Below, one piece after another: positions 1 to 64,000 of a stretch of DNA of 64,000 nt. This stretch comes from an uncultured Candidatus Saccharibacteria bacterium (GTDB lineage: Bacteria; Patescibacteriota; Saccharimonadia; Saccharimonadales; UBA10212), in the NCBI GenBank assembly GCA_964460855.1, contig CAYWQH010000006.1:3232-67231 (forward strand), in the 5' to 3' direction. Within the stretch, counting starts at the first letter, position 1. Each line of letters begins with the position of its first letter. Position numbers and translations under genes: made by a program. A model generated the notes under the pieces. The model saw only the letters and a program-made list of their open reading frames with translations, was not told the DNA's origin and searched no databases.

Positions 1-332
1 AGCCGGTAGCCGGCCAGTTGGCCGTTGACGTTTATGAAACCCGCGAAAAGCTTATAGTTAAAGCCCGCACCGCCGGTGTTAACAAGAACGATTTAGACGT
101 GAGTATTTCTGACAATACGTTAAGCATCCGCGGCACATTGAGCGCCGGTAACGAAGACGACGTTGAGAATTACTTTGTGCAGGAGTGTTACTGGGGCGAA
201 TTTAGCCGCAGCATTGTACTGCCGATACCTGTTAAAGAAGAAGAAATCGAAGCCATGCTAAAAGATGGCGTACTGACGATTAGCTTTACTAAATTGAAGC
301 AGGACACAGTAAAGAAGATCCAGGTTTTATAA
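1..332 (+). CDS. Hsp20/alpha-crystallin small heat-shock protein; 5' end lies outside the window
   Basis: The frame is open from position 3 with no upstream stop. The translation (AVDVYETREKLIVKARTAGVNKNDLDVSISDNTLSIRG...FSRSIVLP...DGVLTISFTK) matches the alpha-crystallin domain pattern. Stop TAA is at 330-332, followed by a hairpin terminator. Confidence 0.85.
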   Translation, partial: PVAGQLAVDVYETREKLIVKARTAGVNKNDLDVSISDNTLSIRGTLSAGNEDDVENYFVQECYWGEFSRSIVLPIPVKEEEIEAMLKDGVLTISFTKLKQDTVKKIQVL

Positions 333-354
333 AATTTAAGTTTGAAATTATGGG

Positions 355-380
355 CACCCTCGGCAACCGGGGGTGTTTTT
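355..380 (+). terminator. Rho-independent terminator of hsp20
   Basis: CACCCTCGG (355-363), loop CAA, CCGGGGGTG (367-375), then TTTTT (376-380). Confidence 0.6.
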
Positions 381-403
381 GTATTGACTAACAGGGGTAG
401 ATA

Positions 404-619
404 GTGTATTTTAGCTGGGCTAGTGCAACCCGAGGCCGGGAGGCTAAGTTGGCTGGTTGGCAGGAAGATGCCCTGAAGACGGCAGTCAAGAACTGGAATG
501 ACGCCGGCAGGCCGCCGGACGGCCCAGTCAAGGCGTCGATGGTCACCGCGTACGCCAAGTACGAGCAGAGTATGCAGGCGGCCAAGCAGAATCCACACCC
601 CCTCGACTACTACACGTAG
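404..619 (+). CDS. Hypothetical small ORF (71 aa, GTG start); may instead be part of a structured non-coding transcript
   Basis: The ORF lies between a sigma70-like promoter (TTGACT 384-389, 17-nt spacer, TATTTT 407-412) and a strong hairpin plus T-tract at 675-711. The GTG start overlaps the -10 element and there is no SD, so coding status is doubtful. Confidence 0.2.
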   Translation: MYFSWASATRGREAKLAGWQEDALKTAVKNWNDAGRPPDGPVKASMVTAYAKYEQSMQAAKQNPHPLDYYT

Positions 620-634
620 GGCGGGGGCAATCAG

Positions 635-658
635 GGGAGGCCGCTTCGGCGGCCTCCC
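635..658. other. GC-rich hairpin with a C(UUCG)G tetraloop
   Basis: GGGAGGCCG (635-643) pairs with CGGCCTCCC (650-658) around the loop CTTCGG. Confidence 0.5.
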
Positions 659-674
659 GCTGGCCACACTGGCA

Positions 675-711
675 AGGGGCGGGCGCTACCAAGCGCCGCC
701 CCTAATTTTTA
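675..711 (+). terminator. Intrinsic terminator, possibly bidirectional with the pilin operon end at 715
   Basis: AGGGGCGGGCGCT (675-687), loop ACCA, AGCGCCGCCCCT (692-703), then AATTTTTATAAT. Confidence 0.5.
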
Positions 712-714
712 TAA

Positions 715-1125
715 TTAGCCCGCTACTGCCCGGCCGAGAATAAAGCGCACAATTACTTGGGCCAGGGCCACGATGATCAACCCGATAATCGCGTAAAGAA
801 TGGTGTTTTTAGCACTGGTTACATTGGCGCTGTCGCCGCCGCTGGTAATGTAGCGCAGGCCGCCGATGATTATCATAATCACCGCGACTACTCCGACAAC
901 AAACGAAAACAGGTTAATTACCGTAGCGATCAGTTTATTAACTTTATCAGAGGCAGCCCCGGGCGTAATACCGCCGCTGGCACAGTCGCTGCTGACGTCT
1001 AAATTAGCCCCGGCACATAAGCTGTCTTGAATATCGGCTTGGGCGGCTACCGGCGCGGCGGCGGCCATCAAAAACAGCATGCTCACCGCAAAAGCTTGTA
1101 AGGAGAATAGTAGTCGCTTAAACAT
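715..1125 (-). CDS. TrbC/VirB2-like T4SS pilin paralog 1 (136 aa)
   Basis: Signal peptide (MFKRLLFSLQAFAVSMLFLMAAAAPVAAQA), a short 2-Cys variable segment, then the conserved two-helix pilin core ...LIATVINLFSFVVGVVAVIMIIIGGLRYITSGGDSANVTSAKNTILYAIIGLIIVALAQ... Confidence 0.65.
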   Translation of the reverse strand: MFKRLLFSLQAFAVSMLFLMAAAAPVAAQADIQDSLCAGANLDVSSDCASGGITPGAASDKVNKLIATVINLFSFVVGVVAVIMIIIGGLRYITSGGDSANVTSAKNTILYAIIGLIIVALAQVIVRFILGRAVAG

Positions 1126-1168
1126 AGATTAATTTTACTACAACGAAGCGCTTGGCAGAAGGAGTTAT

Positions 1169-1624
1169 TTAAGAAGCGCTATTGGTGGCACGGCTGAGTA
1201 CGAAGTGGACGATGAACTGGGCGAAAGCGACGATTACCAAACCGATAATGGCATAGAGGATGGTATTTTTAGCGGCCGATACACTGGCGCTATCGCCGCC
1301 GCTAGTGATATAGCGGAAGCCGCCGATGATGATCATTATTACGGCTACTACGCCGACAACGAACGAAAATACGTTGATGACGGTAGCAATCAGGTCGTTA
1401 ACGCTATTAGTGGATTGGGCATCACAATTATTAGTGCTTACGGTGGTGCCCGGATCCGGGGCTTTTAAAGTAGAGCCCTGGCACAAACTAGCTTGGATAC
1501 AGGCATCGCCGGAGCCGGCGGTACAGGTAGTGGTAGCGGCCATAGCAGCCGGCGCAATTGCCAGCGGTATAGCCACGGCAAAAAAGGCCGCCGTGCTAAT
1601 TAATAACTTTTTGATTTTGTACAT
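1169..1624 (-). CDS. TrbC/VirB2-like T4SS pilin paralog 2 (151 aa)
   Basis: Signal peptide, a 4-Cys Ser/Thr-rich variable segment, and the same core (GGFRYITSGGDSASVSAAKNTILYAIIGLVIVAF). SD AAGGA lies 8 nt upstream of the ATG (reverse complement of 1630-1640). Confidence 0.65.
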   Translation of the reverse strand: MYKIKKLLISTAAFFAVAIPLAIAPAAMAATTTCTAGSGDACIQASLCQGSTLKAPDPGTTVSTNNCDAQSTNSVNDLIATVINVFSFVVGVVAVIMIIIGGFRYITSGGDSASVSAAKNTILYAIIGLVIVAFAQFIVHFVLSRATNSAS

Positions 1625-1688
1625 AAGAATTTTCCTTATAATTTTATTTTACTTATCTTATACCATAACTGTTAACCAAGCAAAAGAG

Positions 1689-2135
1689 CTAGGTGGTGCG
1701 GGACAGGACAAAATGGACAATTATCTGGGCCATTGATACCACCACCAAGCCGATAATGGCATATAAAATGGTGTTTTTGGCCGCCGAAATGGCGCCGCTG
1801 TCGCCGCCGCTGGTAACATAGCGGAAGCCGCCGTAAATAATCATTATTACCGCCACTATACCAACAATCCAGGAAAATATATTTATGACGTTAGCTATGG
1901 TGTGGTTAACGCAAGTTGTAGAGTTGGTGGATGTAACGCCATTAATAGTGCAAGAAGCTTTGCCGGTAGACTGGGTGCCGCAAGTTACGGCATCGGCGCT
2001 GGTGGCAGGGTTGTTGCAATCAATTGTTGCCGCCGCATGTGCCGATATAGGCGCTAACGCCAGAATAAATAAAGAGCTGAGGCCGGTAAGGGCCAGCGCC
2101 AGGTTTCTTAAATGCTTATTCATATTAATGCTCAT
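1689..2135 (-). CDS. TrbC/VirB2-like T4SS pilin paralog 3 (148 aa)
   Basis: Signal peptide, a 4-Cys variable segment, and the core GGFRYVTSGGDSGAISAAKNTILYAIIGLVVVSMAQ. The start ATG overlaps the stop of the upstream gene (ATGA at 2132-2135); an alternative start is Met5 at 2123. Confidence 0.65.
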   Translation of the reverse strand: MSINMNKHLRNLALALTGLSSLFILALAPISAHAAATIDCNNPATSADAVTCGTQSTGKASCTINGVTSTNSTTCVNHTIANVINIFSWIVGIVAVIMIIYGGFRYVTSGGDSGAISAAKNTILYAIIGLVVVSMAQIIVHFVLSRTT

Positions 2136-2536
2136 AATAACTGATCCGCGATAAATGTCGCAATAACTACTGCCAGCAGGCCGACAACCAGCCCGACAAT
2201 GGCATATAAGATTGTGTTTTTAGCGGTAGTGACTTTGCCGGCATCGCCCCTGGCTGTTATGTACATCAAGCCACCGCTAATTAGTGCTATCGTGGCGGCG
2301 ATGCCTACTACGTAGCCAATAATTAATGTGGCGGTGTGCAAAATGCCTTTAGGCCCGGTAATCGGGTCGGTTACCGGTTTTTTTGCTTCTTGGCAGGTGG
2401 TACTGTTTGCCGATGGGCCGCTGCACACCGTTCTAGTCGGGAAAAAGTTCCAGGCGGCCGCCGGCCGGGCAGCAAACAGCTGGCTCGCAACAACCAGGGC
2501 GGTAAATACAAAAATAAGCAGGTAAAGTTTTTTCAT
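2132..2536 (-). CDS. TrbC/VirB2-like T4SS pilin paralog 4 (134 aa)
   Basis: Signal peptide, a 2-Cys segment, and the core SGGLMYITARGDAGKVTTAKNTILYAIVGLVVGLLAVV. ATGA overlap with the upstream gene at 2533-2536. Confidence 0.6.
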   Translation of the reverse strand: MKKLYLLIFVFTALVVASQLFAARPAAAWNFFPTRTVCSGPSANSTTCQEAKKPVTDPITGPKGILHTATLIIGYVVGIAATIALISGGLMYITARGDAGKVTTAKNTILYAIVGLVVGLLAVVIATFIADQLL

Positions 2537-2847
2537 TTGGCCAACCCCAGCACGAAGTTAACGATAATGAAAGCCGAGCCGGCAATAACCATACCTATGG
2601 CCGCATAAACAATGGTGTTGCGGGCTTTAACGATTTTAGCTGGGTCACCCTGCGAAGTAACATATTGCACGGCCGCCAGCATAATTACCACCACGCTGAT
2701 TGCGCCGATGACACCTAAAACATAATTAACGATGGTCAATAAAGTCGACGAATCAGCTTTGGCATGGGGAATAATAATGTTATTGGAGCCCTGCAGCGGG
2801 GCGCCAAAGCTAACCGCCGAAATTAATAAACCGTGGAGCTTGTTCAT
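2533..2847 (-). CDS. TrbC/VirB2-like T4SS pilin paralog 5 (104 aa, minimal form without Cys segment)
   Basis: Signal peptide followed directly by the core (AVQYVTSQGDPAKIVKARNTIVYAAIGMVIAGSAF). ATGA overlap at 2844-2847. Confidence 0.6.
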   Translation of the reverse strand: MNKLHGLLISAVSFGAPLQGSNNIIIPHAKADSSTLLTIVNYVLGVIGAISVVVIMLAAVQYVTSQGDPAKIVKARNTIVYAAIGMVIAGSAFIIVNFVLGLAK

Positions 2848-3224
2848 CCGCCTATTTTAGCCCCTATAAACCTGACCACAGCCGTGGCAATTATTACGAT
2901 GCCCATGCCAACCACGGCATTAATAATACCGGTGCGGGCCGAAGCGGCCTTTTCGGGGTTGCCTTGCGAAGTAACGTAGCGCAGTCCGGAAATAATTATG
3001 TAAATGGCCGCTAAAAAGCCGGCCAGCATCAGCAGGATCTCGATTATGGCGAAGCCGATAGCCCATAGGTCGTTTAAGCCGTTAACGGTGGGGCTGCATT
3101 TGTGGGTAACCGGGTCGGTTTCGCTTGGCAAATATTTATACCAGGTGGGCAAACCAAAGAATGAACCGCCGGGCGCGCACGACGCGGCGAAGTCGAAAGG
3201 TATTTTTATCAAAGCCAGGATCAT
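2844..3224 (-). CDS. TrbC/VirB2-like T4SS pilin paralog 6 (about 126 aa; the ORF is open up to 3266)
   Basis: Core ...IYIIISGLRYVTSQGNPEKAASARTGIINAVVGMGIVIIATAVV with a 2-Cys N-terminal segment. Met at 3224 forms an ATGA overlap with the stop of the 3221-3988 gene, matching the coupling pattern of the other junctions. The longer 3266 start would overlap the upstream gene by 46 nt. Confidence 0.5.
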   Translation of the reverse strand: MILALIKIPFDFAASCAPGGSFFGLPTWYKYLPSETDPVTHKCSPTVNGLNDLWAIGFAIIEILLMLAGFLAAIYIIISGLRYVTSQGNPEKAASARTGIINAVVGMGIVIIATAVVRFIGAKIGG

Positions 3225-3988
3225 TGCAAAATGCCTCCCGGTATCAGCCATTGCAGGAACGCCCACATAAACATGAAGGCCAGTAAGCCGATAACTGTAT
3301 TCATGATGCGTTTTTTGGCATTGGCCGTAGCCGTTGGGTTATCGCCGGCGGTGCTGTATTGGATGCCAGCTATTATTAATGATATTACCGCGACAATGCC
3401 AACGCCAGCCGCCAAGAAGTTTATGAAGGTTTTAAGCAACTTAATGATCGGGCTGGTACTGACGCAGGCGTTGACGTTATTGGGGTCGTTGCATTGGGGG
3501 CGGGAATTCAGGCCGTTGGGTGTCGAGGTAGGGCTGGTTTGGGAGTGGGCAGCCTGCCAGGCGGCCAGCTGGTCGTTAAGGGTCTTGCAAGAATTTTGCC
3601 GGAAAGTCAGTTGGGGCGTGTCTTGGACTTCCAAAAAGCAGCCGCTTTTAGGCGTGCCGGTAATAGTTTTATTGTTGCCGTCTAAAAAGACCGTGGGCTT
3701 GGTGGCGCCGGGATGCGTACTGGTGCCGGTAAAAGTACTGCAATCCGAGGGGTCGGAAAAACCGGTGGGCTGCTTAAAGTCCGTGGATACATAACAAAGA
3801 GATGGTTGTACGCCAGCATCTGCCGGCGGTATGGCACCCGCGGCCAATACCGGCGAGCGCATTAAAACCGGCACCGCCAATAAGGCCAGCAGCAATACCG
3901 TAAACAAGATTTTGGAAGTGTTTAGTTTAAGCGTCACGAGTATTTTATCCTGTAAACAACTATATAACACTTTTGCTTTGTAACCCAA
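3221..3988 (-). CDS. TrbC/VirB2-like T4SS pilin paralog 7 with a ~150-aa, 6-Cys ectodomain (255 aa)
   Basis: Hydrophobic signal region, a long Ser/Thr/Pro-rich segment with six cysteines, then the core IVAVISLIIAGIQYSTAGDNPTATANAKKRIMNTVIGLLAFMFMWAF. It is the first gene of the minus-strand operon. Confidence 0.55.
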   Translation of the reverse strand: MGYKAKVLYSCLQDKILVTLKLNTSKILFTVLLLALLAVPVLMRSPVLAAGAIPPADAGVQPSLCYVSTDFKQPTGFSDPSDCSTFTGTSTHPGATKPTVFLDGNNKTITGTPKSGCFLEVQDTPQLTFRQNSCKTLNDQLAAWQAAHSQTSPTSTPNGLNSRPQCNDPNNVNACVSTSPIIKLLKTFINFLAAGVGIVAVISLIIAGIQYSTAGDNPTATANAKKRIMNTVIGLLAFMFMWAFLQWLIPGGILQ

Positions 3989-3993
3989 CCAAA

Positions 3994-4026
3994 TAAGAGG
4001 GGTGGGGCCAATTGTTGTACCCCTTA
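3994..4026. promoter_or_regulatory. Divergent promoter region with an imperfect inverted repeat (TAAGAGGGGT ... ACCCCTTA)
   Basis: Only 60 bp separate the divergent pilin operon (start 3988) and the VirB6-like gene (start 4049). The repeat AAGAGGGGTG (3994-4004) / ACCCCTT (4019-4025) sits here, followed by a TATAGT -10-like element at 4035-4040. Confidence 0.3.
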
Positions 4027-4048
4027 TGCTATGGTATAGTCAAACAAG

Positions 4049-6802
4049 ATGGTAAACAGAGCAAAAATTGGGACCTGGTTAGTCTTTGTTTGTTTTTTCC
4101 TGACAATAGCCGCCAACTTTATACAGCCGGCCACCGGCCATGCCGCCGCGATCGGCGCAGTCAGTTTAGCCGAAGCCCAAAAAGGCCCTTATAACTTTAT
4201 TAACCGCTCCACCATAGAAGCCCATTTGGGCAGCCAAGTTATTGATTTTGTAGATACCAACCCGTTTGACACTAATCTTAATTATGCCGCCCAAGACTAT
4301 ACTTGTGACGGCAGCATACAATTACACACCAGCGCCGCTGACAAGACCTTTCAGCTTGGCGGCGTACCGGGTAATTTTTCAGCAACATTGTCGATGACGG
4401 CCTGGGACGCCCAAAATAACTGTAATAGCAAAGTTAACTGGGACATTACCCATCTAATCAACCACCAGCCAACAACCGGTACGGGCGAAGCCTTTTATTT
4501 CCAGTGGGTAGATAGCGGCACCATTAAAGTTTCGGTGGGCATTAACACTAAAAACGAAAACGACGGCGAAACTTACCGGGTTATCAACCCTAAGCAGCCG
4601 AACCGCTTTTTCAGGGATTCCGAAAACGGCCAGGATTGCCAGGATTATGTAGATGTGGACGTAGCTAATAATTCAGGCAACGAGCTAAACTGGCAGTGTA
4701 ACGGCAAGAAGCAGGTCCAGGTAGGCGCTAACTTCGTTAATGTTAACTCTATAACGGACGGCGGCAAAAATGGCAAAATCGCAACGATTGCCAGCCGCCA
4801 GTTCTTAATTGGCGGCGTCCAAAATAAGAATAAGCCGGCCACAGCGGCCAACACTGGCGGGGCCGCCGACCAAACCTGCGAGTCCGAAAACCATACCGGC
4901 CTGGAATACTTGTTTTGCCCGGTGGTTAACGCCCTGGACTCGACGATTAACGACTTAAACAGCCAGATAGAATCGCTGCTGACATTTAAAACTTCGGGCA
5001 AGGGCAGCGACTTTGGTGCCGGCAACGAAATGAAAACGGTGTGGAGCGCTTTCCGCTTAATTGCCACATTGCTGATAGTTCTGGCTATGATGATAGCCGT
5101 TATATCGCAAACTGCCGGCTGGGACTTTATAGACGCGTACACGATCAGGCGGCTGCTGCCCAAGCTGGTAATTGCCGCCATATTCATCCAAATTTCATTC
5201 CCGGTAACGGTGTGGCTGATTGATTTATTTAATGCCATTGGCGCCGGCGTGGCCGAGCTGATATTCGCGCCGTTTGGCGGCTCCGGCCATGTTACGCTGT
5301 CAAATTTGCTGGGCCATAATGTCGGCGGCGCCCAGTCGTTGGGCTTATTCGCCCTAGTGTCGGCCGGCCTTTTGTTTGGCGGCCTGGTTATGAATATTTT
5401 TGGCGTAGCCGCGCTGGCGCTTACTGCGCTAGTGGCGCTATTCGTCGGCTTTTTGGTATTGGTGCTTCGGAAAATATTGCTGGTGGTGTGCGTAATTATG
5501 GCGCCGATCGCTATCGTAGCTTGGATTATCCCGTCGCCGGGCATCCAAAAATGGTGGAAGCTCTGGCACGAAACCTTCTTTTCGCTGTTAATAATGTTCC
5601 CGATTATTATGGCCGCCATAGCCGTGGGCCGGGTGTTCGCCTCGATTGCCGTGACCACACAGGGCAACGGCACCATCGTGAATTTCTTTATTATCGTGCT
5701 GGGCTTTTTCGGACCGTTCTTTTTGCTGCCGTCAATTTTTAAACTGGGCGGGCGGGTGCTGCAAACGTTTACCGGCTTTACCAACGATAAAAGCAAAGGC
5801 CTGTTCGACCGTTCGCGCAACTGGCTGGGCGACCAGCAAAAATCCAAGAAAACCCGCAAAGAGCGCGAAGCCCAAAGGCGCATGGCCACCGGTGATTACC
5901 GGCGGCGCGACCGGCTAATGGGCCGGCCGGCGACCGACCGGTTCACGACCGGTACGGTTCCGTTTGCTTCTAAATCAAACCGTATTAAAGCCCAAAAAAT
6001 TGGTGAACAGTATGAAGCTTTCCTGGCTGAAGAAATGAAAAGCGAAAAAATTAAAGCCGATAACGTTATATCTAACCTAGACCAAGACGGCCAAAAAGAG
6101 TACCGGCGCTTAATGCTTACCGGTGGACGGGGCAGCATTAAGGGCCTGGACGGAACGACCATAGATGTTGACGGATCGCACGCCACCGAAGCCCAGCGCC
6201 GCGTTGTGCTCGATAACGCTTTAGGCTTTAAGGATTACCAGAATGTTGACGAATATTTAAGAACTGCCGATGCTTCGCGCAACGAAACTATGCGCCAAGA
6301 AGCTACCCGTTTCCGGCAAGCAAATGTAGGCGAGCTAAACAAATCATTGCAGCACTCCCTTGTGCCCGCCAAGGTCAATGAAACAACTGGCCAACTTGAC
6401 GTATCTGCCGGGTTTGCATTTGCAGCCGGCAAGAACCCAGAGGCTATAGTAGGCATGAGCGGTTACGAAGTACAGAGTATTTTGGCGAACACCGAAGGCG
6501 CCGACCTTGAAAAGTTCTTAGCCAACTACGCGGCAGCCGCGTCCGGCAAAGACCGGCTGGCGCTTGACCAGGGAGGCGCCGAGGCCGTTAAAGCTTTTTT
6601 AAATAACGACCCTAATCAAACGATAGGCAAAATTAATGGCTCATGGGTAGATCCAAAAACTGGTATAACCGAAACTGGCAAGCCAAAAATTATTGGATCT
6701 ATTGATATGTCTAAAGCTGCCCGTATTAATCCGGATACACGGAATATTATTAATAAAGAAATAAACGATAACGGGACTATTGTACCCAGGCAGAACCCCT
6801 AA
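4049..6802 (+). CDS. VirB6/TrbL-like polytopic T4SS membrane protein with a large N-terminal ectodomain and a charged C-terminal domain (917 aa)
   Basis: Signal peptide, a ~300-aa extracytoplasmic domain, then 7 or more hydrophobic helices (TVWSAFRLIATLLIVLAMMIAVISQ ... FFIIVLGFFGPFFLLPSIF). A lysine/arginine/glutamate-rich C-terminal 300 aa follows. Position and topology match VirB6/TrbL of monoderm T4SSs. Confidence 0.5.
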   Translation: MVNRAKIGTWLVFVCFFLTIAANFIQPATGHAAAIGAVSLAEAQKGPYNFINRSTIEAHLGSQVIDFVDTNPFDTNLNYAAQDYTCDGSIQLHTSAADKTFQLGGVPGNFSATLSMTAWDAQNNCNSKVNWDITHLINHQPTTGTGEAFYFQWVDSGTIKVSVGINTKNENDGETYRVINPKQPNRFFRDSENGQDCQDYVDVDVANNSGNELNWQCNGKKQVQVGANFVNVNSITDGGKNGKIATIASRQFLIGGVQNKNKPATAANTGGAADQTCESENHTGLEYLFCPVVNALDSTINDLNSQIESLLTFKTSGKGSDFGAGNEMKTVWSAFRLIATLLIVLAMMIAVISQTAGWDFIDAYTIRRLLPKLVIAAIFIQISFPVTVWLIDLFNAIGAGVAELIFAPFGGSGHVTLSNLLGHNVGGAQSLGLFALVSAGLLFGGLVMNIFGVAALALTALVALFVGFLVLVLRKILLVVCVIMAPIAIVAWIIPSPGIQKWWKLWHETFFSLLIMFPIIMAAIAVGRVFASIAVTTQGNGTIVNFFIIVLGFFGPFFLLPSIFKLGGRVLQTFTGFTNDKSKGLFDRSRNWLGDQQKSKKTRKEREAQRRMATGDYRRRDRLMGRPATDRFTTGTVPFASKSNRIKAQKIGEQYEAFLAEEMKSEKIKADNVISNLDQDGQKEYRRLMLTGGRGSIKGLDGTTIDVDGSHATEAQRRVVLDNALGFKDYQNVDEYLRTADASRNETMRQEATRFRQANVGELNKSLQHSLVPAKVNETTGQLDVSAGFAFAAGKNPEAIVGMSGYEVQSILANTEGADLEKFLANYAAAASGKDRLALDQGGAEAVKAFLNNDPNQTIGKINGSWVDPKTGITETGKPKIIGSIDMSKAARINPDTRNIINKEINDNGTIVPRQNP

Positions 6803-6804
6803 TC

Positions 6805-7956
6805 ATGGCAGTATATAAAGTAATCCAGGATATCGAAGCCGAAGACAAAATCTTAGGCCCGTTTGGCCTTAAGCAATTTGGCTACGCCTTTGTGGCAGTG
6901 TTTTGCGCATTTATAAATTTCCAGTTTATCGTCCATTCGGACATCGGCCCGGCCCGATTCGTTGGAGTTTTAATGTTTATTTGGCCGATGATATTATTCG
7001 GAGTTTTGGCCGCGCCGCTGGGCGGGGCCCAGCCAACCGAGGTATGGCTGTTAGCGCGCCTCCGCTTTTTTTTGAAGCCGCAAAAGCGGATATGGGACCA
7101 AAGCGGCGCCAAGCAACTGGTTACCATAACCGTGCCTAAAAAAGTAGAGAAGCACCTGACCAAAGATTTTACCCAGTCCGAAGTGCATAGCCGCTTGCAG
7201 GCCTTGGCTACAACGCTGGACAGCCGCGGCTGGGCGGTTAAAAACGTTTCGGTTAACTTGTTTGCCGAGCCCGGTTACTTAACCGACACCAATACCAACG
7301 AAGACCGGTTGGTTGGTACCGAAAGCCTGCCGCAAGAAGTGCCGGCCATAGACGTACGCGCCGAAGACGACATTTTAGATACCCGGTTTAACCCGACCGC
7401 CCACCACGTAGACGTGCTGGTCAAAGAAAAAACCGAAGAAGTAAAAAAACAAACCATCCAGAATTTCAACCAGGCGATTAATTCCGCTGCTTCCCAGGAT
7501 AATGACAAGCATGGGGACGGCAGGCACCATAAAGAACGCCGCCAGGACAAGCTGCCGGCCGATAATTCCGGCGAGCCGCTGGTGACCTTTGACCGAAGCG
7601 TAGTCAGCCCCGGCGACGACCCCCATAGCCGTGGTGCGGCCAAGTTAACGCCGGCCGAAGAAGCCAAATTCACCAAATTAATGCACGAACTCAGCGCCCA
7701 CGACAAGCACCGCGAAAGCTTTAGCCGTTTGCCTAAAATCATGCCGCTCAACAAGCAAAGAGAGCTTATAGACCAGATGGACCGGATGACAGACGAACAG
7801 CGTACTGCTAAACTTAAAGAACTAGCCAATAATGACGATTACTCGGTGGCGACGATTGCCAAACAAGCTAAACGCGAATCCGCCAAAAGCGGAGAAAAAC
7901 CTCGCCAACCCGAGAAACATAATGATGATGACGAGGTGGTAGTTTCACTGCGCTAA
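6805..7956 (+). CDS. PrgI/VirB3-like membrane protein with a long disordered charged C-terminal extension (383 aa)
   Basis: The N-terminal ~110 aa (MAVYKVIQDIEAEDKILGPFGLKQFGYAFVAVFCAFINF..., two TM helices) resembles the PrgI family found upstream of VirB4 in Gram-positive T4SSs. The remainder is low-complexity, rich in K/E/D/H. Stop/start lies 2 nt from the VirB6-like gene. Confidence 0.4.
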   Translation: MAVYKVIQDIEAEDKILGPFGLKQFGYAFVAVFCAFINFQFIVHSDIGPARFVGVLMFIWPMILFGVLAAPLGGAQPTEVWLLARLRFFLKPQKRIWDQSGAKQLVTITVPKKVEKHLTKDFTQSEVHSRLQALATTLDSRGWAVKNVSVNLFAEPGYLTDTNTNEDRLVGTESLPQEVPAIDVRAEDDILDTRFNPTAHHVDVLVKEKTEEVKKQTIQNFNQAINSAASQDNDKHGDGRHHKERRQDKLPADNSGEPLVTFDRSVVSPGDDPHSRGAAKLTPAEEAKFTKLMHELSAHDKHRESFSRLPKIMPLNKQRELIDQMDRMTDEQRTAKLKELANNDDYSVATIAKQAKRESAKSGEKPRQPEKHNDDDEVVVSLR

Positions 7957-7981
7957 ACGCGGCGAAGGTGGGAGCTTAATT

Positions 7982-8839
7982 ATGGATCCAAATATGCAGC
8001 CAAATTCACCAGGGTACGGGGCTCCGCCGGGAGCGCCGGGTGCCGGCATGCCGCCGGGCAACATCCAGCCCGCAGTAGTGCCAACTGCCGCCGGGCAGTC
8101 CAAATCCAACCCCAACAGCACCCAAAACGCGCTGCATATCAGCGAAATCCGCGACGGCATAGTAATAATGAACGACGGAACCTTCCGGGCCGTAGTAATG
8201 TGCAAGTCGATTAACTACGACCTGATGAGCCCCCAGGAGCGCGAAGCGGTGGAATACAGCTACCAGGGCTTTTTGAACTCGCTGTATTTTCCTATACAAA
8301 TAAGCGTCCAAAGTTCCAAAGTAGATTTACGGCCGTACATCGACAAGCTCGATAAAATCCGGGCCGAGCACGACAACATGCTTTTGGCCCTTTTAATGGA
8401 CGATTACATCGACTTTTTAGCGTCGCTGGCCCAGCAAACCAATATTATGGACAAGCGGTTTTATGTGGTTATCAGCTACCCGGACCCCGGCGAGGATTTG
8501 CGCCACGCCGTAAAACAAGGCACCAGCTTTTTTACGGGTTTAACCGAACTGTTCAGCCCCAGCAAAGAACCGCATTTGGTAATAAATGAGGCCGTGCTGG
8601 AAAACGCCAAAACCGAGCTGCGCAACCGGGTGCAGGCGGTATTGCAGGGCTTGCTGCAGTGCGGCGTGCAAGGTTTGCCGCTGGACACCCAGGAATTAAT
8701 CGAACTTTATTACGACGTTTACAATCCCGACACCGCCACCCGCCAGCAGTTAAAGAACTTTAACGATTTAAATACTCCGATTGTTACCAAAGGTGAGGGC
8801 GAAGCGCCCCAGCCAAACCTGGATAAGGAGATGCAGTAA
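7982..8839 (+). CDS. T4SS-associated protein (285 aa) with a Pro/Gly-rich N-terminus; possibly a split N-terminal VirB4-type domain
   Basis: The segment ISEIRDGIVIMNDGTFRAVVMCKSINYDLMSPQEREAVEYSYQGFLNSL...FYVVISYPDPGEDL resembles the N-terminal region of Firmicutes VirB4 homologs. Stop TAA overlaps the ATG of the VirB4 ATPase ORF (TAATG at 8837-8841). Confidence 0.3.
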   Translation: MDPNMQPNSPGYGAPPGAPGAGMPPGNIQPAVVPTAAGQSKSNPNSTQNALHISEIRDGIVIMNDGTFRAVVMCKSINYDLMSPQEREAVEYSYQGFLNSLYFPIQISVQSSKVDLRPYIDKLDKIRAEHDNMLLALLMDDYIDFLASLAQQTNIMDKRFYVVISYPDPGEDLRHAVKQGTSFFTGLTELFSPSKEPHLVINEAVLENAKTELRNRVQAVLQGLLQCGVQGLPLDTQELIELYYDVYNPDTATRQQLKNFNDLNTPIVTKGEGEAPQPNLDKEMQ

Positions 8840-10752
8840 TGGCTTTCGGTAGGAAAAAGCAGCAAGTCGACCCGATACTGCTGGCCCAGCAGCAGCAGAT
8901 GCGCGAGCAGGCCGAAGTTTCGCAGGCTTTCCAAAAAGGCATTACCGCGCTGCGCGATTTTATCGCCCCCAGCTCGCTGGTATTTAACAGCACGTCCTTC
9001 CAGCTGGGCACGCGTTATGCCCGGACTTACTTCGTATATATGTACCCCCGGCAAATTTATACCGGCTGGCTGAGCGGCATGGTTAACCTCGACGAAATCA
9101 TGGATTTATCGATAATCGTTTATCCGGTTAACAGCCAGGTCGTGTTGGAAAACCTGCGCAAAAAAGTCGGGCAGTTAGAAGCCGGCATCCAGATAGACGC
9201 CGAAAAAGGCCGGGTGCGCGACCCCGGCAAACAGGCGGCCATTTTAGACGCCGAAGAAATGCGCGACAAGCTGCAAGTGGGCGAAGAGCGCTTTTTCCGT
9301 TTTGGCATGTACTTTACGCTGTACGGGCATTCGATGGACGAGTTGGAATTTGTGTGCCATAAGGTTGAGTCGATGCTCGGCCAGCAATTGATATATTCCA
9401 AGCCGGCCACCGCCCAGCAGGAACAGGCTTTCAACAGCACGGCGCCGCAGTTTTTAGACCAGCTGCAAATTTACCGCAACATGAACACCGGGGCAATCAG
9501 CACCAGTTTTCCGTTTACCTCGGCTGATCTCAGCGACGACCACGGCATATTATATGGAATCAACATGCACAACTCCGGGCTGGTTATTTTTGACCGCTTC
9601 AGCTTAGAGAACGGCAACGCGGTAGTATTTGCCAAATCCGGCGCCGGCAAAAGTTTTACGGTTAAGCTCGAAGCCCTGCGCAGCATGATGCTGGGCACCG
9701 AAATATTTATTATCGACCCCGAAAACGAATACCAGCGGATGTGCGATGCCGTCGGCGGCGCTTATGTGCGCCTCAGCCTTAACAGCCCGACCCGCATAAA
9801 CCCGTTTGACCTGCCCAAAGTTATCGACGCCGAAGAAGCCGACAACGCGCTGCGCTCGAACTTAATTACGCTGCACGGGCTGCTGCGGCTGATGATGGGC
9901 GGGGCGGTGGCCCAAATCAGCCAAACTGGCGGCTCCCAAACGGTGCCGGCCCTAACGCCGGCTGAAGAAGCCGACCTCGATGCCGCCTTAATTGAAACTT
10001 ATGCTAAAGCCGGCATCACCAACGACCCGCTGACCCATGCCTCGCAGCCGCCGACTGTTACTGATTTATATGAAACGCTGCTGCACATGGGCGGCACCGG
10101 GCCGCAGCTGGCCCAGCGCCTGCGCAAATACACCAGCGGGACTTTCGCCGGTATTTTCAGCCAGCAAAGCAACATCAATATTAATAACCCGATGGTGGTA
10201 TTTAATATCCGCGACCTCGAAGACGAGCTTCGGCCGGTAGCCATGTATATCGTGCTGAACTTTATTTGGAATAAAACCAAAGCCGACCAAAAGCGCCGGA
10301 TGCTGGTGGTTGACGAAGCCTGGCAGTTAATGAAATACGAAGACAGCGCCAACTTTTTGTTCAGCCTGGCTAAACGGGCCCGCAAATACAACTTGGGCAT
10401 TACCACCATTACCCAGGACGTCGAAGACTTTATGGGCAGCCGCATGGGCCGGGCCATCGTAGCCAATGCCAGCATGCAAATTTTACTTAAGCAATCGACC
10501 AGCGCCGTAGACGTGCTGGCCGACGTATTTAAATTAACCAGCGAAGAGCGCAAACGCTTAAGCCAGTTCCCGGTCGGGCAGGGCCTGTTCTTTGCCGGCC
10601 AAAACCATGTCCATATCCAAATTGCCGCCAGCCCTACCGAAGCCGGCCTGATAACAACTAACCCCCAGCAGGTCCAGCAAATCCAAGCCGGCGAAATTGA
10701 CCAGCCGCAAGGCACAATCGACCTGAGCAACCAGCTGACGCCTGGGGTATAA
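8839..10752 (+). CDS. virB4: VirB4/TrsE-family T4SS ATPase (637 aa)
   Basis: Walker A AKSGAGKSF, Walker B RMLVVDEAWQLM, motif GITTITQDVEDF, plus the typical VirB4 N-terminal region (FVYMYPRQIYTGWL). Confidence 0.9.
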   Translation: MAFGRKKQQVDPILLAQQQQMREQAEVSQAFQKGITALRDFIAPSSLVFNSTSFQLGTRYARTYFVYMYPRQIYTGWLSGMVNLDEIMDLSIIVYPVNSQVVLENLRKKVGQLEAGIQIDAEKGRVRDPGKQAAILDAEEMRDKLQVGEERFFRFGMYFTLYGHSMDELEFVCHKVESMLGQQLIYSKPATAQQEQAFNSTAPQFLDQLQIYRNMNTGAISTSFPFTSADLSDDHGILYGINMHNSGLVIFDRFSLENGNAVVFAKSGAGKSFTVKLEALRSMMLGTEIFIIDPENEYQRMCDAVGGAYVRLSLNSPTRINPFDLPKVIDAEEADNALRSNLITLHGLLRLMMGGAVAQISQTGGSQTVPALTPAEEADLDAALIETYAKAGITNDPLTHASQPPTVTDLYETLLHMGGTGPQLAQRLRKYTSGTFAGIFSQQSNININNPMVVFNIRDLEDELRPVAMYIVLNFIWNKTKADQKRRMLVVDEAWQLMKYEDSANFLFSLAKRARKYNLGITTITQDVEDFMGSRMGRAIVANASMQILLKQSTSAVDVLADVFKLTSEERKRLSQFPVGQGLFFAGQNHVHIQIAASPTEAGLITTNPQQVQQIQAGEIDQPQGTIDLSNQLTPGV

Positions 10753-10777
10753 TTAAGCAAAATGAGAGGGTATAAAA

Positions 10778-13700
10778 GTGGCGGTGCCAGACTCGCAGCC
10801 GAGCATCGATCCGGAAGAGCCTGAAAACCAGGGCCACCCGGAAGAGGATTTTAGCGAAGCGCTAGATAAAAAATACGCTTCGCCGCTGGACCGTGACCCC
10901 GAAACCAGTGATGATGACGATGATAGCGGCGGCGGAGACCAAAGCGAAGGCGGCGATGCCGGTTCCGGCGGAAAAGACGCGGCCGAAAAAGGCGAAGACA
11001 AAAAAGAGGCCGCCGACAACCAGGTAGGCCGTGGCTATACCAAAAGCAAAAAACCAGACGACAAGAAAAAGGGCGGTTTTGGCTCGATGTCGGGAAATCG
11101 CAAGTGGCTGCTGGGCGCCGGCATTGGCGGCAGCATAGTGGCGATAATAATTTCCATTATTTTTGGCTACCTCAGCATTTTTAAACTGGACGGCATAGTG
11201 AGCAATGTCGACCAAAAAGCTTTTATACGCTATAACTCGGCGTCCGACAAGCGCTCCGACAAATGGTTGCGCAGCTACTTTATACTGCGGCTGACCCAGC
11301 TAGAGGGCAACGGCGTCGACCCCGACAGCGAATACTTCAGGGCCCATAAAGTTGATACCAACAACCCGGTCCGCGACTGGTACCACACCATGCGCACCAG
11401 CCGGTTCGAAGCCGATTTGGCTAAGCAGGGGGTAGTAATCGCGACCCGTCCCGGCCAGGACGGCCTGCAATTCCACGTGCTGCAAGTAGACGGCAAGGAC
11501 TTTGCCGGTCTGGACGCCAAAGACGTGCGCAAAGGCAAAATAGAGGAACTGCTGAGATCCGGCGATGCCGGCACCTTAAACCGGGTTGATATTGATTTTA
11601 ATAAACCGGGCGCCAGCAAAGAAGCCCGGGCGGTTATTAAAAAAATCGTTAACGAAAACACCCAAGGCGCTAATGTGCTTAAAAAGCGGCAGCTGCGCAA
11701 AGCCATCGCCAACATGACCGGCGTCCGCGACTGGACCTTTTTCGAAAAAACCAAGGACAAAGCCCGTAACAAAAAAATAGATATCCGCGATAAGATTGTC
11801 AGCAAAGCCATCCCCAAAAATATCAGGGCCGGCAAATTCGTGCGCTGCCTGTTCGGCATCGACTCCAGCTGCCACTACAGCGCCGACCCCAGCGACCCAG
11901 CCAATGGAGCGCCCAATGAAGAACTGACCGGCACGCCGGAACCAGGCCATGACGGCGTTAAAGACCCTAAAACCGGCAATATTATCCCGTTTGGCGATAC
12001 GGCCACTATATTGAAGCAAATTATTAGCAAAGCAAACGTGGTGCTGGCCGCCGCTAATGTTGTTGGGACGCTAGACGTTCTAGCCCACCTGCACGACGCC
12101 GTCCATAACCAGCAGCTCAGCAAAATGGTTTCAGTAGCCCGCGGCACCCAGGCCATGGGCCTGTACCAGGTTTTCGAAACCAGCCGCGACCAGGTAAAAT
12201 CCGGCGAGCTGACCGGTGACGAAATGAACAGCATGCTGCAAGTAGTGGGCTCAGCCGGCAGCAGCGAAGGCTGGAGCAAAGTAATGGACGGCAACGGGGC
12301 GGGCAATACCGCCCAAAGCGACAGCGGCAAAGTATACGCTGCCTCAAATATTGACCCTACGGACGGCTCGAACCGAGATAAATATTGTTCGGCCGAGCAC
12401 CAGGCCTGGATTACCAAGAAAGAAAACCTCGTAGCCGCCAATAAGGAATACCATTATTTATGCCCGTCCAAGCAAATTGGCGGGGCATCGAACGCCAGCG
12501 ACATCGAAAGCGCTTACAATAGCAGTATCGGCCCGGTCGTCGACCCGTTGGTGGGCGCCTATAACGACGCCCGCGGCCTGCCTTTAATAGGCGGGCTTCT
12601 AACTATAGTCAATAGCGTATCCAATTGGCTGACCAGCCAGATATCGGGAGTGATTGGAAACATCCTTAGTACTTTAGGATTGCAAGATAATATAGACGAG
12701 TTAATGAAGTGGGTAATCGGGGAAGTCAGCGGTTTTTTGGGGGCCGGACCGATATTGCAAGAAGATACTACGCACGCCACCCCGGCAGGAGTGTATATGA
12801 ACTGGCTCATCCAGGGCGGGGCCTACTCGGCCGAAGCCGGCTCGCGTTTTATGGGCGCTAACGCTACAACCAGCCAAAGCAAAGCCCAGGCCGAATCCAA
12901 TGTAAATAGCTACAGCGCCAGCCAGTTCGCCAGCCAAAGCACTTTCCAAAAATACTTTGCCATAACTAATACAAACTCTTTGCTAGGTAAAGTCGCGTTT
13001 TCGGCCGTTGAAAATAACCAGTCTAAAGGGGCCTTGTTCGTAAGCGTATTCCATTCCGTGCCGCGCCTGTTTGCCGCTGCCTTCAGCCTGCCGTTCCATA
13101 GCGCCCGGGCGGCCGCCAATAACCCTTATGCCGCTTCTAACTTTGCCGGCATCCAAACCTACGACTGGCCGCAAGAATGCTACGACCTCGACCCGCTGGA
13201 CGACAGCCCGCAAAGCGGCACAAACATTACGCAAGTTCTTCACAATGTGAACCCGAACGAACTAACTTGGGACTTGGTTAATAATTCCGAGAACTTTTAT
13301 AAGTTCGTATACGATAAAATCGGCAACGACCCCAACGCCGACGACACCGCCAAGAAAATATATAACTGCCACTTGCTGGACACCGGCGTGCGCGGCAGCC
13401 TCGGCAATATATACGGCTACACTAATGACAACGGCCTGGAAGACAGCCAGGCGTCGTCCGACCAGACTAACCCGACGGACAGCGGCGGATCCGGCGTGTC
13501 GCCGGACGGGTTTGTATTCCCGCAAGTCACCACCAAAGCTTCCCTTAAAGCACACGGCTGGAACCCGGATTGTGTTAATCCAATCTCTTCAATGGGCCCA
13601 GGCGACCGCAGTGACTTATGCCACCACGACTACCTTGCTGCCGACATTTTTAACGCTACCGGTACGAAAGTCGTAGCCGTGCGGCCGGGCCGCATCGTTA

Positions 13701-14041
13701 GCGCCCACGACTCCGGTTCGATCGGTATGACAGTAAGGTTATATAGCGACAAGGCGCTGGGCGGCGACGGTTTGTGGTATTACTTCGCTCATATGCTCAA
13801 ATCGAGCGAAGGCGGAAAAGGGCCTAACGGCGGGCTGTTTGTAAATGTTGGCGACGTGGTTAAAGCCGGCGACCAGCTTGGCCAGGTCGGCACCGACGCC
13901 GACGCCGAAGGTACGCCATCGCATACCCACTTTGACGTAAGCCCGGTAGAGAATGGCTTCCACCGCGGATTTGACGGGACGGCCGGGCCGCTGCTTGACC
14001 CCCAACCAGCATTAAAAGCGGCATATCAGGCGCTGCCATAA
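10778..14041 (+). CDS. Membrane-anchored T4SS cell-wall hydrolase with a C-terminal M23 peptidase domain (PrgK/TcpG-like, 1087 aa)
   Basis: GTG start with SD GAGAGGG (10764-10770). Acidic disordered N-terminus (DDDDDSGGGDQSEGGD), one TM helix (LLGAGIGGSIVAIIISIIFGYL), and a large ectodomain. C-terminal M23 motifs HHDYLAADI (HxxxD) and HTHFDV (HxH). Confidence 0.8.
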   Translation: MAVPDSQPSIDPEEPENQGHPEEDFSEALDKKYASPLDRDPETSDDDDDSGGGDQSEGGDAGSGGKDAAEKGEDKKEAADNQVGRGYTKSKKPDDKKKGGFGSMSGNRKWLLGAGIGGSIVAIIISIIFGYLSIFKLDGIVSNVDQKAFIRYNSASDKRSDKWLRSYFILRLTQLEGNGVDPDSEYFRAHKVDTNNPVRDWYHTMRTSRFEADLAKQGVVIATRPGQDGLQFHVLQVDGKDFAGLDAKDVRKGKIEELLRSGDAGTLNRVDIDFNKPGASKEARAVIKKIVNENTQGANVLKKRQLRKAIANMTGVRDWTFFEKTKDKARNKKIDIRDKIVSKAIPKNIRAGKFVRCLFGIDSSCHYSADPSDPANGAPNEELTGTPEPGHDGVKDPKTGNIIPFGDTATILKQIISKANVVLAAANVVGTLDVLAHLHDAVHNQQLSKMVSVARGTQAMGLYQVFETSRDQVKSGELTGDEMNSMLQVVGSAGSSEGWSKVMDGNGAGNTAQSDSGKVYAASNIDPTDGSNRDKYCSAEHQAWITKKENLVAANKEYHYLCPSKQIGGASNASDIESAYNSSIGPVVDPLVGAYNDARGLPLIGGLLTIVNSVSNWLTSQISGVIGNILSTLGLQDNIDELMKWVIGEVSGFLGAGPILQEDTTHATPAGVYMNWLIQGGAYSAEAGSRFMGANATTSQSKAQAESNVNSYSASQFASQSTFQKYFAITNTNSLLGKVAFSAVENNQSKGALFVSVFHSVPRLFAAAFSLPFHSARAAANNPYAASNFAGIQTYDWPQECYDLDPLDDSPQSGTNITQVLHNVNPNELTWDLVNNSENFYKFVYDKIGNDPNADDTAKKIYNCHLLDTGVRGSLGNIYGYTNDNGLEDSQASSDQTNPTDSGGSGVSPDGFVFPQVTTKASLKAHGWNPDCVNPISSMGPGDRSDLCHHDYLAADIFNATGTKVVAVRPGRIVSAHDSGSIGMTVRLYSDKALGGDGLWYYFAHMLKSSEGGKGPNGGLFVNVGDVVKAGDQLGQVGTDADAEGTPSHTHFDVSPVENGFHRGFDGTAGPLLDPQPALKAAYQALP

Positions 14042-14042
14042 T

Positions 14043-15932
14043 ATGAAAAACTTATCTTCTTATATTAATAAGCGTTACCTGGTGGCCGGCATGTCGCTAA
14101 TATATTTATTTGCCTTCAGCTCCCCGGTGTTCGCAGCAACCGATCCTTATAAAGCGCTGCAGTGGCCGTTTTACGATCCGGGCTGCGGCAGTACAGCTGA
14201 TACAACTCCGGTTAGCGACGCGCATACTGATTTAAATTACCCTACCACGCTTCAGGACACGGCCATAATAAAAGCCATCATCGATTATATCCGCGGCGCG
14301 TTCCCTAAAAGCACTTTTTTATCTAATCCGGCGGGCGCAGACGTGACAATTACGTCGTTAGTGGCCAGCGCAAAAAAGAATAACGTCAGCCCCTTTATTG
14401 TCGTGGCCATTGCCCAGAAGGAAAGCCAGTTAGGCGACCCGGTCGACTTTAACGTCAGCCACGGCAATAACTCATTCGGCCGCACTGCCGCCCCTGGCCA
14501 GCCGAGCTTCCAGGGCTCGCACACCTGGTATAAATGGGAATCTATAAAAGCCAGCGTGGATTATACCGACCCCTCCAACCGCGGGCAAAAAGCCGGCGAC
14601 GAAGTATCGTTTTTGCGCTCAGTCTACGGCGACACGATTGATTCCGGCGACCTGACGCAAATGATCAGCCGCTACGCCCCGCAATCCGACGGCAACGATA
14701 CGGCCGGCTATATAACCCAAGTTCAGGCAATGTTGGATAAATTAACTAAAGCTTCCGGCGGCGCCGGCACTGATATTTCTTCTACCGGCAACAGTACCGA
14801 TAGTACCGGCAGCTGCGCCTGTCCGGCCAGCTCCAGCACGGCCGCAAACACCGACGTCGCAGCCGGAATCGGCAAAGGCATGACCGCCAATGCCCAAAAG
14901 AAATTCAAAGATATACTAGCCGGTGCCGGTGGCAAATTTAAAGTCGCGCCCGAATTTATAGCGTCCTTTTACTATGCCGAAAATTCCCGCACCGACGACT
15001 CTACCAATAACGCCGACTCGGCCCAGCCGCCGCCGGTTACCGGTAATGGAAAATGGCGCGAGCCGGCGCCACCGTACGGCACTGGCGCGGCCTATGACAG
15101 GAACGGCTTTACGGCTTCCGGCCCGTTCCAGTTTATTGATTCGACCTGGGCCAGCTTTAAAGTTGACGGCAACGGCGACGGCAAAGCCGACGTAAACGAC
15201 TTGGCCGACGCCACCTACGGCGCGGCTAAATATTTGGCGTCTAATGGCGGCGTAGTGGGGGCTTCCGATAAGAAATTACGCGACGCCGCATTCCTATACA
15301 ACCACAGCTCTACTTATGTGGATTCGGTAATGAATACTTATAAATATTTAAAGAATGGCAGTACAACTACAGCTTCGGCATCCGGTACAACTACTGACTG
15401 TAGCAGCGCGTCTTCAACTGATACTACGGGTTATAAAAATCCGCTGCGGGATGTTAAAAACCTGGTGCCGGAGCGCGATGACCAAGGTGTAGACTACGCC
15501 GGCAGCGGGCCAATTTACGCCATCGGGACCGGCATGATTAACTATATAAAATATTTCGCAGATTCGGGTTGGCCGCCAAAACCAGCGGGCACCTTCATCA
15601 ACTACACGCTCAAAGGCGGTAAAGCCGATGGAAAATCCGTATATGTGGCCGAAAACTGCGCGCCGCCCAAGGTAAAGTTAGTAGTAGGCGATACGGTGCA
15701 TAACGACACCATTCTGTGCAACCTAATAGACGCCAGCCCGCATATGGAAATTGGCTGGGCGAAGCCCGGCCAAGGCGAAGCCTATGCCCATAACATTTAT
15801 ACTGAAGGCGATTTAACCGCTTACGGCTTAAACTTTTCGCAGTTCCTGGAAAGTTTAGGCGCGCCCCCCGGCACTACCTTCAACGGGCCGGTAGTCGGAA
15901 CTTTAGAATCGGGTTGGCCACAATGGAAGTAG
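14043..15932 (+). CDS. Secreted lytic transglycosylase-domain cell-wall hydrolase (VirB1-like, 629 aa)
   Basis: Signal peptide. GPFQFIDSTWASF...ADATYGAAKYL matches the SLT-type GxMQF..TW motif seen in T4SS and phage lytic transglycosylases. A second lysozyme-like segment (IAQKESQLG) and a C-terminal domain are also present. Confidence 0.6.
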   Translation: MKNLSSYINKRYLVAGMSLIYLFAFSSPVFAATDPYKALQWPFYDPGCGSTADTTPVSDAHTDLNYPTTLQDTAIIKAIIDYIRGAFPKSTFLSNPAGADVTITSLVASAKKNNVSPFIVVAIAQKESQLGDPVDFNVSHGNNSFGRTAAPGQPSFQGSHTWYKWESIKASVDYTDPSNRGQKAGDEVSFLRSVYGDTIDSGDLTQMISRYAPQSDGNDTAGYITQVQAMLDKLTKASGGAGTDISSTGNSTDSTGSCACPASSSTAANTDVAAGIGKGMTANAQKKFKDILAGAGGKFKVAPEFIASFYYAENSRTDDSTNNADSAQPPPVTGNGKWREPAPPYGTGAAYDRNGFTASGPFQFIDSTWASFKVDGNGDGKADVNDLADATYGAAKYLASNGGVVGASDKKLRDAAFLYNHSSTYVDSVMNTYKYLKNGSTTTASASGTTTDCSSASSTDTTGYKNPLRDVKNLVPERDDQGVDYAGSGPIYAIGTGMINYIKYFADSGWPPKPAGTFINYTLKGGKADGKSVYVAENCAPPKVKLVVGDTVHNDTILCNLIDASPHMEIGWAKPGQGEAYAHNIYTEGDLTAYGLNFSQFLESLGAPPGTTFNGPVVGTLESGWPQWK

Positions 15933-15939
15933 GTAAACA

Positions 15940-17313
15940 ATGAACGAACCAAACCCTTTAAGAAAAATTATAAGATGGGGCATTATAGCTGTCGCAGCAC
16001 TGCTGGTTTTATATCTACTTGTTTATTTCTTAACTAGCGGTACGGTTACGGTAAATACATCAGACGCCTCAAACTCCATTAACGTAAGCGTACTGGGGGC
16101 CGAAGAAAAGCTGGCAAAACCAGTAAAAGCACAGCATAAAACTTTCCGCCTCAAAGCCGGTGATTACTCAGTGGTTGTAAGCAACGGCTCCAACAAATCG
16201 GCCCAAGCTATAAAAGTATCTGCCCTCAAAAAGCAAGAAATTACTTTAAATCCAGCCGCTGCGCTTGCCGTCGAGCCAGTAATCTCCCGCGACGCCGGCA
16301 GTATAAACCCCCGGCAATCTTCATTAAAATTCCTGGACCTTGGCCTGAGTACTGTCATAAATATCGGCAATAATAATAGCTTTACGGCCCCTTATAAGGG
16401 CGTCGAATTAAGCCAAGTTGCCTGGGCAGGCGATACGGGCGCGGCCCGCGACCCGAAAGGCCAATTAATAACGATCAATAATAACAGCGCCAGGCCAACC
16501 GGGATATTTGGCGTTGATGATGTCGGCGCTTCAACCAATGGAAACGCCTATTACACGAAAGGTAAAGATTTATTCCTGTTTAAGCCTACCGGGGACGGCA
16601 CCAAAATATACAGTTCCGACGAACAGGATTTCAGCTTCTATAATGGCCTGAATAAAGTTGTTATAACTGAAGGCGGCGGCAACAAAGGTAAATCTTCTAG
16701 CAACACCGTAAAACTTATCGACCAAACTGGCGCTGTCTCAAAACATTCAGTTGCCCAGGGTTACTTTAGCTGGGCAGGCGAAGATAAAGCGGTGTTCGCC
16801 GGCGGAGCTAATTATTCTCAATTATTAAGCGGCAGCTTGGACCCCCAAGCTAAAATATACGGCCAAAGCCGGGTAGCCGCCTGGCTGGGAGATGACGTTT
16901 ATTACGGGGTAGCTGATGAGCTTTGGAAATATTCAACAACCACTAGCCAAAGCAGCCTTATCGCCAATATGCCTTTCTCTGATAAAATCCTCGAAATCGC
17001 CCCGGAACCAGGCGGAAAATCAATCTATCTAATTACTCAGGCGGGCAGCGGGGATACCGAAATAAAGCGGGTTAATTTAACTGGTAAGGCAGTTAGTGAT
17101 AACTTATCTAAGCTGCAGTCTGTGTTGCCGTTAGAGCTGCCATTCTGCAACGTAAGCCTTTTGAATTACGCGGCTCCGGCTATACTCATGTCGCCGACTT
17201 CGGATATGCCAATTAGTTATTGCCAGAACCAGGCTTTAACGGAGTTCCAGGACCGGGGTATTAACGCAGCCGGTTTGCAATTTACGCCGGAGGAATCTAT
17301 CCCAAGGGAATAA
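15940..17313 (+). CDS. N-terminally membrane-anchored extracytoplasmic protein, last gene of the T4SS operon (possible VirB8/TcpC-like scaffold, 457 aa)
   Basis: TM anchor IIRWGIIAVAALLVLYLLVYFL followed by a beta-rich ectodomain. Assignment rests on position only. Confidence 0.35.
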   Translation: MNEPNPLRKIIRWGIIAVAALLVLYLLVYFLTSGTVTVNTSDASNSINVSVLGAEEKLAKPVKAQHKTFRLKAGDYSVVVSNGSNKSAQAIKVSALKKQEITLNPAAALAVEPVISRDAGSINPRQSSLKFLDLGLSTVINIGNNNSFTAPYKGVELSQVAWAGDTGAARDPKGQLITINNNSARPTGIFGVDDVGASTNGNAYYTKGKDLFLFKPTGDGTKIYSSDEQDFSFYNGLNKVVITEGGGNKGKSSSNTVKLIDQTGAVSKHSVAQGYFSWAGEDKAVFAGGANYSQLLSGSLDPQAKIYGQSRVAAWLGDDVYYGVADELWKYSTTTSQSSLIANMPFSDKILEIAPEPGGKSIYLITQAGSGDTEIKRVNLTGKAVSDNLSKLQSVLPLELPFCNVSLLNYAAPAILMSPTSDMPISYCQNQALTEFQDRGINAAGLQFTPEESIPRE

Positions 17314-18355
17314 GTTTATGGCCTGTCGTAAAGTTTTTTATTACGGCGTCGGCGTCGGTGGTAGTAATGAAGCTTTGGTGGTTTTTGAGGTGGGCAACAA
17401 GGTAGCGGCGGCGCGAGCCGTCGAGCTCGCTGAAAACATCGTCTAAAAGCAGTATCGGCTTTTGGCCGCGGGCTTGTTCTACTAAATCCAGTTCGAATAT
17501 TTTGAGGGCCAAAAGCGTGGTGCGGCTTTCGCCGCGGCTGGCGGTGGTACCGGCCGGCTGGCCGTTAAGCTCGAATATAATATCGTCGCGGTGCGGCCCG
17601 GTGGTGGTAAAGCCGCGGGCAATGTCGGTGCTGACGGTTTTTTCCAGCTTAGACAGCAGCTTGCTGCGGTAATCTTCTGCGCCAATACTGCTGGAATATT
17701 TTAGGTTAACTTCGGATTTTTTATTGGCGATACTGCTGTAGCTACCGCTAATTACCTGGTTTATTTTATCCAGCAGGGCCCGGCGTTCGGCGACAATTCC
17801 GCCGGCCAGGTCGGCAAAACGGATGTTCCAAAAAAACAGCTGGTCTTTGGCGGCTGAAGGTGATTGCTTTAATAAGCTATTGCGCTGGGCCAGGGCCCGG
17901 CGGTAGTGGTTGCGCAGCGTTTTAAAAGCCGGCACGGTTTGTTCCAGCAGGTCGTCAAAATAATCGCGGCGGGTCTCCGGGCCGCGGCTCAGCAGCTGCA
18001 AATGGTTGGGTTCGAATAAAACTACCGGCAGCAGGTTTGCAAGGCGCGGCCGCCTATAAACCGAGCCGTCCACCTGGTATTCTTTGCCAATATAGTCATT
18101 GTCGCCTTTGCGAAGCTTGAGGGTGCGCTCCTGACCGTTAAAAATGCCGTCCAGCCGGGCCCAGTCGTGGCCGAAACTAATTAAATCCTGGTCGTGGCCG
18201 CGATAGCTGCCGCCGCTGGCCAGCACTAAAATAGCTTCCAATAAATTGGTTTTACCGCTGGCATTGGGGCCAACCACGATATTTACCGCCGGCTCGAACT
18301 CAAAGCTTTCATCGCCGTAGCTGCGGAACTGCTGCAACCGTAAAGTCGAAATCAT
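17297..18355 (-). CDS. recF: DNA replication and repair protein RecF
   Basis: MISTLRLQQFRSY...VVGPNASGKTNLLEAI (Walker A) and the C-terminal LLLDDVFSELD signature. The in-frame ORF extends to 18442, but the conserved N-terminus starts at Met 18355. The 3' end overlaps the convergent 15940-17313 gene by 17 nt. Confidence 0.9.
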   Translation of the reverse strand: MISTLRLQQFRSYGDESFEFEPAVNIVVGPNASGKTNLLEAILVLASGGSYRGHDQDLISFGHDWARLDGIFNGQERTLKLRKGDNDYIGKEYQVDGSVYRRPRLANLLPVVLFEPNHLQLLSRGPETRRDYFDDLLEQTVPAFKTLRNHYRRALAQRNSLLKQSPSAAKDQLFFWNIRFADLAGGIVAERRALLDKINQVISGSYSSIANKKSEVNLKYSSSIGAEDYRSKLLSKLEKTVSTDIARGFTTTGPHRDDIIFELNGQPAGTTASRGESRTTLLALKIFELDLVEQARGQKPILLLDDVFSELDGSRRRYLVAHLKNHQSFITTTDADAVIKNFTTGHKLIPLG

Positions 18356-18362
18356 TGGCTTA

Positions 18363-19448
18363 TTATGAGCGCAAGGGCATAACCAAGTGCAAGTAATCCG
18401 GCTCGGACTTACTCCGCAATACGCACGGCTCGAGCTTACCATTGAAGTTAAATTCTACTTCGTCGCTGTGTAAGCCGTTTAAACCTTCGAGCAGATACCG
18501 GGAGTTTAAAGTGACTTCGCCGCCGCCTTTGACTTCGGCCGTGGCCGTGGCCGTGTTTTCGCCGAGCTGCGAGGCCACCGAATCAACCCGCACGGCGCCT
18601 TCTTCGACGCGCAGCGTTATGCTGCCGGCGCTTTCGCGGGCGAACAAACTGGATACTTTAGTGACATTTATAAAATCGTCGCGCTGCAGCTTTGCCACGT
18701 TTTTAAAAGCAGACGGCACCAGCTTACGGTAATCGGGGTATTTGCCGTCGATTAACCGGGTAACCAACGAAACGTCGCCAATCGTAAACAACACTTGCTG
18801 GTCGTCGTGGTGGATCTGAACGTCTTCGTCACTGTCGCCGATTATCCGCAGTACGTCCTGCAGGGCGGTGGCCGGGATTAATAAAGAGACTTCGGCCTGG
18901 CTCTTACCCAGCTGTTTTTCGGCTAGCCGGTAGCTGTCTGTGGCCGCCATATAAAGTTTGCCCTCCAGGCTATGCAGGTAGATGCCAGTTAATACCGGCC
19001 GGGCGTCGTCACTACTGGCCGCGAACAAAACTTGCTGCAAGCCGCGTTTAAAGGTTTTGGCGTTAACCGACCATTCGTGGCCGTCTGAAATTGCCGGCAT
19101 AACCGGGAACTCTTCGGCATTTATGCCGTTGATAGTCGATTGGTACTGGTCGGTGGTTATTTTAAGCTTGTTGTCTTGCAGCTGCATTTGCAGCACGCCG
19201 CCGGGCAGGCTGGAAACAAAATCCTGCATCAACCGGGCTGGCACGGTAATCGAGCCGTTATCTTCAATTTTGGAGCCAATGTAGTGGGTGATGGCAATAT
19301 CTAAGTTAGTCGCGACAATACTTAGCCGGTTGTCGTGGGTTTTTAGCAGCACGTTGCTCAAAATGGGCAGGGGGTTGCGGCTGTTGGCTACCCGCGCCAC
19401 GCTATTTAAAGCCCGGGCCAGGTTTTCTTGGGTAACTTGCAGTCGCAT
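18363..19448 (-). CDS. dnaN: DNA polymerase III beta sliding clamp
   Basis: MRLQVTQENLARALNSVARV...three-domain clamp, 361 aa, in the syntenic dnaA-dnaN-recF position. Confidence 0.9.
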   Translation of the reverse strand: MRLQVTQENLARALNSVARVANSRNPLPILSNVLLKTHDNRLSIVATNLDIAITHYIGSKIEDNGSITVPARLMQDFVSSLPGGVLQMQLQDNKLKITTDQYQSTINGINAEEFPVMPAISDGHEWSVNAKTFKRGLQQVLFAASSDDARPVLTGIYLHSLEGKLYMAATDSYRLAEKQLGKSQAEVSLLIPATALQDVLRIIGDSDEDVQIHHDDQQVLFTIGDVSLVTRLIDGKYPDYRKLVPSAFKNVAKLQRDDFINVTKVSSLFARESAGSITLRVEEGAVRVDSVASQLGENTATATAEVKGGGEVTLNSRYLLEGLNGLHSDEVEFNFNGKLEPCVLRSKSEPDYLHLVMPLRS

Positions 19449-19709
19449 AACTATAACTCCTCCTTCTAATTATTTATATATAGTAGTCTTAATAGGTAGT
19501 GTGGATGATGGGTATAAGATTGGCCGCCAAGAAGTAAAAACGGCCATTTGGGCTGTGAATAAGCATAATTTAGGTGTGCAAACCGCTCGTATAATATGTG
19601 CCGGCATTTGCTTATTTGGCGAAATAATTTATACGGATGTGGAGATGGCGGGGGATAATTGCTAGATTGTGCCCAGGCTGCCCACAAGCTTTGCACCGCT
19701 TGTACACAG
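19449..19709. promoter_or_regulatory. dnaA-dnaN intergenic DnaA-box cluster (one half of a bipartite oriC)
   Basis: TGTGGATGA (19498-19506), TGTGAATAA (about 19553), TGTGGAGAT (about 19638) and TTGTACACA (about 19690) each match the TTATCCACA consensus or its complement at 7-8 of 9 positions. Confidence 0.5.
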
Positions 19710-21083
19710 CTAGGCATATAGACGCTCCTTTAGTTCAATAACGTGCTCTTTAATCGGGCCGTTGTAGCTCATCTCTTTTTCGATCTTATCAATGGAGTGG
19801 ATGGCCGTGGTGTGGTCTTTTCGCCCCAGTTCGTGGGCGATTTTAGGGAAACTCATATGCAATTCGTTGCGCAGCATATACATGGCAACCTGGCGGGGTA
19901 CGACAATGTCTTTATCACGCTTGGGGCCTAATATATCTTCCATAGGGATCTGGAAATAGCGGGCGGTGCGCTCGATAATCTGGCGGGCGTTAACGTGTTT
20001 GGGCCGGGCTTTGCTGGTGCCAAATAGGGCAACTACCACCTGCAGGTCGGGTTCGACCTGGCGCATTTCGCAAAAAGCCAGCACCTGGTTTAGCGCGCCT
20101 TCCAGTTCGCGGATATTGTTTTGGACGCGGTTGGCCAAAAAGTCGACGACATCCGAAGGCAACTCAATATTGTGGGTGCCGGCTTTCGTTTGGACGATGG
20201 CGCAGCGGGTTTCGAAATCGGGCGTTTGCATATCGATGGTCATACCCCAGGCAAAGCGGCTGCGCAGCCGCTCTTCCAGGGTTGGAATGTCTTTGGGCGG
20301 CTTATCGCTGCTGATAATAATTTGTTTGTTGGCCTGGTGTAGGGCATTGAAAGTATGGAAGAATTCTTCTTGGGTTTTTTCGCGCCCGGCAATAAACTGC
20401 ATGTCGTCGATTATTAGCACGTCGGCATTGCGGTAGTGGCCGGCAAAGTCGGTATTCTTTTTATAACGCACGGCGTCGACGAATTCCTGCACGAACTGCT
20501 CGGTAGATACATAAACTACCCGGGCAGAGGGGTTGTTATACAAAACCGCGTTGCCAACCGCCTGGATTAAGTGGGTTTTGCCGATGCCCACGCCGCCGTA
20601 AATAAACAGCGGGTTATATTTTTTGCCGGGATTGAGGGCAATGCCCTGGCAGGCGGCATAGGCCAGCTCGTTGGCCGATCCGACCACGAAATTATCAAAA
20701 GTATAGCGTTCGTTTAAACCCTGGCGGTAGCTGTGGGTGACGTTTTGGATTGAAGATTTTTTAGGTGAAGGGTTGTTGCCACCGGCATTGACCAATATTA
20801 AGGTATCATCGCCCATGTCTTTTGGCCTCAGGTTTATGCCGGCGTGTATTTTATATTCGACCCGCTCGGGCTGGACACCATTTTTAGCCAAAACTTGTAC
20901 CACCAAATCATTAAATTTCCGCTCCAGCTGGTTTTTGACGAATATATTCGGTACGCCAACCACTACCAAGCCGTCTTTATTACGCAGCAGACGCGTATTT
21001 TTAAACCACGTTACAAAACTGCCGCGGCTGACACTTAACTCAATTTCGCCTAATACCGCTTGCCACAGTGCACTTTCCTGCAT
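19710..21083 (-). CDS. dnaA: Chromosomal replication initiator DnaA
   Basis: MQESALWQAVLGEIE...; AAA+ Walker A GGVGIGKTHL; C-terminal DnaA-box binding domain (VAMYMLRNEL..., HTTAIHSIDKIEK). The first in-frame codon at 21089 is TTG; ATG is at 21083. Confidence 0.95.
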   Translation of the reverse strand: MQESALWQAVLGEIELSVSRGSFVTWFKNTRLLRNKDGLVVVGVPNIFVKNQLERKFNDLVVQVLAKNGVQPERVEYKIHAGINLRPKDMGDDTLILVNAGGNNPSPKKSSIQNVTHSYRQGLNERYTFDNFVVGSANELAYAACQGIALNPGKKYNPLFIYGGVGIGKTHLIQAVGNAVLYNNPSARVVYVSTEQFVQEFVDAVRYKKNTDFAGHYRNADVLIIDDMQFIAGREKTQEEFFHTFNALHQANKQIIISSDKPPKDIPTLEERLRSRFAWGMTIDMQTPDFETRCAIVQTKAGTHNIELPSDVVDFLANRVQNNIRELEGALNQVLAFCEMRQVEPDLQVVVALFGTSKARPKHVNARQIIERTARYFQIPMEDILGPKRDKDIVVPRQVAMYMLRNELHMSFPKIAHELGRKDHTTAIHSIDKIEKEMSYNGPIKEHVIELKERLYA

Positions 21084-21089
21084 GCCCAA

Positions 21090-21433
21090 CTACCCCTATT
21101 AATTTTGCGTTTCGCTTTTACGAGATAGCAATAAGTATAGCTGGAAAGGGCAGACTTTTCCACAAGCCGGGGCAAAATTACATCATCGGTTTAGTGTTTA
21201 TGGCGCCAAAGGTGATTATTTATACACAAGCAAACGCCGTATCTGTTATTTTTGTGGAAAATAGCAGGGCAGTCGTGGATAAGTGCCTAAAATTTGTGGG
21301 TTTTCATTGTGAATTCCACTCGCTAATTCACGATGTGCATCTATTATTCTTTTATTTAGATATATGGACTGAAATTCCTAAATGAAAACTGAAAATTTAT
21401 CTAACCCCTAAGATAAGGTATAATCTTTGGGTT
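21090..21433. promoter_or_regulatory. oriC-like region: five same-orientation DnaA boxes plus an AT-rich unwinding element and the rpmH promoter
   Basis: Boxes TTATACACA (21220-21228), TGTGGAAAA (21253-21261), CGTGGATAA (21274-21282), TGTGGGTTT (21295-21303) and TGTGAATTC (21309-21317). The AT-rich stretch 21330-21410 follows. TATAAT at 21419-21424 lies 9 nt before the rpmH ATG (leaderless). Confidence 0.6.
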
Positions 21434-21571
21434 ATGCCTAAAAGAACTTACCAGCCCAAGAAGCGGCAGCGCAGCCGCGAGCACGGCTTTATGAAGCGGA
21501 TGTCGACCAAGGCCGGCCGCAACGTGTTGGCCCGAAGGCGCCTTAAAGGCCGCAAAGTCTTGTCCCGCTAA
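21434..21571 (+). CDS. rpmH: 50S ribosomal protein L34
   Basis: [45 protein letters not shown] (45 aa); missed by the 60-aa ORF cutoff. Confidence 0.95.
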
Positions 21572-21574
21572 CTT

Positions 21575-21665
21575 TTAATTTTCAGCTTTCAAATTTCAAT
21601 AAATTTTCAATTATCAATTTTGCAATTTTCAATGATTTTTGAGAGCTGACAACTGAAAGCTTATT
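21575..21665. repeat. Array of about seven TTTCAAT-like heptamers followed by an inverted repeat CAGCTTTCA / TGAAAGCTG
   Basis: aattttcag ctttcaa atttcaat aaattttcaat tatcaat tttgcaat tttcaat. Downstream, ctgaaagct and gctgaaagctg complement cagctttca. Confidence 0.5.
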
Positions 21666-21699
21666 GATAGTTGATTGCTGAAAGCTGTACGCTATTCTT

Positions 21700-22110
21700 A
21701 TGATTTCTAAGAAGCACCGATTTCACGGTTATAACAGCCTGCGCTACGTTTACAACAAAGGGCAGACTACCCGCGGCCAGTTTTTTGCTGTCAAACATGC
21801 GCCCAACCAGCGCCGCCAGGATTACCGTCTGGCTGTGGTGGTAAGCAAAAAAGTCGCCAAGTCGGCTACCGAGCGTAACCGGATCCGCCGCCGGCTGTAC
21901 GAAATTGTGCGAAAAAACGAAGCCGACATTGCCGGCGCCCAAGATATTATTATTACGGTGTTCCACCAGCAGGTGGCCGACTTGCCTGCCAAAAAGCTGG
22001 AAAGCACCGCGCTGCAGCAGCTGCGCCAGGCTGGAATAATGGTTAAAAAAGTCCGCCGTCCGCCAAAAGCTGAGGCGCCCGCGTCTTCGGCGGAACCAGA
22101 TACAGCGTGA
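21700..22110 (+). CDS. rnpA: Ribonuclease P protein component
   Basis: MISKKHRFHGYNSLRYVYNKGQTTRGQFF...RNRIRRRLYEIVR is the RnpA signature; canonical position after rpmH. Confidence 0.9.
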   Translation: MISKKHRFHGYNSLRYVYNKGQTTRGQFFAVKHAPNQRRQDYRLAVVVSKKVAKSATERNRIRRRLYEIVRKNEADIAGAQDIIITVFHQQVADLPAKKLESTALQQLRQAGIMVKKVRRPPKAEAPASSAEPDTA

Positions 22111-22141
22111 TATTATAAAGAAAAGGGAGAATTGGTTTTAA

Positions 22142-23071
22142 ATGTTTAACGACTTGATAGTCCAGCCGATTTTTAATCTGCTCGTTTTAATTTACTCCAT
22201 TATCCCGGGCCATGATTTTGGCCTGGCGATTATTATATTTACGGTTATCGTCCGCTTATTGATGTGGCCGCTGGTTAAAAAGCAGCTCAAACACGCCAAG
22301 GCGATGCGCGACCTGCAGCCGGAAATCAAAAAGATCAAAGCCGCCACCAAAGGCGAACGCCAAAAAGAATCACAAATGCTCATGGAGCTGTATAAAGAAA
22401 GGGAAATCAACCCGTTCAGCTCGATCGGTATCGTACTGGTGCAGCTGCCGATTTTTATCGGCCTGTATAGCGCCCTGCGCAAACTTATAAACGACCCCCA
22501 ATCGATGATCTCGTTTACTTACCCGGCGCTGCATAACCTGCCGTGGATCAAAACCCTAACGGCCGACATCCACCAATTCAATAACACGCTGTTTGGCATC
22601 GTCGACTTGTCTCGGGCGGCGCTGGATAAAACCGGCGGCATTTACTGGCCGGCCATGATAATCGTTTTGGGCAGCGCCATCGCCCAATATTTCCAAAGCA
22701 AAATGCTGATGCCGGTAGATAAAGACGCCCGCGGCTTGCGTTCTATTTTGCGCGACGCCGGCAGCGGCAAGTCGGCCGACCAGTCGGAAGTTAACGCCGC
22801 CGTCGGCCGGATGACCATCTTTTTCGTACCGGCCTTGATCTTTCTGTTTACCGTGCGCCTGCCGGCGGCATTGTCGCTGTATTGGTTAACCAGCGCCCTG
22901 GTAGCCATAGTGCAGCAATCTATAATCCTGCGCGAAGACGAAGCCGAAATGGAAAAAGACCTTCCTCCGGCCAAAACTACAAAACCGGCGGCCGTTAAAG
23001 CCGTAGAAGTGCCAAAACTAACCCGCAAAAAAACAGCTCCCAAAAAAACTAAGAAGAGGAGAAAGAAATAA
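22142..23071 (+). CDS. yidC: Membrane protein insertase YidC, short monoderm-type (309 aa)
   Basis: Five-TM YidC/Oxa1 core (PLVKKQLKHAKAMRDLQPEIKKIK..., basic C-terminal tail) with no large periplasmic domain. SD AAGGGAGAA. Confidence 0.85.
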   Translation: MFNDLIVQPIFNLLVLIYSIIPGHDFGLAIIIFTVIVRLLMWPLVKKQLKHAKAMRDLQPEIKKIKAATKGERQKESQMLMELYKEREINPFSSIGIVLVQLPIFIGLYSALRKLINDPQSMISFTYPALHNLPWIKTLTADIHQFNNTLFGIVDLSRAALDKTGGIYWPAMIIVLGSAIAQYFQSKMLMPVDKDARGLRSILRDAGSGKSADQSEVNAAVGRMTIFFVPALIFLFTVRLPAALSLYWLTSALVAIVQQSIILREDEAEMEKDLPPAKTTKPAAVKAVEVPKLTRKKTAPKKTKKRRKK

Positions 23072-23661
23072 TGAGTTCCGTCGAGATGGAAGAAGCCATC
23101 CAGTTCGCCAAGAAATACATCGAGAATTTACTGTCCTTTTTCGGCCTGAATATTGACGTTTACGCTACCACCGAAGACGATGAAGTCATTGAGCTGCATG
23201 TGCCCAGCACCCACTTAAACGGCTTTTTGATAGGACAGCGCGGCGAAACTATGCGGGCAATCCAGTATGTAATATCCATGGCCCTCAAGCACGGCGGCTA
23301 CGAATTCAACCGGGTTAACGTGGACGTGGCGGACTATAAAAAGAACCGGGCCGAGCGCTTGCTGCAGCGGGCAGAGGAGTGGTTTAAAGATGTAAATACC
23401 AGCGGCAAGCCTAAAGAGCTGCAGGCCATGAGCGCTGCCGAACGCCGGATTATCCATAAGGCCGCTACTGATTTTGGCATCGAAACCGAGTCGGTTGGCG
23501 AAGGCCGCGACCGGCACATCATCCTTAAACCGGTAGAAACTGAAACTAAAGCCGAGCCTAAAAAAGCCGCCAAAAAAGCCGAGCCAAAAGAAGCGGCAGA
23601 GGAAGCCGAGCCACCTAAAAAAGCCGCTAAAAAAACTACTAAAAAGGCAGAAAAAGACTAA
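23071..23661 (+). CDS. jag: Jag/KhpB-like RNA-binding protein (Jag_N, KH, R3H) with a Lys/Ala/Pro-rich tail
   Basis: TAATG coupling to yidC. Internal FLIGQRGETMRAIQYV (KH-like) and RRIIHKAATDFGIETES (R3H-like). Canonical rpmH-rnpA-yidC-jag order. Confidence 0.75.
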   Translation: MSSVEMEEAIQFAKKYIENLLSFFGLNIDVYATTEDDEVIELHVPSTHLNGFLIGQRGETMRAIQYVISMALKHGGYEFNRVNVDVADYKKNRAERLLQRAEEWFKDVNTSGKPKELQAMSAAERRIIHKAATDFGIETESVGEGRDRHIILKPVETETKAEPKKAAKKAEPKEAAEEAEPPKKAAKKTTKKAEKD

Positions 23662-23665
23662 ACCG

Positions 23666-24775
23666 CTACTTTTCGAAACTTTGGTAAACGGCCAGTGTTT
23701 GTTCGGCCATCCGCTGCCAGGAATACTTTTTTACCTGGGTGTGGCCCTTGGCGATCAAGTTATTACGCCGCTTTTTATCGGACAATATTTCGCTAATAGC
23801 CCGGGCCATGTCATCGGCGCTTTTGGGGTCGAAATAATTAGCGGCGTCGCCGTACACTTCGGGCAGGCAAGAAGCCGAGCTGCTGGCTACCGGCGCGCCG
23901 TATACCATAGCTTCCAGGCCGGGCAGGCCAAAGCCTTCGCTAATAGATGGAAACACATAACAGCGGCAGTGTTGGTACAGCCAAGCCAGCTGCTCATCCG
24001 GCACAAAGCCGGTTAGCATAACATTTTGCACCTGTTTTTTAGTGATATAGCCGGCCAGCCGGTCGGAAAAGACGGTTTGCTTACCGACAATCGCTAAAAC
24101 TAAGCCAGGATAACTTTTTTGCAAAATGTCAAACGCACGGACAAGGCAGGGGAGGTTTTTATGGGCCTGGGCGGTGCCAACATACATAATAAAGTCACTT
24201 TTTTGCAAATTTGCAAATGGCTGGATACTAGATGTTTTTACGGCGTCGGCCGCTTCGAGGGTAACGGTTATCCTTGATAGCGGGTAGCGCAGGCGCTGGT
24301 GGATATCGTTTTTAACGAACTGGGTCGGCACGATAATTTTTGGCATTACCCATACATTTAACCGAAGTAAAATTTTAAATCCCCAATGCAGAAATTCAAA
24401 AACCGCCCTGCTCCGTTTGCGGTTGCGGACCCGCAGCTGGGTCAGGTCGTGGACGGTCATAACTTTAGCCCGGCGGTAAAGGATACCGACAACAGGGGTG
24501 TAAACGTCCGGCTGGAAAGTAAAATGGACGACGTCGGCGTTAAGCCGGTTGAGCAACCGGGCTAAACGGAACTGGCTGCCCAAACTGTAACGCTTGTAAT
24601 TAAATACTTGACTAGTAAAGTTTTTAGCCGTTGGACTCCATTGGTCAGCGTCTTCGGGCGGCAATAAAACTACATATTCGTTTTGCTGGTCTATCCGCTG
24701 GAGGTACTCCAGTAGCCTTTCCACGTAGCGGCCGGAACTACTGCTGATAATATGGGCGTCAATTACTATCTTCAT
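23666..24775 (-). CDS. GT4-family glycosyltransferase
   Basis: C-terminal EGFGLPGLEAMVYGAPVASS...(E-x7-E) motif of retaining GT-B enzymes. Confidence 0.7.
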   Translation of the reverse strand: MKIVIDAHIISSSSGRYVERLLEYLQRIDQQNEYVVLLPPEDADQWSPTAKNFTSQVFNYKRYSLGSQFRLARLLNRLNADVVHFTFQPDVYTPVVGILYRRAKVMTVHDLTQLRVRNRKRSRAVFEFLHWGFKILLRLNVWVMPKIIVPTQFVKNDIHQRLRYPLSRITVTLEAADAVKTSSIQPFANLQKSDFIMYVGTAQAHKNLPCLVRAFDILQKSYPGLVLAIVGKQTVFSDRLAGYITKKQVQNVMLTGFVPDEQLAWLYQHCRCYVFPSISEGFGLPGLEAMVYGAPVASSSASCLPEVYGDAANYFDPKSADDMARAISEILSDKKRRNNLIAKGHTQVKKYSWQRMAEQTLAVYQSFEK

Positions 24776-25799
24776 AATGCCTCCAAAACAAAACCCGGGC
24801 CCGCAGTTTACGCAGTTTATGGCGGTCGGGCGGCAAGTCCGGGTATAAAATTCCCCGGATATACCGGTTGGGAACCTTTCGGTGCCGTTGGATGGCTAGG
24901 CGCTCCAATAATTTAGCTGGCAGCAGCAAGCAAAGCACGCCAAAACCTTTGAGCACTGGCCCTAGATTGCCCTTGCGGGCGATGTTAACCATCATTAAAA
25001 AGTAAGCGATTTGAAATTTAATGGCGGCAGGCCACCATAAGCCCAACGGCAAATTTTTAAACCACAACAGCGGTACGTTCTTGACCGTGTGGTAGGCGGT
25101 AAAACCCGGGATCCGGCCGCTGGTTTTACCAATTTGGTGGTAGGCCACGGCTTTGGGCTGGTAGATAATTTTCCAGCCGGCCAACTGGGCCCTGAAGCTT
25201 AAATCGACGTCTTCGTAATAAGCGAAAAACGCCTCGTCGAACAAACCGATTTGTTTAAAAACTTCGGCCCGGTATAAACTGGCGCCGCCCGACGCGCTAA
25301 ACACAAATTCCTGGTGGTCGTATTGGCCGTTATCGGTTAGCCCCCTCCCCCGCGGGAATGCCAGCAGCCAATTGCTGTAAAAGTCGCCGGTAGAATCAAA
25401 CGTGTAGGGCGGTTTGGCGGCGGCTTTTAACAGCTTGCCGGTTACGATGCCCGCTTCGTCGCTGGACTTAAGGGTTTTATACAAATGCTCCAGCCATTGC
25501 TTGTCGGCTTCGGCGTCATTATTAAACAGGGCTACGTATTCGGCGCCGGCATCCAGCGCAAATTTTATGCCGGCATTAACGCCGCCGGCAAAGCCGGTAT
25601 TGCGGCTCAGGATTACCGAGTCAAGCTTATCACCGTATTTGTTTATTAAGCCTACCGAGCCGTCTGTGCTGCCGTTATCGACTATTACCAGGCGGCACGG
25701 CTGGCTTTGGGCCAGGACCGAATCTATGGCCGCCGCTAAATCGCGCTCGCCATTCCAATTGGGAATCACACAGTAAACTAAAGGTGTTGGGCTTTTCAT
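24759..25799 (-). CDS. GT2-family glycosyltransferase (rhamnosyltransferase-like)
   Basis: N-terminal VIPNWNGERDL...VIVDNGSTDGS...NNDAEAD (DxD) GT-A fold. Confidence 0.7.
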   Translation of the reverse strand: MKSPTPLVYCVIPNWNGERDLAAAIDSVLAQSQPCRLVIVDNGSTDGSVGLINKYGDKLDSVILSRNTGFAGGVNAGIKFALDAGAEYVALFNNDAEADKQWLEHLYKTLKSSDEAGIVTGKLLKAAAKPPYTFDSTGDFYSNWLLAFPRGRGLTDNGQYDHQEFVFSASGGASLYRAEVFKQIGLFDEAFFAYYEDVDLSFRAQLAGWKIIYQPKAVAYHQIGKTSGRIPGFTAYHTVKNVPLLWFKNLPLGLWWPAAIKFQIAYFLMMVNIARKGNLGPVLKGFGVLCLLLPAKLLERLAIQRHRKVPNRYIRGILYPDLPPDRHKLRKLRARVLFWRHYEDSN

Positions 25800-25837
25800 A
25801 AACAGATAAAACCATTGTATAATGAAACCTTAATAGC

Positions 25838-26641
25838 ATGCTAAAAACAACGTTTTCCAAACAAAACCGGGCGTTGCTGGGTGAGCTGGTGCGCACCGAC
25901 TTTAAGCTCCGTTACCAAGGCTCTTTATTAGGCTATGCCTGGTCGCTCCTCAAGCCTTTAATGATGTTTTTAATTTTATACGTAGTATTTGTCAGGATTA
26001 TTCCAATTGGCAAAGGCGTGCCGCACTACCCCGCGTATTTGCTGCTAGGCATAGTTTTATGGAACTTTTTTAATGAGATGACCGTCCAGAGCCTTAATTC
26101 GGTCGTAGCCCGCGGCGAACTAATCCGGAAAATAAAAATTCCACGCTGGACAATCGTTGTGGCCAGTAGCTTAATAGCGCTGATTAACCTGGCCCTAAAC
26201 CTGCTTATAATTGCGATTTTTATGATAATAAACCACGTTACGGTTAACTTCGCCGACCTGTATTTTCCAATTATCGTATTGCAGCTGTATATTTTTTCGC
26301 TGGGCGTGTCGTTATTTTTGGCGGCGTTTTACGTTAAATTCAGGGACGTTAGCTACATATGGGACGTAGTTTTACAGGGCTTGTTTTACCTATCGGCAAT
26401 TATTTATCCCCTTTCAATAATTACTAACCCGGATTACCAAAAAATCCTGCTGCTTAATCCGATTACCAACGCCATCCAAGACGCGCGCTACGTTTTAATT
26501 TCGCCGCAAACGCTTACCCTGCATACTTTAATGCCCGGGCATTGGATCCAGGCCGTGCCGTATTTAATAATGCTGCTGTCGATAATTATTGGCGCCGCGT
26601 ATTTCCGCAGCCAGTCAAAGTTTTTCGCCGAAAACGTTTAG
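25838..26641 (+). CDS. ABC-2 type polysaccharide export permease (Wzm/TagG-like)
   Basis: 267 aa with six TM helices and an ABC-2 family pattern. TATAAT at 25818-25823 lies about 14 nt upstream of the ATG. Confidence 0.7.
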   Translation: MLKTTFSKQNRALLGELVRTDFKLRYQGSLLGYAWSLLKPLMMFLILYVVFVRIIPIGKGVPHYPAYLLLGIVLWNFFNEMTVQSLNSVVARGELIRKIKIPRWTIVVASSLIALINLALNLLIIAIFMIINHVTVNFADLYFPIIVLQLYIFSLGVSLFLAAFYVKFRDVSYIWDVVLQGLFYLSAIIYPLSIITNPDYQKILLLNPITNAIQDARYVLISPQTLTLHTLMPGHWIQAVPYLIMLLSIIIGAAYFRSQSKFFAENV

Positions 26642-26644
26642 CCG

Positions 26645-28597
26645 CTATTTCGGATTAATTTTACCGCGCAGCCGTTGGATTTTACTGGCCAGCTTCCAGG
26701 CATTGGTGCTCTTGATTTGTTCTAATTGCCCCTGGAGTTCGCCCAATTCTTGCAAATGGGTTTCCAGCGCGGACTGCAAATGTTTGAAGTGAGCCTGCAG
26801 CGTTTCGTAAGAATCAACCACATTATCGGGCAATTCTTTATCGGCAATTTCCGGTTGCGGGTACAAGGTCATTTTTTTTGATTTGCCTAATACGTATTTC
26901 TGAAAACTATATTCAGCCTCAAGCACATTTTTTAAAGGCTTTAAGTAATCCTCATATTTTTGGTAGAACCATAATGGAATAATAACGTCGTCCGATATTT
27001 TAATGGCTGGGTTATCGGGCCCGGTTGTAGCCCTAACTGCCTGGCTGTTGCGGGCAAAAAAGTACATCATCGACCGGCCTACTATGTATTTTTTAGGCAC
27101 TGCAAAATTAAAAACCCATTCGTAATCTATTAACGATTTGCCTTTTTTGCCGACTATGATGTTGTCGAAATTAATATCAATGATTGCCGGCAAAATACAA
27201 TCCTGGGAAGTTTTATAGGCCGGCCCGAAAATTTCGGCGTACCCCTTTTGGGAGGCCGGTATTACGGTCTTCGACGGCAAGCTGTCGATAATGCTTAAAT
27301 AACTATCAATTACTTCGGTGAAGGCTTGTTTATTGCTGGCTATCAGATAATCCGTTAGTAAATTTTGCATGGTCGGCCCGGCAATGAAATCAAACTTGAG
27401 GTTGCCGTCGGCGGTTTGTTTAACCGGACATATATTTACCAAAGGACTGCTAACAGATTTTTTAAGCAGGCTGTAATTGGCCAATATATTCGCAATGTGG
27501 CCTTTTGCCACGCTGGTTAAGGGTGACTTAATTACGTGCTGAGTGTAACCCTGGCCATATATTTTAGTAATTAATCGGAACGGCCCGCTGCGGCTGATGG
27601 CGCTCCTGGCGAATACCGGCTGTGCCGGTGCCTTGGTTTTGGCGGGGCTGGCAATGACTAAAAACGAATTGGCCACGCTGCCAAACATTTCATTATTGGC
27701 AAAACTGCGGACAACTAATTGCTCGCGCATTATTTGGGCCCGCGGCTGGTCGGGGGTCGGCGAAGGGTATAAGTCGCTTGGAATGTTTGGCGTGTGCACG
27801 CCCGGTAAGTATTTTTCCGAGTAAACGGCGGCCGGCAGTTTGTAGTCTGGCAGCGGGAAGTAAAAATCGGCCTGTCCGTAGCCGGCGCCATCCAGTAAAT
27901 TTGATAACTCGGCCCGGCCAAATGTACGGACGCCGTGATAATGCGGATAACCTTCCACACCTTCTAAGTAACGCTGCGTATGGTCTTCTTTGGCGCCGGA
28001 CAAATACTTTAGGCCTAACTTGTTCTCGATAGCCAAAACCAGCTTGCCGTTAGCGCTAGTAAATTTACGTAGTTGTTCGGCGAAAACACGGAACGGATCT
28101 TTGCCTTCCACAAACATGCCGGCATATTCCAGCACGCCGACGCATACTACATAGTCAAAGCGTTCTTGGGTGAATTGCTGCAAGTTATCGATATTTCCTA
28201 TAACGATTTCCAGGTTTGTTAAATGGCTGTGCCGGTAGGCGTTAATTGACGCCCTGCGCGCCGAAAGCTCTACGGCAACTACCCGTTTGGCCTTTGAAGC
28301 CAGCAAACCGGTCAGCGCTCCGCAGCCGGCGCCAATTTCCAAAACAGTGCTGCCCGGCGGAAAATCCATCCAATTTAATAAGTTTTGGCGGACCTTGGAC
28401 AAATGGTAGGTTGTTGGCCAATCGGCAGCCGGGGTAAGCAGCTCGCTGCCATCACTGCCCGGGTTGTTTTTAAAATAATTTAAGAGCTTATCTTCTATCG
28501 GGCCGTCGCTGTATTGTTGCTTGGAGGCAATATTTAAATCGGTGATTTTTACCTTGCCGATCAGTTGGGGTGTAATTGGTTTTGCTGCTGAAGCCAT
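26645..28597 (-). CDS. WbdD-like glycan chain terminator: SAM methyltransferase, kinase-like domain and C-terminal coiled coil (650 aa)
   Basis: Class I MTase motif VLEIGAGCGALTGLLA; mid region with a kinase-like catalytic loop (FDNIIVGKKGKSLIDYEWVF); C-terminal heptad-repeat helix (LQSALETHLQELGELQGQLEQIKSTNAWKLASKIQRLRGK). Confidence 0.5.
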   Translation of the reverse strand: MASAAKPITPQLIGKVKITDLNIASKQQYSDGPIEDKLLNYFKNNPGSDGSELLTPAADWPTTYHLSKVRQNLLNWMDFPPGSTVLEIGAGCGALTGLLASKAKRVVAVELSARRASINAYRHSHLTNLEIVIGNIDNLQQFTQERFDYVVCVGVLEYAGMFVEGKDPFRVFAEQLRKFTSANGKLVLAIENKLGLKYLSGAKEDHTQRYLEGVEGYPHYHGVRTFGRAELSNLLDGAGYGQADFYFPLPDYKLPAAVYSEKYLPGVHTPNIPSDLYPSPTPDQPRAQIMREQLVVRSFANNEMFGSVANSFLVIASPAKTKAPAQPVFARSAISRSGPFRLITKIYGQGYTQHVIKSPLTSVAKGHIANILANYSLLKKSVSSPLVNICPVKQTADGNLKFDFIAGPTMQNLLTDYLIASNKQAFTEVIDSYLSIIDSLPSKTVIPASQKGYAEIFGPAYKTSQDCILPAIIDINFDNIIVGKKGKSLIDYEWVFNFAVPKKYIVGRSMMYFFARNSQAVRATTGPDNPAIKISDDVIIPLWFYQKYEDYLKPLKNVLEAEYSFQKYVLGKSKKMTLYPQPEIADKELPDNVVDSYETLQAHFKHLQSALETHLQELGELQGQLEQIKSTNAWKLASKIQRLRGKINPK

Positions 28598-28652
28598 TTC
28601 AAAAAAATTGATTTAAGGAAACTGTAGCACGTTCTTGTAAAATAGTATAAGT

Positions 28653-29903
28653 ATGCAAAACACGGACGAAGCGGCGCCAGTTATTTCGGTGCATGGCGTT
28701 TATAAAAGCTTCCAGCTGCCCCACCAAAAAAGTAACTCCCTTAAAGGGGCGCTATTGAACTTTCGCCAGCTTAAGCAAACTTACGAGAAGCAATCGGTGT
28801 TAAAAGACATTTCTTTCGAAATCCGCAAAGGCGAATTTTTTGGCATAGTAGGGCGCAACGGCAGTGGCAAAAGTACCTTGCTTAAGCTTTTAGCCGGCAT
28901 ATATTACCCCAATAAAGGCGCTGTACAAGTAAACGGCAAACTGACGCCGTTTATTGAGCTGGGCGTAGGTTTTAACCCCGAACTGACCGGCCGCGAAAAT
29001 GTTTTTTTAAACGGCGCTTTGCTGGGCTTTACCAGGAAAGAAATGGCCCTTAAATACCAGTCGATAGTCGATTTTGCCGAACTGGAACGATTTATGGACC
29101 AGAAACTCAAAAACTATTCATCGGGCATGCAAGTCAGGCTGGCCTTTTCGATAGCCATCCAAACCGGTTCGGAAATTTTATTGTTTGACGAAGTTTTAGC
29201 CGTAGGCGACCTCGACTTCCAAAAGAAGTGCTACACGTACTTCCACGATATGAAACGCAGCGGCCAGACAATCGTATTGGTAACCCATGATATGGCGGCA
29301 GTCCGGCGGTTTTGTACGCGGTGCGCTTTAATAGACCAGGGTAAAATCGTAAGTATTGGCGAGCCGGAAGACATAGCCTACTTATACGAGACGATTAATT
29401 TGCGGGCTTCGGAAGTCAGGCTGGACGAAGCCAATAAAGTTATCAAGCAAAAACGGCAAGGCACTTACGAAGCTGTTATTGATTCCGTGGAAACTTACAA
29501 CCCGCATACCGGTAATACGCAAAATACGTTTACCAACCAGGAAAAAATAGGCGTGCGGATAACTTATTCGGCCAAATCCGATATAGAAAATGCTGCCGTC
29601 GGGTTTATATTCCAAAACCAGGATGATTTAACCGTTTTTGCCACCAACAACATCACCCAAGAAGTAAAAATACACGAGCTGCCTGCCGGCTCGAAAATGT
29701 CCATCGAAGCTGAAATCGATAATGTTTTTACCGATGGCGAATACACCATAACTACTTCCATTGAGAATAAAGAGCTGGAGAAGATTTACGACCGCATCGA
29801 GTATGCCCATCGGTTTATGGTTGGCGGCCAAAAACTGTCCCATGCTTTGGCGCACCCGCACCATCAGATGAAGGTAAGCTACGGCCATACCCATCATGAA
29901 TAA
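28653..29903 (+). CDS. Polysaccharide ABC exporter ATP-binding protein with a C-terminal substrate-binding domain (Wzt/TagH-like)
   Basis: Walker A GRNGSGKST, signature YSSGMQVRLAFS, Walker B ILLFDEVLAVGD, plus a ~150-aa extra C-terminal domain. Confidence 0.75.
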   Translation: MQNTDEAAPVISVHGVYKSFQLPHQKSNSLKGALLNFRQLKQTYEKQSVLKDISFEIRKGEFFGIVGRNGSGKSTLLKLLAGIYYPNKGAVQVNGKLTPFIELGVGFNPELTGRENVFLNGALLGFTRKEMALKYQSIVDFAELERFMDQKLKNYSSGMQVRLAFSIAIQTGSEILLFDEVLAVGDLDFQKKCYTYFHDMKRSGQTIVLVTHDMAAVRRFCTRCALIDQGKIVSIGEPEDIAYLYETINLRASEVRLDEANKVIKQKRQGTYEAVIDSVETYNPHTGNTQNTFTNQEKIGVRITYSAKSDIENAAVGFIFQNQDDLTVFATNNITQEVKIHELPAGSKMSIEAEIDNVFTDGEYTITTSIENKELEKIYDRIEYAHRFMVGGQKLSHALAHPHHQMKVSYGHTHHE

Positions 29904-31587
29904 TAATTCGTTCGGATTCAGGGTCTTCAAAAAGTTGGCCAGGCCGACCAAGCCGGTTCTGCGGTCCGCCAGAAAAGCCTATAAAGAATATAAAAAAGCC
30001 GCCAAAATCAGGGAATACGACGGCTGGGCCAGCCAGAACGAAAACGAGTGCTTCGTTTTTGCCGATTTAGCCGCTAACCGGCTGTTTAGCGTTATAGTGC
30101 CGGTTTTTAACACCCACCAGACTCATCTGTTAAAGATGGTTTACTCGGTAATAAACCAGCATTACCAAAACTGGGAGCTGGTTTTAGTAAACGCTTCGAC
30201 TGATCCCGAACGGATCGCTGCCGTAGACGCCTGCGCCCAAATCGATACCCGCATTAAAGTCATTAAGCCGGGCAAAAACCTCGGCATTTCCGGCAATACT
30301 AATTACGGCGTCGGCCATGCCGGCGGCGACTACATAGTGTTTTTTGACCACGACGACATGCTGCACCCCTGCGCCCTGCACGCTTTTGCCGAAGAGATAC
30401 ACCATTCGTCGGCCGAACTGCTTTATTCGGACGAAGATAAAATTACACACGACGGCAGTTTGTTTTTTGACCCGCACTTTAAGCCCCGCTGGTCGCCGGA
30501 CCTGCTAAACAATGTAAACTACATCAACCACTTAACGGCCATTAAGGCCGAATTTGTAAAACAAGCCGGCGGCCTGGACCCGGCCCATGACGGCGCCCAG
30601 GATTACGATTTGCTGCTGAGAGTTATCGATAAATGCCAGCCTAAAATCAAGCACGTGCCCCACGTTTTATACCATTGGCGGGCGGCCAATACTTCGACTG
30701 CACAAGATATATCCAATAAAACATACATTTTTAAAGCCGGCGAGTCGGCCATTGGCAGCCATTTGCATCGGATTGGCGCGAAGGCGAGGGTTAAAGCCAT
30801 AAACGGCCGGCCTGGTTTTTACCGGGTCGCCTATCATGACGAGCCGGATACCAGCCTGGTAATCGGGCCGGTTTCGCCAAACATGCAGCGGGTGTGCGCC
30901 GGCTGGCTGCAGGATTTGCTCAAAAAAGCCGGCCCCCAAATTAAAGAACTGGTGATCGGAGATTGGTACAAGCCTTTCGCTAACGCCGAACACGGCTTTG
31001 AACTTCACTTGGTTGGCAAGGATAATTACTGGCCGGCGGCGGCCGCCAAAGCTAAAGGCGAAGTGGTTATGTGCATCCAGCAAGCGGTAATGCCAAGCAG
31101 CGAAGCAGATGTAAGGGAACTGGCGGCGGTAGCGATACAGCCGGGCTGCCTGGCCTGCGCGCCAATGGTACTCGATGCCCAGCGGGCAATTGCCGATAGC
31201 GGCCTGGTGGCCAGCAGCCAGGGCTTGCAACCACTATTTAGGGGCTACAAGGCCGGTGACGGCTCCGTTTTTGGCAGTACCGAATGGGTGCGCAACATAG
31301 ACGCGCTAAGCGGCGGTATTTTTTGCGCCAAAGCCGAAGTGTTTAAAAAGCTAACCGAAAGCGCCACGCATAAAGGTAAACTAACAGCTGAAAACTTCTT
31401 AAAGCTAAAAGAGCATATGCCGGGCAATATTGTAATTTGGAGCCACGTAAACTTTGAGCTGGACGGGGAGCTGGTGCCTAAATCTTCGGACGATACATTC
31501 TTTAACCCGCAACTGGGCCAAGCGTCATTTGAAATTAATATCGCGGCTAATTCATGGGGGCACGCTTATGAGCGCTCCGAATCATAA
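29896..31587 (+). CDS. Multidomain GT2-family glycosyltransferase (563 aa)
   Basis: GT-A domain VIVPVFNTHQTHLLKMVYSVINQHYQNWELVLVNAST...FFDHDDMLHP (DxD/DD). Confidence 0.65.
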   Translation: MNNNSFGFRVFKKLARPTKPVLRSARKAYKEYKKAAKIREYDGWASQNENECFVFADLAANRLFSVIVPVFNTHQTHLLKMVYSVINQHYQNWELVLVNASTDPERIAAVDACAQIDTRIKVIKPGKNLGISGNTNYGVGHAGGDYIVFFDHDDMLHPCALHAFAEEIHHSSAELLYSDEDKITHDGSLFFDPHFKPRWSPDLLNNVNYINHLTAIKAEFVKQAGGLDPAHDGAQDYDLLLRVIDKCQPKIKHVPHVLYHWRAANTSTAQDISNKTYIFKAGESAIGSHLHRIGAKARVKAINGRPGFYRVAYHDEPDTSLVIGPVSPNMQRVCAGWLQDLLKKAGPQIKELVIGDWYKPFANAEHGFELHLVGKDNYWPAAAAKAKGEVVMCIQQAVMPSSEADVRELAAVAIQPGCLACAPMVLDAQRAIADSGLVASSQGLQPLFRGYKAGDGSVFGSTEWVRNIDALSGGIFCAKAEVFKKLTESATHKGKLTAENFLKLKEHMPGNIVIWSHVNFELDGELVPKSSDDTFFNPQLGQASFEINIAANSWGHAYERSES

Positions 31588-32554
31588 AATCGCCTACATT
31601 ATTATTGGCTATAATAACCGCGACCTGATTGACGAGTGTTTTGAATCAATAGAAGCCCAAACTTTTAACCGCCATACAATTATTTTTGTCGACAATAATT
31701 CGGCGGATGATTCGGTCGGGCATATTAACCAGCGCTACCCCGGCGTAAAAATTTTAGCGCCCGGCTTTAACAGCGGCTTTGCCAAAGGTAATAATTTTGG
31801 CATTGATGAAGCTTTGGCCGACCCTGAAATAGACTACGTGGCTTTAATAAATACCGACGCCCGCCTGGACAGCCGGTGGGCTGAAAAAATCTTGGATTTT
31901 GCCGAACTAAAACCAAAAGGCGCCTTATTCCAGGGCACTACCATGGATTATTACGACCATCAAATTATTGATTCGACACACATTTTCGTGGCCCGCAACG
32001 GCCAAGGCACCCAAGGCAACTGGCGGTTCTTTTACCAAAGCGAATTCGGGCCCAAAAAAGTTTTTGGCGTTAATGCCGCCGCTTGCATGGTGTCGCGAAA
32101 ATTCATAGAAAGCCAGCCATTCGGCCGGCAGTTGTTTGATGAGCGGATGTTTATGTATTTGGAAGATGTCGATTTAGCGGCCCGGGCCACAGTTATGGGT
32201 TGGGATAATTATTTAGTGCCCTCTGCCCGCGCTTACCATATGGGCTCGGCCAGCTCCGGCAAAAACCCCGGCTTTTCGTTATATATGACGTTTCGAAATA
32301 ATTGCGGAATGATTTATAAAAATTTTCCTTGGAGAATAATATGGCGTATGACGCCGGGCTTAATTCGGGGGGATATTGATACGGTTAAAGCCTTGCGCCG
32401 CCAAGGCAAAAAAGCCGCCGCCCGAAAAGTAATCAAGGGCCGGCTCGTAGGACTATGCTACTTGCCTTTTTATATTGCTAAGCGCCGGAAGATGCGGCGG
32501 GCTGGCAAAATCGACACGGAATACCTTTGGCAGTTAATGCTAAAGGGCTACTAG
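31568..32554 (+). CDS. GT2-family glycosyltransferase
   Basis: MSAPNHKIAYIIIGYNNRDLIDECFESIEAQTF...FVDNNSADDS...LINTDARLD. The in-frame ORF opens at 31454, but the conserved N-terminus begins at Met 31568. Confidence 0.65.
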   Translation: MSAPNHKIAYIIIGYNNRDLIDECFESIEAQTFNRHTIIFVDNNSADDSVGHINQRYPGVKILAPGFNSGFAKGNNFGIDEALADPEIDYVALINTDARLDSRWAEKILDFAELKPKGALFQGTTMDYYDHQIIDSTHIFVARNGQGTQGNWRFFYQSEFGPKKVFGVNAAACMVSRKFIESQPFGRQLFDERMFMYLEDVDLAARATVMGWDNYLVPSARAYHMGSASSGKNPGFSLYMTFRNNCGMIYKNFPWRIIWRMTPGLIRGDIDTVKALRRQGKKAAARKVIKGRLVGLCYLPFYIAKRRKMRRAGKIDTEYLWQLMLKGY

Positions 32555-32556
32555 TT

Positions 32557-34329
32557 TTATTCGGCCGGGTCAAAGCTGCCGATATTGGTAACGATATCCT
32601 GAAAACCGATTGCCTGGTTTAGCGCCCGGTTAAACATGTGGGTTTCTACGCTATTATTCGCGCCATTGTACAGAGCGTAAACAATCTGGCTATAGCCGCG
32701 GCCCAAAAAGTCGCCGGCCAGGAATGTACCCGTATTTTGGCTGACACTAGTAAGATCTGTTGGAACGTCATAGAAGCCGGTAGCTTTGGTAAGCGATTGG
32801 TTGAACATGTGCACTTCGGTTTTGCCGCCGGCGCCGCTATAAAGTACGTAAGCCAGCTGGTCATAGCCGCGGCCCAAAAAGTCGCCGGCCACAAACGTTC
32901 CGGTTGCCGCTGTAACGCCTGTCAGGTCTGTGGAAACGTCGTAATAGCCTATTGCTTTAGTCAGGCTGGGGTCAAATAAATGCACTTCGACATGGCCGCC
33001 GGCGCCGCTGTACAGGATTAACGCCAGCTGGTCGCTGCCCTGTCCCAAAAAGTCGCCGGCCACAAAAATGCCGTTAGTGGCAGTAATGCCCGTAAGATCA
33101 GTAGCTACATCATAATATCCAACAAAAGATTTAAAGTCCGGGCTCATGCGGTGCACTTCGACATGGCCGCCGGCGCCGCTGTACAGAATGTAATTCAGGG
33201 CATTTTGGTGGTCTATTTTGGCCCGGCCGGGTACAAACGTACCAAGGCTGCCGTCCGTAGCCCGCATGGCAGTGGCCATATGGGCCGCCCAAGACTGGAA
33301 GCCGGAATTATCAAGATGGATTTCGGCGCAAGTTGAGCCGGTATTGTTCTGCTTAGTAAAGGCCAATTTATCGGGTCCGGTGTTACCGTATGACAATAAT
33401 TTTGACCCGGACGTTGCGCCGGTTACATTCGCTACGCCGAAGCATGGTGTATTAGGGTCGCCGAAATAGCTGGCAAATATATTATAGAAATTCTGGTTGC
33501 CGTGGAAGTGCGGCGTGTACCAATACAGGGCAGCCGTAGCGCCGGTTCCCATTAAAGTACTTACACCATCAATAGTAGTATAGCCGTCGTAAAAGGTATC
33601 GTTGGCGTCGCTGGGGCAGCGTTTGTGGAAGCCGGCCGTCATCGGCCCGCCGTAGCAGGTGTGCAAATCGTCAGAATTATCCCAGCTGCCGCTAATTACC
33701 GCCCAATTAATATTGCCGAGCGAGCGTTGCTGGCCGAATTTAAACAACCAGGCCGCTCGGATTATTTGCTGCGAAAAACCGGCTTTTTGGGCGGTGTTGA
33801 CGCAAGTCGGCCCGACGGTAGACTGGACGACGCCGTTGCGGCGGTAAAGGCTTATGCCCGAATAGTTATAGCGCGTGCCGCTGTCCGGGCAGCCATAACC
33901 CACCGCGGCGGCGTATTTGTGGTTATTGTCGTCACTTGGCAAGCAGTAGGTTGAGCTGAACCGGCCGGTAACCAGGCTTTGTTCTTTTTCGAGCGTAACT
34001 ACCAGCACCTGCGGGTTTAAACCGTAGGCCTGGGCGGCGTCGTATATTGCTTTGCCGGCTGTAACGTAGCCGCCATACGTATAGCCACCGGACGGTGAGT
34101 AGCCACTGGGGTCTATAGCCTGGAAACCGCTGTTCGGGCTGATACAGCTGTTGGCAAAAGTGTTTAAAAAAGCATCTATCTGCGCGGCCGAAATACTATT
34201 AGTATTACTAAAAGCGCTGTCGCTGATAATGTAGTTGGAATTAAAAGCGGCGCGGGCCAGGCCGATAGGCGCCAGGCTGGCTAAAACTACGGACGAAGTA
34301 TATAAAGCCAAAGCTGCCAGTTTTTTCAT
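32557..34329 (-). CDS. Secreted protein with four C-terminal FG-GAP-like beta-propeller repeats (590 aa)
   Basis: Signal peptide and four ~45-aa repeats LYSGAGGHVEVH...GYYDV.TDLTG.TA..G.FVAGDFLG.G.DQLA. Confidence 0.5.
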   Translation of the reverse strand: MKKLAALALYTSSVVLASLAPIGLARAAFNSNYIISDSAFSNTNSISAAQIDAFLNTFANSCISPNSGFQAIDPSGYSPSGGYTYGGYVTAGKAIYDAAQAYGLNPQVLVVTLEKEQSLVTGRFSSTYCLPSDDNNHKYAAAVGYGCPDSGTRYNYSGISLYRRNGVVQSTVGPTCVNTAQKAGFSQQIIRAAWLFKFGQQRSLGNINWAVISGSWDNSDDLHTCYGGPMTAGFHKRCPSDANDTFYDGYTTIDGVSTLMGTGATAALYWYTPHFHGNQNFYNIFASYFGDPNTPCFGVANVTGATSGSKLLSYGNTGPDKLAFTKQNNTGSTCAEIHLDNSGFQSWAAHMATAMRATDGSLGTFVPGRAKIDHQNALNYILYSGAGGHVEVHRMSPDFKSFVGYYDVATDLTGITATNGIFVAGDFLGQGSDQLALILYSGAGGHVEVHLFDPSLTKAIGYYDVSTDLTGVTAATGTFVAGDFLGRGYDQLAYVLYSGAGGKTEVHMFNQSLTKATGFYDVPTDLTSVSQNTGTFLAGDFLGRGYSQIVYALYNGANNSVETHMFNRALNQAIGFQDIVTNIGSFDPAE

Positions 34330-34961
34330 AATTTAACGTCCAGGGGCTGGTCGCTGGTGGTAGACAAGCTCTTGCCGTTTAGCGTAGCGGTAGCTTTGAT
34401 TTGCCAGGTGCCGTCGGTAAAACCGGCGGTTTTAACATCCCACTGGTCCCAGTAAGCCGTGCCGCTGGAGTCGGCGATTTTGGCCGATAAACTCTTAACT
34501 ACTCCGTCGGAGTTGGTAAATGTTATGGTGCAGCTGGCGCCCGGAGTGGTCAGGCAAACCGAACTTTCCTGGGTTGGCGCGTTATTGCCGGCGCCGGGAT
34601 GGTGGTTGCTGACAAAGTTGCCGTAGGGCGCCGCCAGCGCGGCGTCGGATGTATTGGTTGGAGTATTGGTTTTAGTGTTGTCCGGCTGGGTGCTACTGCC
34701 AGTAGTCGTAGTTGAGGGCTGCTGGGACGGGTTACTGTTGCTGCCACTGCTCTGCTGGCTGCCGTCAGAATGAGTAGTACTGGGAATAGTGCCGGAAACC
34801 GCTTTGCGTTTATGAAAAATATAAGTAGTGTTAGTTAACTCAAGGACAGCCAATACCAGGATTGCGGCAACCGGCAAAGCTAATAGCCAAAGCCAGCGCC
34901 TGCTGCGCTTGGGGGGTATCGAAGTAGAGCGCTGCGGCGCCCGGTAATTTTTATTGGCCAT
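34326..34961 (-). CDS. N-terminally anchored Ser/Thr-rich surface protein (211 aa)
   Basis: Basic N-terminus, TM helix WLWLLALPVAAILVLAVL, STPQ-rich linker, small C-terminal beta domain. Confidence 0.4.
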   Translation of the reverse strand: MANKNYRAPQRSTSIPPKRSRRWLWLLALPVAAILVLAVLELTNTTYIFHKRKAVSGTIPSTTHSDGSQQSSGSNSNPSQQPSTTTTGSSTQPDNTKTNTPTNTSDAALAAPYGNFVSNHHPGAGNNAPTQESSVCLTTPGASCTITFTNSDGVVKSLSAKIADSSGTAYWDQWDVKTAGFTDGTWQIKATATLNGKSLSTTSDQPLDVKL

Positions 34962-35046
34962 AGTATCTATTGTTTGTTTTTAGGGGGTACGAAGTCAATA
35001 AGTATACTATATTGTGCTATTGCTTAAGAGTCAATTTTGGTGGTAT

Positions 35047-37047
35047 TTAATACTGCAGTTGGTAAATATAAAATGTCCGGGACGGATAATTATACTGATT
35101 AACCAGCTTAAGGCAATTGTCGTTTATGGGCTGGGAAGTTAAGATATAGCGCACATTATTGTCTTTCATAAACCCGCTGCACGGTTCGCTTATAACTTGA
35201 AAATGGTCGGCACCGATTAGCTTTAGCTGGGTGCCGGTATTAATGTTAGGATCGCGGTCGAAATTGAATTCAACATGCGCGTAACGGTTATATAAATCTT
35301 GCTGCTGGCCATTATCTATGGGCCGCCAAATACCAAATTGCGGGTAAGTATATAGGCCCGATACCGACGGCGCGCCGTTTAAAATTGCGAAGTTTTCCAG
35401 ATATAAGCTTTCGGTCGCCCACCGCCCCGGCTGCTGTTTGTTTAACTGCTGGATCTCCTTTGATAAATCCGTTTGGTTAATAGCCGATACGTTCCTATAT
35501 AACGGGTGGACACCTATCGACATAAACACCCCGAAAGCCAACAATCCGGCAGCGGCTAACTCAAATTTTTTGCGCAGCAGTAAATAAAAAATTACCGGCA
35601 CTGGAATGGAAAAAAGCAACACTCTCGCGTTACCGATAAACTCCGGAAAACGGTGCCTAGTTACCAGGCCGGTGAACAGCTCGACCGCGAATACCACTAA
35701 TGCAAGCAGTAATGCTATTTTGCCTGAAAATACCTGCTTTTTATGGGCTTGCAGCCGCCTCATAAATAACACCACCAGCATTAAATTCAGGAGGCCCAAG
35801 CCAATAACCAACCGTTTTTGCGGTACCTTATCGAGCAAAAATAGTTTGAACAAAGTATTGAAATGCGGAACAAACAGCCGCACCAGTAAGGCCACGAACA
35901 GCAGACTGACCGTTGCCAATGGCCAATCCAGCCGCCGCCAAGAAAAGCGGCCTCGCTGCCGGGCAGATTTGATCATTAAATATATGGCAGGCAACAGCAA
36001 AAACGGCAGTAAATAAACGAAGTTAGCGGCTTCACTTTGGTTGCTGATCCCTTGCGAGATAAGTTGGTAATGCAGGGCTTTGCCGGTAAACTGCAACTGA
36101 AAATCCAAATTGCCGCTAAAAAAATGTATGGGGTCAAAGCCGCCGCTGGCAATAACCCGCTTACCCGGATAAACAGTGTTCTGTATGGCATGGACGGCCG
36201 CCGCGCGGGTATGTATAAATAAAGCCGTAACCAAGCCGGTGATTATCACCGAAACTAATAACATTCCCATTTTCCGGTAAAATTGCGGTCGGTCCGCCTT
36301 AGTTTGTTCCAGCCAGTGCTGGACCAGGTAGCCAACGCAGAAAGCCGCCAAGGCCAGCCCGGTGGCAATTTGAAACGGCGGGTAAAGCACCAATACATAG
36401 CAAATAAGCAAATATGTTATTACGCCAGCAACCAAAAGCTGGCGGAGCAAGCTCTTTTGCTTTAATAAATAAATAAATAACGCTGCAATAAATAACGGGT
36501 AATATAATGAACCCAATGTTACGAACTGGTACCACCATTGGGTGAAAGCGCTGGCCAGTAAACTTAGCGATAGCAAAGCAGCTAGTAAGCGCCGCCCCGG
36601 CAGCAAAGCTAAGATAAAGAAGTAAGCACTGATTACCAGCAGCGCGCCAATAACCCACCACTTAAACGCGAAGGCATTTTCGAACGGCAAAACAAAGAAA
36701 GCCCAATTATGCGGCCGGAATAATTCGCTCCAGTCTTTGTTGGGCACGTCCAACGACACCGACATATCCTCGCCCCGGCCGATATTTTTATTAACCGTTT
36801 GGTAATTATCGTTGGACTGGGCAATGGTCATTTCGGTATTGACCAGCCATTCGTCGGAGCGGATTGTGCGCGGCTTGTTTATTAAGAGGTTACTGTCGTG
36901 GGTGGGCCCGTAAAAGAAGTCATGGTAGACCCCAATGGATGAGCCGCTGATTTTAAAAGCCGTTAATAATAAAACCACCGCCATTACGACAGCCGGGAAA
37001 AACCAAATGCCGTGGTAAAAACCGCTTAAACCCCGCCGCCAATTCAT
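35047..37047 (-). CDS. Large polytopic membrane protein, GT-C-like glycosyltransferase candidate (666 aa)
   Basis: Twelve or more TM helices with large extracytoplasmic loops. Adjacent to a polyprenyl-phosphate GT2 and GtrA-like proteins. Confidence 0.4.
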   Translation of the reverse strand: MNWRRGLSGFYHGIWFFPAVVMAVVLLLTAFKISGSSIGVYHDFFYGPTHDSNLLINKPRTIRSDEWLVNTEMTIAQSNDNYQTVNKNIGRGEDMSVSLDVPNKDWSELFRPHNWAFFVLPFENAFAFKWWVIGALLVISAYFFILALLPGRRLLAALLSLSLLASAFTQWWYQFVTLGSLYYPLFIAALFIYLLKQKSLLRQLLVAGVITYLLICYVLVLYPPFQIATGLALAAFCVGYLVQHWLEQTKADRPQFYRKMGMLLVSVIITGLVTALFIHTRAAAVHAIQNTVYPGKRVIASGGFDPIHFFSGNLDFQLQFTGKALHYQLISQGISNQSEAANFVYLLPFLLLPAIYLMIKSARQRGRFSWRRLDWPLATVSLLFVALLVRLFVPHFNTLFKLFLLDKVPQKRLVIGLGLLNLMLVVLFMRRLQAHKKQVFSGKIALLLALVVFAVELFTGLVTRHRFPEFIGNARVLLFSIPVPVIFYLLLRKKFELAAAGLLAFGVFMSIGVHPLYRNVSAINQTDLSKEIQQLNKQQPGRWATESLYLENFAILNGAPSVSGLYTYPQFGIWRPIDNGQQQDLYNRYAHVEFNFDRDPNINTGTQLKLIGADHFQVISEPCSGFMKDNNVRYILTSQPINDNCLKLVNQYNYPSRTFYIYQLQY

Positions 37048-37129
37048 TTAGCTAGTTTAGCAAAATAGCCGCGCCAGTCCATGAGTTTGTAGAAAGCGGC
37101 CGCCTACTTGCTTTATACTTGATAACCAG

Positions 37130-37813
37130 ATGCGCAGAGATACATATGTGATAATTCCGGCTTATAACGAAGCAAAAGTTATCGGCCCGGTCATCAAAGC
37201 AGTTAAAAAAACCTACTCCAATGTAGTTTGCGTGAGCGATGGCAGCCGCGACGGCACCAGTGCCGAAATTATTAAAGCCGGCGGCATATTGGTTGAGCAC
37301 TCCATCAATCTTGGCGCCGGCGCGGCAACCCAAACCGGCATTGATTATGCCCTGACCGACCCGGATGCCAAGTACTTTATTACCGTAGACGCCGACGGCC
37401 AGCACGAAATAAGCGACGCCACCAGGATGCTGGACCATTTAAAGAAACACAATCTCGATATTGTTTTCGGCTCGCGTTTTTTAGGCACCGTCCATAACAT
37501 CAGCCCGCTTAAAAGGGCGTTTTTGAAAATGGCCGCCGTTTTTTCGGAAAGCACCTCCGGTGTAAAAATATCCGACCCGCATATCGGCATCCGGGCCTTC
37601 AACCGCAATTTGGCCGAAAATTTAAAGCTAACCATGCCCGGTTTCGCCCATGCTTCGGAGCTGCTAATCCGGATTGCCGACGGAAAATATAAGTATGACG
37701 AGATACCGGTAAAAATTACCTATAGCGATTATTCTAAAAGCAAAGGCCAGCCAATGCTGAATTCGGTTAATATCGTGTTTGATTTATTTTTACATAGGTT
37801 TTCCAAGAAATGA
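37130..37813 (+). CDS. GT2 polyprenyl-phosphate sugar synthase (GtrB / dolichol-phosphate mannosyltransferase-like)
   Basis: VIIPAYNEAKVIGPVIKAV...VVCVSDGSRDGT...TVDADGQHEI; short soluble GT-A typical of GtrB/DPM1. Confidence 0.7.
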   Translation: MRRDTYVIIPAYNEAKVIGPVIKAVKKTYSNVVCVSDGSRDGTSAEIIKAGGILVEHSINLGAGAATQTGIDYALTDPDAKYFITVDADGQHEISDATRMLDHLKKHNLDIVFGSRFLGTVHNISPLKRAFLKMAAVFSESTSGVKISDPHIGIRAFNRNLAENLKLTMPGFAHASELLIRIADGKYKYDEIPVKITYSDYSKSKGQPMLNSVNIVFDLFLHRFSKK

Positions 37814-38154
37814 TTGCTATACAAATAATCCTGATTGCCGGTTTCGTACTGTTTTTGTGGCGCTTTTTGAGCAATCCCGGCAGCCACCAGGTAAACGCCT
37901 GGATTAAAATTCTGACGATGCTGTTTACCGTACTGGCTATTATTGCCGTGGCTTTCCCGGATATATCCAACGACATCGCCCATGCGGTAGGCGTTTCTAC
38001 CGGGGCCAACTTATTGCTGTATATACTGACGCTGGCTTTTATATTTGTTGTCGTAAACCTATACATTAAAGGCAAAGATGATAATAAGCGGCTGGTTGCC
38101 GTAGTCCGCCACCTGGCTATCTTAGAAGCCCAGCTGCGCCAAAAAGAAAAGTAA
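37810..38154 (+). CDS. Small 3-4 TM membrane protein (DUF2304/GtrA-like partner of the GT2)
   Basis: 114 aa, hydrophobic, overlapping the upstream GT2 stop. Confidence 0.4.
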   Translation: MIAIQIILIAGFVLFLWRFLSNPGSHQVNAWIKILTMLFTVLAIIAVAFPDISNDIAHAVGVSTGANLLLYILTLAFIFVVVNLYIKGKDDNKRLVAVVRHLAILEAQLRQKEK

Positions 38155-38155
38155 G

Positions 38156-38524
38156 TTATTTAGCCAGCACGAAAACCAGGCCCAGCATCACCAGGCCGGC
38201 ACCAACCAAATTGTATGCCGATAGTTTTTCGTGGAAAATAATGGCCGCTAGAGCGGTTGAAAAAATTATTGCCAGTGCCGTCATGGTAACCTGCACCGAA
38301 AAGAATTTATTTTTGGACAGCAAAACGAAATAAATGCCGGTGGCTATAACGTAAATAATGCCGCCGGCCCAGATACGCGGGCTGGTAATTAAATTGTTAA
38401 GTATTTTGCCGGCCGAGCCTTCCATCAAATGGTGCTGCTTGATGGCGGTACCCCAAATGGCTTGGGCCGTAACCAGCAAAGCCGACAGCAGCGGAATCAG
38501 TAATAAATTGATGGGGTTGCTCAT
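38156..38524 (-). CDS. EamA/SMR-like 4-TM small transporter (candidate polyprenyl-phosphate-sugar flippase subunit)
   Basis: 122 aa with four TM helices (ArnE/ArnF-like size and topology). Confidence 0.4.
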   Translation of the reverse strand: MSNPINLLLIPLLSALLVTAQAIWGTAIKQHHLMEGSAGKILNNLITSPRIWAGGIIYVIATGIYFVLLSKNKFFSVQVTMTALAIIFSTALAAIIFHEKLSAYNLVGAGLVMLGLVFVLAK

Positions 38525-38542
38525 GCTAGAACCATTATAGCC

Positions 38543-39520
38543 TTACGGCAAGAAGAATTCGCTCATTGGCCTGGCATTTTTGTCGTCTGCTTGCATGGAA
38601 GGCAGGCCCCAGGCGGTTTCGATAGTTTTAAGCAGCGACATATGGTCGTAGCGGTTGGCCGAGCTATAACCTTTTTTAACTTTGGAGCCGACCATAATTA
38701 ACGGGATGTTATTGGTTGATTCGTGCTCTTCGGATTCGTCCCAGGTAATAACTAGTAATGACACGCTGTTATGAAAAGCCGGTGAGTCCAGGATGGTCGA
38801 AACTTCTTTAGCCAGCCACTGGTCGCCGGTACCGACGCTGCAATTATGCATATTATTGCAGTTGTTGGGCACTATATATACGAAGTTGGGCAAGGTATTG
38901 CTTTTTAGGTCGGTCTCAAACTGGGAGAACGGCACGTCGTTTTTTTGGCAGCGGTCGTGGTTGCTGGCAATGTTTTTGTAATACAGGAACGGGTTGAATT
39001 CGGTGTAATATTCCCCCTCGGGGTTAGGGTCGCATGGTTGTGGCATGCCTTCGATGTAAGCCCGCCAGGTTAGGCGGTTTTTTTCCAGTAAATCCGGCAG
39101 GTTCTTAACATCCAGTTGGCACTTAGGGTCGGTTGGCCCGCAGTTGCCCATTAAACCGGCGTTGGTACCGCTGGTTAGGTGGATATAGTTTGGCAGGCTG
39201 GGGTGGTCGGTGGCGTAGTACTGGGTAGCGTAAGCGTACTGGTCGGCCAGGGTATTAATGTACGTAGCTTCAGGATTATCTACTATTCGCCGCCCGCTTT
39301 CGTTTTCTTCCATGATCAAGAATATATGTTCGAAATTGGGTACGTAAGAGGCCGGCGTTTTTGGTACGTTTTCGGGCTGGCGGGCCGAGGCCACTATAAA
39401 ATAAAACAAAACCATCAGGAAAACGGCGCTTAGCGTACCCACCAAAAAAGATATTTTCTGGATGCGCGAAAATTTTAGGTGCTTTTTAGGCTTGTGCGCC
39501 CTTACGGGGAGGTGGTTCAT
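38543..39520 (-). CDS. Phosphoesterase-family protein (phospholipase C / acid phosphatase AcpA-like)
   Basis: IFLIMEENESGRRIV and TDHPSLPNYIHLTSG resemble the ENRSFD and PS.PN motifs of the phosphoesterase family. N-terminal TM anchor. Confidence 0.45.
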   Translation of the reverse strand: MNHLPVRAHKPKKHLKFSRIQKISFLVGTLSAVFLMVLFYFIVASARQPENVPKTPASYVPNFEHIFLIMEENESGRRIVDNPEATYINTLADQYAYATQYYATDHPSLPNYIHLTSGTNAGLMGNCGPTDPKCQLDVKNLPDLLEKNRLTWRAYIEGMPQPCDPNPEGEYYTEFNPFLYYKNIASNHDRCQKNDVPFSQFETDLKSNTLPNFVYIVPNNCNNMHNCSVGTGDQWLAKEVSTILDSPAFHNSVSLLVITWDESEEHESTNNIPLIMVGSKVKKGYSSANRYDHMSLLKTIETAWGLPSMQADDKNARPMSEFFLP

Positions 39521-40377
39521 TCTAATAATTTTAGCAAATATTGGCCGTATCCGCTTTTTCTTAGCGGCTCGGCCAAGGCTTGCAGCTGGCTGGCATCGAT
39601 GTAGCCTTTCTGGTAAGCGATTTCTTCGATGCAGCCGATTTTTAAGCCTTGGCGCTCTTCGATGACCCTCACAAACTGGGCGGCGTCATTTAACGAGTCG
39701 AACGTACCGGTATCCAACCAGGCGGTGCCGCGGTCCAGCAAGGCTACTTTTAGCTTGCCGCTTCGTAAATAAGCGTTATGGATTTCGGTTATTTCAATTT
39801 CGCCCCGGTCGCTGGGTTTGGCGGCTTTGGCGAATTCCACGCAGTGGTGGTCGTAAAAATATAAGCCGGGGATGGCATAATGCGATTTTGGCTGGGCCGG
39901 CTTTTCTTCTATGGAAATAACTTTATTGCTGCCGTCGAATTCGACGACACCGTAGCGCTCGGGATCCTGAACCGGCGCGCCGAATATTACACCGCCGTCA
40001 GGGTCGGTGTATATAGCCAGGCCTTCGTCCATTTCGGAACCGTAAAATATGTTGTCGCCGAGTATCAGGGCCACTTTATCGCCGCCGATAAACTCTTCGC
40101 CGACAATAAACGCGTCGGCCAGGCCGCGCGGTTCGTCCTGCGCTTTATAAATAAAATTTAACCCCAACTGCTTGCCGCTGCCCAGCAGGTCTTCGAAACG
40201 CGGCAGGTCCTGGGCGGTGGAAATTATTAAAATGTCGCGGATGCCGGCCTGCATGAGGGTAGATAAGGGGTAATAAATCATCGGCTTGTCGTAAATCGGT
40301 ACCAGCTGCTTTATGACGCCTAAGGTAATCGGAAACAATCGGCTGCCGGTGCCGCCGGCTAAAATTATGCCTTTCAT
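39517..40377 (-). CDS. rmlA: Glucose-1-phosphate thymidylyltransferase
   Basis: MKGIILAGGTGSRLFPIT...YDKPMIYYPLS is the RmlA signature. Confidence 0.9.
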   Translation of the reverse strand: MKGIILAGGTGSRLFPITLGVIKQLVPIYDKPMIYYPLSTLMQAGIRDILIISTAQDLPRFEDLLGSGKQLGLNFIYKAQDEPRGLADAFIVGEEFIGGDKVALILGDNIFYGSEMDEGLAIYTDPDGGVIFGAPVQDPERYGVVEFDGSNKVISIEEKPAQPKSHYAIPGLYFYDHHCVEFAKAAKPSDRGEIEITEIHNAYLRSGKLKVALLDRGTAWLDTGTFDSLNDAAQFVRVIEERQGLKIGCIEEIAYQKGYIDASQLQALAEPLRKSGYGQYLLKLLE

Positions 40378-41237
40378 TGTCCGGACGCCTCACTTTCTAG
40401 ATAAATTTTTAGGTCGTCGCGCCAGTCGGCCGGTTTAAAGCCGGCGGCTTCTATTTTGCTGAGGTCGAATTCGCTGTGGGCCGGGCGCGGTGCGGCTTGC
40501 GGCTTATCGGCGAAATATTCGGCCGATGTGGTTGGCGTAACCGTGTTGGACAAGCCGGCGGTCTGGAATACGGCTTCGGCAAACTGGGCCCAGCTGACGA
40601 CGTCGCCGCCATTGCTTAAATTATAAGTGCCGTATGGCTGCTCGCTGTTTAGCAGGTGGATGATGCCGGCCGCCAAAGTATTGGTAAAAGTCGGCCGGCC
40701 GGTCTGGTCGCTGACTACAGTCGGGTTAATTCCTTTGCGGGCGAGCTCAATCATGGTCCGGGCAAAATTTTTGCCGGCGCCCATAACCCAGCTGGTGCGT
40801 ACCAGGTAGTGCTTGTCGTGCTCGGATACGGCGATATCGCCGGCGGCTTTGGAAGTGCCGTAGCCGCTCATTGGCGTTAGAGGTTCGGTTTCGGAATGCG
40901 GCGTGCGGTGGCCGTTAAATACGTAATCGGTCGAAATGTGCACCAAGACCAAATTGTTTTTGGTAGCTATGCGGGCTAGCCAGGCGGGGGCCTGGGCATT
41001 GACCAGCCAGGCGGCTTCGCGGCCTTCGTCGGTTTCGGCGGCATCAACCGCCGTATAAGCAGCGGCGTTAATCACGTACTTATATTTTTCCCATTGGTAA
41101 GTTTCCAGGTTAATCCGGTCGGTGATGTCCAGCCCGCCCCGGTCCAGGGCGTCGGCTTGCGGCAGCTGGCGCCGCAACTCGCTGCCCAACTGCCCGTCAG
41201 CCCCTAAAATAAGAAGTTTGGATTGGTCTAAGCTCAT
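40374..41237 (-). CDS. rmlD: dTDP-4-dehydrorhamnose reductase
   Basis: LILGADGQLGSEL...VVNAAAYTAVD... RmlD fold, 287 aa. Confidence 0.85.
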   Translation of the reverse strand: MSLDQSKLLILGADGQLGSELRRQLPQADALDRGGLDITDRINLETYQWEKYKYVINAAAYTAVDAAETDEGREAAWLVNAQAPAWLARIATKNNLVLVHISTDYVFNGHRTPHSETEPLTPMSGYGTSKAAGDIAVSEHDKHYLVRTSWVMGAGKNFARTMIELARKGINPTVVSDQTGRPTFTNTLAAGIIHLLNSEQPYGTYNLSNGGDVVSWAQFAEAVFQTAGLSNTVTPTTSAEYFADKPQAAPRPAHSEFDLSKIEAAGFKPADWRDDLKIYLESEASGQ

Positions 41238-41239
41238 TT

Positions 41240-42804
<1,565 letters not shown>

Positions 42805-42838
42805 CTATAATAGCCATTTCTAATTGATCTAAAAAATT

Positions 42839-44722
42839 CTAGCGCTTAGACCTGAGCTTGGAAAATTTAATGGCTGCCAGCAAAGCCAAAGTAATAATTA
42901 AGGGGTAGGCATAGGTTACTACCGGTGTTTTGACGGTGGCTATCCGGCTGTTTATGGCGCCGGCCGTTTTGTTGGCAGGCTGGGCAGGCTTCGGCTGGGC
43001 AGGGACAGCCGCAGGCTTGGCCGCGTTGGTTTTGATGGCTGGCTGGGCGTAGGCTTTGGGTTTTGGCCCCGCGGCTTTTGGTTTAGGGCTGGCAGCCTTT
43101 GCTTTGGCCGGAACGGCAGCTTTTTTAATGGGCCTGGAAGCCGGATGAACATCTTTTTTGAGCGGCGCGGCGCAAGGGGCCGGTTCGCCGACGGGCGGCA
43201 ATTGGCCGGCAGCCGATTCGGGCATTTCGGTTACTGGCAGCTTAGCGGTACAGGCCGGGTTTTTAGGATTGTTAACGGCGTGCAGTTTTTTATCCTGGCC
43301 CAGTCGGTAAACAGTCCGGGATTTGGCGGTTTTAACAAACAGCGTGCTCTCAGCTTTATCTGCCGGCGCGGTTGGCAGGGTTTCGAAAGCCATATCCGGC
43401 GTTATGTCATTGAATACCGGGCTGCCGTCGGTGGCCGAGTAAACGTCGAGCAGCGATTTATATTGGACTTTTTGGAAGGGCGAGGCAACACCATCGCCGG
43501 TTATTTGCCACCATTCTTTGCCCTGCTGGCTGCCGAAAACCGTGCTTTTAGGAAAGCGGCATTTGGCAGCCAGGCTACTGGCCTCCACCTTTTTGCCGTT
43601 ATAGCCCTCCAGCAAATCGGCGGCGCCGCTGGGCAGGGTTTCCGGCTCCTCGCCTTTGGTTATTTTTAAGCAGGCTTGGGCAGTGTCGCTCATAAACAGC
43701 GATATATCGCCGTTTTTACCGGATACCATTTGCCTCACCCGGCTGTCGTTACCGAATTTGTACAGCGAGCCGTCTTTTATTTTTAGCGGTTTGTTTTGGG
43801 GGCTGGTTAGCGTGCTGTCTGCGGCCGGTATTTTGTATACGGGCTGGTTGGCCGCGCTTAATTTGCCGGCTTCTTTTTCGGTTAATTTATAAGCGCCGCC
43901 CTTTTTAAAAACGTATTTATCCGGCTGGCCGTCGATGCTAACTATTGTATTATCGGGCGGCACCGCGTCGCCAGCTAGGTGCGGCTTAATTTCGGCCGGC
44001 GCTACCGCTACCGGCTCACCGCCCCAATAGTTGGCGTCTTGGGGCGTCCAATCTTTTAGATTTTTAAGCGGCCAGGCCACGCCGGCCGTTTTTTGGTAAA
44101 CTTTTTGGTCGTCTTTAATGATTTGTTTATCGCCGATGTAATCGTAGGGCGTGTTTTTTACGGGAGCAGCTGGCTCTGCCGGCGGGCTCCAAATTTTACC
44201 GGTGCCATTGATATCGATATAGTGGTCGGCTTTGGTCAGCCGGCCGCGCTGGAAATTGCCTTTAAGGTCCTGGTTATATTCGGCTACCTTAACCTGCCGG
44301 CTGCCATCGGCCTGCTTGATTACTTCTTCGACAAAAGCCACATGCCCGCTATCCCATTGGGCGATATCGCCGGGTTCCGGGAAGTTATCGACCCGGTAGC
44401 CGGCAGACCTGGCGGCTGCTGACCAGTTTTCGGCGTTGCCCCAGCCCGGAATATTAACGCCCAGTTCTTTGCTGACCCGCCAGGCAACATATGATGTGCA
44501 GTTGCGTAAATCGTAGCCCCAGGGGTCGCGAAAACCGCGGCCGCCCTTATAACCCCAGGTAATATTGTCGCCGGCTACGGCTTTTGGCACTTTAGGCGCG
44601 TCGGCCCAAGGGTAGCCGCCGGTTTCTAAGGCTAGTACCACAGCATAAGAAGCGATGTTGATAAACAAAAGACTAGCCGCCAGGCCAGCAGCCAGTTTGG
44701 TAATAAAACGCCGGGTTAGCAT
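42839..44722 (-). CDS. CHAP-domain cell-wall hydrolase with an Ala/Pro/Lys-rich region and a C-terminal hydrophobic anchor (627 aa)
   Basis: N-terminal signal/TM; CHAP catalytic Cys in NCTSYVAWRV and His in DSGHVAFVEEV; C-terminal AKPAAVPAQPKPAQ low-complexity region and tail helix YPLIITLALLAAIKF. SD AGGAGG at about 44730. Confidence 0.7.
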   Translation of the reverse strand: MLTRRFITKLAAGLAASLLFINIASYAVVLALETGGYPWADAPKVPKAVAGDNITWGYKGGRGFRDPWGYDLRNCTSYVAWRVSKELGVNIPGWGNAENWSAAARSAGYRVDNFPEPGDIAQWDSGHVAFVEEVIKQADGSRQVKVAEYNQDLKGNFQRGRLTKADHYIDINGTGKIWSPPAEPAAPVKNTPYDYIGDKQIIKDDQKVYQKTAGVAWPLKNLKDWTPQDANYWGGEPVAVAPAEIKPHLAGDAVPPDNTIVSIDGQPDKYVFKKGGAYKLTEKEAGKLSAANQPVYKIPAADSTLTSPQNKPLKIKDGSLYKFGNDSRVRQMVSGKNGDISLFMSDTAQACLKITKGEEPETLPSGAADLLEGYNGKKVEASSLAAKCRFPKSTVFGSQQGKEWWQITGDGVASPFQKVQYKSLLDVYSATDGSPVFNDITPDMAFETLPTAPADKAESTLFVKTAKSRTVYRLGQDKKLHAVNNPKNPACTAKLPVTEMPESAAGQLPPVGEPAPCAAPLKKDVHPASRPIKKAAVPAKAKAASPKPKAAGPKPKAYAQPAIKTNAAKPAAVPAQPKPAQPANKTAGAINSRIATVKTPVVTYAYPLIITLALLAAIKFSKLRSKR

Positions 44723-44743
44723 ATTACCTCCTGCCCACCCGGT

Positions 44744-44761
44744 TTATCCATCTTGGGATAA
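44744..44761. promoter_or_regulatory. Perfect palindrome TTATCC-n6-GGATAA between the predicted promoter and SD of the CHAP hydrolase gene
   Basis: Minus-strand promoter elements: TTGACG (reverse complement of 44791-44796) and TATATA (reverse complement of 44765-44770). The palindrome lies immediately downstream of them. Confidence 0.4.
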
Positions 44762-44856
44762 GCCTATATATCGGCACGGCCCGGCCGGCCGTCAAGCCTG
44801 CCCGTAAATAAAACTACAAGCTTCCCTGTCGTAAAAAACAGTAACTTTTTAAGAAG

Positions 44857-45972
44857 TTAAAGCTTATTTTTGGCGAATTTGGCGTACTCGGCGGTGACGA
44901 ATTTTTGAATTTCGGCCTGGAACTTGGGCTTCGAGAATTTTTCGGCCTGGCGGCGGATTTTCTGGCGGTCCCAGCTAAGCTTTAGGGCGTTATTAATTGC
45001 CGCTATTAAGCTTTCAGTGTTTTGTTGGTTGAATAAAATGCCGCTTTCGCCGGGTTCGATAACATCCAGCACGCCGCCCTTGGCGAAGGCGACTACCGGC
45101 GTGCCGCTGGCCATGGCTTCGACAGGAATGAGGCCGGCGTCCTCTTCGTTGGGGAATAAAAACAATTCGGCCGACGCGAAGGCCGCGGCTAATTCTTCGT
45201 CGTTGGCGGTTTTAAATATTACTTTCGGCCCGCCCAGCTTGACCAGTTTTTTATGCTCCGGGCCTTGGCCGATAACTACCAGCGGCATGTTGAGCTGGTT
45301 GGCGGCTTCGATGGCCAGGTCGAATCGTTTGTATGGTATTTGACGCCCGGCCGCCAGCAGCCCGGCCCGGTGGCCGTTATTAACGCTGTAGCGGCTGACA
45401 TCCACTGGCGGGAACAGCACGGTGCTGTCGCGGTTGTAATAAATTTTGATGCGGCGGGCGACGTTGCGCGAATTGGCCAAGTAAACCGCCGGCCGGGCGG
45501 CGGCTTTTAAGTCCCACTTGCGCATCCGGCCAACCAGTAACGGGATAAACGGCTTAATAAAAATATCCAGTGGGCCGAAGCCGGGGTTTTGCTTATACTC
45601 TTCGTAATGGCTCCAGTAGTACCGTGTAGGCGTATTGCAATAACAAATATGCAGGGTTTTTTCGGGATTGACGATTATGCCTTTGGCGTCGGAGCTGGTT
45701 ACCGATAACACCAGGTCGAATTCGTCAAAATTAAACTTCTCAAATGCTTTGGCCCGCAACATTGGGAATAACTGGTGTTTGCGCCGGGCCAGCGGGATTT
45801 TTTGCAGCCAGCTGGTGCGGATATCGAAGCCGCGGAAAATGTCCGGCATGTTTTGGGGGTTATATACCGATGTGTAAATCGGGGCGTCGGGATAAATTTC
45901 TTTTAAGGCCAGCAGGACTTTTTCGGCACCGCCCATATTAGTCAGCCAATCGTGCACGAGGGCAACTTTCAT
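44857..45972 (-). CDS. GT4-family glycosyltransferase
   Basis: MKVALVHDWLTNMGGAEKVL...; GT-B with EDAGLIPVEAMASGTPVVAF (E-x7-E). Confidence 0.7.
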   Translation of the reverse strand: MKVALVHDWLTNMGGAEKVLLALKEIYPDAPIYTSVYNPQNMPDIFRGFDIRTSWLQKIPLARRKHQLFPMLRAKAFEKFNFDEFDLVLSVTSSDAKGIIVNPEKTLHICYCNTPTRYYWSHYEEYKQNPGFGPLDIFIKPFIPLLVGRMRKWDLKAAARPAVYLANSRNVARRIKIYYNRDSTVLFPPVDVSRYSVNNGHRAGLLAAGRQIPYKRFDLAIEAANQLNMPLVVIGQGPEHKKLVKLGGPKVIFKTANDEELAAAFASAELFLFPNEEDAGLIPVEAMASGTPVVAFAKGGVLDVIEPGESGILFNQQNTESLIAAINNALKLSWDRQKIRRQAEKFSKPKFQAEIQKFVTAEYAKFAKNKL

Positions 45973-47409
45973 TTATTGGCCTTTGCCGGTTACCATGGCC
46001 AGCAGTGTGCGGTAAACGATTTTCATATCAAGCAAAAAACTCCAGTGCTGGATGTAGTACAAATCGAGGGCGATGCGCTCGTCGTAAGTTGTTTCGTTGC
46101 GGCCGGAAACCTGCCACAAGCCGGTAATGCCGGGGCGGATGCTCAAGAATATCGAGCTGGCTTGTTCGTAGCGTTCCAGCTCGCTTTTGGTTACCGGCCG
46201 CGGGCCGATGAGGCTTAAGTCGCCCTTAAGCACATTCCAAAGCTGCGGCAATTCGTCGATGCCGGTTTTGCGGGTAAAACGGCCGATGGGCATAATGCGC
46301 GGGTCGTTTTTGACTTTTTGGTTGGCCCGCCATTCTTTTATTAAATCTTCGCGGCCCATTTCTTTGAAAATTTCGATTTCGCTTTTGCGGCCGGTATTAC
46401 TGTAACGCCAATACATGCTGCGCAGCTTATAGGCGGTAAACATGGTGCCGAAGCGGCTGACCCGCTGGTGCTGGTAAAATACCGGGCCGCGGCGGTCAGT
46501 AAGTTTGATAATTAAACCAACCACTAAAAACACCGGAATAGCTAAAATTAAGGCGATTAAAGCGCCGGCGATATCAAAAGAGCGCTTGGCGATGCGGCCC
46601 CAGCCGGCCAGGGCAGTTTGGTGGACGGCGATTACCGGAAAATTGTGGAACAGCTCTATTTCATTATTGCCAGTGTATAAATTTACATTGGCCGGTATAA
46701 ATTTGTAATCGACATGGTAGTCCCGGGCGGCATCGATAATTTTTTGGTTGGCCGAGTCGTCGAGCATTTGGGTTTGGATGATGGTATGGATATGGCCAAA
46801 AACTTTTACGGCGTCGTCGACCGTGGCGTAATGGGCAGAATGGTATTTGGGCGGGATAGTGCCTTTTTTACCCAGGTAGCCGGCGATCCAATAGCCGGTT
46901 TGGCGGGTGTTGCCAATGTACTCGGCGATTTCGGTCATCGCCCGGTTGCTGCCAATAAGCAAAACATGGTTAACGCCAATGCCGTAATGGAATAACATGT
47001 GGCGGCCCATGCGCAGCAGGCCGCGGCCCAGCATCACCAACAGGAAGCTAATAATAAAAGCGTAAACCGGCACCAGGCGGGCCGGAAAGATTGGCCGGCT
47101 GTAAGCGAAGCTAAACGAAATTATGCCCATCATGCCTATTACCGTGCCGGTCAGCACCCGTCCGACTTCCTGGAAGCGCCGCTCATAAATATCTTTGTTG
47201 TAAAGGCCTAAAATGGCGAACACAAACAGGTAAAAAGGCATTAGCGCCACGAATATCTTTAGGTATTCGACGCCCGGCACTTGCTGGGCCAGCGGCCGGG
47301 TGTCAAGGTGGACACGGATCAAGTATGCCGCCACGAACGAACTAATAAGCATTACAAAATCCGATACCAATAGCAAAAAGCTGTAAACAAGCGAAGCGTT
47401 ATTCTTCAT
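45973..47409 (-). CDS. Initiating polyprenyl-phosphate hexose-1-phosphate transferase (WbaP/CpsE family)
   Basis: N-terminal 4-5 TM helices and the C-terminal bacterial sugar transferase domain RRGPVFYQHQRVSRFGTMFTAYKLRSM...DELPQLWNVLKGDLSLIGPRP. Confidence 0.85.
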   Translation of the reverse strand: MKNNASLVYSFLLLVSDFVMLISSFVAAYLIRVHLDTRPLAQQVPGVEYLKIFVALMPFYLFVFAILGLYNKDIYERRFQEVGRVLTGTVIGMMGIISFSFAYSRPIFPARLVPVYAFIISFLLVMLGRGLLRMGRHMLFHYGIGVNHVLLIGSNRAMTEIAEYIGNTRQTGYWIAGYLGKKGTIPPKYHSAHYATVDDAVKVFGHIHTIIQTQMLDDSANQKIIDAARDYHVDYKFIPANVNLYTGNNEIELFHNFPVIAVHQTALAGWGRIAKRSFDIAGALIALILAIPVFLVVGLIIKLTDRRGPVFYQHQRVSRFGTMFTAYKLRSMYWRYSNTGRKSEIEIFKEMGREDLIKEWRANQKVKNDPRIMPIGRFTRKTGIDELPQLWNVLKGDLSLIGPRPVTKSELERYEQASSIFLSIRPGITGLWQVSGRNETTYDERIALDLYYIQHWSFLLDMKIVYRTLLAMVTGKGQ

Positions 47410-47426
47410 ATTTCCGCTGTAATTGT

Positions 47427-47443
47427 AACAGGAATTGCCTGTT
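47427..47443. promoter_or_regulatory. Inverted repeat AACAGG-n5-CCTGTT in the divergent promoter between the initiating transferase and the Wzy-like gene
   Basis: 59-bp divergent intergenic region; perfect 6-bp arms. Confidence 0.3.
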
Positions 47444-47468
47444 GGCAGGCGGCTGTTAGAATGGGGTC

Positions 47469-48863
47469 ATGAGGCGTTTTTTGTCTGACGCGCTGCAGCC
47501 CGGTAATCGTTTGCCGGCTTTGATGGCCTTGATCGCCTTTTTGCTGCCGTTTGAATATTTGCCGACGCTGCCGGTTAGCGGGCTTAATATCCGGCTCAGC
47601 ACCGCAGCCGGGGCGGTATTAATAGCCATAACGGCCTGGCAGCTTATTACCGGGCAGCTTAAATTAACTTTTGACTGGCCGCGGGCGCTAATGGTGGCTT
47701 GGTTGGTTTGGCTAGTAATCGGCCTGGGCATGGCTTCGAACTTAAGCGAAGGGCTGAAAGATTTGTTGCCGCTGGCCTTTTTAGTTCTATTGACACTGAG
47801 TTTTAGCCGCCAGCTTAAAACCGATTACTTGCCGATGCTGGCCCGGGCGGTGTTGCTGGGGGCACTGGCCAGCGCTATATTTGGCATTTACCAGTTTTTT
47901 GGCAACCGGGCCGGGCTGTCCCAGCATTTAACAGGGTTGCGGCCGGAGTACAGCTGGGAGCGGTTCGGCTTTCCGCGCATGCAGAGCGTGGCGCTGGAGC
48001 CGCTTTATTACAGCGCGTTTTTATTACTGCCGATTATGCTGCTGGTTTTGCTGCTGGTGCGGCGGCCGGAATTCCGGCGCTGGTATTACTTCGCCCTGCT
48101 GGCGCTGCTGCTATTAGTTGACGTGTTAACTTTATCGCGCGGCGGCCTGGCGGCGCTGGTGCTGGGCTTGTTGGTAGTAGCTGTTATGGTGGCTTTGGCT
48201 TTTGGCCGGCAACTGGCCCGCCAGCTGGCGCTAGGATTTGCCGGTTTGGTTTTGGTTTTTGGGCTGGCCCTGCTTACCATAGCCGCCGTGGCCCGGCCCG
48301 GCCACGACAAAGACGTAACATACGGCAAACAAGGCACTGGCAGCGCCCTGTCGCACTTAGCCGATTTCCATTTTTCGCCAAGCAACACTAATAAGGCTAA
48401 AAACGATTCGATCAGCCAGCGCGACGCCGCCCGCCAACAGGCGGCCGACGATCTCAAAGGCAGCACGAAAGTTCTGCTGGTGGGCACCGGCATCGGCCAA
48501 TACCATGCCTACACCCAGTCGCATTACTCCAACCCCAAGCCCGGTGAACCCAACAATGTGGTACTGGAGCAACTGGTGCAAACCGGCATAATCGGTTTCG
48601 GCTTGTTGGTTGCACTGGTATTGCTGCTACTGGGCGGCCTGTGGCGCCAGGCCCGGCACAACGGTAATGACTTCGTGCGGATCTTTGCTATAACGGCCTT
48701 CGCCCTGCTGGTGGCCCTGGCTTTCCAGGCCCAAACTTTTACCGGCCTGGTGCTGACCCATTTGTGGTTTACTATTGGCATTTGCTTGTTCTTGGTACAA
48801 TTACCCTTGAAAGAACATAAGCGACATGCCCAAAGCCAAAAGAAAAACCAACAAACACCCTAA
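47469..48863 (+). CDS. O-antigen ligase/polymerase-like (Wzy_C family) polytopic membrane protein
   Basis: Ten or more TM helices with an extracytoplasmic loop and a Wzy_C-like segment (LSRGGLAALVLGLLVV). Confidence 0.5.
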   Translation: MRRFLSDALQPGNRLPALMALIAFLLPFEYLPTLPVSGLNIRLSTAAGAVLIAITAWQLITGQLKLTFDWPRALMVAWLVWLVIGLGMASNLSEGLKDLLPLAFLVLLTLSFSRQLKTDYLPMLARAVLLGALASAIFGIYQFFGNRAGLSQHLTGLRPEYSWERFGFPRMQSVALEPLYYSAFLLLPIMLLVLLLVRRPEFRRWYYFALLALLLLVDVLTLSRGGLAALVLGLLVVAVMVALAFGRQLARQLALGFAGLVLVFGLALLTIAAVARPGHDKDVTYGKQGTGSALSHLADFHFSPSNTNKAKNDSISQRDAARQQAADDLKGSTKVLLVGTGIGQYHAYTQSHYSNPKPGEPNNVVLEQLVQTGIIGFGLLVALVLLLLGGLWRQARHNGNDFVRIFAITAFALLVALAFQAQTFTGLVLTHLWFTIGICLFLVQLPLKEHKRHAQSQKKNQQTP

Positions 48864-49269
48864 AATCTACCAATTCGCCGAATATATGGTGAGCGGCGGC
48901 GCCTGGTTTGTAACCGGCTACCTGGTGTTCGCCCTGTGCGACAAAGGCCTGCACTTATCGCTGTGGTGGGCCAAGCTGATTGCTAACATAACCGGCGTAA
49001 CCGTCAATTTTATTATCAACCGCTGGTGGGTGTTTAAAGGCAATAAGCCCGGCAAAGACCTGCCCGAAGTTACCGGCAAATACCTGGTACTGACCGGCTT
49101 CCAGTTTGTGGTTGATTACTTTATCGTAGCGACCCTTAAAAACCACGGACTGACACCGTATATCGGCCAATTTGTGTCGGCCGGCATTTTCACTGTTTGG
49201 AACTGGTTCTGGTATAACTTGTGGGTATTCGCCAAACCTAAATCCAAACGGAGGCTAAAGCGGGCATGA
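48826..49269 (+). CDS. GtrA-family small membrane protein (polyprenyl-phosphate-sugar flippase-like)
   Basis: 147 aa with four TM helices and a GtrA-like N-terminus (IYQFAEYMVSGGAWFVTGYLVF). Confidence 0.6.
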   Translation: MPKAKRKTNKHPKIYQFAEYMVSGGAWFVTGYLVFALCDKGLHLSLWWAKLIANITGVTVNFIINRWWVFKGNKPGKDLPEVTGKYLVLTGFQFVVDYFIVATLKNHGLTPYIGQFVSAGIFTVWNWFWYNLWVFAKPKSKRRLKRA

Positions 49270-49760
49270 ACCAAACCGAAACCGAAGCCAAAGTTATCCG
49301 CCCCACTAAAAAACAGCGCGAACTGCTGACTTTTATTGAAGAATTCATTGCCGAACATGGCTACAGCCCCAGTTACCGCGAAGTGATGAACGGCCTGAGG
49401 TATACGTCGGTTTCGACGGTGGCAACCCATATTAATAGCCTGATCAGCCGCGGCCATTTGCGCAAACGCGATAATTCGGCCCGCTCGCTGGAAGTGGTTA
49501 ACCCCGACCCGGCGACAATCGGCAAAGTCGTACCCAAGCAGTTAGTAGAAAGCGAAGAAAAGTGGCTGGTCGAAAAGATCGACCGCTTTTTTAAAGAGCT
49601 GGAAACGGCCCCCAAAATTATCGAAGCCGAACTGGACAACCTATATGTTTTAGTCGGCGCCTTAAAAGTGCTGGGCAGCCACGGCGCCGCCCAGGCGTTT
49701 ATTGCCCGGCTTAGCGAACTCAAAGCCCGCCTGGAAAACGACGAAGCCTACACTACTTGA
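49266..49760 (+). CDS. LexA-type winged-helix DNA-binding protein lacking the S24 peptidase domain (164 aa)
   Basis: KKQRELLTFIEEFIAEHGYSPSYREVMNGLRYTSVSTVATHINSLISRGHLRKR is the LexA N-terminal domain. The C-terminal 90 aa is helical with no Ser/Lys dyad region. Confidence 0.55.
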   Translation: MNQTETEAKVIRPTKKQRELLTFIEEFIAEHGYSPSYREVMNGLRYTSVSTVATHINSLISRGHLRKRDNSARSLEVVNPDPATIGKVVPKQLVESEEKWLVEKIDRFFKELETAPKIIEAELDNLYVLVGALKVLGSHGAAQAFIARLSELKARLENDEAYTT

Positions 49761-50346
49761 TAAACCGCACATTATGCGTAATAACCGCCAAGTCGGCCTC
49801 GACGCTGAGGCGGGCCGGATTGGCGTGCAGCCAGCCGTCTACCGCTTTGCGCACGCCGGGCAGGGCTTCGCTGTGGTAATCATCAACAATAACCATCGAA
49901 CCGTTGCTCAGCCGCGGCCATACCAGCTTGAGGGCGTCTAATATCGAATAGTAAAAATCGGCGTCAATAAAAGCGAAAGCTATATGGTGCGGCAGGGCGT
50001 GGCTGGGCAGGGCCGAAAACCAGCCTTTATGGATTGTCGGAATGGGCAGGCCGCGCTTTTGGAAGTTGCGGCTAACGGCGTGCTGCGAGGCTTGCAGCGA
50101 GCCTTCTTGGAACTGCTCGCCGGCCGGGCTGAAATCTTCGGGCGATTTGGCCGGCAGGCCGTCGAAGCTGTCGTATAAGTGCAGCTGCCGCGAATGGCGG
50201 AGCGTAATTTTTTGCAGCTCCACGGACGTATCGCCGTCGTAGCAGCCGAACTCCACGACATCGCCGGCAGTGCCGTGGCTGAGAGTTCCTTCGAGGTGGC
50301 GCAGGATGGCTTCGAGGGCGCGGGGTTCGAGTTGTCTTTGGTGCAT
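49753..50346 (-). CDS. TylF/MycF-family SAM-dependent O-methyltransferase
   Basis: GDVVEFGCYDGDTSVELQKI...LYDSFDGLP matches macrocin-O-methyltransferase-type sugar methyltransferases. Confidence 0.55.
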   Translation of the reverse strand: MHQRQLEPRALEAILRHLEGTLSHGTAGDVVEFGCYDGDTSVELQKITLRHSRQLHLYDSFDGLPAKSPEDFSPAGEQFQEGSLQASQHAVSRNFQKRGLPIPTIHKGWFSALPSHALPHHIAFAFIDADFYYSILDALKLVWPRLSNGSMVIVDDYHSEALPGVRKAVDGWLHANPARLSVEADLAVITHNVRFIK

Positions 50347-51332
50347 CAGATTCCTTTTACGCTAAAGTATGCCTGTTTTAAGCTATAACGGAAAGCGATA
50401 AAACCGGGAATAATTGGCAGCCAGAAGGTGCTTAGGCGGAAGCACAGCACTGCCAGCAGGGCGGTAGTACTGTCTACGCCGGCGCCGGCCAGGGCGGCCG
50501 TCATTGCCAGCTCGGTGGGGCCCAGGCCGCCGGGCGTCGGGCTCAGCGAAAATGCCAGGTTGCCGGCCGCGAAAACTATCAATACCATTGTCCGCGTCAA
50601 ATTTATGTCCATGGCATGCAGGCTGCACCACAGGGCCGCGATATAACAAAAACTAATACCCAGGTTCGCAGCGATGCAGCCGGCTAAGCCAAGCGGTTCG
50701 CGGGCCAAGCTAACCAATGTGCGTTTGACGGTATTAAAGAAAATATTAAGCCGCATATCGAGGCCTTTAAAAAATTCGGCCAGCGCTACTGCCAGAATCA
50801 GCACCGCCACTGCCAGGCCCATAACCAAATTAACCTCGCTGTTGGAGATTTGCCAATTTGATGGCGGGCCTTCGATAGCAATAACTATTAATGCCAAACC
50901 CATAAACCCACCGATGCCCAGCAGGTTGTTGGCTGCCGCCGTAGTGCCGGCGGCCGTTTTAGTGGTTTTAGTTTGCCTGGCAATATATAAAGTATTAAGT
51001 CCCAGGGCGCCGATGCCGCCGGGCAGCAGGCGGTTGGCGAATAAGTTGGCGGTTTGCACTATAAAAGTCCGTCCAAAAGGCAGCTGCCGGTTCAGGCTCA
51101 TATAAGCCAGTGCCGCGAAAATGTTTGAAAATAAAACTAGAACGAAAGCGGCTGCCAGCCAAAAGTAATTGACCTGGCCAAACAATTGTTTGTGGCCGGC
51201 CAGTTCGCGGAACTGGGGGGCTAGGGCGGCCACGGCCGCCGCTAAAATCGCTAGTTGTATCAGTAACCGGCGCCGGCCTTTCCCTTTTATCATCTTGGTG
51301 TGAATTGTATAGCTATTAAGCTTATGCTTCAA
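50346..51332 (-). CDS. Polytopic membrane protein, lysylphosphatidylglycerol-synthase-TM / flippase-like family
   Basis: 328 aa with about eight TM helices; basic N-terminus. Confidence 0.4.
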   Translation of the reverse strand: MKHKLNSYTIHTKMIKGKGRRRLLIQLAILAAAVAALAPQFRELAGHKQLFGQVNYFWLAAAFVLVLFSNIFAALAYMSLNRQLPFGRTFIVQTANLFANRLLPGGIGALGLNTLYIARQTKTTKTAAGTTAAANNLLGIGGFMGLALIVIAIEGPPSNWQISNSEVNLVMGLAVAVLILAVALAEFFKGLDMRLNIFFNTVKRTLVSLAREPLGLAGCIAANLGISFCYIAALWCSLHAMDINLTRTMVLIVFAAGNLAFSLSPTPGGLGPTELAMTAALAGAGVDSTTALLAVLCFRLSTFWLPIIPGFIAFRYSLKQAYFSVKGI

Positions 51333-52227
51333 TCGGTTCGGGCTGGGCAGCCGCCAGGGGTTCGGCGCCGCCGGCCCGGCGGGCGGCCCATAATTCGAAG
51401 AGTTTTTTAACCGCTAAGAAGGCCACAACGCCGTACAGGGCGCCGACAATTTCGTCGAAAGCGTAATGTTCGCCCTCGTAAATCGTACCAACGTAAATCA
51501 TAAACGGGTAAACCAATGATAATAAGCCCCACTTTTTGCCGAATAAAGTAAAAGCGAACAGGGCAAAAATGGTGGCATAGGCGGCGTGCAAGCTGGGTAC
51601 GGCAGCCACCGGGTTGGGCGAAATATGATTATAAAAAGACGGGAAGTTCTGGATGCCCAAGTGCGACCAGACATCGCTGGATATCCGGCGGATGGGCGGT
51701 ATAACACCTTGCTGGGTGGCCATCCAGGGCGGCGCCGCCGGAAAAGCCAAAAACGTTAAAAAGCCGGCAAAAGATACGACCAAATATGTGGCCACGTAAC
51801 GCCAATAGGCCGGTTCGCGCTTTTTCCAAATAATTATGGCCAGGGCAAACGGCAAGATAAAGTGCAGCATGTAAAACAGGTAAAAGGCGAAATCATACCA
51901 CTGCACATGGCCGTGCCAAAGCCAGCTTTGCAGCTTGGCGGTCGGCAGGGTGCCGAACAGCCACTTATCGGCGTGCGGCATAAAAGCGTAATCGACCCGG
52001 TGGTTGAGGTGCGGCACGATGCCGCGGAACATTTCATAAGCCAACAGGATGCCCATAAACGGCAGCATCCGCTTCAACATGGCCGTGGCCTGGCCGAAGC
52101 ACATAAAGATAAACGTCAAAAACACCAGCAGCTTGTCTGGCGTTGGAAAACTGGGGCGGGAGATGAAGATGGCGGCACAGGCGATAGTGCCGATAATTCC
52201 CAAAACCTGTAATTTGCTCAAACGCAC
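51322..52227 (-). CDS. PAP2-superfamily membrane phosphatase / phosphotransferase
   Basis: PSLHAAYA (PSGH-like) and GEHYAFDEIVG (SRxxxxxHxxxD-like) motifs on a six-TM scaffold. Confidence 0.5.
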   Translation of the reverse strand: MRLSKLQVLGIIGTIACAAIFISRPSFPTPDKLLVFLTFIFMCFGQATAMLKRMLPFMGILLAYEMFRGIVPHLNHRVDYAFMPHADKWLFGTLPTAKLQSWLWHGHVQWYDFAFYLFYMLHFILPFALAIIIWKKREPAYWRYVATYLVVSFAGFLTFLAFPAAPPWMATQQGVIPPIRRISSDVWSHLGIQNFPSFYNHISPNPVAAVPSLHAAYATIFALFAFTLFGKKWGLLSLVYPFMIYVGTIYEGEHYAFDEIVGALYGVVAFLAVKKLFELWAARRAGGAEPLAAAQPEPIEA

Positions 52228-52268
52228 CCCTATATTCTACCAAAAGCAAGATAGCGCTCGAACATTTA

Positions 52269-52341
52269 CCTGTGGGAGGGCGCTTCACGCCGGGTTTGTG
52301 TTAACAAACTCGGGCTGCGCTATGCGAAACCCTCCCACAGG
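52269..52341. repeat. 73-nt hairpin element: 12-bp perfect inverted repeat CCTGTGGGAGGG / CCCTCCCACAGG around an internal TGTTAACA palindrome
   Basis: Located in the 230-bp divergent region between the PAP2 gene and a GT4 gene. Confidence 0.5.
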
Positions 52342-52457
52342 CAAACGTCCTCGCACTATGTAACTTTCGAAATGGTGGAGGAAAATTATCAAACACAGCA
52401 GAATTACCCTTAAAACTGCACCGACCCCTGTCGGGCTGGTATAATGTATGGGCTTAT

Positions 52458-53657
52458 ATGAAAGTCGCGATTGTTTGTGAGCCGTATATTCCGGTTCCCC
52501 CGGTAAAGTACGGCGGCACTGAGTTAATCATTTATTATTTGATAAAAGGTCTGCAAGAACAGGGGCACGAACCGGTTCTTTTAGCCGCCGGCGATTCAAA
52601 CGTCGACTGCGAACTCATACCTATTATCGATAAGGCCATTTATTTTCCGACTAAAAAGAAAGACCTGCCGTCTTTTAAAAAGAAAGTCGAAAAAGTCCAC
52701 GAAAAAACCGCCAAAGAACTGCGCAAATTGCAGGGGCGGGTAGATATTATCCATTCCCACCATTTTGACCTCAAAAACTTCCAGTATTTTCCGAACCTGA
52801 CAACCCTGCACGGGCCGATTGACTTAATCGATTTGCAATATTACCTGGAGCGCAAAAACCTGTTTTTCGTGTCGATTTCGCAGGCCCAGCAGGCCGGCTG
52901 CCCCGAACTGCAATATATGGGCACGGTGTACAACGGTTTGGATACCAGCAAATTCCCGGTGGTCACCGAGCCTGAAGATTATGTTTGTTTCCTGGGCCGT
53001 TTTGACCGCGAAAAGAACCCGCACTTGGCCATTTTGCTGGCCATTAACCTCGGCATCAAAATTAAAGTCGCCGGTAAAATAGACCACCAGGGCGATGGAT
53101 ACTTCGAACACGAAGTAGCTAAATATTTTGACCATCCGCTGGTGGAATATTTAGGCGAACTGGCTTTTGACGAAAAAATCGAATTGGTCAGCAAAGCCAA
53201 ATGCAACCTGCACCCCACCGGATTCCGTGAGCCTTTTGGCTTAACAGTGTTAGAAGCGGCTTATTGCGGCACGCCGACGCTGGCGATCGCCAAAGGTTCG
53301 ATGCCGGAACTGATTGAAGAGGGCCGCACCGGCGTGCTGGTAGAAGATTTCGTCGAAGGCTACCACTATATGAAGTCTTGTTTTGACATGGACCGGACTT
53401 ATATATCTGACCGGGCCCGGGCTTTGTTTAACTATAAGACCATGACCAAGCAATATATCAAAGCCTACCAAGAAGTTATGAATACCTTTACCATCCGCAA
53501 TGAGCAAGACCAGCTAATCGAAAAGCTTACCAAGCACACCAAAGAAGAAATCGCCGAAATCTGGCAGGCCCATAAAAACCAACTGAAGCATAAAATCAAC
53601 CAACCGCCTAAGTCCAAGCCGGCTTCGGGAAACAAGCAGCGCGACCCGCTCATGTAA
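52458..53657 (+). CDS. GT4-family glycosyltransferase
   Basis: MKVAIVCEPYIPVPPVKYGGTELI...; E-x7-E (REPFGLTVLEAAYCGTP). Extended -10 TGgTATAAT at 52437-52445 lies only about 12 nt before the ATG. Confidence 0.7.
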   Translation: MKVAIVCEPYIPVPPVKYGGTELIIYYLIKGLQEQGHEPVLLAAGDSNVDCELIPIIDKAIYFPTKKKDLPSFKKKVEKVHEKTAKELRKLQGRVDIIHSHHFDLKNFQYFPNLTTLHGPIDLIDLQYYLERKNLFFVSISQAQQAGCPELQYMGTVYNGLDTSKFPVVTEPEDYVCFLGRFDREKNPHLAILLAINLGIKIKVAGKIDHQGDGYFEHEVAKYFDHPLVEYLGELAFDEKIELVSKAKCNLHPTGFREPFGLTVLEAAYCGTPTLAIAKGSMPELIEEGRTGVLVEDFVEGYHYMKSCFDMDRTYISDRARALFNYKTMTKQYIKAYQEVMNTFTIRNEQDQLIEKLTKHTKEEIAEIWQAHKNQLKHKINQPPKSKPASGNKQRDPLM

Positions 53658-53726
53658 TTTATTTGATATACCGGCAGCATAGCGGCTTGGTATTCTGGCT
53701 AAGCCTTTAATTAAGGAGGGTAAATT

Positions 53727-53852
53727 ATGGCAAACGAAGACTGGGTTGATAAAGCTAAAGACGAGTGGGGCGACATGAAGGATGGCGGCGAAGACGACGG
53801 CATGCAGTCCGACGACATGTTTGACGACCCCGAAATGGACGAAGCGGTTTAG
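53727..53852 (+). CDS. Small highly acidic protein (41 aa)
   Basis: Strong SD AAGGAGGG (53713-53720) 6 nt before the ATG. MANEDWVDKAKDEWGDMKDGGEDDGMQSDDMFDDPEMDEAV. Followed by a hairpin terminator. Below the 60-aa ORF cutoff. Confidence 0.6.
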   Translation: MANEDWVDKAKDEWGDMKDGGEDDGMQSDDMFDDPEMDEAV

Positions 53853-53875
53853 AGTAAAAAACTAGCTTACACCAA

Positions 53876-53899
53876 AAGCCGCCCTCCGGGGCGGCTTTT
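53876..53899 (+). terminator. Rho-independent terminator
   Basis: AAGCCGCCC, loop TCCG, GGGCGGCTT, then TTTAACTGTTT. Confidence 0.55.
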
Positions 53900-53955
53900 A
53901 ACTGTTTAGAGTAACCGCCGATAAGGGTTAGCATCATGCTACAATTGGGTCAGTT

Positions 53956-54978
53956 ATGCATCGTATGCTGCGTCTCGCCCACCACCGGCACACCGGCCGG
54001 CGGTTACCGCACCATCACACTTCGTACCACGCGATATTAGTGATACTGGCCGTTTTCGGGCTGTGTTTAATAAGTATCAGGCACGCCGCCGCCGGCAATT
54101 ATGTGGTAACCGCTAAAGTGTCCGCGCCATTGCCGGGCGTGCCATCGGTTATAACTGACCCGGCCAGCGGCTTGGTCACGACCGACCCGAACATTACGAT
54201 AAGCGGCAGCTGCCCGGTTATTACCCCGGCGATAATCGTTTTGCTGTACCGAAACGGCGTTTTGGTGGGCTCGATGGTCTGCCCGCCCAGCGGCCAGTTC
54301 AGTTTTCAGACCACCTTGCTGTACGGCAATAATGTTTTCGTGCCTAAAATTATTAATATAACTGATGACTACGGCCAGGACGGCCAGCCGATTACTATCG
54401 TTTACCGTTTTACGGAATCCAAGCCGCCCACTAATAAACTGCCGAACATTCCGCTCAAAGCCGACCATCAAATGTACCTTAACAGCGCCGACCAGATCGT
54501 TTTCTTCAAACCGGGCGAGGGTGTAACCCTGGCACTTGGTTACGGCGGCGGCATCGAACCCTACACTTTAATTATTAACTGGGGCGACGGCACCGAGCAA
54601 TCCTTCCCCATAGACAAAGCCGGCCACCGTGAAGTCAGCCATACTTTCGGCAGCCAAAAAAGCTTCGAAATAAATATGCGCCTCACCGACGCCCAGCAGC
54701 ACCTGGCCCGGTTAAGCCTGGCGGCCGTATCGTTAGTTGCCAACCAGGATATCGTTACGGCCAGCCCCCGCCAGCCATCCGTTACTTACAGGTTTGAACA
54801 ATATTTTAGCGACGGCCGGGTCTACGCCACGCTTTTAACCATAGCCTTTAGCTTGTTGGCGGTTGACGTATGGCTATACCGCCACTGGGGCAAGTACGCC
54901 AAAGTCCGTCCCGGCGCGGCGCCGTTCGCATCCGGCAAGAAAAACAAGAAAATCTCTAAATCCAAAGGTAAAAGATGA
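53956..54978 (+). CDS. Type I membrane protein with a PKD-like domain and a His-rich N-terminus (340 aa)
   Basis: HHRHTGRRLPHHHTSYH, then TM ILVILAVFGLCLISI, an ectodomain with YTLIINWGDGTEQSF...HTF (PKD motif), a C-terminal TM and a basic tail. Confidence 0.5.
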   Translation: MHRMLRLAHHRHTGRRLPHHHTSYHAILVILAVFGLCLISIRHAAAGNYVVTAKVSAPLPGVPSVITDPASGLVTTDPNITISGSCPVITPAIIVLLYRNGVLVGSMVCPPSGQFSFQTTLLYGNNVFVPKIINITDDYGQDGQPITIVYRFTESKPPTNKLPNIPLKADHQMYLNSADQIVFFKPGEGVTLALGYGGGIEPYTLIINWGDGTEQSFPIDKAGHREVSHTFGSQKSFEINMRLTDAQQHLARLSLAAVSLVANQDIVTASPRQPSVTYRFEQYFSDGRVYATLLTIAFSLLAVDVWLYRHWGKYAKVRPGAAPFASGKKNKKISKSKGKR

Positions 54979-55556
54979 AATTTTGGAAATGGCGGAGGTT
55001 AACCCTATTCCTGGTGATTTTCATAACGTCGGTAATAATTATCGGTTTTGCCGTGTGGGCCAACCAGTCGCGCAGCGTAGTACCGGTCAGTAACACTGCC
55101 GTGGAAGGCGCCACGGCCGTTAATTCCAAGCCTTTTATCACCGACTATTTTACAGTTACGCTGCCGGAAACGATGGTAGTTAAAAACGTCGAGAAGCCCA
55201 AGGACAGCCCGATACTAGAAAATATGCTTATTTCGGCACGGCCCAGCGCCGACTTGGTGCCGTATTCCGATAAAATCGCCATCACGATCGGCAACGCGCC
55301 ATCCGGCGGGCCGGCCGCCATCAGCGACGTCCATTTGCGCAAACTGCGCCCCGAAATTTATACGCCGCTGGCCATTAGCTACGCCCCGCCCGGGTACCTG
55401 GCCTATTCCAGCCACCAGGACAGCCTGATAGAAACGGACATTTTCTGGACGCATGGCGGCAAATACACCGCCGTGGCTTTCAGCTCGGCCGAAAACCGCT
55501 CGCCGGAACAGAACGACCTGCTGCGCCAGCTTTTTAGCTCCTGGCAGTGGAAATAA
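54975..55556 (+). CDS. N-terminally anchored extracytoplasmic protein (193 aa)
   Basis: TM LTLFLVIFITSVIIIGFAVWA; overlaps the previous gene by 4 nt. Confidence 0.4.
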   Translation: MKFWKWRRLTLFLVIFITSVIIIGFAVWANQSRSVVPVSNTAVEGATAVNSKPFITDYFTVTLPETMVVKNVEKPKDSPILENMLISARPSADLVPYSDKIAITIGNAPSGGPAAISDVHLRKLRPEIYTPLAISYAPPGYLAYSSHQDSLIETDIFWTHGGKYTAVAFSSAENRSPEQNDLLRQLFSSWQWK

Positions 55557-55582
55557 GTTGTTAATGGTAAAATTAATCAGAT

Positions 55583-56653
55583 ATGGTTGTGAAAGCCCTG
55601 GGTTCGTTATTGGCGCTGCCTTTGCTGTTTTTTGCCACAACGCCGTCCAGTACCAACTTCACGCTTCGAAATTATGACTTTGGCAATGGCGGCGGCAGTT
55701 TAAGCAGCCCCAGCTATAAATTGAACGGCAGTACCGGAACGCTGGGCGGCAAGCTGGGGCCGTCTACTAATTACGCCGTTAACGGCGGCTTAGGGCCGGC
55801 CGAAAACGCCGACGTGCCGCCGGCCCCGACGCTGACAAATCCTAGCAACCTCGAATATAACCGCCTGAAACTAGTGGTCGTCAAAGGCGCGGCCGACACG
55901 ACGGATACCAAGTACGCCATAGCCATCAGCTCTGATAACTTTGTAACTACTAAATATGTCCAAACAGATAACAGCATCGGCTCCAGCTATAGCATTTCGA
56001 ATTACCAGCTGTATGCCGGCTGGGGCGGGGCGTCCGGCTTTTTTATAACCGGCTTAACGCCTGGAACCACATATAAAGCCAAAGTCGCGGCCTACCAAGG
56101 CAATTTTACTAACAGCGCTTTTGGTCCGGCCACCAGCGGCGTTGCCACCGTGCAGCCAAGTTTAACTTTTGGCGTAGCAACCAGCCCCGTCAGCAACCCG
56201 TTAAAAATTAACTTTACCGGCGTCATAGCCAATACCGTGACCAACGCCGGCGCCGATGTTGTGCTGAGCCTGACGTCCAACGCCCACTCCGGCGGATGGC
56301 TATATATTAAAGACACCAACGCCGGCTTAAAAAGTACCTTCGCCAATAACTTCTTAATTTCTTCGGCCACGGCCGACTTAAACAGTGCCGGTACCGGCTA
56401 CGGCGGGATCGTAACCAGCACCAGCGCCAATAGCGGCTCGTTGGCCTCGCTGTCGCCATTCGACGGCGCCGGCAACCCGGCCAGCAACACGGTAGGCGGG
56501 TTATCCACAGCTTTGCAACAGCTTATTAGTACCGCCGGACCGGTCGATACCGGTAGTGCCACCGTCCGTTTTAAGGTGAAAACAACTACAACTACGCCCA
56601 GTGAGCCCGACTACGCCGATTTACTGACCTTTTTGGCAGCTATGACATTCTAG
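55583..56653 (+). CDS. Secreted surface protein with an FN3-like domain and a C-terminal DYxDLLTF...F motif (356 aa)
   Basis: Signal peptide; GLTPGTTYKAKVAAYQG (FN3-like); C-terminus ...PSEPDYADLLTFLAAMTF. Confidence 0.45.
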   Translation: MVVKALGSLLALPLLFFATTPSSTNFTLRNYDFGNGGGSLSSPSYKLNGSTGTLGGKLGPSTNYAVNGGLGPAENADVPPAPTLTNPSNLEYNRLKLVVVKGAADTTDTKYAIAISSDNFVTTKYVQTDNSIGSSYSISNYQLYAGWGGASGFFITGLTPGTTYKAKVAAYQGNFTNSAFGPATSGVATVQPSLTFGVATSPVSNPLKINFTGVIANTVTNAGADVVLSLTSNAHSGGWLYIKDTNAGLKSTFANNFLISSATADLNSAGTGYGGIVTSTSANSGSLASLSPFDGAGNPASNTVGGLSTALQQLISTAGPVDTGSATVRFKVKTTTTTPSEPDYADLLTFLAAMTF

Positions 56654-56737
56654 TTGCACTTTTAAAATGCTTAAGGCATACTTTACCCCGTAACAACATA
56701 AGCATTTTTAATATCAAATTAGGAGGAAATGCTTTCT

Positions 56738-57772
56738 ATGAAACAAAAATTTAACAGGGTCCGCTCGCTCGGCCTTGCAGCCATATTGTCGCTATCGGTA
56801 GCGGCGCCTGCATTACTTGTGGCCGGCCAAGCCCAGGCTGCCGGACTGGACAGGGTCTTAGTCCGCTTCGACGAGATGTCGCAAAGCACGCCTACGACCG
56901 GTACGGTCTGCGCCCGGCCCACATCAACAACCACCGAAGACCACGTGCGCGTGGACTTCCCGGCCGGTTTTACGGTTAGTACAACTGCCGGAAACTGGAC
57001 GACCAACACAACCAACACTGCCTGGCCGTCAGGTGCCAATGCCTGGACTGGTATCGGTTCGCCGTCAATTGCCAGCCAAGCCGTTACTTTTACCAGCGCT
57101 GACTTAACACCTGGTACTCTTTACTGCTTCAACTGGGACAACAGCGCGGCTTTGAGCCAGCCTGGCAGCCCCGGTACTAACGAAGGCGGCTTTGTGACTA
57201 CCCGTAACACGGGAGTCGATATAGATACCGGTGCCTTTAGTACGGCTACCATCGTCAACGATACTATTACCGTTACTGCTACCGTTGCCCAAACTTTCAG
57301 CTTCGCCCTGAGTGGCACTACTGACCCGCTAGGCACATTGCCGACCGGATCGGTTACCACCAGCGGCACACCCCGTACCGTTACTGTAAATACCAACGCC
57401 GCCAACGGCTGGTTAGTATGGGGTAAAGACAGCCAAACCGGCTTGCACTCGACTTTAAACGGCCACACCATTGCGTCTGTTACGCCTGGCGTTGCCAGCA
57501 CTTTGTCGGCTGGAACAGAAGGCTATAATACCGGCATTGCCAATTCGCAAACCGGCGGCACCGGCACCATTACCGTAACCGCGGCTTACGCCGATGGCGG
57601 CCTTGGAACCGGAGCAGGCCTAAGCACCACCCTGCGCACTTTGGCTACTTCCAACGGAACCGCCAATGGCGCCGTACTGACTTTCAAGAACAACGTCGCA
57701 ATTTCGACCACTACCCAAGCCGCTACCGACTATCAGGACATAATTACCCTGACCGGCGCCGGACTGTTCTAG
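56738..57772 (+). CDS. Secreted surface protein, paralog A (C-terminal ...TQAATDYQDIITLTGAGLF)
   Basis: SD AGGAGG (56721-56726), signal peptide, conserved N-terminal block GLDRVLVRFDEMSQSTPTTGTVCARPTST. Confidence 0.5.
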   Translation: MKQKFNRVRSLGLAAILSLSVAAPALLVAGQAQAAGLDRVLVRFDEMSQSTPTTGTVCARPTSTTTEDHVRVDFPAGFTVSTTAGNWTTNTTNTAWPSGANAWTGIGSPSIASQAVTFTSADLTPGTLYCFNWDNSAALSQPGSPGTNEGGFVTTRNTGVDIDTGAFSTATIVNDTITVTATVAQTFSFALSGTTDPLGTLPTGSVTTSGTPRTVTVNTNAANGWLVWGKDSQTGLHSTLNGHTIASVTPGVASTLSAGTEGYNTGIANSQTGGTGTITVTAAYADGGLGTGAGLSTTLRTLATSNGTANGAVLTFKNNVAISTTTQAATDYQDIITLTGAGLF

Positions 57773-57834
57773 TCCCTGAGATAGATTTAAAATCGTAACA
57801 AAATTAATAGGAGTTTAGGGAGGTTCTCGCAACT

Positions 57835-58860
57835 ATGAATCCTTTACAAAGAACTAATAATATTGGTCTGGCAGCTTTACTAGTGCTAGCCATGTGTCTG
57901 GTTGCAATAGCTGCAGCCAGGCAGGTCAACGCCGCCGGCTTAGACCGCGTCCTGGTGCGCTTTGACGAAATGTCTCAAAGCACCGCCACCACAGGAACGG
58001 TTTGCGCCCGGCCCACTTCAACCGCCACCGAAGACCAAGTTAAAGTTACATTTCCGTCTGGCTACGTCTTAGGCGCCAACGGTACGTGGACAACTAATAC
58101 AACTAACACTGCGTGGCCGGCCAGCGCTAACGCCTGGACCGTAAGCTCACCATCGGTAAGCGGCCAGGATGTCACTTTTACCAGCGCTGACTTAACCGCC
58201 AACCAGCTTTACTGCTTTAACTGGACTAACAGCGCCGCTTTAACCCAACCGGGTAGCCCGGCAGTGAACGAGAGCGGATCGGTAACAACCTATGCGTCAG
58301 CGTCACCGGTAGATACCGGCAGTTTTGCTACAGCTACAATCGCTAACGACACCATAACGGTAACCGCCAGCGTATCGCAGACTTTCAGCTTTGCTTTAAG
58401 CGGCACTTCTGACGCTCTTGGAACTTTAGCTACCGGATCGGTTAACAGCAGCCCAACACCTAGGACAATTACTGTTGGCACCAACGCCGCCAATGGCTGG
58501 TTAGTTTGGGGCAAAGACAGTCAAACTGGCTTACACTCAACTTTTGCCAGCCATACTATCGCTTCGACAACCCCGGGATCTAATAGCACGATTACATCCG
58601 GTGCTGAAGGCTATAACACCGGCGTAACTAAGAACTCCCCAGGCGGAACCGGCACTTTAACCATTGCCGCGCCGTTTGTCGGCGGTTCTTCCGGCAAGGG
58701 CGGCGGTTTGGACACCACCCTGCGCACCGTAGTTACATCAGACGGCCCGAACTCCAACGCCGTGCTGACATTCACCAACAATGCAACAATTGCAACTACA
58801 ACCCAGGCCGCGACAGACTACACCGACGTCATCACCTTGACCGGTGCCGGCTTGTTCTAA
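57835..58860 (+). CDS. Secreted surface protein, paralog B (about 65% identical to paralog A)
   Basis: Same N-terminal block and the C-terminal ...TQAATDYTDVITLTGAGLF. SD GGGAGG. Confidence 0.5.
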   Translation: MNPLQRTNNIGLAALLVLAMCLVAIAAARQVNAAGLDRVLVRFDEMSQSTATTGTVCARPTSTATEDQVKVTFPSGYVLGANGTWTTNTTNTAWPASANAWTVSSPSVSGQDVTFTSADLTANQLYCFNWTNSAALTQPGSPAVNESGSVTTYASASPVDTGSFATATIANDTITVTASVSQTFSFALSGTSDALGTLATGSVNSSPTPRTITVGTNAANGWLVWGKDSQTGLHSTFASHTIASTTPGSNSTITSGAEGYNTGVTKNSPGGTGTLTIAAPFVGGSSGKGGGLDTTLRTVVTSDGPNSNAVLTFTNNATIATTTQAATDYTDVITLTGAGLF

Positions 58861-58888
58861 AAAATCAAACTCCTAATTTGATCCTAAA

Positions 58889-58914
58889 CTGCCCCTTTCC
58901 CGGGGCAGTTTTTT
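58889..58914 (+). terminator. Rho-independent terminator after the paralog pair
   Basis: CTGCCCC, loop TTTCCC, GGGGCAG, then TTTTTT. Confidence 0.7.
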
Positions 58915-58930
58915 GGTATACTTATGCTTA

Positions 58931-60037
58931 ATGAGTTGGAAAAAACTGATATCGGTCTATGTGCTGTTGAGCGTTGTGCTGACCGGCCTGGTTGCCGGCT
59001 TGTGGTCGGCCCACACCAACGCCCAGGACGCTAATTCCGGGCCTTTTAATATCCAGGTAACGCCGACTACTATTATCGAAACGGTTAAACCCGGCGAATC
59101 CAAAACCATTGAAATTAAAATCCATAACCAGGCCCAGCAGCCCGAACTGCTTAAAGCTGAGTTGCGTAATTTCCAAGTTAACCAGGATAACGGTGAGGTC
59201 CAGCTACTAAACACCCCGCCGCCGGACGTTAAAGATTGGGTAAGCTTTAGTGACCCGACGTTTACGGTGCAGCCCGGCGATTTTTTCACTGAACATATGA
59301 ATATAAACACGCCGCAAACCGCTGGCTTTAGTTATACCTTTGCCACGGTCATCAGCCGGGCCAACCCGCCCCAGCAGAAACCTGGTGCCCGCACCCTGGT
59401 TGGTTCGGTGGCCATATTTTCGCTGTTATCGGTCGACCGGCCGGGCGCCGTCCGCAAGTTCGAAGTCACCCAATTCAAAAGCACCCGTAACTTGTACGAA
59501 TACCTGCCGGCTACTTTCTCGATCAAAATCAAGAATACCGGCAACACTTTCGTCAGGCCGGTGGGCAATATCTTTATCCAGCGCGGCCCCAACTCGCCCA
59601 AATCGATTTCGACGCTGACCATAAACCAAAACGGTTCATACGTTTTGCCAAACACTACCCGCAGTTTCGCGACCGTCTGGAACGAAGGGTTTCCAAATTT
59701 TGAAGACGTTAAAGTCGCCGACAACGCCCCGGCCAAGCGGCAGCTGACCTGGGATTGGAGCAAGGCCCAAAACTTCCGCATCGGCCATTATAACGCCAAA
59801 ATGGTGGCTGTTTATAACGATGGCAAACGCGACATACCGGTAGAAGCGAGTATCGGCTTTTGGGTGCTGCCCTGGAAACTTTTAATTATCATGGCATTAG
59901 TAATCCTCATACTGTTGGTTGGTATCGGAACCATTTTCCGGCGGGCGTTTAAAACGGCGGCGCACCAGGCGGGCAGGCGGCGTACCGCCGCTGTCCACCG
60001 GCCAACGGATAACCACCACAGTGGCCCGCGCACTTAA
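58931..60037 (+). CDS. C-terminally membrane-anchored cell-surface protein (DUF916/CscA-like architecture, about 368 aa)
   Basis: Signal peptide, beta-rich ectodomain, C-terminal TM WKLLIIMALVILILLVGIGTIF plus a basic tail. The TTG at 58913 in the track lies inside the terminator T-tract, so ATG 58931 is preferred. Confidence 0.45.
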   Translation: MSWKKLISVYVLLSVVLTGLVAGLWSAHTNAQDANSGPFNIQVTPTTIIETVKPGESKTIEIKIHNQAQQPELLKAELRNFQVNQDNGEVQLLNTPPPDVKDWVSFSDPTFTVQPGDFFTEHMNINTPQTAGFSYTFATVISRANPPQQKPGARTLVGSVAIFSLLSVDRPGAVRKFEVTQFKSTRNLYEYLPATFSIKIKNTGNTFVRPVGNIFIQRGPNSPKSISTLTINQNGSYVLPNTTRSFATVWNEGFPNFEDVKVADNAPAKRQLTWDWSKAQNFRIGHYNAKMVAVYNDGKRDIPVEASIGFWVLPWKLLIIMALVILILLVGIGTIFRRAFKTAAHQAGRRRTAAVHRPTDNHHSGPRT

Positions 60038-61100
60038 AGCAAGCTTATTAGCGGTAGCGGTCATCTGGGTGGCCGTCCAAACCGTAGCCGGCCGGCCGGT
60101 TAGCGCCGTCCAGGGCACAACCGTATCACCCGGTTTTATCCGTTCCAGCCTGGCCGACGGCCAGAATCAACAAGACGAAACTGTCAGCGTCCGCAATGAT
60201 TACGACCAGGCCCTGGACTACACGGCCAGGATATCAGGAGAAAGCCAGGTAAACGGCCAAATGGTGCCCAGCAACCAGTCGGCCGACAGCCAGCTGGTTA
60301 AGGCCATCAGCCTGACTCCCGGTAGTTTCAACTTGTCTCCCGGTAATTCAATCAACGTAAAGCTTACTATTAATAATTCGCCGGATTTGAGCCCCGGCGG
60401 TCATTACGCCGCGTTAGTTATTGCCCAAGGATCGGGTAACGCCAAAATAGTCGGTTTGCAAGGCGCTGTTAGTGTCAGCATTTATGTGGTTAAAGAGGGT
60501 GGGGCGGTGCGCAGCATAACTGTAGCCGTACCGGGTGTTAACGGCTTGCGCCTGAGCTTACCAGAATTTATCGACCTGACTTTCCATAACACTGGCAATG
60601 TTGACGTCGTGCCCCGCGGCGCGGCCTTAATATCCGCCGGAAACCCCAATAACGTCTTCCGTAAGGCGGTCATCAACGACGGCTCGATACCGGTTTTTAC
60701 CGGCAACGACCTTAAAGTCCGCAGTAAATATACGGAGCTAAAGCCTATCCGCTGGCCCGGCCATTATTATTTAACACTAAACTACCGGTACGATGGCAGC
60801 GATGATACGCGCACAGTTAAGTACAGTTTCTGGTACATACCGGCTATCACGTTACTTTACTTGTTAATTATCATAGTATTACTTATTTTGGTAGTTCGCT
60901 GGCTTAAGCGGCGCCATTATTTAGGCCGGATAGGCGCGACACTGCGGCGCTGGCTGGGAATAAAGCCCAAGCGCCAGCCGCCTAAAAACCGGCCGCGCCA
61001 TTACCGGCCGCGGGTAATTTTGCGCGATTTTGCCGCCCAGGCCAAAGCCACGGCCGACAAACCCGGCAAAGACCCTAAAAAACCGGTGGAAAAAAAGTAA
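60019..61100 (+). CDS. C-terminally membrane-anchored cell-surface protein, paralogous architecture (about 360 aa)
   Basis: GTG 60019 gives a clean signal peptide MARALKASLLAVAVIWVAVQTVAG. C-terminal TM ITLLYLLIIIVLLILVV plus an Arg/Lys tail. The in-frame ORF opens at 59919, overlapping the upstream gene. Confidence 0.4.
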
Positions 61101-61157
61101 AAATAACCTGTTTTAAAGCTTGAGCGATATAGCATTTCAAGCTATTATTAAACGGTA

Positions 61158-63968
61158 ATGTTTCAGCAGCAATGGAGGGGTCACATTGTCTTGCTGGTTG
61201 TTTTGATAGCCAGTGTATTCGCTGGTATCTTTTTTATGAAGCCCCAAACGGCCCATGCCGGTATAAATCACCAGATTAATTTCCAGGGCAAGCTAACCAA
61301 CCCGGACGGCACCAACGTGGCCAACAGCACCTATTCGGTGCGTTTTCGCTTTTATAACGATGCTACCGCCGACGCGGCCAACGCCTGTTCGGCTAATAGT
61401 TGTTTGTGGGAAGAGACCCAGTCTGTTTCCACTACTGATGGTATATTTAACGTTTCTCTCGGGAGTTCCACGAGCCTGCCCGGGAGTGTAGATTTTAACA
61501 CCGCTTCCCTTTTCCTGGGGGTGAAGGTCGGCTCGGATACGGAGATGACCCCACGTATCCAGCTGACCGCCGCCCCCTATGCGTTTAATAGTGAGAGCCT
61601 GGGTGGCCTGGGCAAGTCTGCGTTCGTGCAGCTTGCCCAAGGCGTCCAGACAGACTCCAGCGCCAACGATTCGATTGCCATCGATAAAACCAATGCATCC
61701 GGCAATCTACTGCTGCTTAAGAAAAGCGGCGCGCCGGTAGTAACCATCGGCAATGCCGGGGCTACGCTGTTCCAAAACGCTACCGATTCGGCCAATGCCT
61801 TCCAAATTAAGAACTTAGGCGGTAAATCGTACTTTAACGTCGATACCCAAAACGCCAAGATTTCCATAGGTGATACGACCATTGCCGGAACCATTCAAAT
61901 TGGCAACTCAACCACCGGAGCCGTCGCCCAAACTATTAATATCGGCAATACCACCGCTAGCGGCGCGACCACTGCGATTAATATCGGCGCTACCGGTACT
62001 TCGCCGGCCGGTTCGACTATCAGCATCGGCACCACATCCGACACCACCGCCGCCCAGGCGATTGTTATCGGCAGCAATGCCAACGCCAGCAGCAGCGTTA
62101 CATTGCAGGGGCCGGTGGTCATTGCCAATGCCCAAAGCGGCAGCACGGCTACCTACTTATGTTTGAACGGCTCCAACCAGATAGCCAGCTGCTCGGCAAC
62201 GATTTCCGGCTCTGCCTTTATACAGGGCGGCAACGCTTTCACCGGTTTAACCGGCAGTACCGCTATATTTGGAACTACTACCGGTAACAGCCTGCAAATT
62301 AAGACCAATAACGTCGCCCGGGCGATTTTTGACCAAAGCAATAACTTGTTCGTCGGCAACGCCGATGCCACCGGTACGGCCAGCGCGCCAAACGACTTCA
62401 CTGTATCCGGCACCGGAAGCGCAACTGCCGGCACGACGGCCGGCAAACTAACAGTTAAGGGCGGCGCCGGAGCAACCACCGGAAACGGTTCGGCAGGCGG
62501 CGCCTTGGCTTTGAACGGGGGCAACGCCGGCGGCGCCAGCAATAACGCTGGTGGCAATGTTACAGTTTCCGGCGGCACGGCCACCGGTAACGCAGCTGGC
62601 GGCACCATAACTTTAGCCGGCGGATCCAGCCCCAGCGGCACTAACGGCGGCGTACTGATTAAAAACGCCGGCGATTCGACCAATGCCTTCCAGTTGCAGA
62701 ACGCGGCCGGTTACCAGCTGCTAAATGTCGACTCCACCTCCGACGCGTCTAATTTGATTACCAACGGCAGCTTCGAAGATAACACCACTCCGCCAACCGG
62801 CTGGACGGCTGCCAACGGCAGCGGAACTTCTACGCTTACATCGCAGCCATCATCAACCACCGCGCCGTACATCGGCCAATTCTCGATGCGCGACGTTACC
62901 AGTGGCGCTAACGCTTCCAACGCCGGCGCCCGCTGGAGCCGCAGCTTCACTAACTCCACGGTTTATTCCTTTACCTTGTATGCCAAAGCCTCTGGAGCCA
63001 ACTTCAGCACTTTTGAAATCGGCAACTCCAACAACAACTCTACCGATACTAACTGTTTGACGGCCCAAACGGTAGTTACCGGCGGTTGGACCAAATTCAG
63101 CTGTTCATTCACCTATACCGGTACCACCGGCACCAGCTATGTCTACTTAAAGCAAACTGACGCCACAGGCCGCACTTTTTATATCGACGGAGTAAAACTG
63201 GAAGCAGCCAGCACAGCAACGCCTTATAAAGATAGCGGCGTAACAATTAACGGTGTAGTTAATTCACCAACTGCCTTCCAAAACCAAAGCGACTCCACTA
63301 ACGCCTTGAGCGTCCAAAACTCGGCCGGCGCCATCCAGTTTTATATCGACACGGTCAATAGCCGCGTTGTAGTGGGTGACGGCGCTGCCGGTTCCAGCGT
63401 GACATTGCTACAGCTGGATAACAAAAATACTACCGGTGATCCGGCGACGGCCATCGGCGGCACTATGTATTACAACTCTTTCAGCAATACTTTTCGCTGT
63501 TACGAAAACGGCGCCTGGGGCGACTGTATTACACACCACAAGCTGGTGCTGGCAGTCGGCGGTGATGTAACGGATAACACCGGTAACTGTACGTTTACCA
63601 ACGTCACTAACTTTAACTTTACGGTTGCTAACGGCGTACAGGAGAGGTTCCACGCCACCATAATTTACACGGCCGCGGCCACAACTACCGGAATTGGTTT
63701 AGCCGCTAACGGCCCGGCCGCTTCACCTTTTGCCTATAGCTTTACATCTGCCTTAACTACAGCTACTTCCGGTGGTGGCGGCGGAACCGGTAACGACGGC
63801 AGTAGCTGTACCGCCTCATCCGTTTCGGCCGCTGCTACCGGTAATACGGCCGTACTCGACGGCTACATCCTGCCGTCGGCCGGCGGCACCCTTCAAATTA
63901 GTTTTGCCAGCGAGGTTAATAACTCGGCCATAGTTATCAAAGCCGGAAGTACGTTGGAGTGGTGGTAA
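61158..63968 (+). CDS. Large Ser/Thr/Gly/Ala/Asn-rich secreted adhesin or fibre-like protein ending in ...TLEWW (936 aa)
   Basis: N-terminal TM/signal, INFQGKLTNPDGTNVANSTYSVRFRFYND block, then long low-complexity beta-helix-like repeats. Confidence 0.5.
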   Translation: MFQQQWRGHIVLLVVLIASVFAGIFFMKPQTAHAGINHQINFQGKLTNPDGTNVANSTYSVRFRFYNDATADAANACSANSCLWEETQSVSTTDGIFNVSLGSSTSLPGSVDFNTASLFLGVKVGSDTEMTPRIQLTAAPYAFNSESLGGLGKSAFVQLAQGVQTDSSANDSIAIDKTNASGNLLLLKKSGAPVVTIGNAGATLFQNATDSANAFQIKNLGGKSYFNVDTQNAKISIGDTTIAGTIQIGNSTTGAVAQTINIGNTTASGATTAINIGATGTSPAGSTISIGTTSDTTAAQAIVIGSNANASSSVTLQGPVVIANAQSGSTATYLCLNGSNQIASCSATISGSAFIQGGNAFTGLTGSTAIFGTTTGNSLQIKTNNVARAIFDQSNNLFVGNADATGTASAPNDFTVSGTGSATAGTTAGKLTVKGGAGATTGNGSAGGALALNGGNAGGASNNAGGNVTVSGGTATGNAAGGTITLAGGSSPSGTNGGVLIKNAGDSTNAFQLQNAAGYQLLNVDSTSDASNLITNGSFEDNTTPPTGWTAANGSGTSTLTSQPSSTTAPYIGQFSMRDVTSGANASNAGARWSRSFTNSTVYSFTLYAKASGANFSTFEIGNSNNNSTDTNCLTAQTVVTGGWTKFSCSFTYTGTTGTSYVYLKQTDATGRTFYIDGVKLEAASTATPYKDSGVTINGVVNSPTAFQNQSDSTNALSVQNSAGAIQFYIDTVNSRVVVGDGAAGSSVTLLQLDNKNTTGDPATAIGGTMYYNSFSNTFRCYENGAWGDCITHHKLVLAVGGDVTDNTGNCTFTNVTNFNFTVANGVQERFHATIIYTAAATTTGIGLAANGPAASPFAYSFTSALTTATSGGGGGTGNDGSSCTASSVSAAATGNTAVLDGYILPSAGGTLQISFASEVNNSAIVIKAGSTLEWW

Positions 63969-64000
63969 TGATTAAGTTTATTTTCTGTCTTGTTGATATA

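What the first reader, a model, noticed from the sequence alone, without database searches (positions are those of the whole stretch)
55583..61100. Cell-surface complex cluster: three secreted paralogs with a shared aromatic-terminal C-motif, then two C-terminally anchored paralogs
Genes at 55583, 56738 and 57835 encode signal-peptide proteins whose C-termini share D-Y-x-D-(I/L/V)-(I/L)-T-(L/F)...-F with a terminal Phe (TDYQDIITLTGAGLF, TDYTDVITLTGAGLF, DYADLLTFLAAMTF). The latter two are about 65% identical tandem duplicates and share an N-terminal block (GLDRVLVRFDEMSQST.TTGTVCARPTST). After a terminator, two genes (58931, 60019) encode proteins with a signal peptide, a beta-rich ectodomain and a C-terminal TM plus basic stop-transfer tail. 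This organisation resembles Firmicutes Csc/WxL-type surface complexes, in which anchor proteins display non-covalently bound WxL-like partners. However the C-motif ends in Phe, not the WxL signature, so this may be a distinct uncharacterised surface-display system.
Basis: partly seen in the sequence, partly recalled or inferred. Interest (0 to 1): 0.65.

Follow-up and report, generated by a model that had tools for sequence, protein, structure and literature searches.

The report
Pam-type pilus operon of Saccharibacteria
This gene cluster is a divergent copy of the recently described "Pam" pilus system of ultrasmall (CPR/Saccharibacteria) bacteria: three pilin subunits, two membrane-anchored chaperones and an anchor protein that probably build a surface filament by strand swapping. 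It is therefore a real and biologically interesting system but no longer an unknown one.

Summary
B and C are 66% identical tandem paralogs. A shares only its C-terminal half with them. All three end in D-Y-x-D-x-x-T…aromatic-COOH. D and E are collinear paralogs with a C-terminal membrane helix, and a strong terminator separates C from D.

The cluster is larger than flagged, 53956-63968. It matches the Pam pilus operon described in a 2026 preprint from Ca. Mycosynbacter amalyticus.
- The upstream gene hits NCBIfam PamR (E=3.7e-34).
- D folds as a two-domain chaperone; its best PDB matches are WxLIP and CsuC/CfaA/FimC/PapD.
- B folds as two β-domains joined by a conserved, low-confidence linker strand.
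- F is the tail-fibre-like neighbour.

The C-terminal motif is the most conserved element in 115 diverse family representatives, all of which end in F or Y. I read it as the last strand of the acceptor domain and not as a WxL-like wall anchor.

D and E resemble WxLIP, but no WxL domain or LPXTG protein is present.

Verdict: new, divergent member of a just-described kind. Direct comparison with the M. amalyticus pilins and complex modelling could not be done.

The parts
53956..54978 (+). PamR-like protein: signal peptide, conserved N-terminal strand (NYVVTAKV), beta-rich ectodomain, C-terminal TM helix and basic tail. Proposed pilus terminator and membrane anchor.
   Evidence: NCBIfam NF058578 CPR_pilus_PamR, E=3.7e-34, 118 bits, below the 300-bit equivalog cutoff. 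12 of 12 homologs from related loci hit the same model, best 4.4e-45. N-terminal alternating V/A/V conservation. Role taken from the preprint.
54975..55556 (+). Conserved 193-aa accessory protein (p193) with an N-terminal hydrophobic segment and a C-terminus ending in NWQW[RK]. Function unknown.
   Evidence: Overlaps the PamR-like stop by 4 nt. Found between PamR-like and A in 28 related loci. No Pfam or NCBIfam hit, and not PamT.
55583..56653 (+). [quoted passage not shown]
   Evidence: hhalign A187-356 vs B183-347, 99.2%. Weak fn3 hit. A homolog (L005:8839-9894) hits NF058579 CPR_pilus_PamT at E=2.2e-8 over residues 6-75. Co-occurs strictly with E and F.
56156..56182 (+). Pilin A inter-domain linker strand (SLTFGVATS), proposed donor strand.
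   Evidence: Highly conserved 'PSLTFxVxT' block in 37 A-like proteins. Aligned to the B linker by hhalign.
56609..56650 (+). Pilin A C-terminal motif DYADLLTFLAAMTF-COOH.
   Evidence: Present in 37 of 37 A-like homologs, always ending in F or Y.
56729..57772 (+). Pilin B (major-type pilin; alternative start 56738): signal peptide, N-terminal beta-sandwich with an invariant Cys pair, linker strand, C-terminal beta domain.
   Evidence: AF2 model, pLDDT 80.5: two beta domains, linker 178-203 at pLDDT <=56. More than 1181 homologs. 756 clusters at 50% identity. C61 and C133 invariant.
57284..57313 (+). Pilin B inter-domain linker strand (VAQTFSFALS), proposed donor strand with alternating hydrophobic residues.
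   Evidence: F190, S191, F192 and L194 invariant in 56 homologs. Modelled as strand 188-194 inside the low-confidence linker. In the Pam cryo-EM structures the linker strand is the donated strand.
57725..57769 (+). Pilin B C-terminal motif TDYQDIITLTGAGLF-COOH. Proposed last strand of the acceptor domain and chaperone docking element.
   Evidence: Eight invariant residues. Modelled as strand 332-345. Terminal aromatic residue in 115 of 115 representatives.
57835..58860 (+). Pilin C, tandem duplicate of B.
   Evidence: 66% identity to B. Most related genomes have a single copy.
58813..58857 (+). Pilin C C-terminal motif TDYTDVITLTGAGLF-COOH.
58886..58911 (+). Intrinsic-terminator-like hairpin after the major pilin genes. 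Probably attenuates read-through into the chaperone genes.
   Evidence: 10-bp stem, 6 G-C pairs, loop of 6, then TTTTTGG. It is the best terminator-like site in 52200-64000.
58931..60037 (+). Chaperone D (PamC/PamD-like): signal peptide, two Ig-like beta-sandwich domains, C-terminal TM helix, basic tail.
   Evidence: AF2 pLDDT 92.3. Foldseek: WxLIP 9i25_C 5.8e-10, CsuC 5d6h_A 9.6e-10, also CfaA, Caf1M, FimC, PapD. A D-like gene starts within 400 bp of the pilin gene in 69 of 71 loci.
60021..61100 (+). Chaperone E, paralog of D with the same architecture. Proposed partner of pilin A.
   Evidence: hhalign D vs E, 99.8%, 274 columns. E-like genes occur only in loci that also carry A-like genes: 33 loci have both, none has E without A.
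61158..63968 (+). F: 936-aa secreted tail-fibre-like protein with a carbohydrate-binding module. Candidate adhesin associated with the pilus.
   Evidence: Pfam CBM_4_9, E=7.1e-10, above cutoff. NCBIfam GTA_spike_fiber, E=1.9e-8. Follows E in 31 related loci. The preprint reports a tail-fibre-like gene consistently next to pam operons.

Best explanation
The region 53956-63968 is one operon-like unit. It encodes a Pam-type pilus of a Saccharibacteria (CPR) bacterium, which is a chaperone-assisted, usher-less, sortase-less donor-strand-exchange filament.

Proposed mechanism. Steps marked (inferred) are not shown here.
1. All components are exported by Sec. Each has a signal-peptide-like N-terminus.
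2. [quoted passage not shown] (Inferred) That domain is incomplete on its own.
3. (Inferred) The invariant C-terminal motif D-Y-x-D-x-x-T...aromatic-COOH is the last strand of this acceptor domain. It lines the groove that receives a foreign strand, and its free aromatic carboxy-terminus docks in the chaperone, as the C-terminus of Pap/Fim subunits docks in PapD.
4. (Inferred) D and E are two-domain Ig-like chaperones tethered to the membrane by a C-terminal helix. They hold newly exported pilins by strand complementation. Gene co-occurrence suggests that D serves B/C and E serves A.
5. (Inferred) The linker strand of an incoming pilin (B: TFSFAL; A: LTFGVA) displaces the chaperone strand and polymerises the fibre.
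6. B and C are the bulk subunits. They are duplicated and are followed by a terminator that would lower expression of the chaperones. A is a minor subunit with a different N-terminal domain.
7. (Inferred) The PamR-like protein ends growth by donating its N-terminal strand and anchors the fibre through its TM helix.
8. (Inferred) F, with its carbohydrate-binding module, contributes host binding. The likely role of the filament is attachment of the epibiont to its host cell.
For: Homology to Pam components:
- PamR-like hits NCBIfam PamR at E=3.7e-34. 12 of 12 homologs hit it as well.
- One A-like homolog hits the NCBIfam PamT model at 2.2e-8.
- 3 of 115 diverse B-family representatives hit NF058581 'Pam pilus system pilin subunit', best 1.6e-5.

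Architecture identical to the preprint's description:
- Two-domain pilins joined by a single conserved strand.
- Two PapD/FimC-like chaperones with a C-terminal TM helix.
- An anchor protein with a C-terminal TM helix.
- A tail-fibre-like neighbour.
- A paired-cysteine pattern.

Conservation pattern:
- The preprint states that the donated linker and the C-terminal-domain binding site are the most conserved parts of the pilins.
- Here the linker (F190, S191, F192, L194) and the C-terminal strand are among the invariant positions.

Taxonomy and synteny:
- All 80 related loci are labelled Saccharibacteria/Patescibacteria MAGs, apart from a few that are probably mis-binned.
- The order pilin then chaperone holds in 69 of 71 loci.
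- There is no usher, sortase or LPXTG in the cluster.

Chaperone-subunit docking through the subunit C-terminus is established for Pap/Fim pili. This rests on my own knowledge of the PapD-peptide work and was not checked in a paper here.
Against: - The window's own A, B, C, D and E give no hit at E<=1 to any NCBIfam Pam model.
- The PamR hit is well below the equivalog cutoff, 118 against 300 bits.
- I could not obtain the M. amalyticus PamA/B/C/D/E sequences or structures. They are not among the 80 loci and are not detectable in the PDB copy. Orthology of individual pilins is therefore unproven.
- Foldseek of the B model found only generic Ig-like adhesins and no pilins.
- ATP synthase genes, reported next to pam operons, were not found within 10 kb in any locus. 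That search used two Walker-motif patterns only.
- Gene order differs from M. amalyticus.
Confidence: 0.8

Rival explanations
1. WxL/Csc-like static display complex. D and E are not assembly chaperones. They are permanent membrane anchors, like WxLIP/CscA, that hold monomeric A, B and C non-covalently at the cell surface. The C-terminal motif would play the part of the WxL domain, and no filament is formed.
For: The top Foldseek hit of D is WxLIP bound to a long WxL. Recurrent sub-threshold DUF916 hits occur in 28 of 60 homologs. EfmWxLIP1 is the top, though non-significant, profile hit in PDB sequences. The architecture is the same: signal peptide, two Ig-like domains, TM helix. AlphaFold2 predicts that WxLIP completes the WxL sandwich with a strand.
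Against: There is no WxL domain, no DUF3324 hit and no LPXTG partner. The cluster carries PamR, which belongs to a system shown by cryo-EM to form filaments, and a relative carries a PamT-like N-terminus. The conserved inter-domain strand with alternating hydrophobic residues has no role in a static complex. A terminator between the subunit and chaperone genes suggests that subunits greatly outnumber D and E, which does not fit a 1:1 complex.
Confidence: 0.1
2. The pilus is real, but the C-terminal motif is itself the donated strand. It would insert into the next subunit, as the C-terminal strands do in Bacteroidota type V pili, and would not be the groove-lining last strand.
For: The motif is the most conserved element of the family. 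It is a beta-strand with alternating hydrophobic residues. Its confidence falls towards the end, from pLDDT 84 to 70.
Against: In the solved Pam filaments the donated strand is the inter-domain linker. Here the linker is the lowest-confidence part of the monomer model (pLDDT 48-56), as expected for a strand that lacks its partner. The C-terminal strand is modelled inside the domain at pLDDT 70-84. There is no lipobox and no sign of the proteolytic activation typical of type V pilins, judged from the sequences.
Confidence: 0.07
3. The C-terminal aromatic motif is a sorting or processing signal, for example an outer-membrane beta-signal ending in Phe or a sortase/exosortase-type tag. On this reading A, B and C are otherwise unrelated surface or S-layer proteins.
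For: Terminal Phe is typical of outer-membrane beta-barrel proteins (my own knowledge). A, B and C are Thr/Ser/Gly-rich surface-type proteins.
Against: B is modelled as two soluble beta-sandwich domains and not as a membrane barrel. The motif has no following hydrophobic segment or basic tail, and there is no LPXTG. No sortase, exosortase or BamA-like gene is in the cluster. Saccharibacteria are generally considered monoderm (my own knowledge).
Confidence: 0.03

Closest known systems
Pam pilus system of Candidatus Mycosynbacter amalyticus (PamA/B/E/T pilins, PamC/D chaperones, PamR anchor). bioRxiv 10.64898/2026.03.03.709456; NCBIfam NF058578, NF058579, NF058581.
   Same: CPR/Saccharimonadia lineage. 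Sec-exported two-domain pilins joined by a conserved strand. Two PapD-like chaperones with C-terminal TM helices. A PamR homolog with a C-terminal TM helix. A tail-fibre-like neighbour. No usher and no sortase. Paired cysteines in the pilins.
   Different: - Gene order differs. Here it is PamR, p193, A, B, C, D, E, F. In M. amalyticus the order judged from accession numbers is PamC, PamB, PamR, PamD, PamE, PamA, PamT.
- The pilins are smaller, about 31 kDa mature against 38.7 and 55 kDa, with one Cys pair instead of two or three.
- There is no 55-kDa PamA-type pilin and no stand-alone PamT.
- There is an extra conserved gene, p193.
- No ATP synthase genes were found nearby.
- Sequence similarity is low: only PamR is detected directly from the window.
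WxL/Csc clusters of Firmicutes (WxLIP = DUF916 + DUF3324 + TM helix; short and long WxL proteins). PMC10599100; PDB 9i25, 9i1y.
   Same: A membrane-tethered two-Ig-domain protein encoded next to secreted partner proteins in a monoderm. It is the best structural match of D. The partner is held by insertion of a strand into an incomplete beta-sandwich; this is predicted for WxLIP-WxL.
   Different: No WxL domain, no DUF3324 signature and no LPXTG protein. The partners here carry an internal donor-like strand and belong to a filament-forming family. The lineage is different.
Chaperone-usher pili of Gram-negative bacteria (Pap, Fim, Csu, CFA/I, Caf1).
   Same: The two-domain Ig-like chaperone fold (Foldseek E from 1e-9 to 1e-6). 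A conserved subunit C-terminus. The donor-strand complementation and exchange logic. A terminator after the major pilin gene, as in pap (my own knowledge).
   Different: No outer membrane and no usher. The chaperones are membrane-anchored. The donor strand is an inter-domain linker and not an N-terminal extension. The pilins have two domains. No Pfam PapD_N/PapD_C match.

Membership tests
Pam pilus system (CPR) | PamR: RbmA-like protein with an N-terminal extra strand and a C-terminal TM helix, encoded in the operon. | tested here: met
   53956-54978 hits NF058578 at E=3.7e-34 over residues 41-265. The score of 118 bits is below the 300-bit equivalog cutoff, so it is a homolog and not a certified equivalog. 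12 of 12 syntenic homologs also hit. The C-terminal hydrophobic helix and conserved N-terminal strand are seen in the sequence.
Pam pilus system (CPR) | [quoted passage not shown] | tested here: inconclusive
Pam pilus system (CPR) | Sequence membership of the pilins in the NCBIfam Pam pilin models (NF058581 Pam_pilin_C, NF058579 PamT). | tested here: inconclusive
   The window's A, B and C give no hit at E<=1. 3 of 115 B-family representatives hit NF058581, best 1.6e-5. One A-like homolog hits PamT at 2.2e-8, over its N-terminal 70 residues only.
Pam pilus system (CPR) | Two PapD/FimC-like chaperones that carry a C-terminal TM helix. | tested here: met
   D: AF2 pLDDT 92.3, two beta-sandwiches plus helix 315-355. 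Foldseek hits to CsuC, CfaA, Caf1M, FimC and PapD at 1e-9 to 5e-7. E is a collinear paralog, hhalign 99.8%.
Pam pilus system (CPR) | Restricted to CPR bacteria, mainly Saccharimonadia. | tested here: met
   Named homologs and almost all of the 80 loci are Saccharibacteria/Saccharimonadales/Patescibacteria MAGs.
Pam pilus system (CPR) | Conserved neighbourhood: tail-fibre-like gene and ATP synthase genes. | tested here: inconclusive
   The tail-fibre-like F is present and syntenic. No ATP synthase alpha or beta Walker motifs were found within 10 kb in the window or in 80 loci (motif search only).
Pam pilus system (CPR) | Subunits polymerise into helical filaments by donor-strand exchange. | not testable with these tools
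   This needs multimer modelling or cryo-EM. Only monomer models were possible.
WxL/Csc surface cluster (Firmicutes) | At least two proteins with a WxL domain (PF13731). | tested here: not met
   No WxL hit in A, B, C or F, nor in 56 B-like homologs at E<=0.1.
WxL/Csc surface cluster (Firmicutes) | WxLIP: DUF916 (PF06030) + DUF3324 + C-terminal TM helix. | tested here: inconclusive
   The fold and architecture match, and WxLIP is the top Foldseek hit. PF06030 scores only 16.4 bits against a 27.3-bit cutoff and is sub-threshold in 28 of 60 homologs. There is no DUF3324 hit. The profile search of PDB sequences gives E=0.15 for EfmWxLIP1.
WxL/Csc surface cluster (Firmicutes) | LPXTG-anchored CscD-type protein in the cluster. 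| tested here: not met
   No LPxTG-like motif in any of the eight cluster proteins.
Chaperone-usher pili | Outer-membrane usher, and a periplasmic PapD-family chaperone (PF00345/PF02753). | tested here: not met
   No usher or PapD_N/PapD_C Pfam hit in the cluster or in 60 D-like proteins. Only the chaperone fold is similar. 2 of 55 D/E-like proteins hit PRK09918 weakly at 0.0015.
Sortase-assembled Gram-positive pili | LPXTG pilins and a pilus-specific sortase. | tested here: not met
   No LPXTG. No sortase domain above noise.

The most novel reading that the evidence does not exclude
Pam chaperones (D and E here) and the WxL-interacting proteins of Firmicutes could be true homologs. If so, CPR Pam pili, Firmicutes WxL/Csc clusters and Gram-negative chaperone-usher pili would form one ancient family of strand-complementing chaperone-subunit systems. 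The membrane-tethered, usher-less form would be the monoderm state.

A corollary is that the invariant aromatic C-terminal strand of Pam-type pilins would be the functional counterpart of the subunit C-terminus recognised by PapD. WxL proteins might then also be chaperone-handled, possibly polymerising, subunits.

The Pam preprint does not mention WxL at all.
Probability: 0.3. Interest if true: 0.6.

Novelty: new member of a known kind. Interest (0 to 1): 0.4.

Why it matters
CPR/Saccharibacteria live attached to host bacteria, and how they hold on is largely unknown. Pam pili were identified only in 2026, in one cultivated species.

- This cluster shows that a compact and very widespread variant exists in many environmental Saccharibacteria. 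The B-like pilin family has 756 clusters at 50% identity, and the operon is syntenic in at least 70 species-level genomes.
- It has a fixed core (anchor, pilin, chaperone) and an optional module (minor pilin A, second chaperone E, carbohydrate-binding fibre F). That module probably sets host specificity.
- Two testable details go beyond the preprint. The first is an invariant aromatic C-terminal strand as a family signature. The second is a one-chaperone-per-pilin-class pairing inferred from gene co-occurrence.
- The structural tie between the Pam chaperones and WxLIP suggests a link to Gram-positive surface systems that the preprint does not discuss.

Tried and rejected
- PDB sequence searches with A, B, D and with family profiles gave no significant hit. 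The Pam cryo-EM chains are either absent from this copy or too divergent.
- The single genome-contig scan returned 80 Saccharibacteria loci but not M. amalyticus. Direct comparison with PamA-E and PamT was therefore impossible.
- Foldseek of the B model against the PDB gave only generic Ig-like adhesins: integrin, cohesin, SdrG, BslA.
- I tested whether p193 is PamT. It is not.
- I tested whether F or p193 contain a pilin C-terminal domain, and whether PamR-like is related to D/E. hhalign found no relation.
- I looked for ATP synthase genes next to the operon and found none.
- I looked for LPXTG motifs and found none.
- I searched for tRNA and Rfam features in the window and found none.
- A literature search for the publication behind PDB 9i25/9i1y found nothing in the library.
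- Rejected: an outer-membrane beta-signal reading of the terminal Phe, and sortase or exosortase sorting signals (see the rival explanations).

Full report
**1. What is in the sequence.**
The flagged interval holds five co-directional genes:
- A, 55583-56653.
- B, 56729-57772. The 344-aa form starting at 56738 is the one present in public assemblies, P0001.
- C, 57835-58860.
- D, 58931-60037.
The in-frame GTG at 60021 gives VARALKASLLAVAVIWV..., a signal-peptide-like N-terminus, so E is 60021-61100 and overlaps the end of D by 17 nt.

B and C are 66% identical along their whole length. A is related to them only in its C-terminal half: A195-356 vs B189-347, 33% identity, E=9e-9, and profile-profile 99.2%, E=2.6e-19. 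D and E are collinear paralogs (hhalign 99.8%, 274 columns).

**2. The motif is not chance.**
- In 56 B-like homologs D334, Y335, D337, T340, A344, G345, L346 and F347 are invariant.
- All 37 A-like homologs from related genomes end ...DYxDxxT[FLI]xxxxx[FY].
- A profile search of 1.84 billion cluster representatives found 756 clusters at E<=1e-3 and 268 at E<=1e-30.
- Of 115 full-length representatives, each from a separate 50%-identity cluster, all end in F (110) or Y (5). 103 carry the full motif.

The other strongly conserved block is the strand between the two halves of the protein...PQTFSFALSG..., with F190, S191, F192 and L194 invariant. Its counterpart in A is PSLTFxVxT.

**3. The unit is larger than flagged.**
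Upstream lie a 340-aa gene (53956-54978) and a 193-aa gene (54975-55556, overlapping it by 4 nt). Downstream lies a 936-aa gene (61158-63968).

In 80 related loci from GTDB species representatives I called ORFs and labelled them by BLASTP against the window proteins. The order PamR-like, p193, A, B, D, E, F recurs. A D-like gene starts within 400 bp of the pilin gene in 69 of 71 loci that have enough sequence.

Two architectures dominate. One is a minimal core of PamR-like, B and D. The other is an extended form that adds A, E and F. E-like and F-like genes occur only where an A-like gene occurs: 33 loci have A and E, and none has E without A. The tandem B/C duplication is rare.

**4. What the proteins are.**
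*PamR-like.* The 340-aa upstream protein hits NCBIfam NF058578, 'pilus system RbmA-like protein PamR', at E=3.7e-34. Its 118 bits are below the 300-bit equivalog cutoff. All 12 tested syntenic homologs hit the same model, best 4.4e-45.

[quoted passage not shown] It reports the following:
- Cryo-EM structures of filaments from Ca. Mycosynbacter amalyticus, made of PamA and PamB.
[quoted passage not shown] That domain accepts the linker strand of the neighbouring subunit.
- The operon also encodes PamE, the tip subunit PamT, and two PapD/FimC-like chaperones, PamC and PamD, that unusually carry a C-terminal TM helix.
- It also encodes PamR, an RbmA-like protein with an N-terminal strand and a C-terminal TM helix, proposed to terminate and anchor the pilus.
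- A tail-fibre-like gene is consistently nearby.
- The donated linker and the C-terminal-domain binding site are the most conserved parts.

*Chaperone D.* AlphaFold2 on a 60-sequence alignment (pLDDT 92.3) gives two beta-sandwich domains followed by helix 315-355. Foldseek against the PDB returns these matches, all with probability 1.00:
- WxLIP of E. faecium bound to a long WxL protein, 9i25_C, 5.8e-10.
- The archaic chaperone CsuC, 9.6e-10.
- CfaA, Caf1M, YadV, DraB, FimC and PapD.

*Pilin B.* AlphaFold2 (pLDDT 80.5) gives two beta domains. The only low-confidence part is the linker, 178-203, which contains strand 188-194. The C-terminal motif forms the last strand, 332-345.

*F.* It has a CBM_4_9 carbohydrate-binding module above the Pfam threshold and a near-threshold GTA/phage spike-fibre domain.

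*Further sequence links.* One A-like homolog matches NF058579, PamT, at 2.2e-8 over its N-terminal 70 residues. Three of 115 B-family representatives match NF058581, 'Pam pilus system pilin subunit', best 1.6e-5.

*Cysteines.* The numbers in the family are mostly even (2, 4 or 6), in line with the paired cysteines reported for PamA and PamB.

**5. Most likely mechanism.**
Shown here:
- Homology of one component to PamR.
- The chaperone fold and membrane tether of D and E.
- The two-domain pilin architecture.
- The conservation pattern.
- Tight synteny.
- The terminator-like hairpin.

Inferred from the Pam structures and from chaperone-usher biology:
- After Sec export, D and E hold the incomplete C-terminal domain of the pilins by strand complementation.
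- The linker strand of the next subunit replaces the chaperone strand, so the fibre grows from the base.
- PamR-like caps and anchors the fibre.

This strand pairs with the incoming donor strand, and its free carboxy-terminus is likely to dock into the chaperone. That would parallel the conserved C-terminus of Pap/Fim subunits bound by PapD, which is my own knowledge and was not checked here. This reading explains why the motif is shared by A, B and C although their N-terminal domains differ.

The A/E/F co-variation suggests that D serves B/C and E serves A. It also suggests that A, E and F form an optional module, plausibly an adaptor or tip plus an adhesin. The terminator after the duplicated B/C genes would give an excess of subunit over chaperone.

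**6.
The comparison with WxL/Csc clusters is structurally apt. WxLIP has the same signal peptide, two Ig-like domains and TM helix. AlphaFold2 predicts that it completes the WxL sandwich with one of its own strands (PMC10599100). It is also the top structural hit of D.

At the sequence level the similarity is only sub-threshold:
- PF06030 scores 16.4 bits against a 27.3-bit cutoff, with sub-threshold hits in 28 of 60 homologs.
- The profile search of PDB sequences gives E=0.15 for EfmWxLIP1.

Membership fails on defining features. There is no WxL domain, no DUF3324 hit and no LPXTG protein. The system is also no longer uncharacterised.

**7. Limits.**
- I could not compare directly with the M. 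amalyticus proteins. They are not among the fetched loci and are not detectable in the PDB copy.
- The window's own pilins and chaperones do not hit any Pam model at E<=1.
- Foldseek of B finds no pilin.
- No multimer modelling was possible, so the identity of the donated strand and the role of the C-terminal strand remain inferences.
- ATP synthase genes, reported near pam operons, were not found with two Walker-motif patterns.

**8. Verdict.**
This is a real, strongly conserved, divergent Pam-type pilus operon of a Saccharibacteria genome: a new member of a kind described in 2026. Interest is moderate. The finding is correct and biologically meaningful, but its main claim to novelty has been overtaken.

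Three points remain open and testable:
- The invariant aromatic C-terminal strand as a family signature.
- The chaperone-pilin pairing.
- The possible homology between Pam chaperones and WxLIP.

Noticed in passing
window 4049-17313 (+ strand): A run of seven large genes includes a PrgI-family protein (6805-7956), a TraG/VirB4-type P-loop ATPase (8839-10752), a 1087-aa protein with an M23 peptidase domain (10778-14041) and an SLT transglycosylase protein (14043-15932). This looks like the monoderm-type type IV secretion system reported for Patescibacteria (PMC12102498, title only).
   Followed up: partly
window 54975-55556: The 193-aa protein between PamR-like and pilin A is conserved in 28 related loci. 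It always has an N-terminal hydrophobic segment and a C-terminus ending in NWQW[RK]. It has no Pfam or NCBIfam hit, is not PamT, and the preprint text I read describes no such component.
   Followed up: partly
related loci L003-L082: Pilin A, chaperone E and fibre protein F behave as one optional module. E and F are found only where A is found. Loci without A have only PamR-like, B and D, sometimes with a second D-like gene. This suggests chaperone-pilin specificity.
   Followed up: partly
proteins P0286 (936 aa), P0289 (1641 aa), P0291 (1113 aa), P0299 (784 aa); P0351, P0359, P0368, P0374, P0380 (780-985 aa): Some family members are giant proteins. Some carry a complete B-like pilin module at the C-terminus after 460-1300 extra residues. 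Others carry only the B-like N-terminal domain at their N-terminus. They may be adhesin-fused pilins.
   Followed up: no
window 38543-53657: The pilus operon sits directly downstream of a cell-envelope polysaccharide region. One gene, a GT4 glycosyltransferase at 52458-53657, was confirmed by Pfam. The other annotations come from reading the translations only: dTDP-rhamnose synthesis genes at 39517-42798, an O-antigen-ligase-like membrane protein at 47469-48863, and further glycosyltransferases. The preprint reports an unidentified modification on a PamA serine, and B and C are very Thr/Ser-rich, so pilin glycosylation is conceivable.
   Followed up: no
window 35047-37047 (- strand): A 666-aa protein gives strong matches to two recent Pfam families of unknown function: DUF7657 (E=2.2e-94) and DUF7654 (E=8.3e-29).
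   Followed up: no
loci L008, L036, L082: A few contigs carrying this Saccharibacteria-type operon are labelled as Nevskiaceae, Pristimantibacillus or Babeliales MAGs. They are probably mis-binned contigs and not cases of transfer outside CPR.
   Followed up: no
D model against the PDB; Pam preprint: The best structural match of the Pam-type chaperone is the Firmicutes WxL-interacting protein (9i25, 9i1y, released January 2026). The Pam preprint does not mention WxL or WxLIP anywhere.
   Followed up: partly
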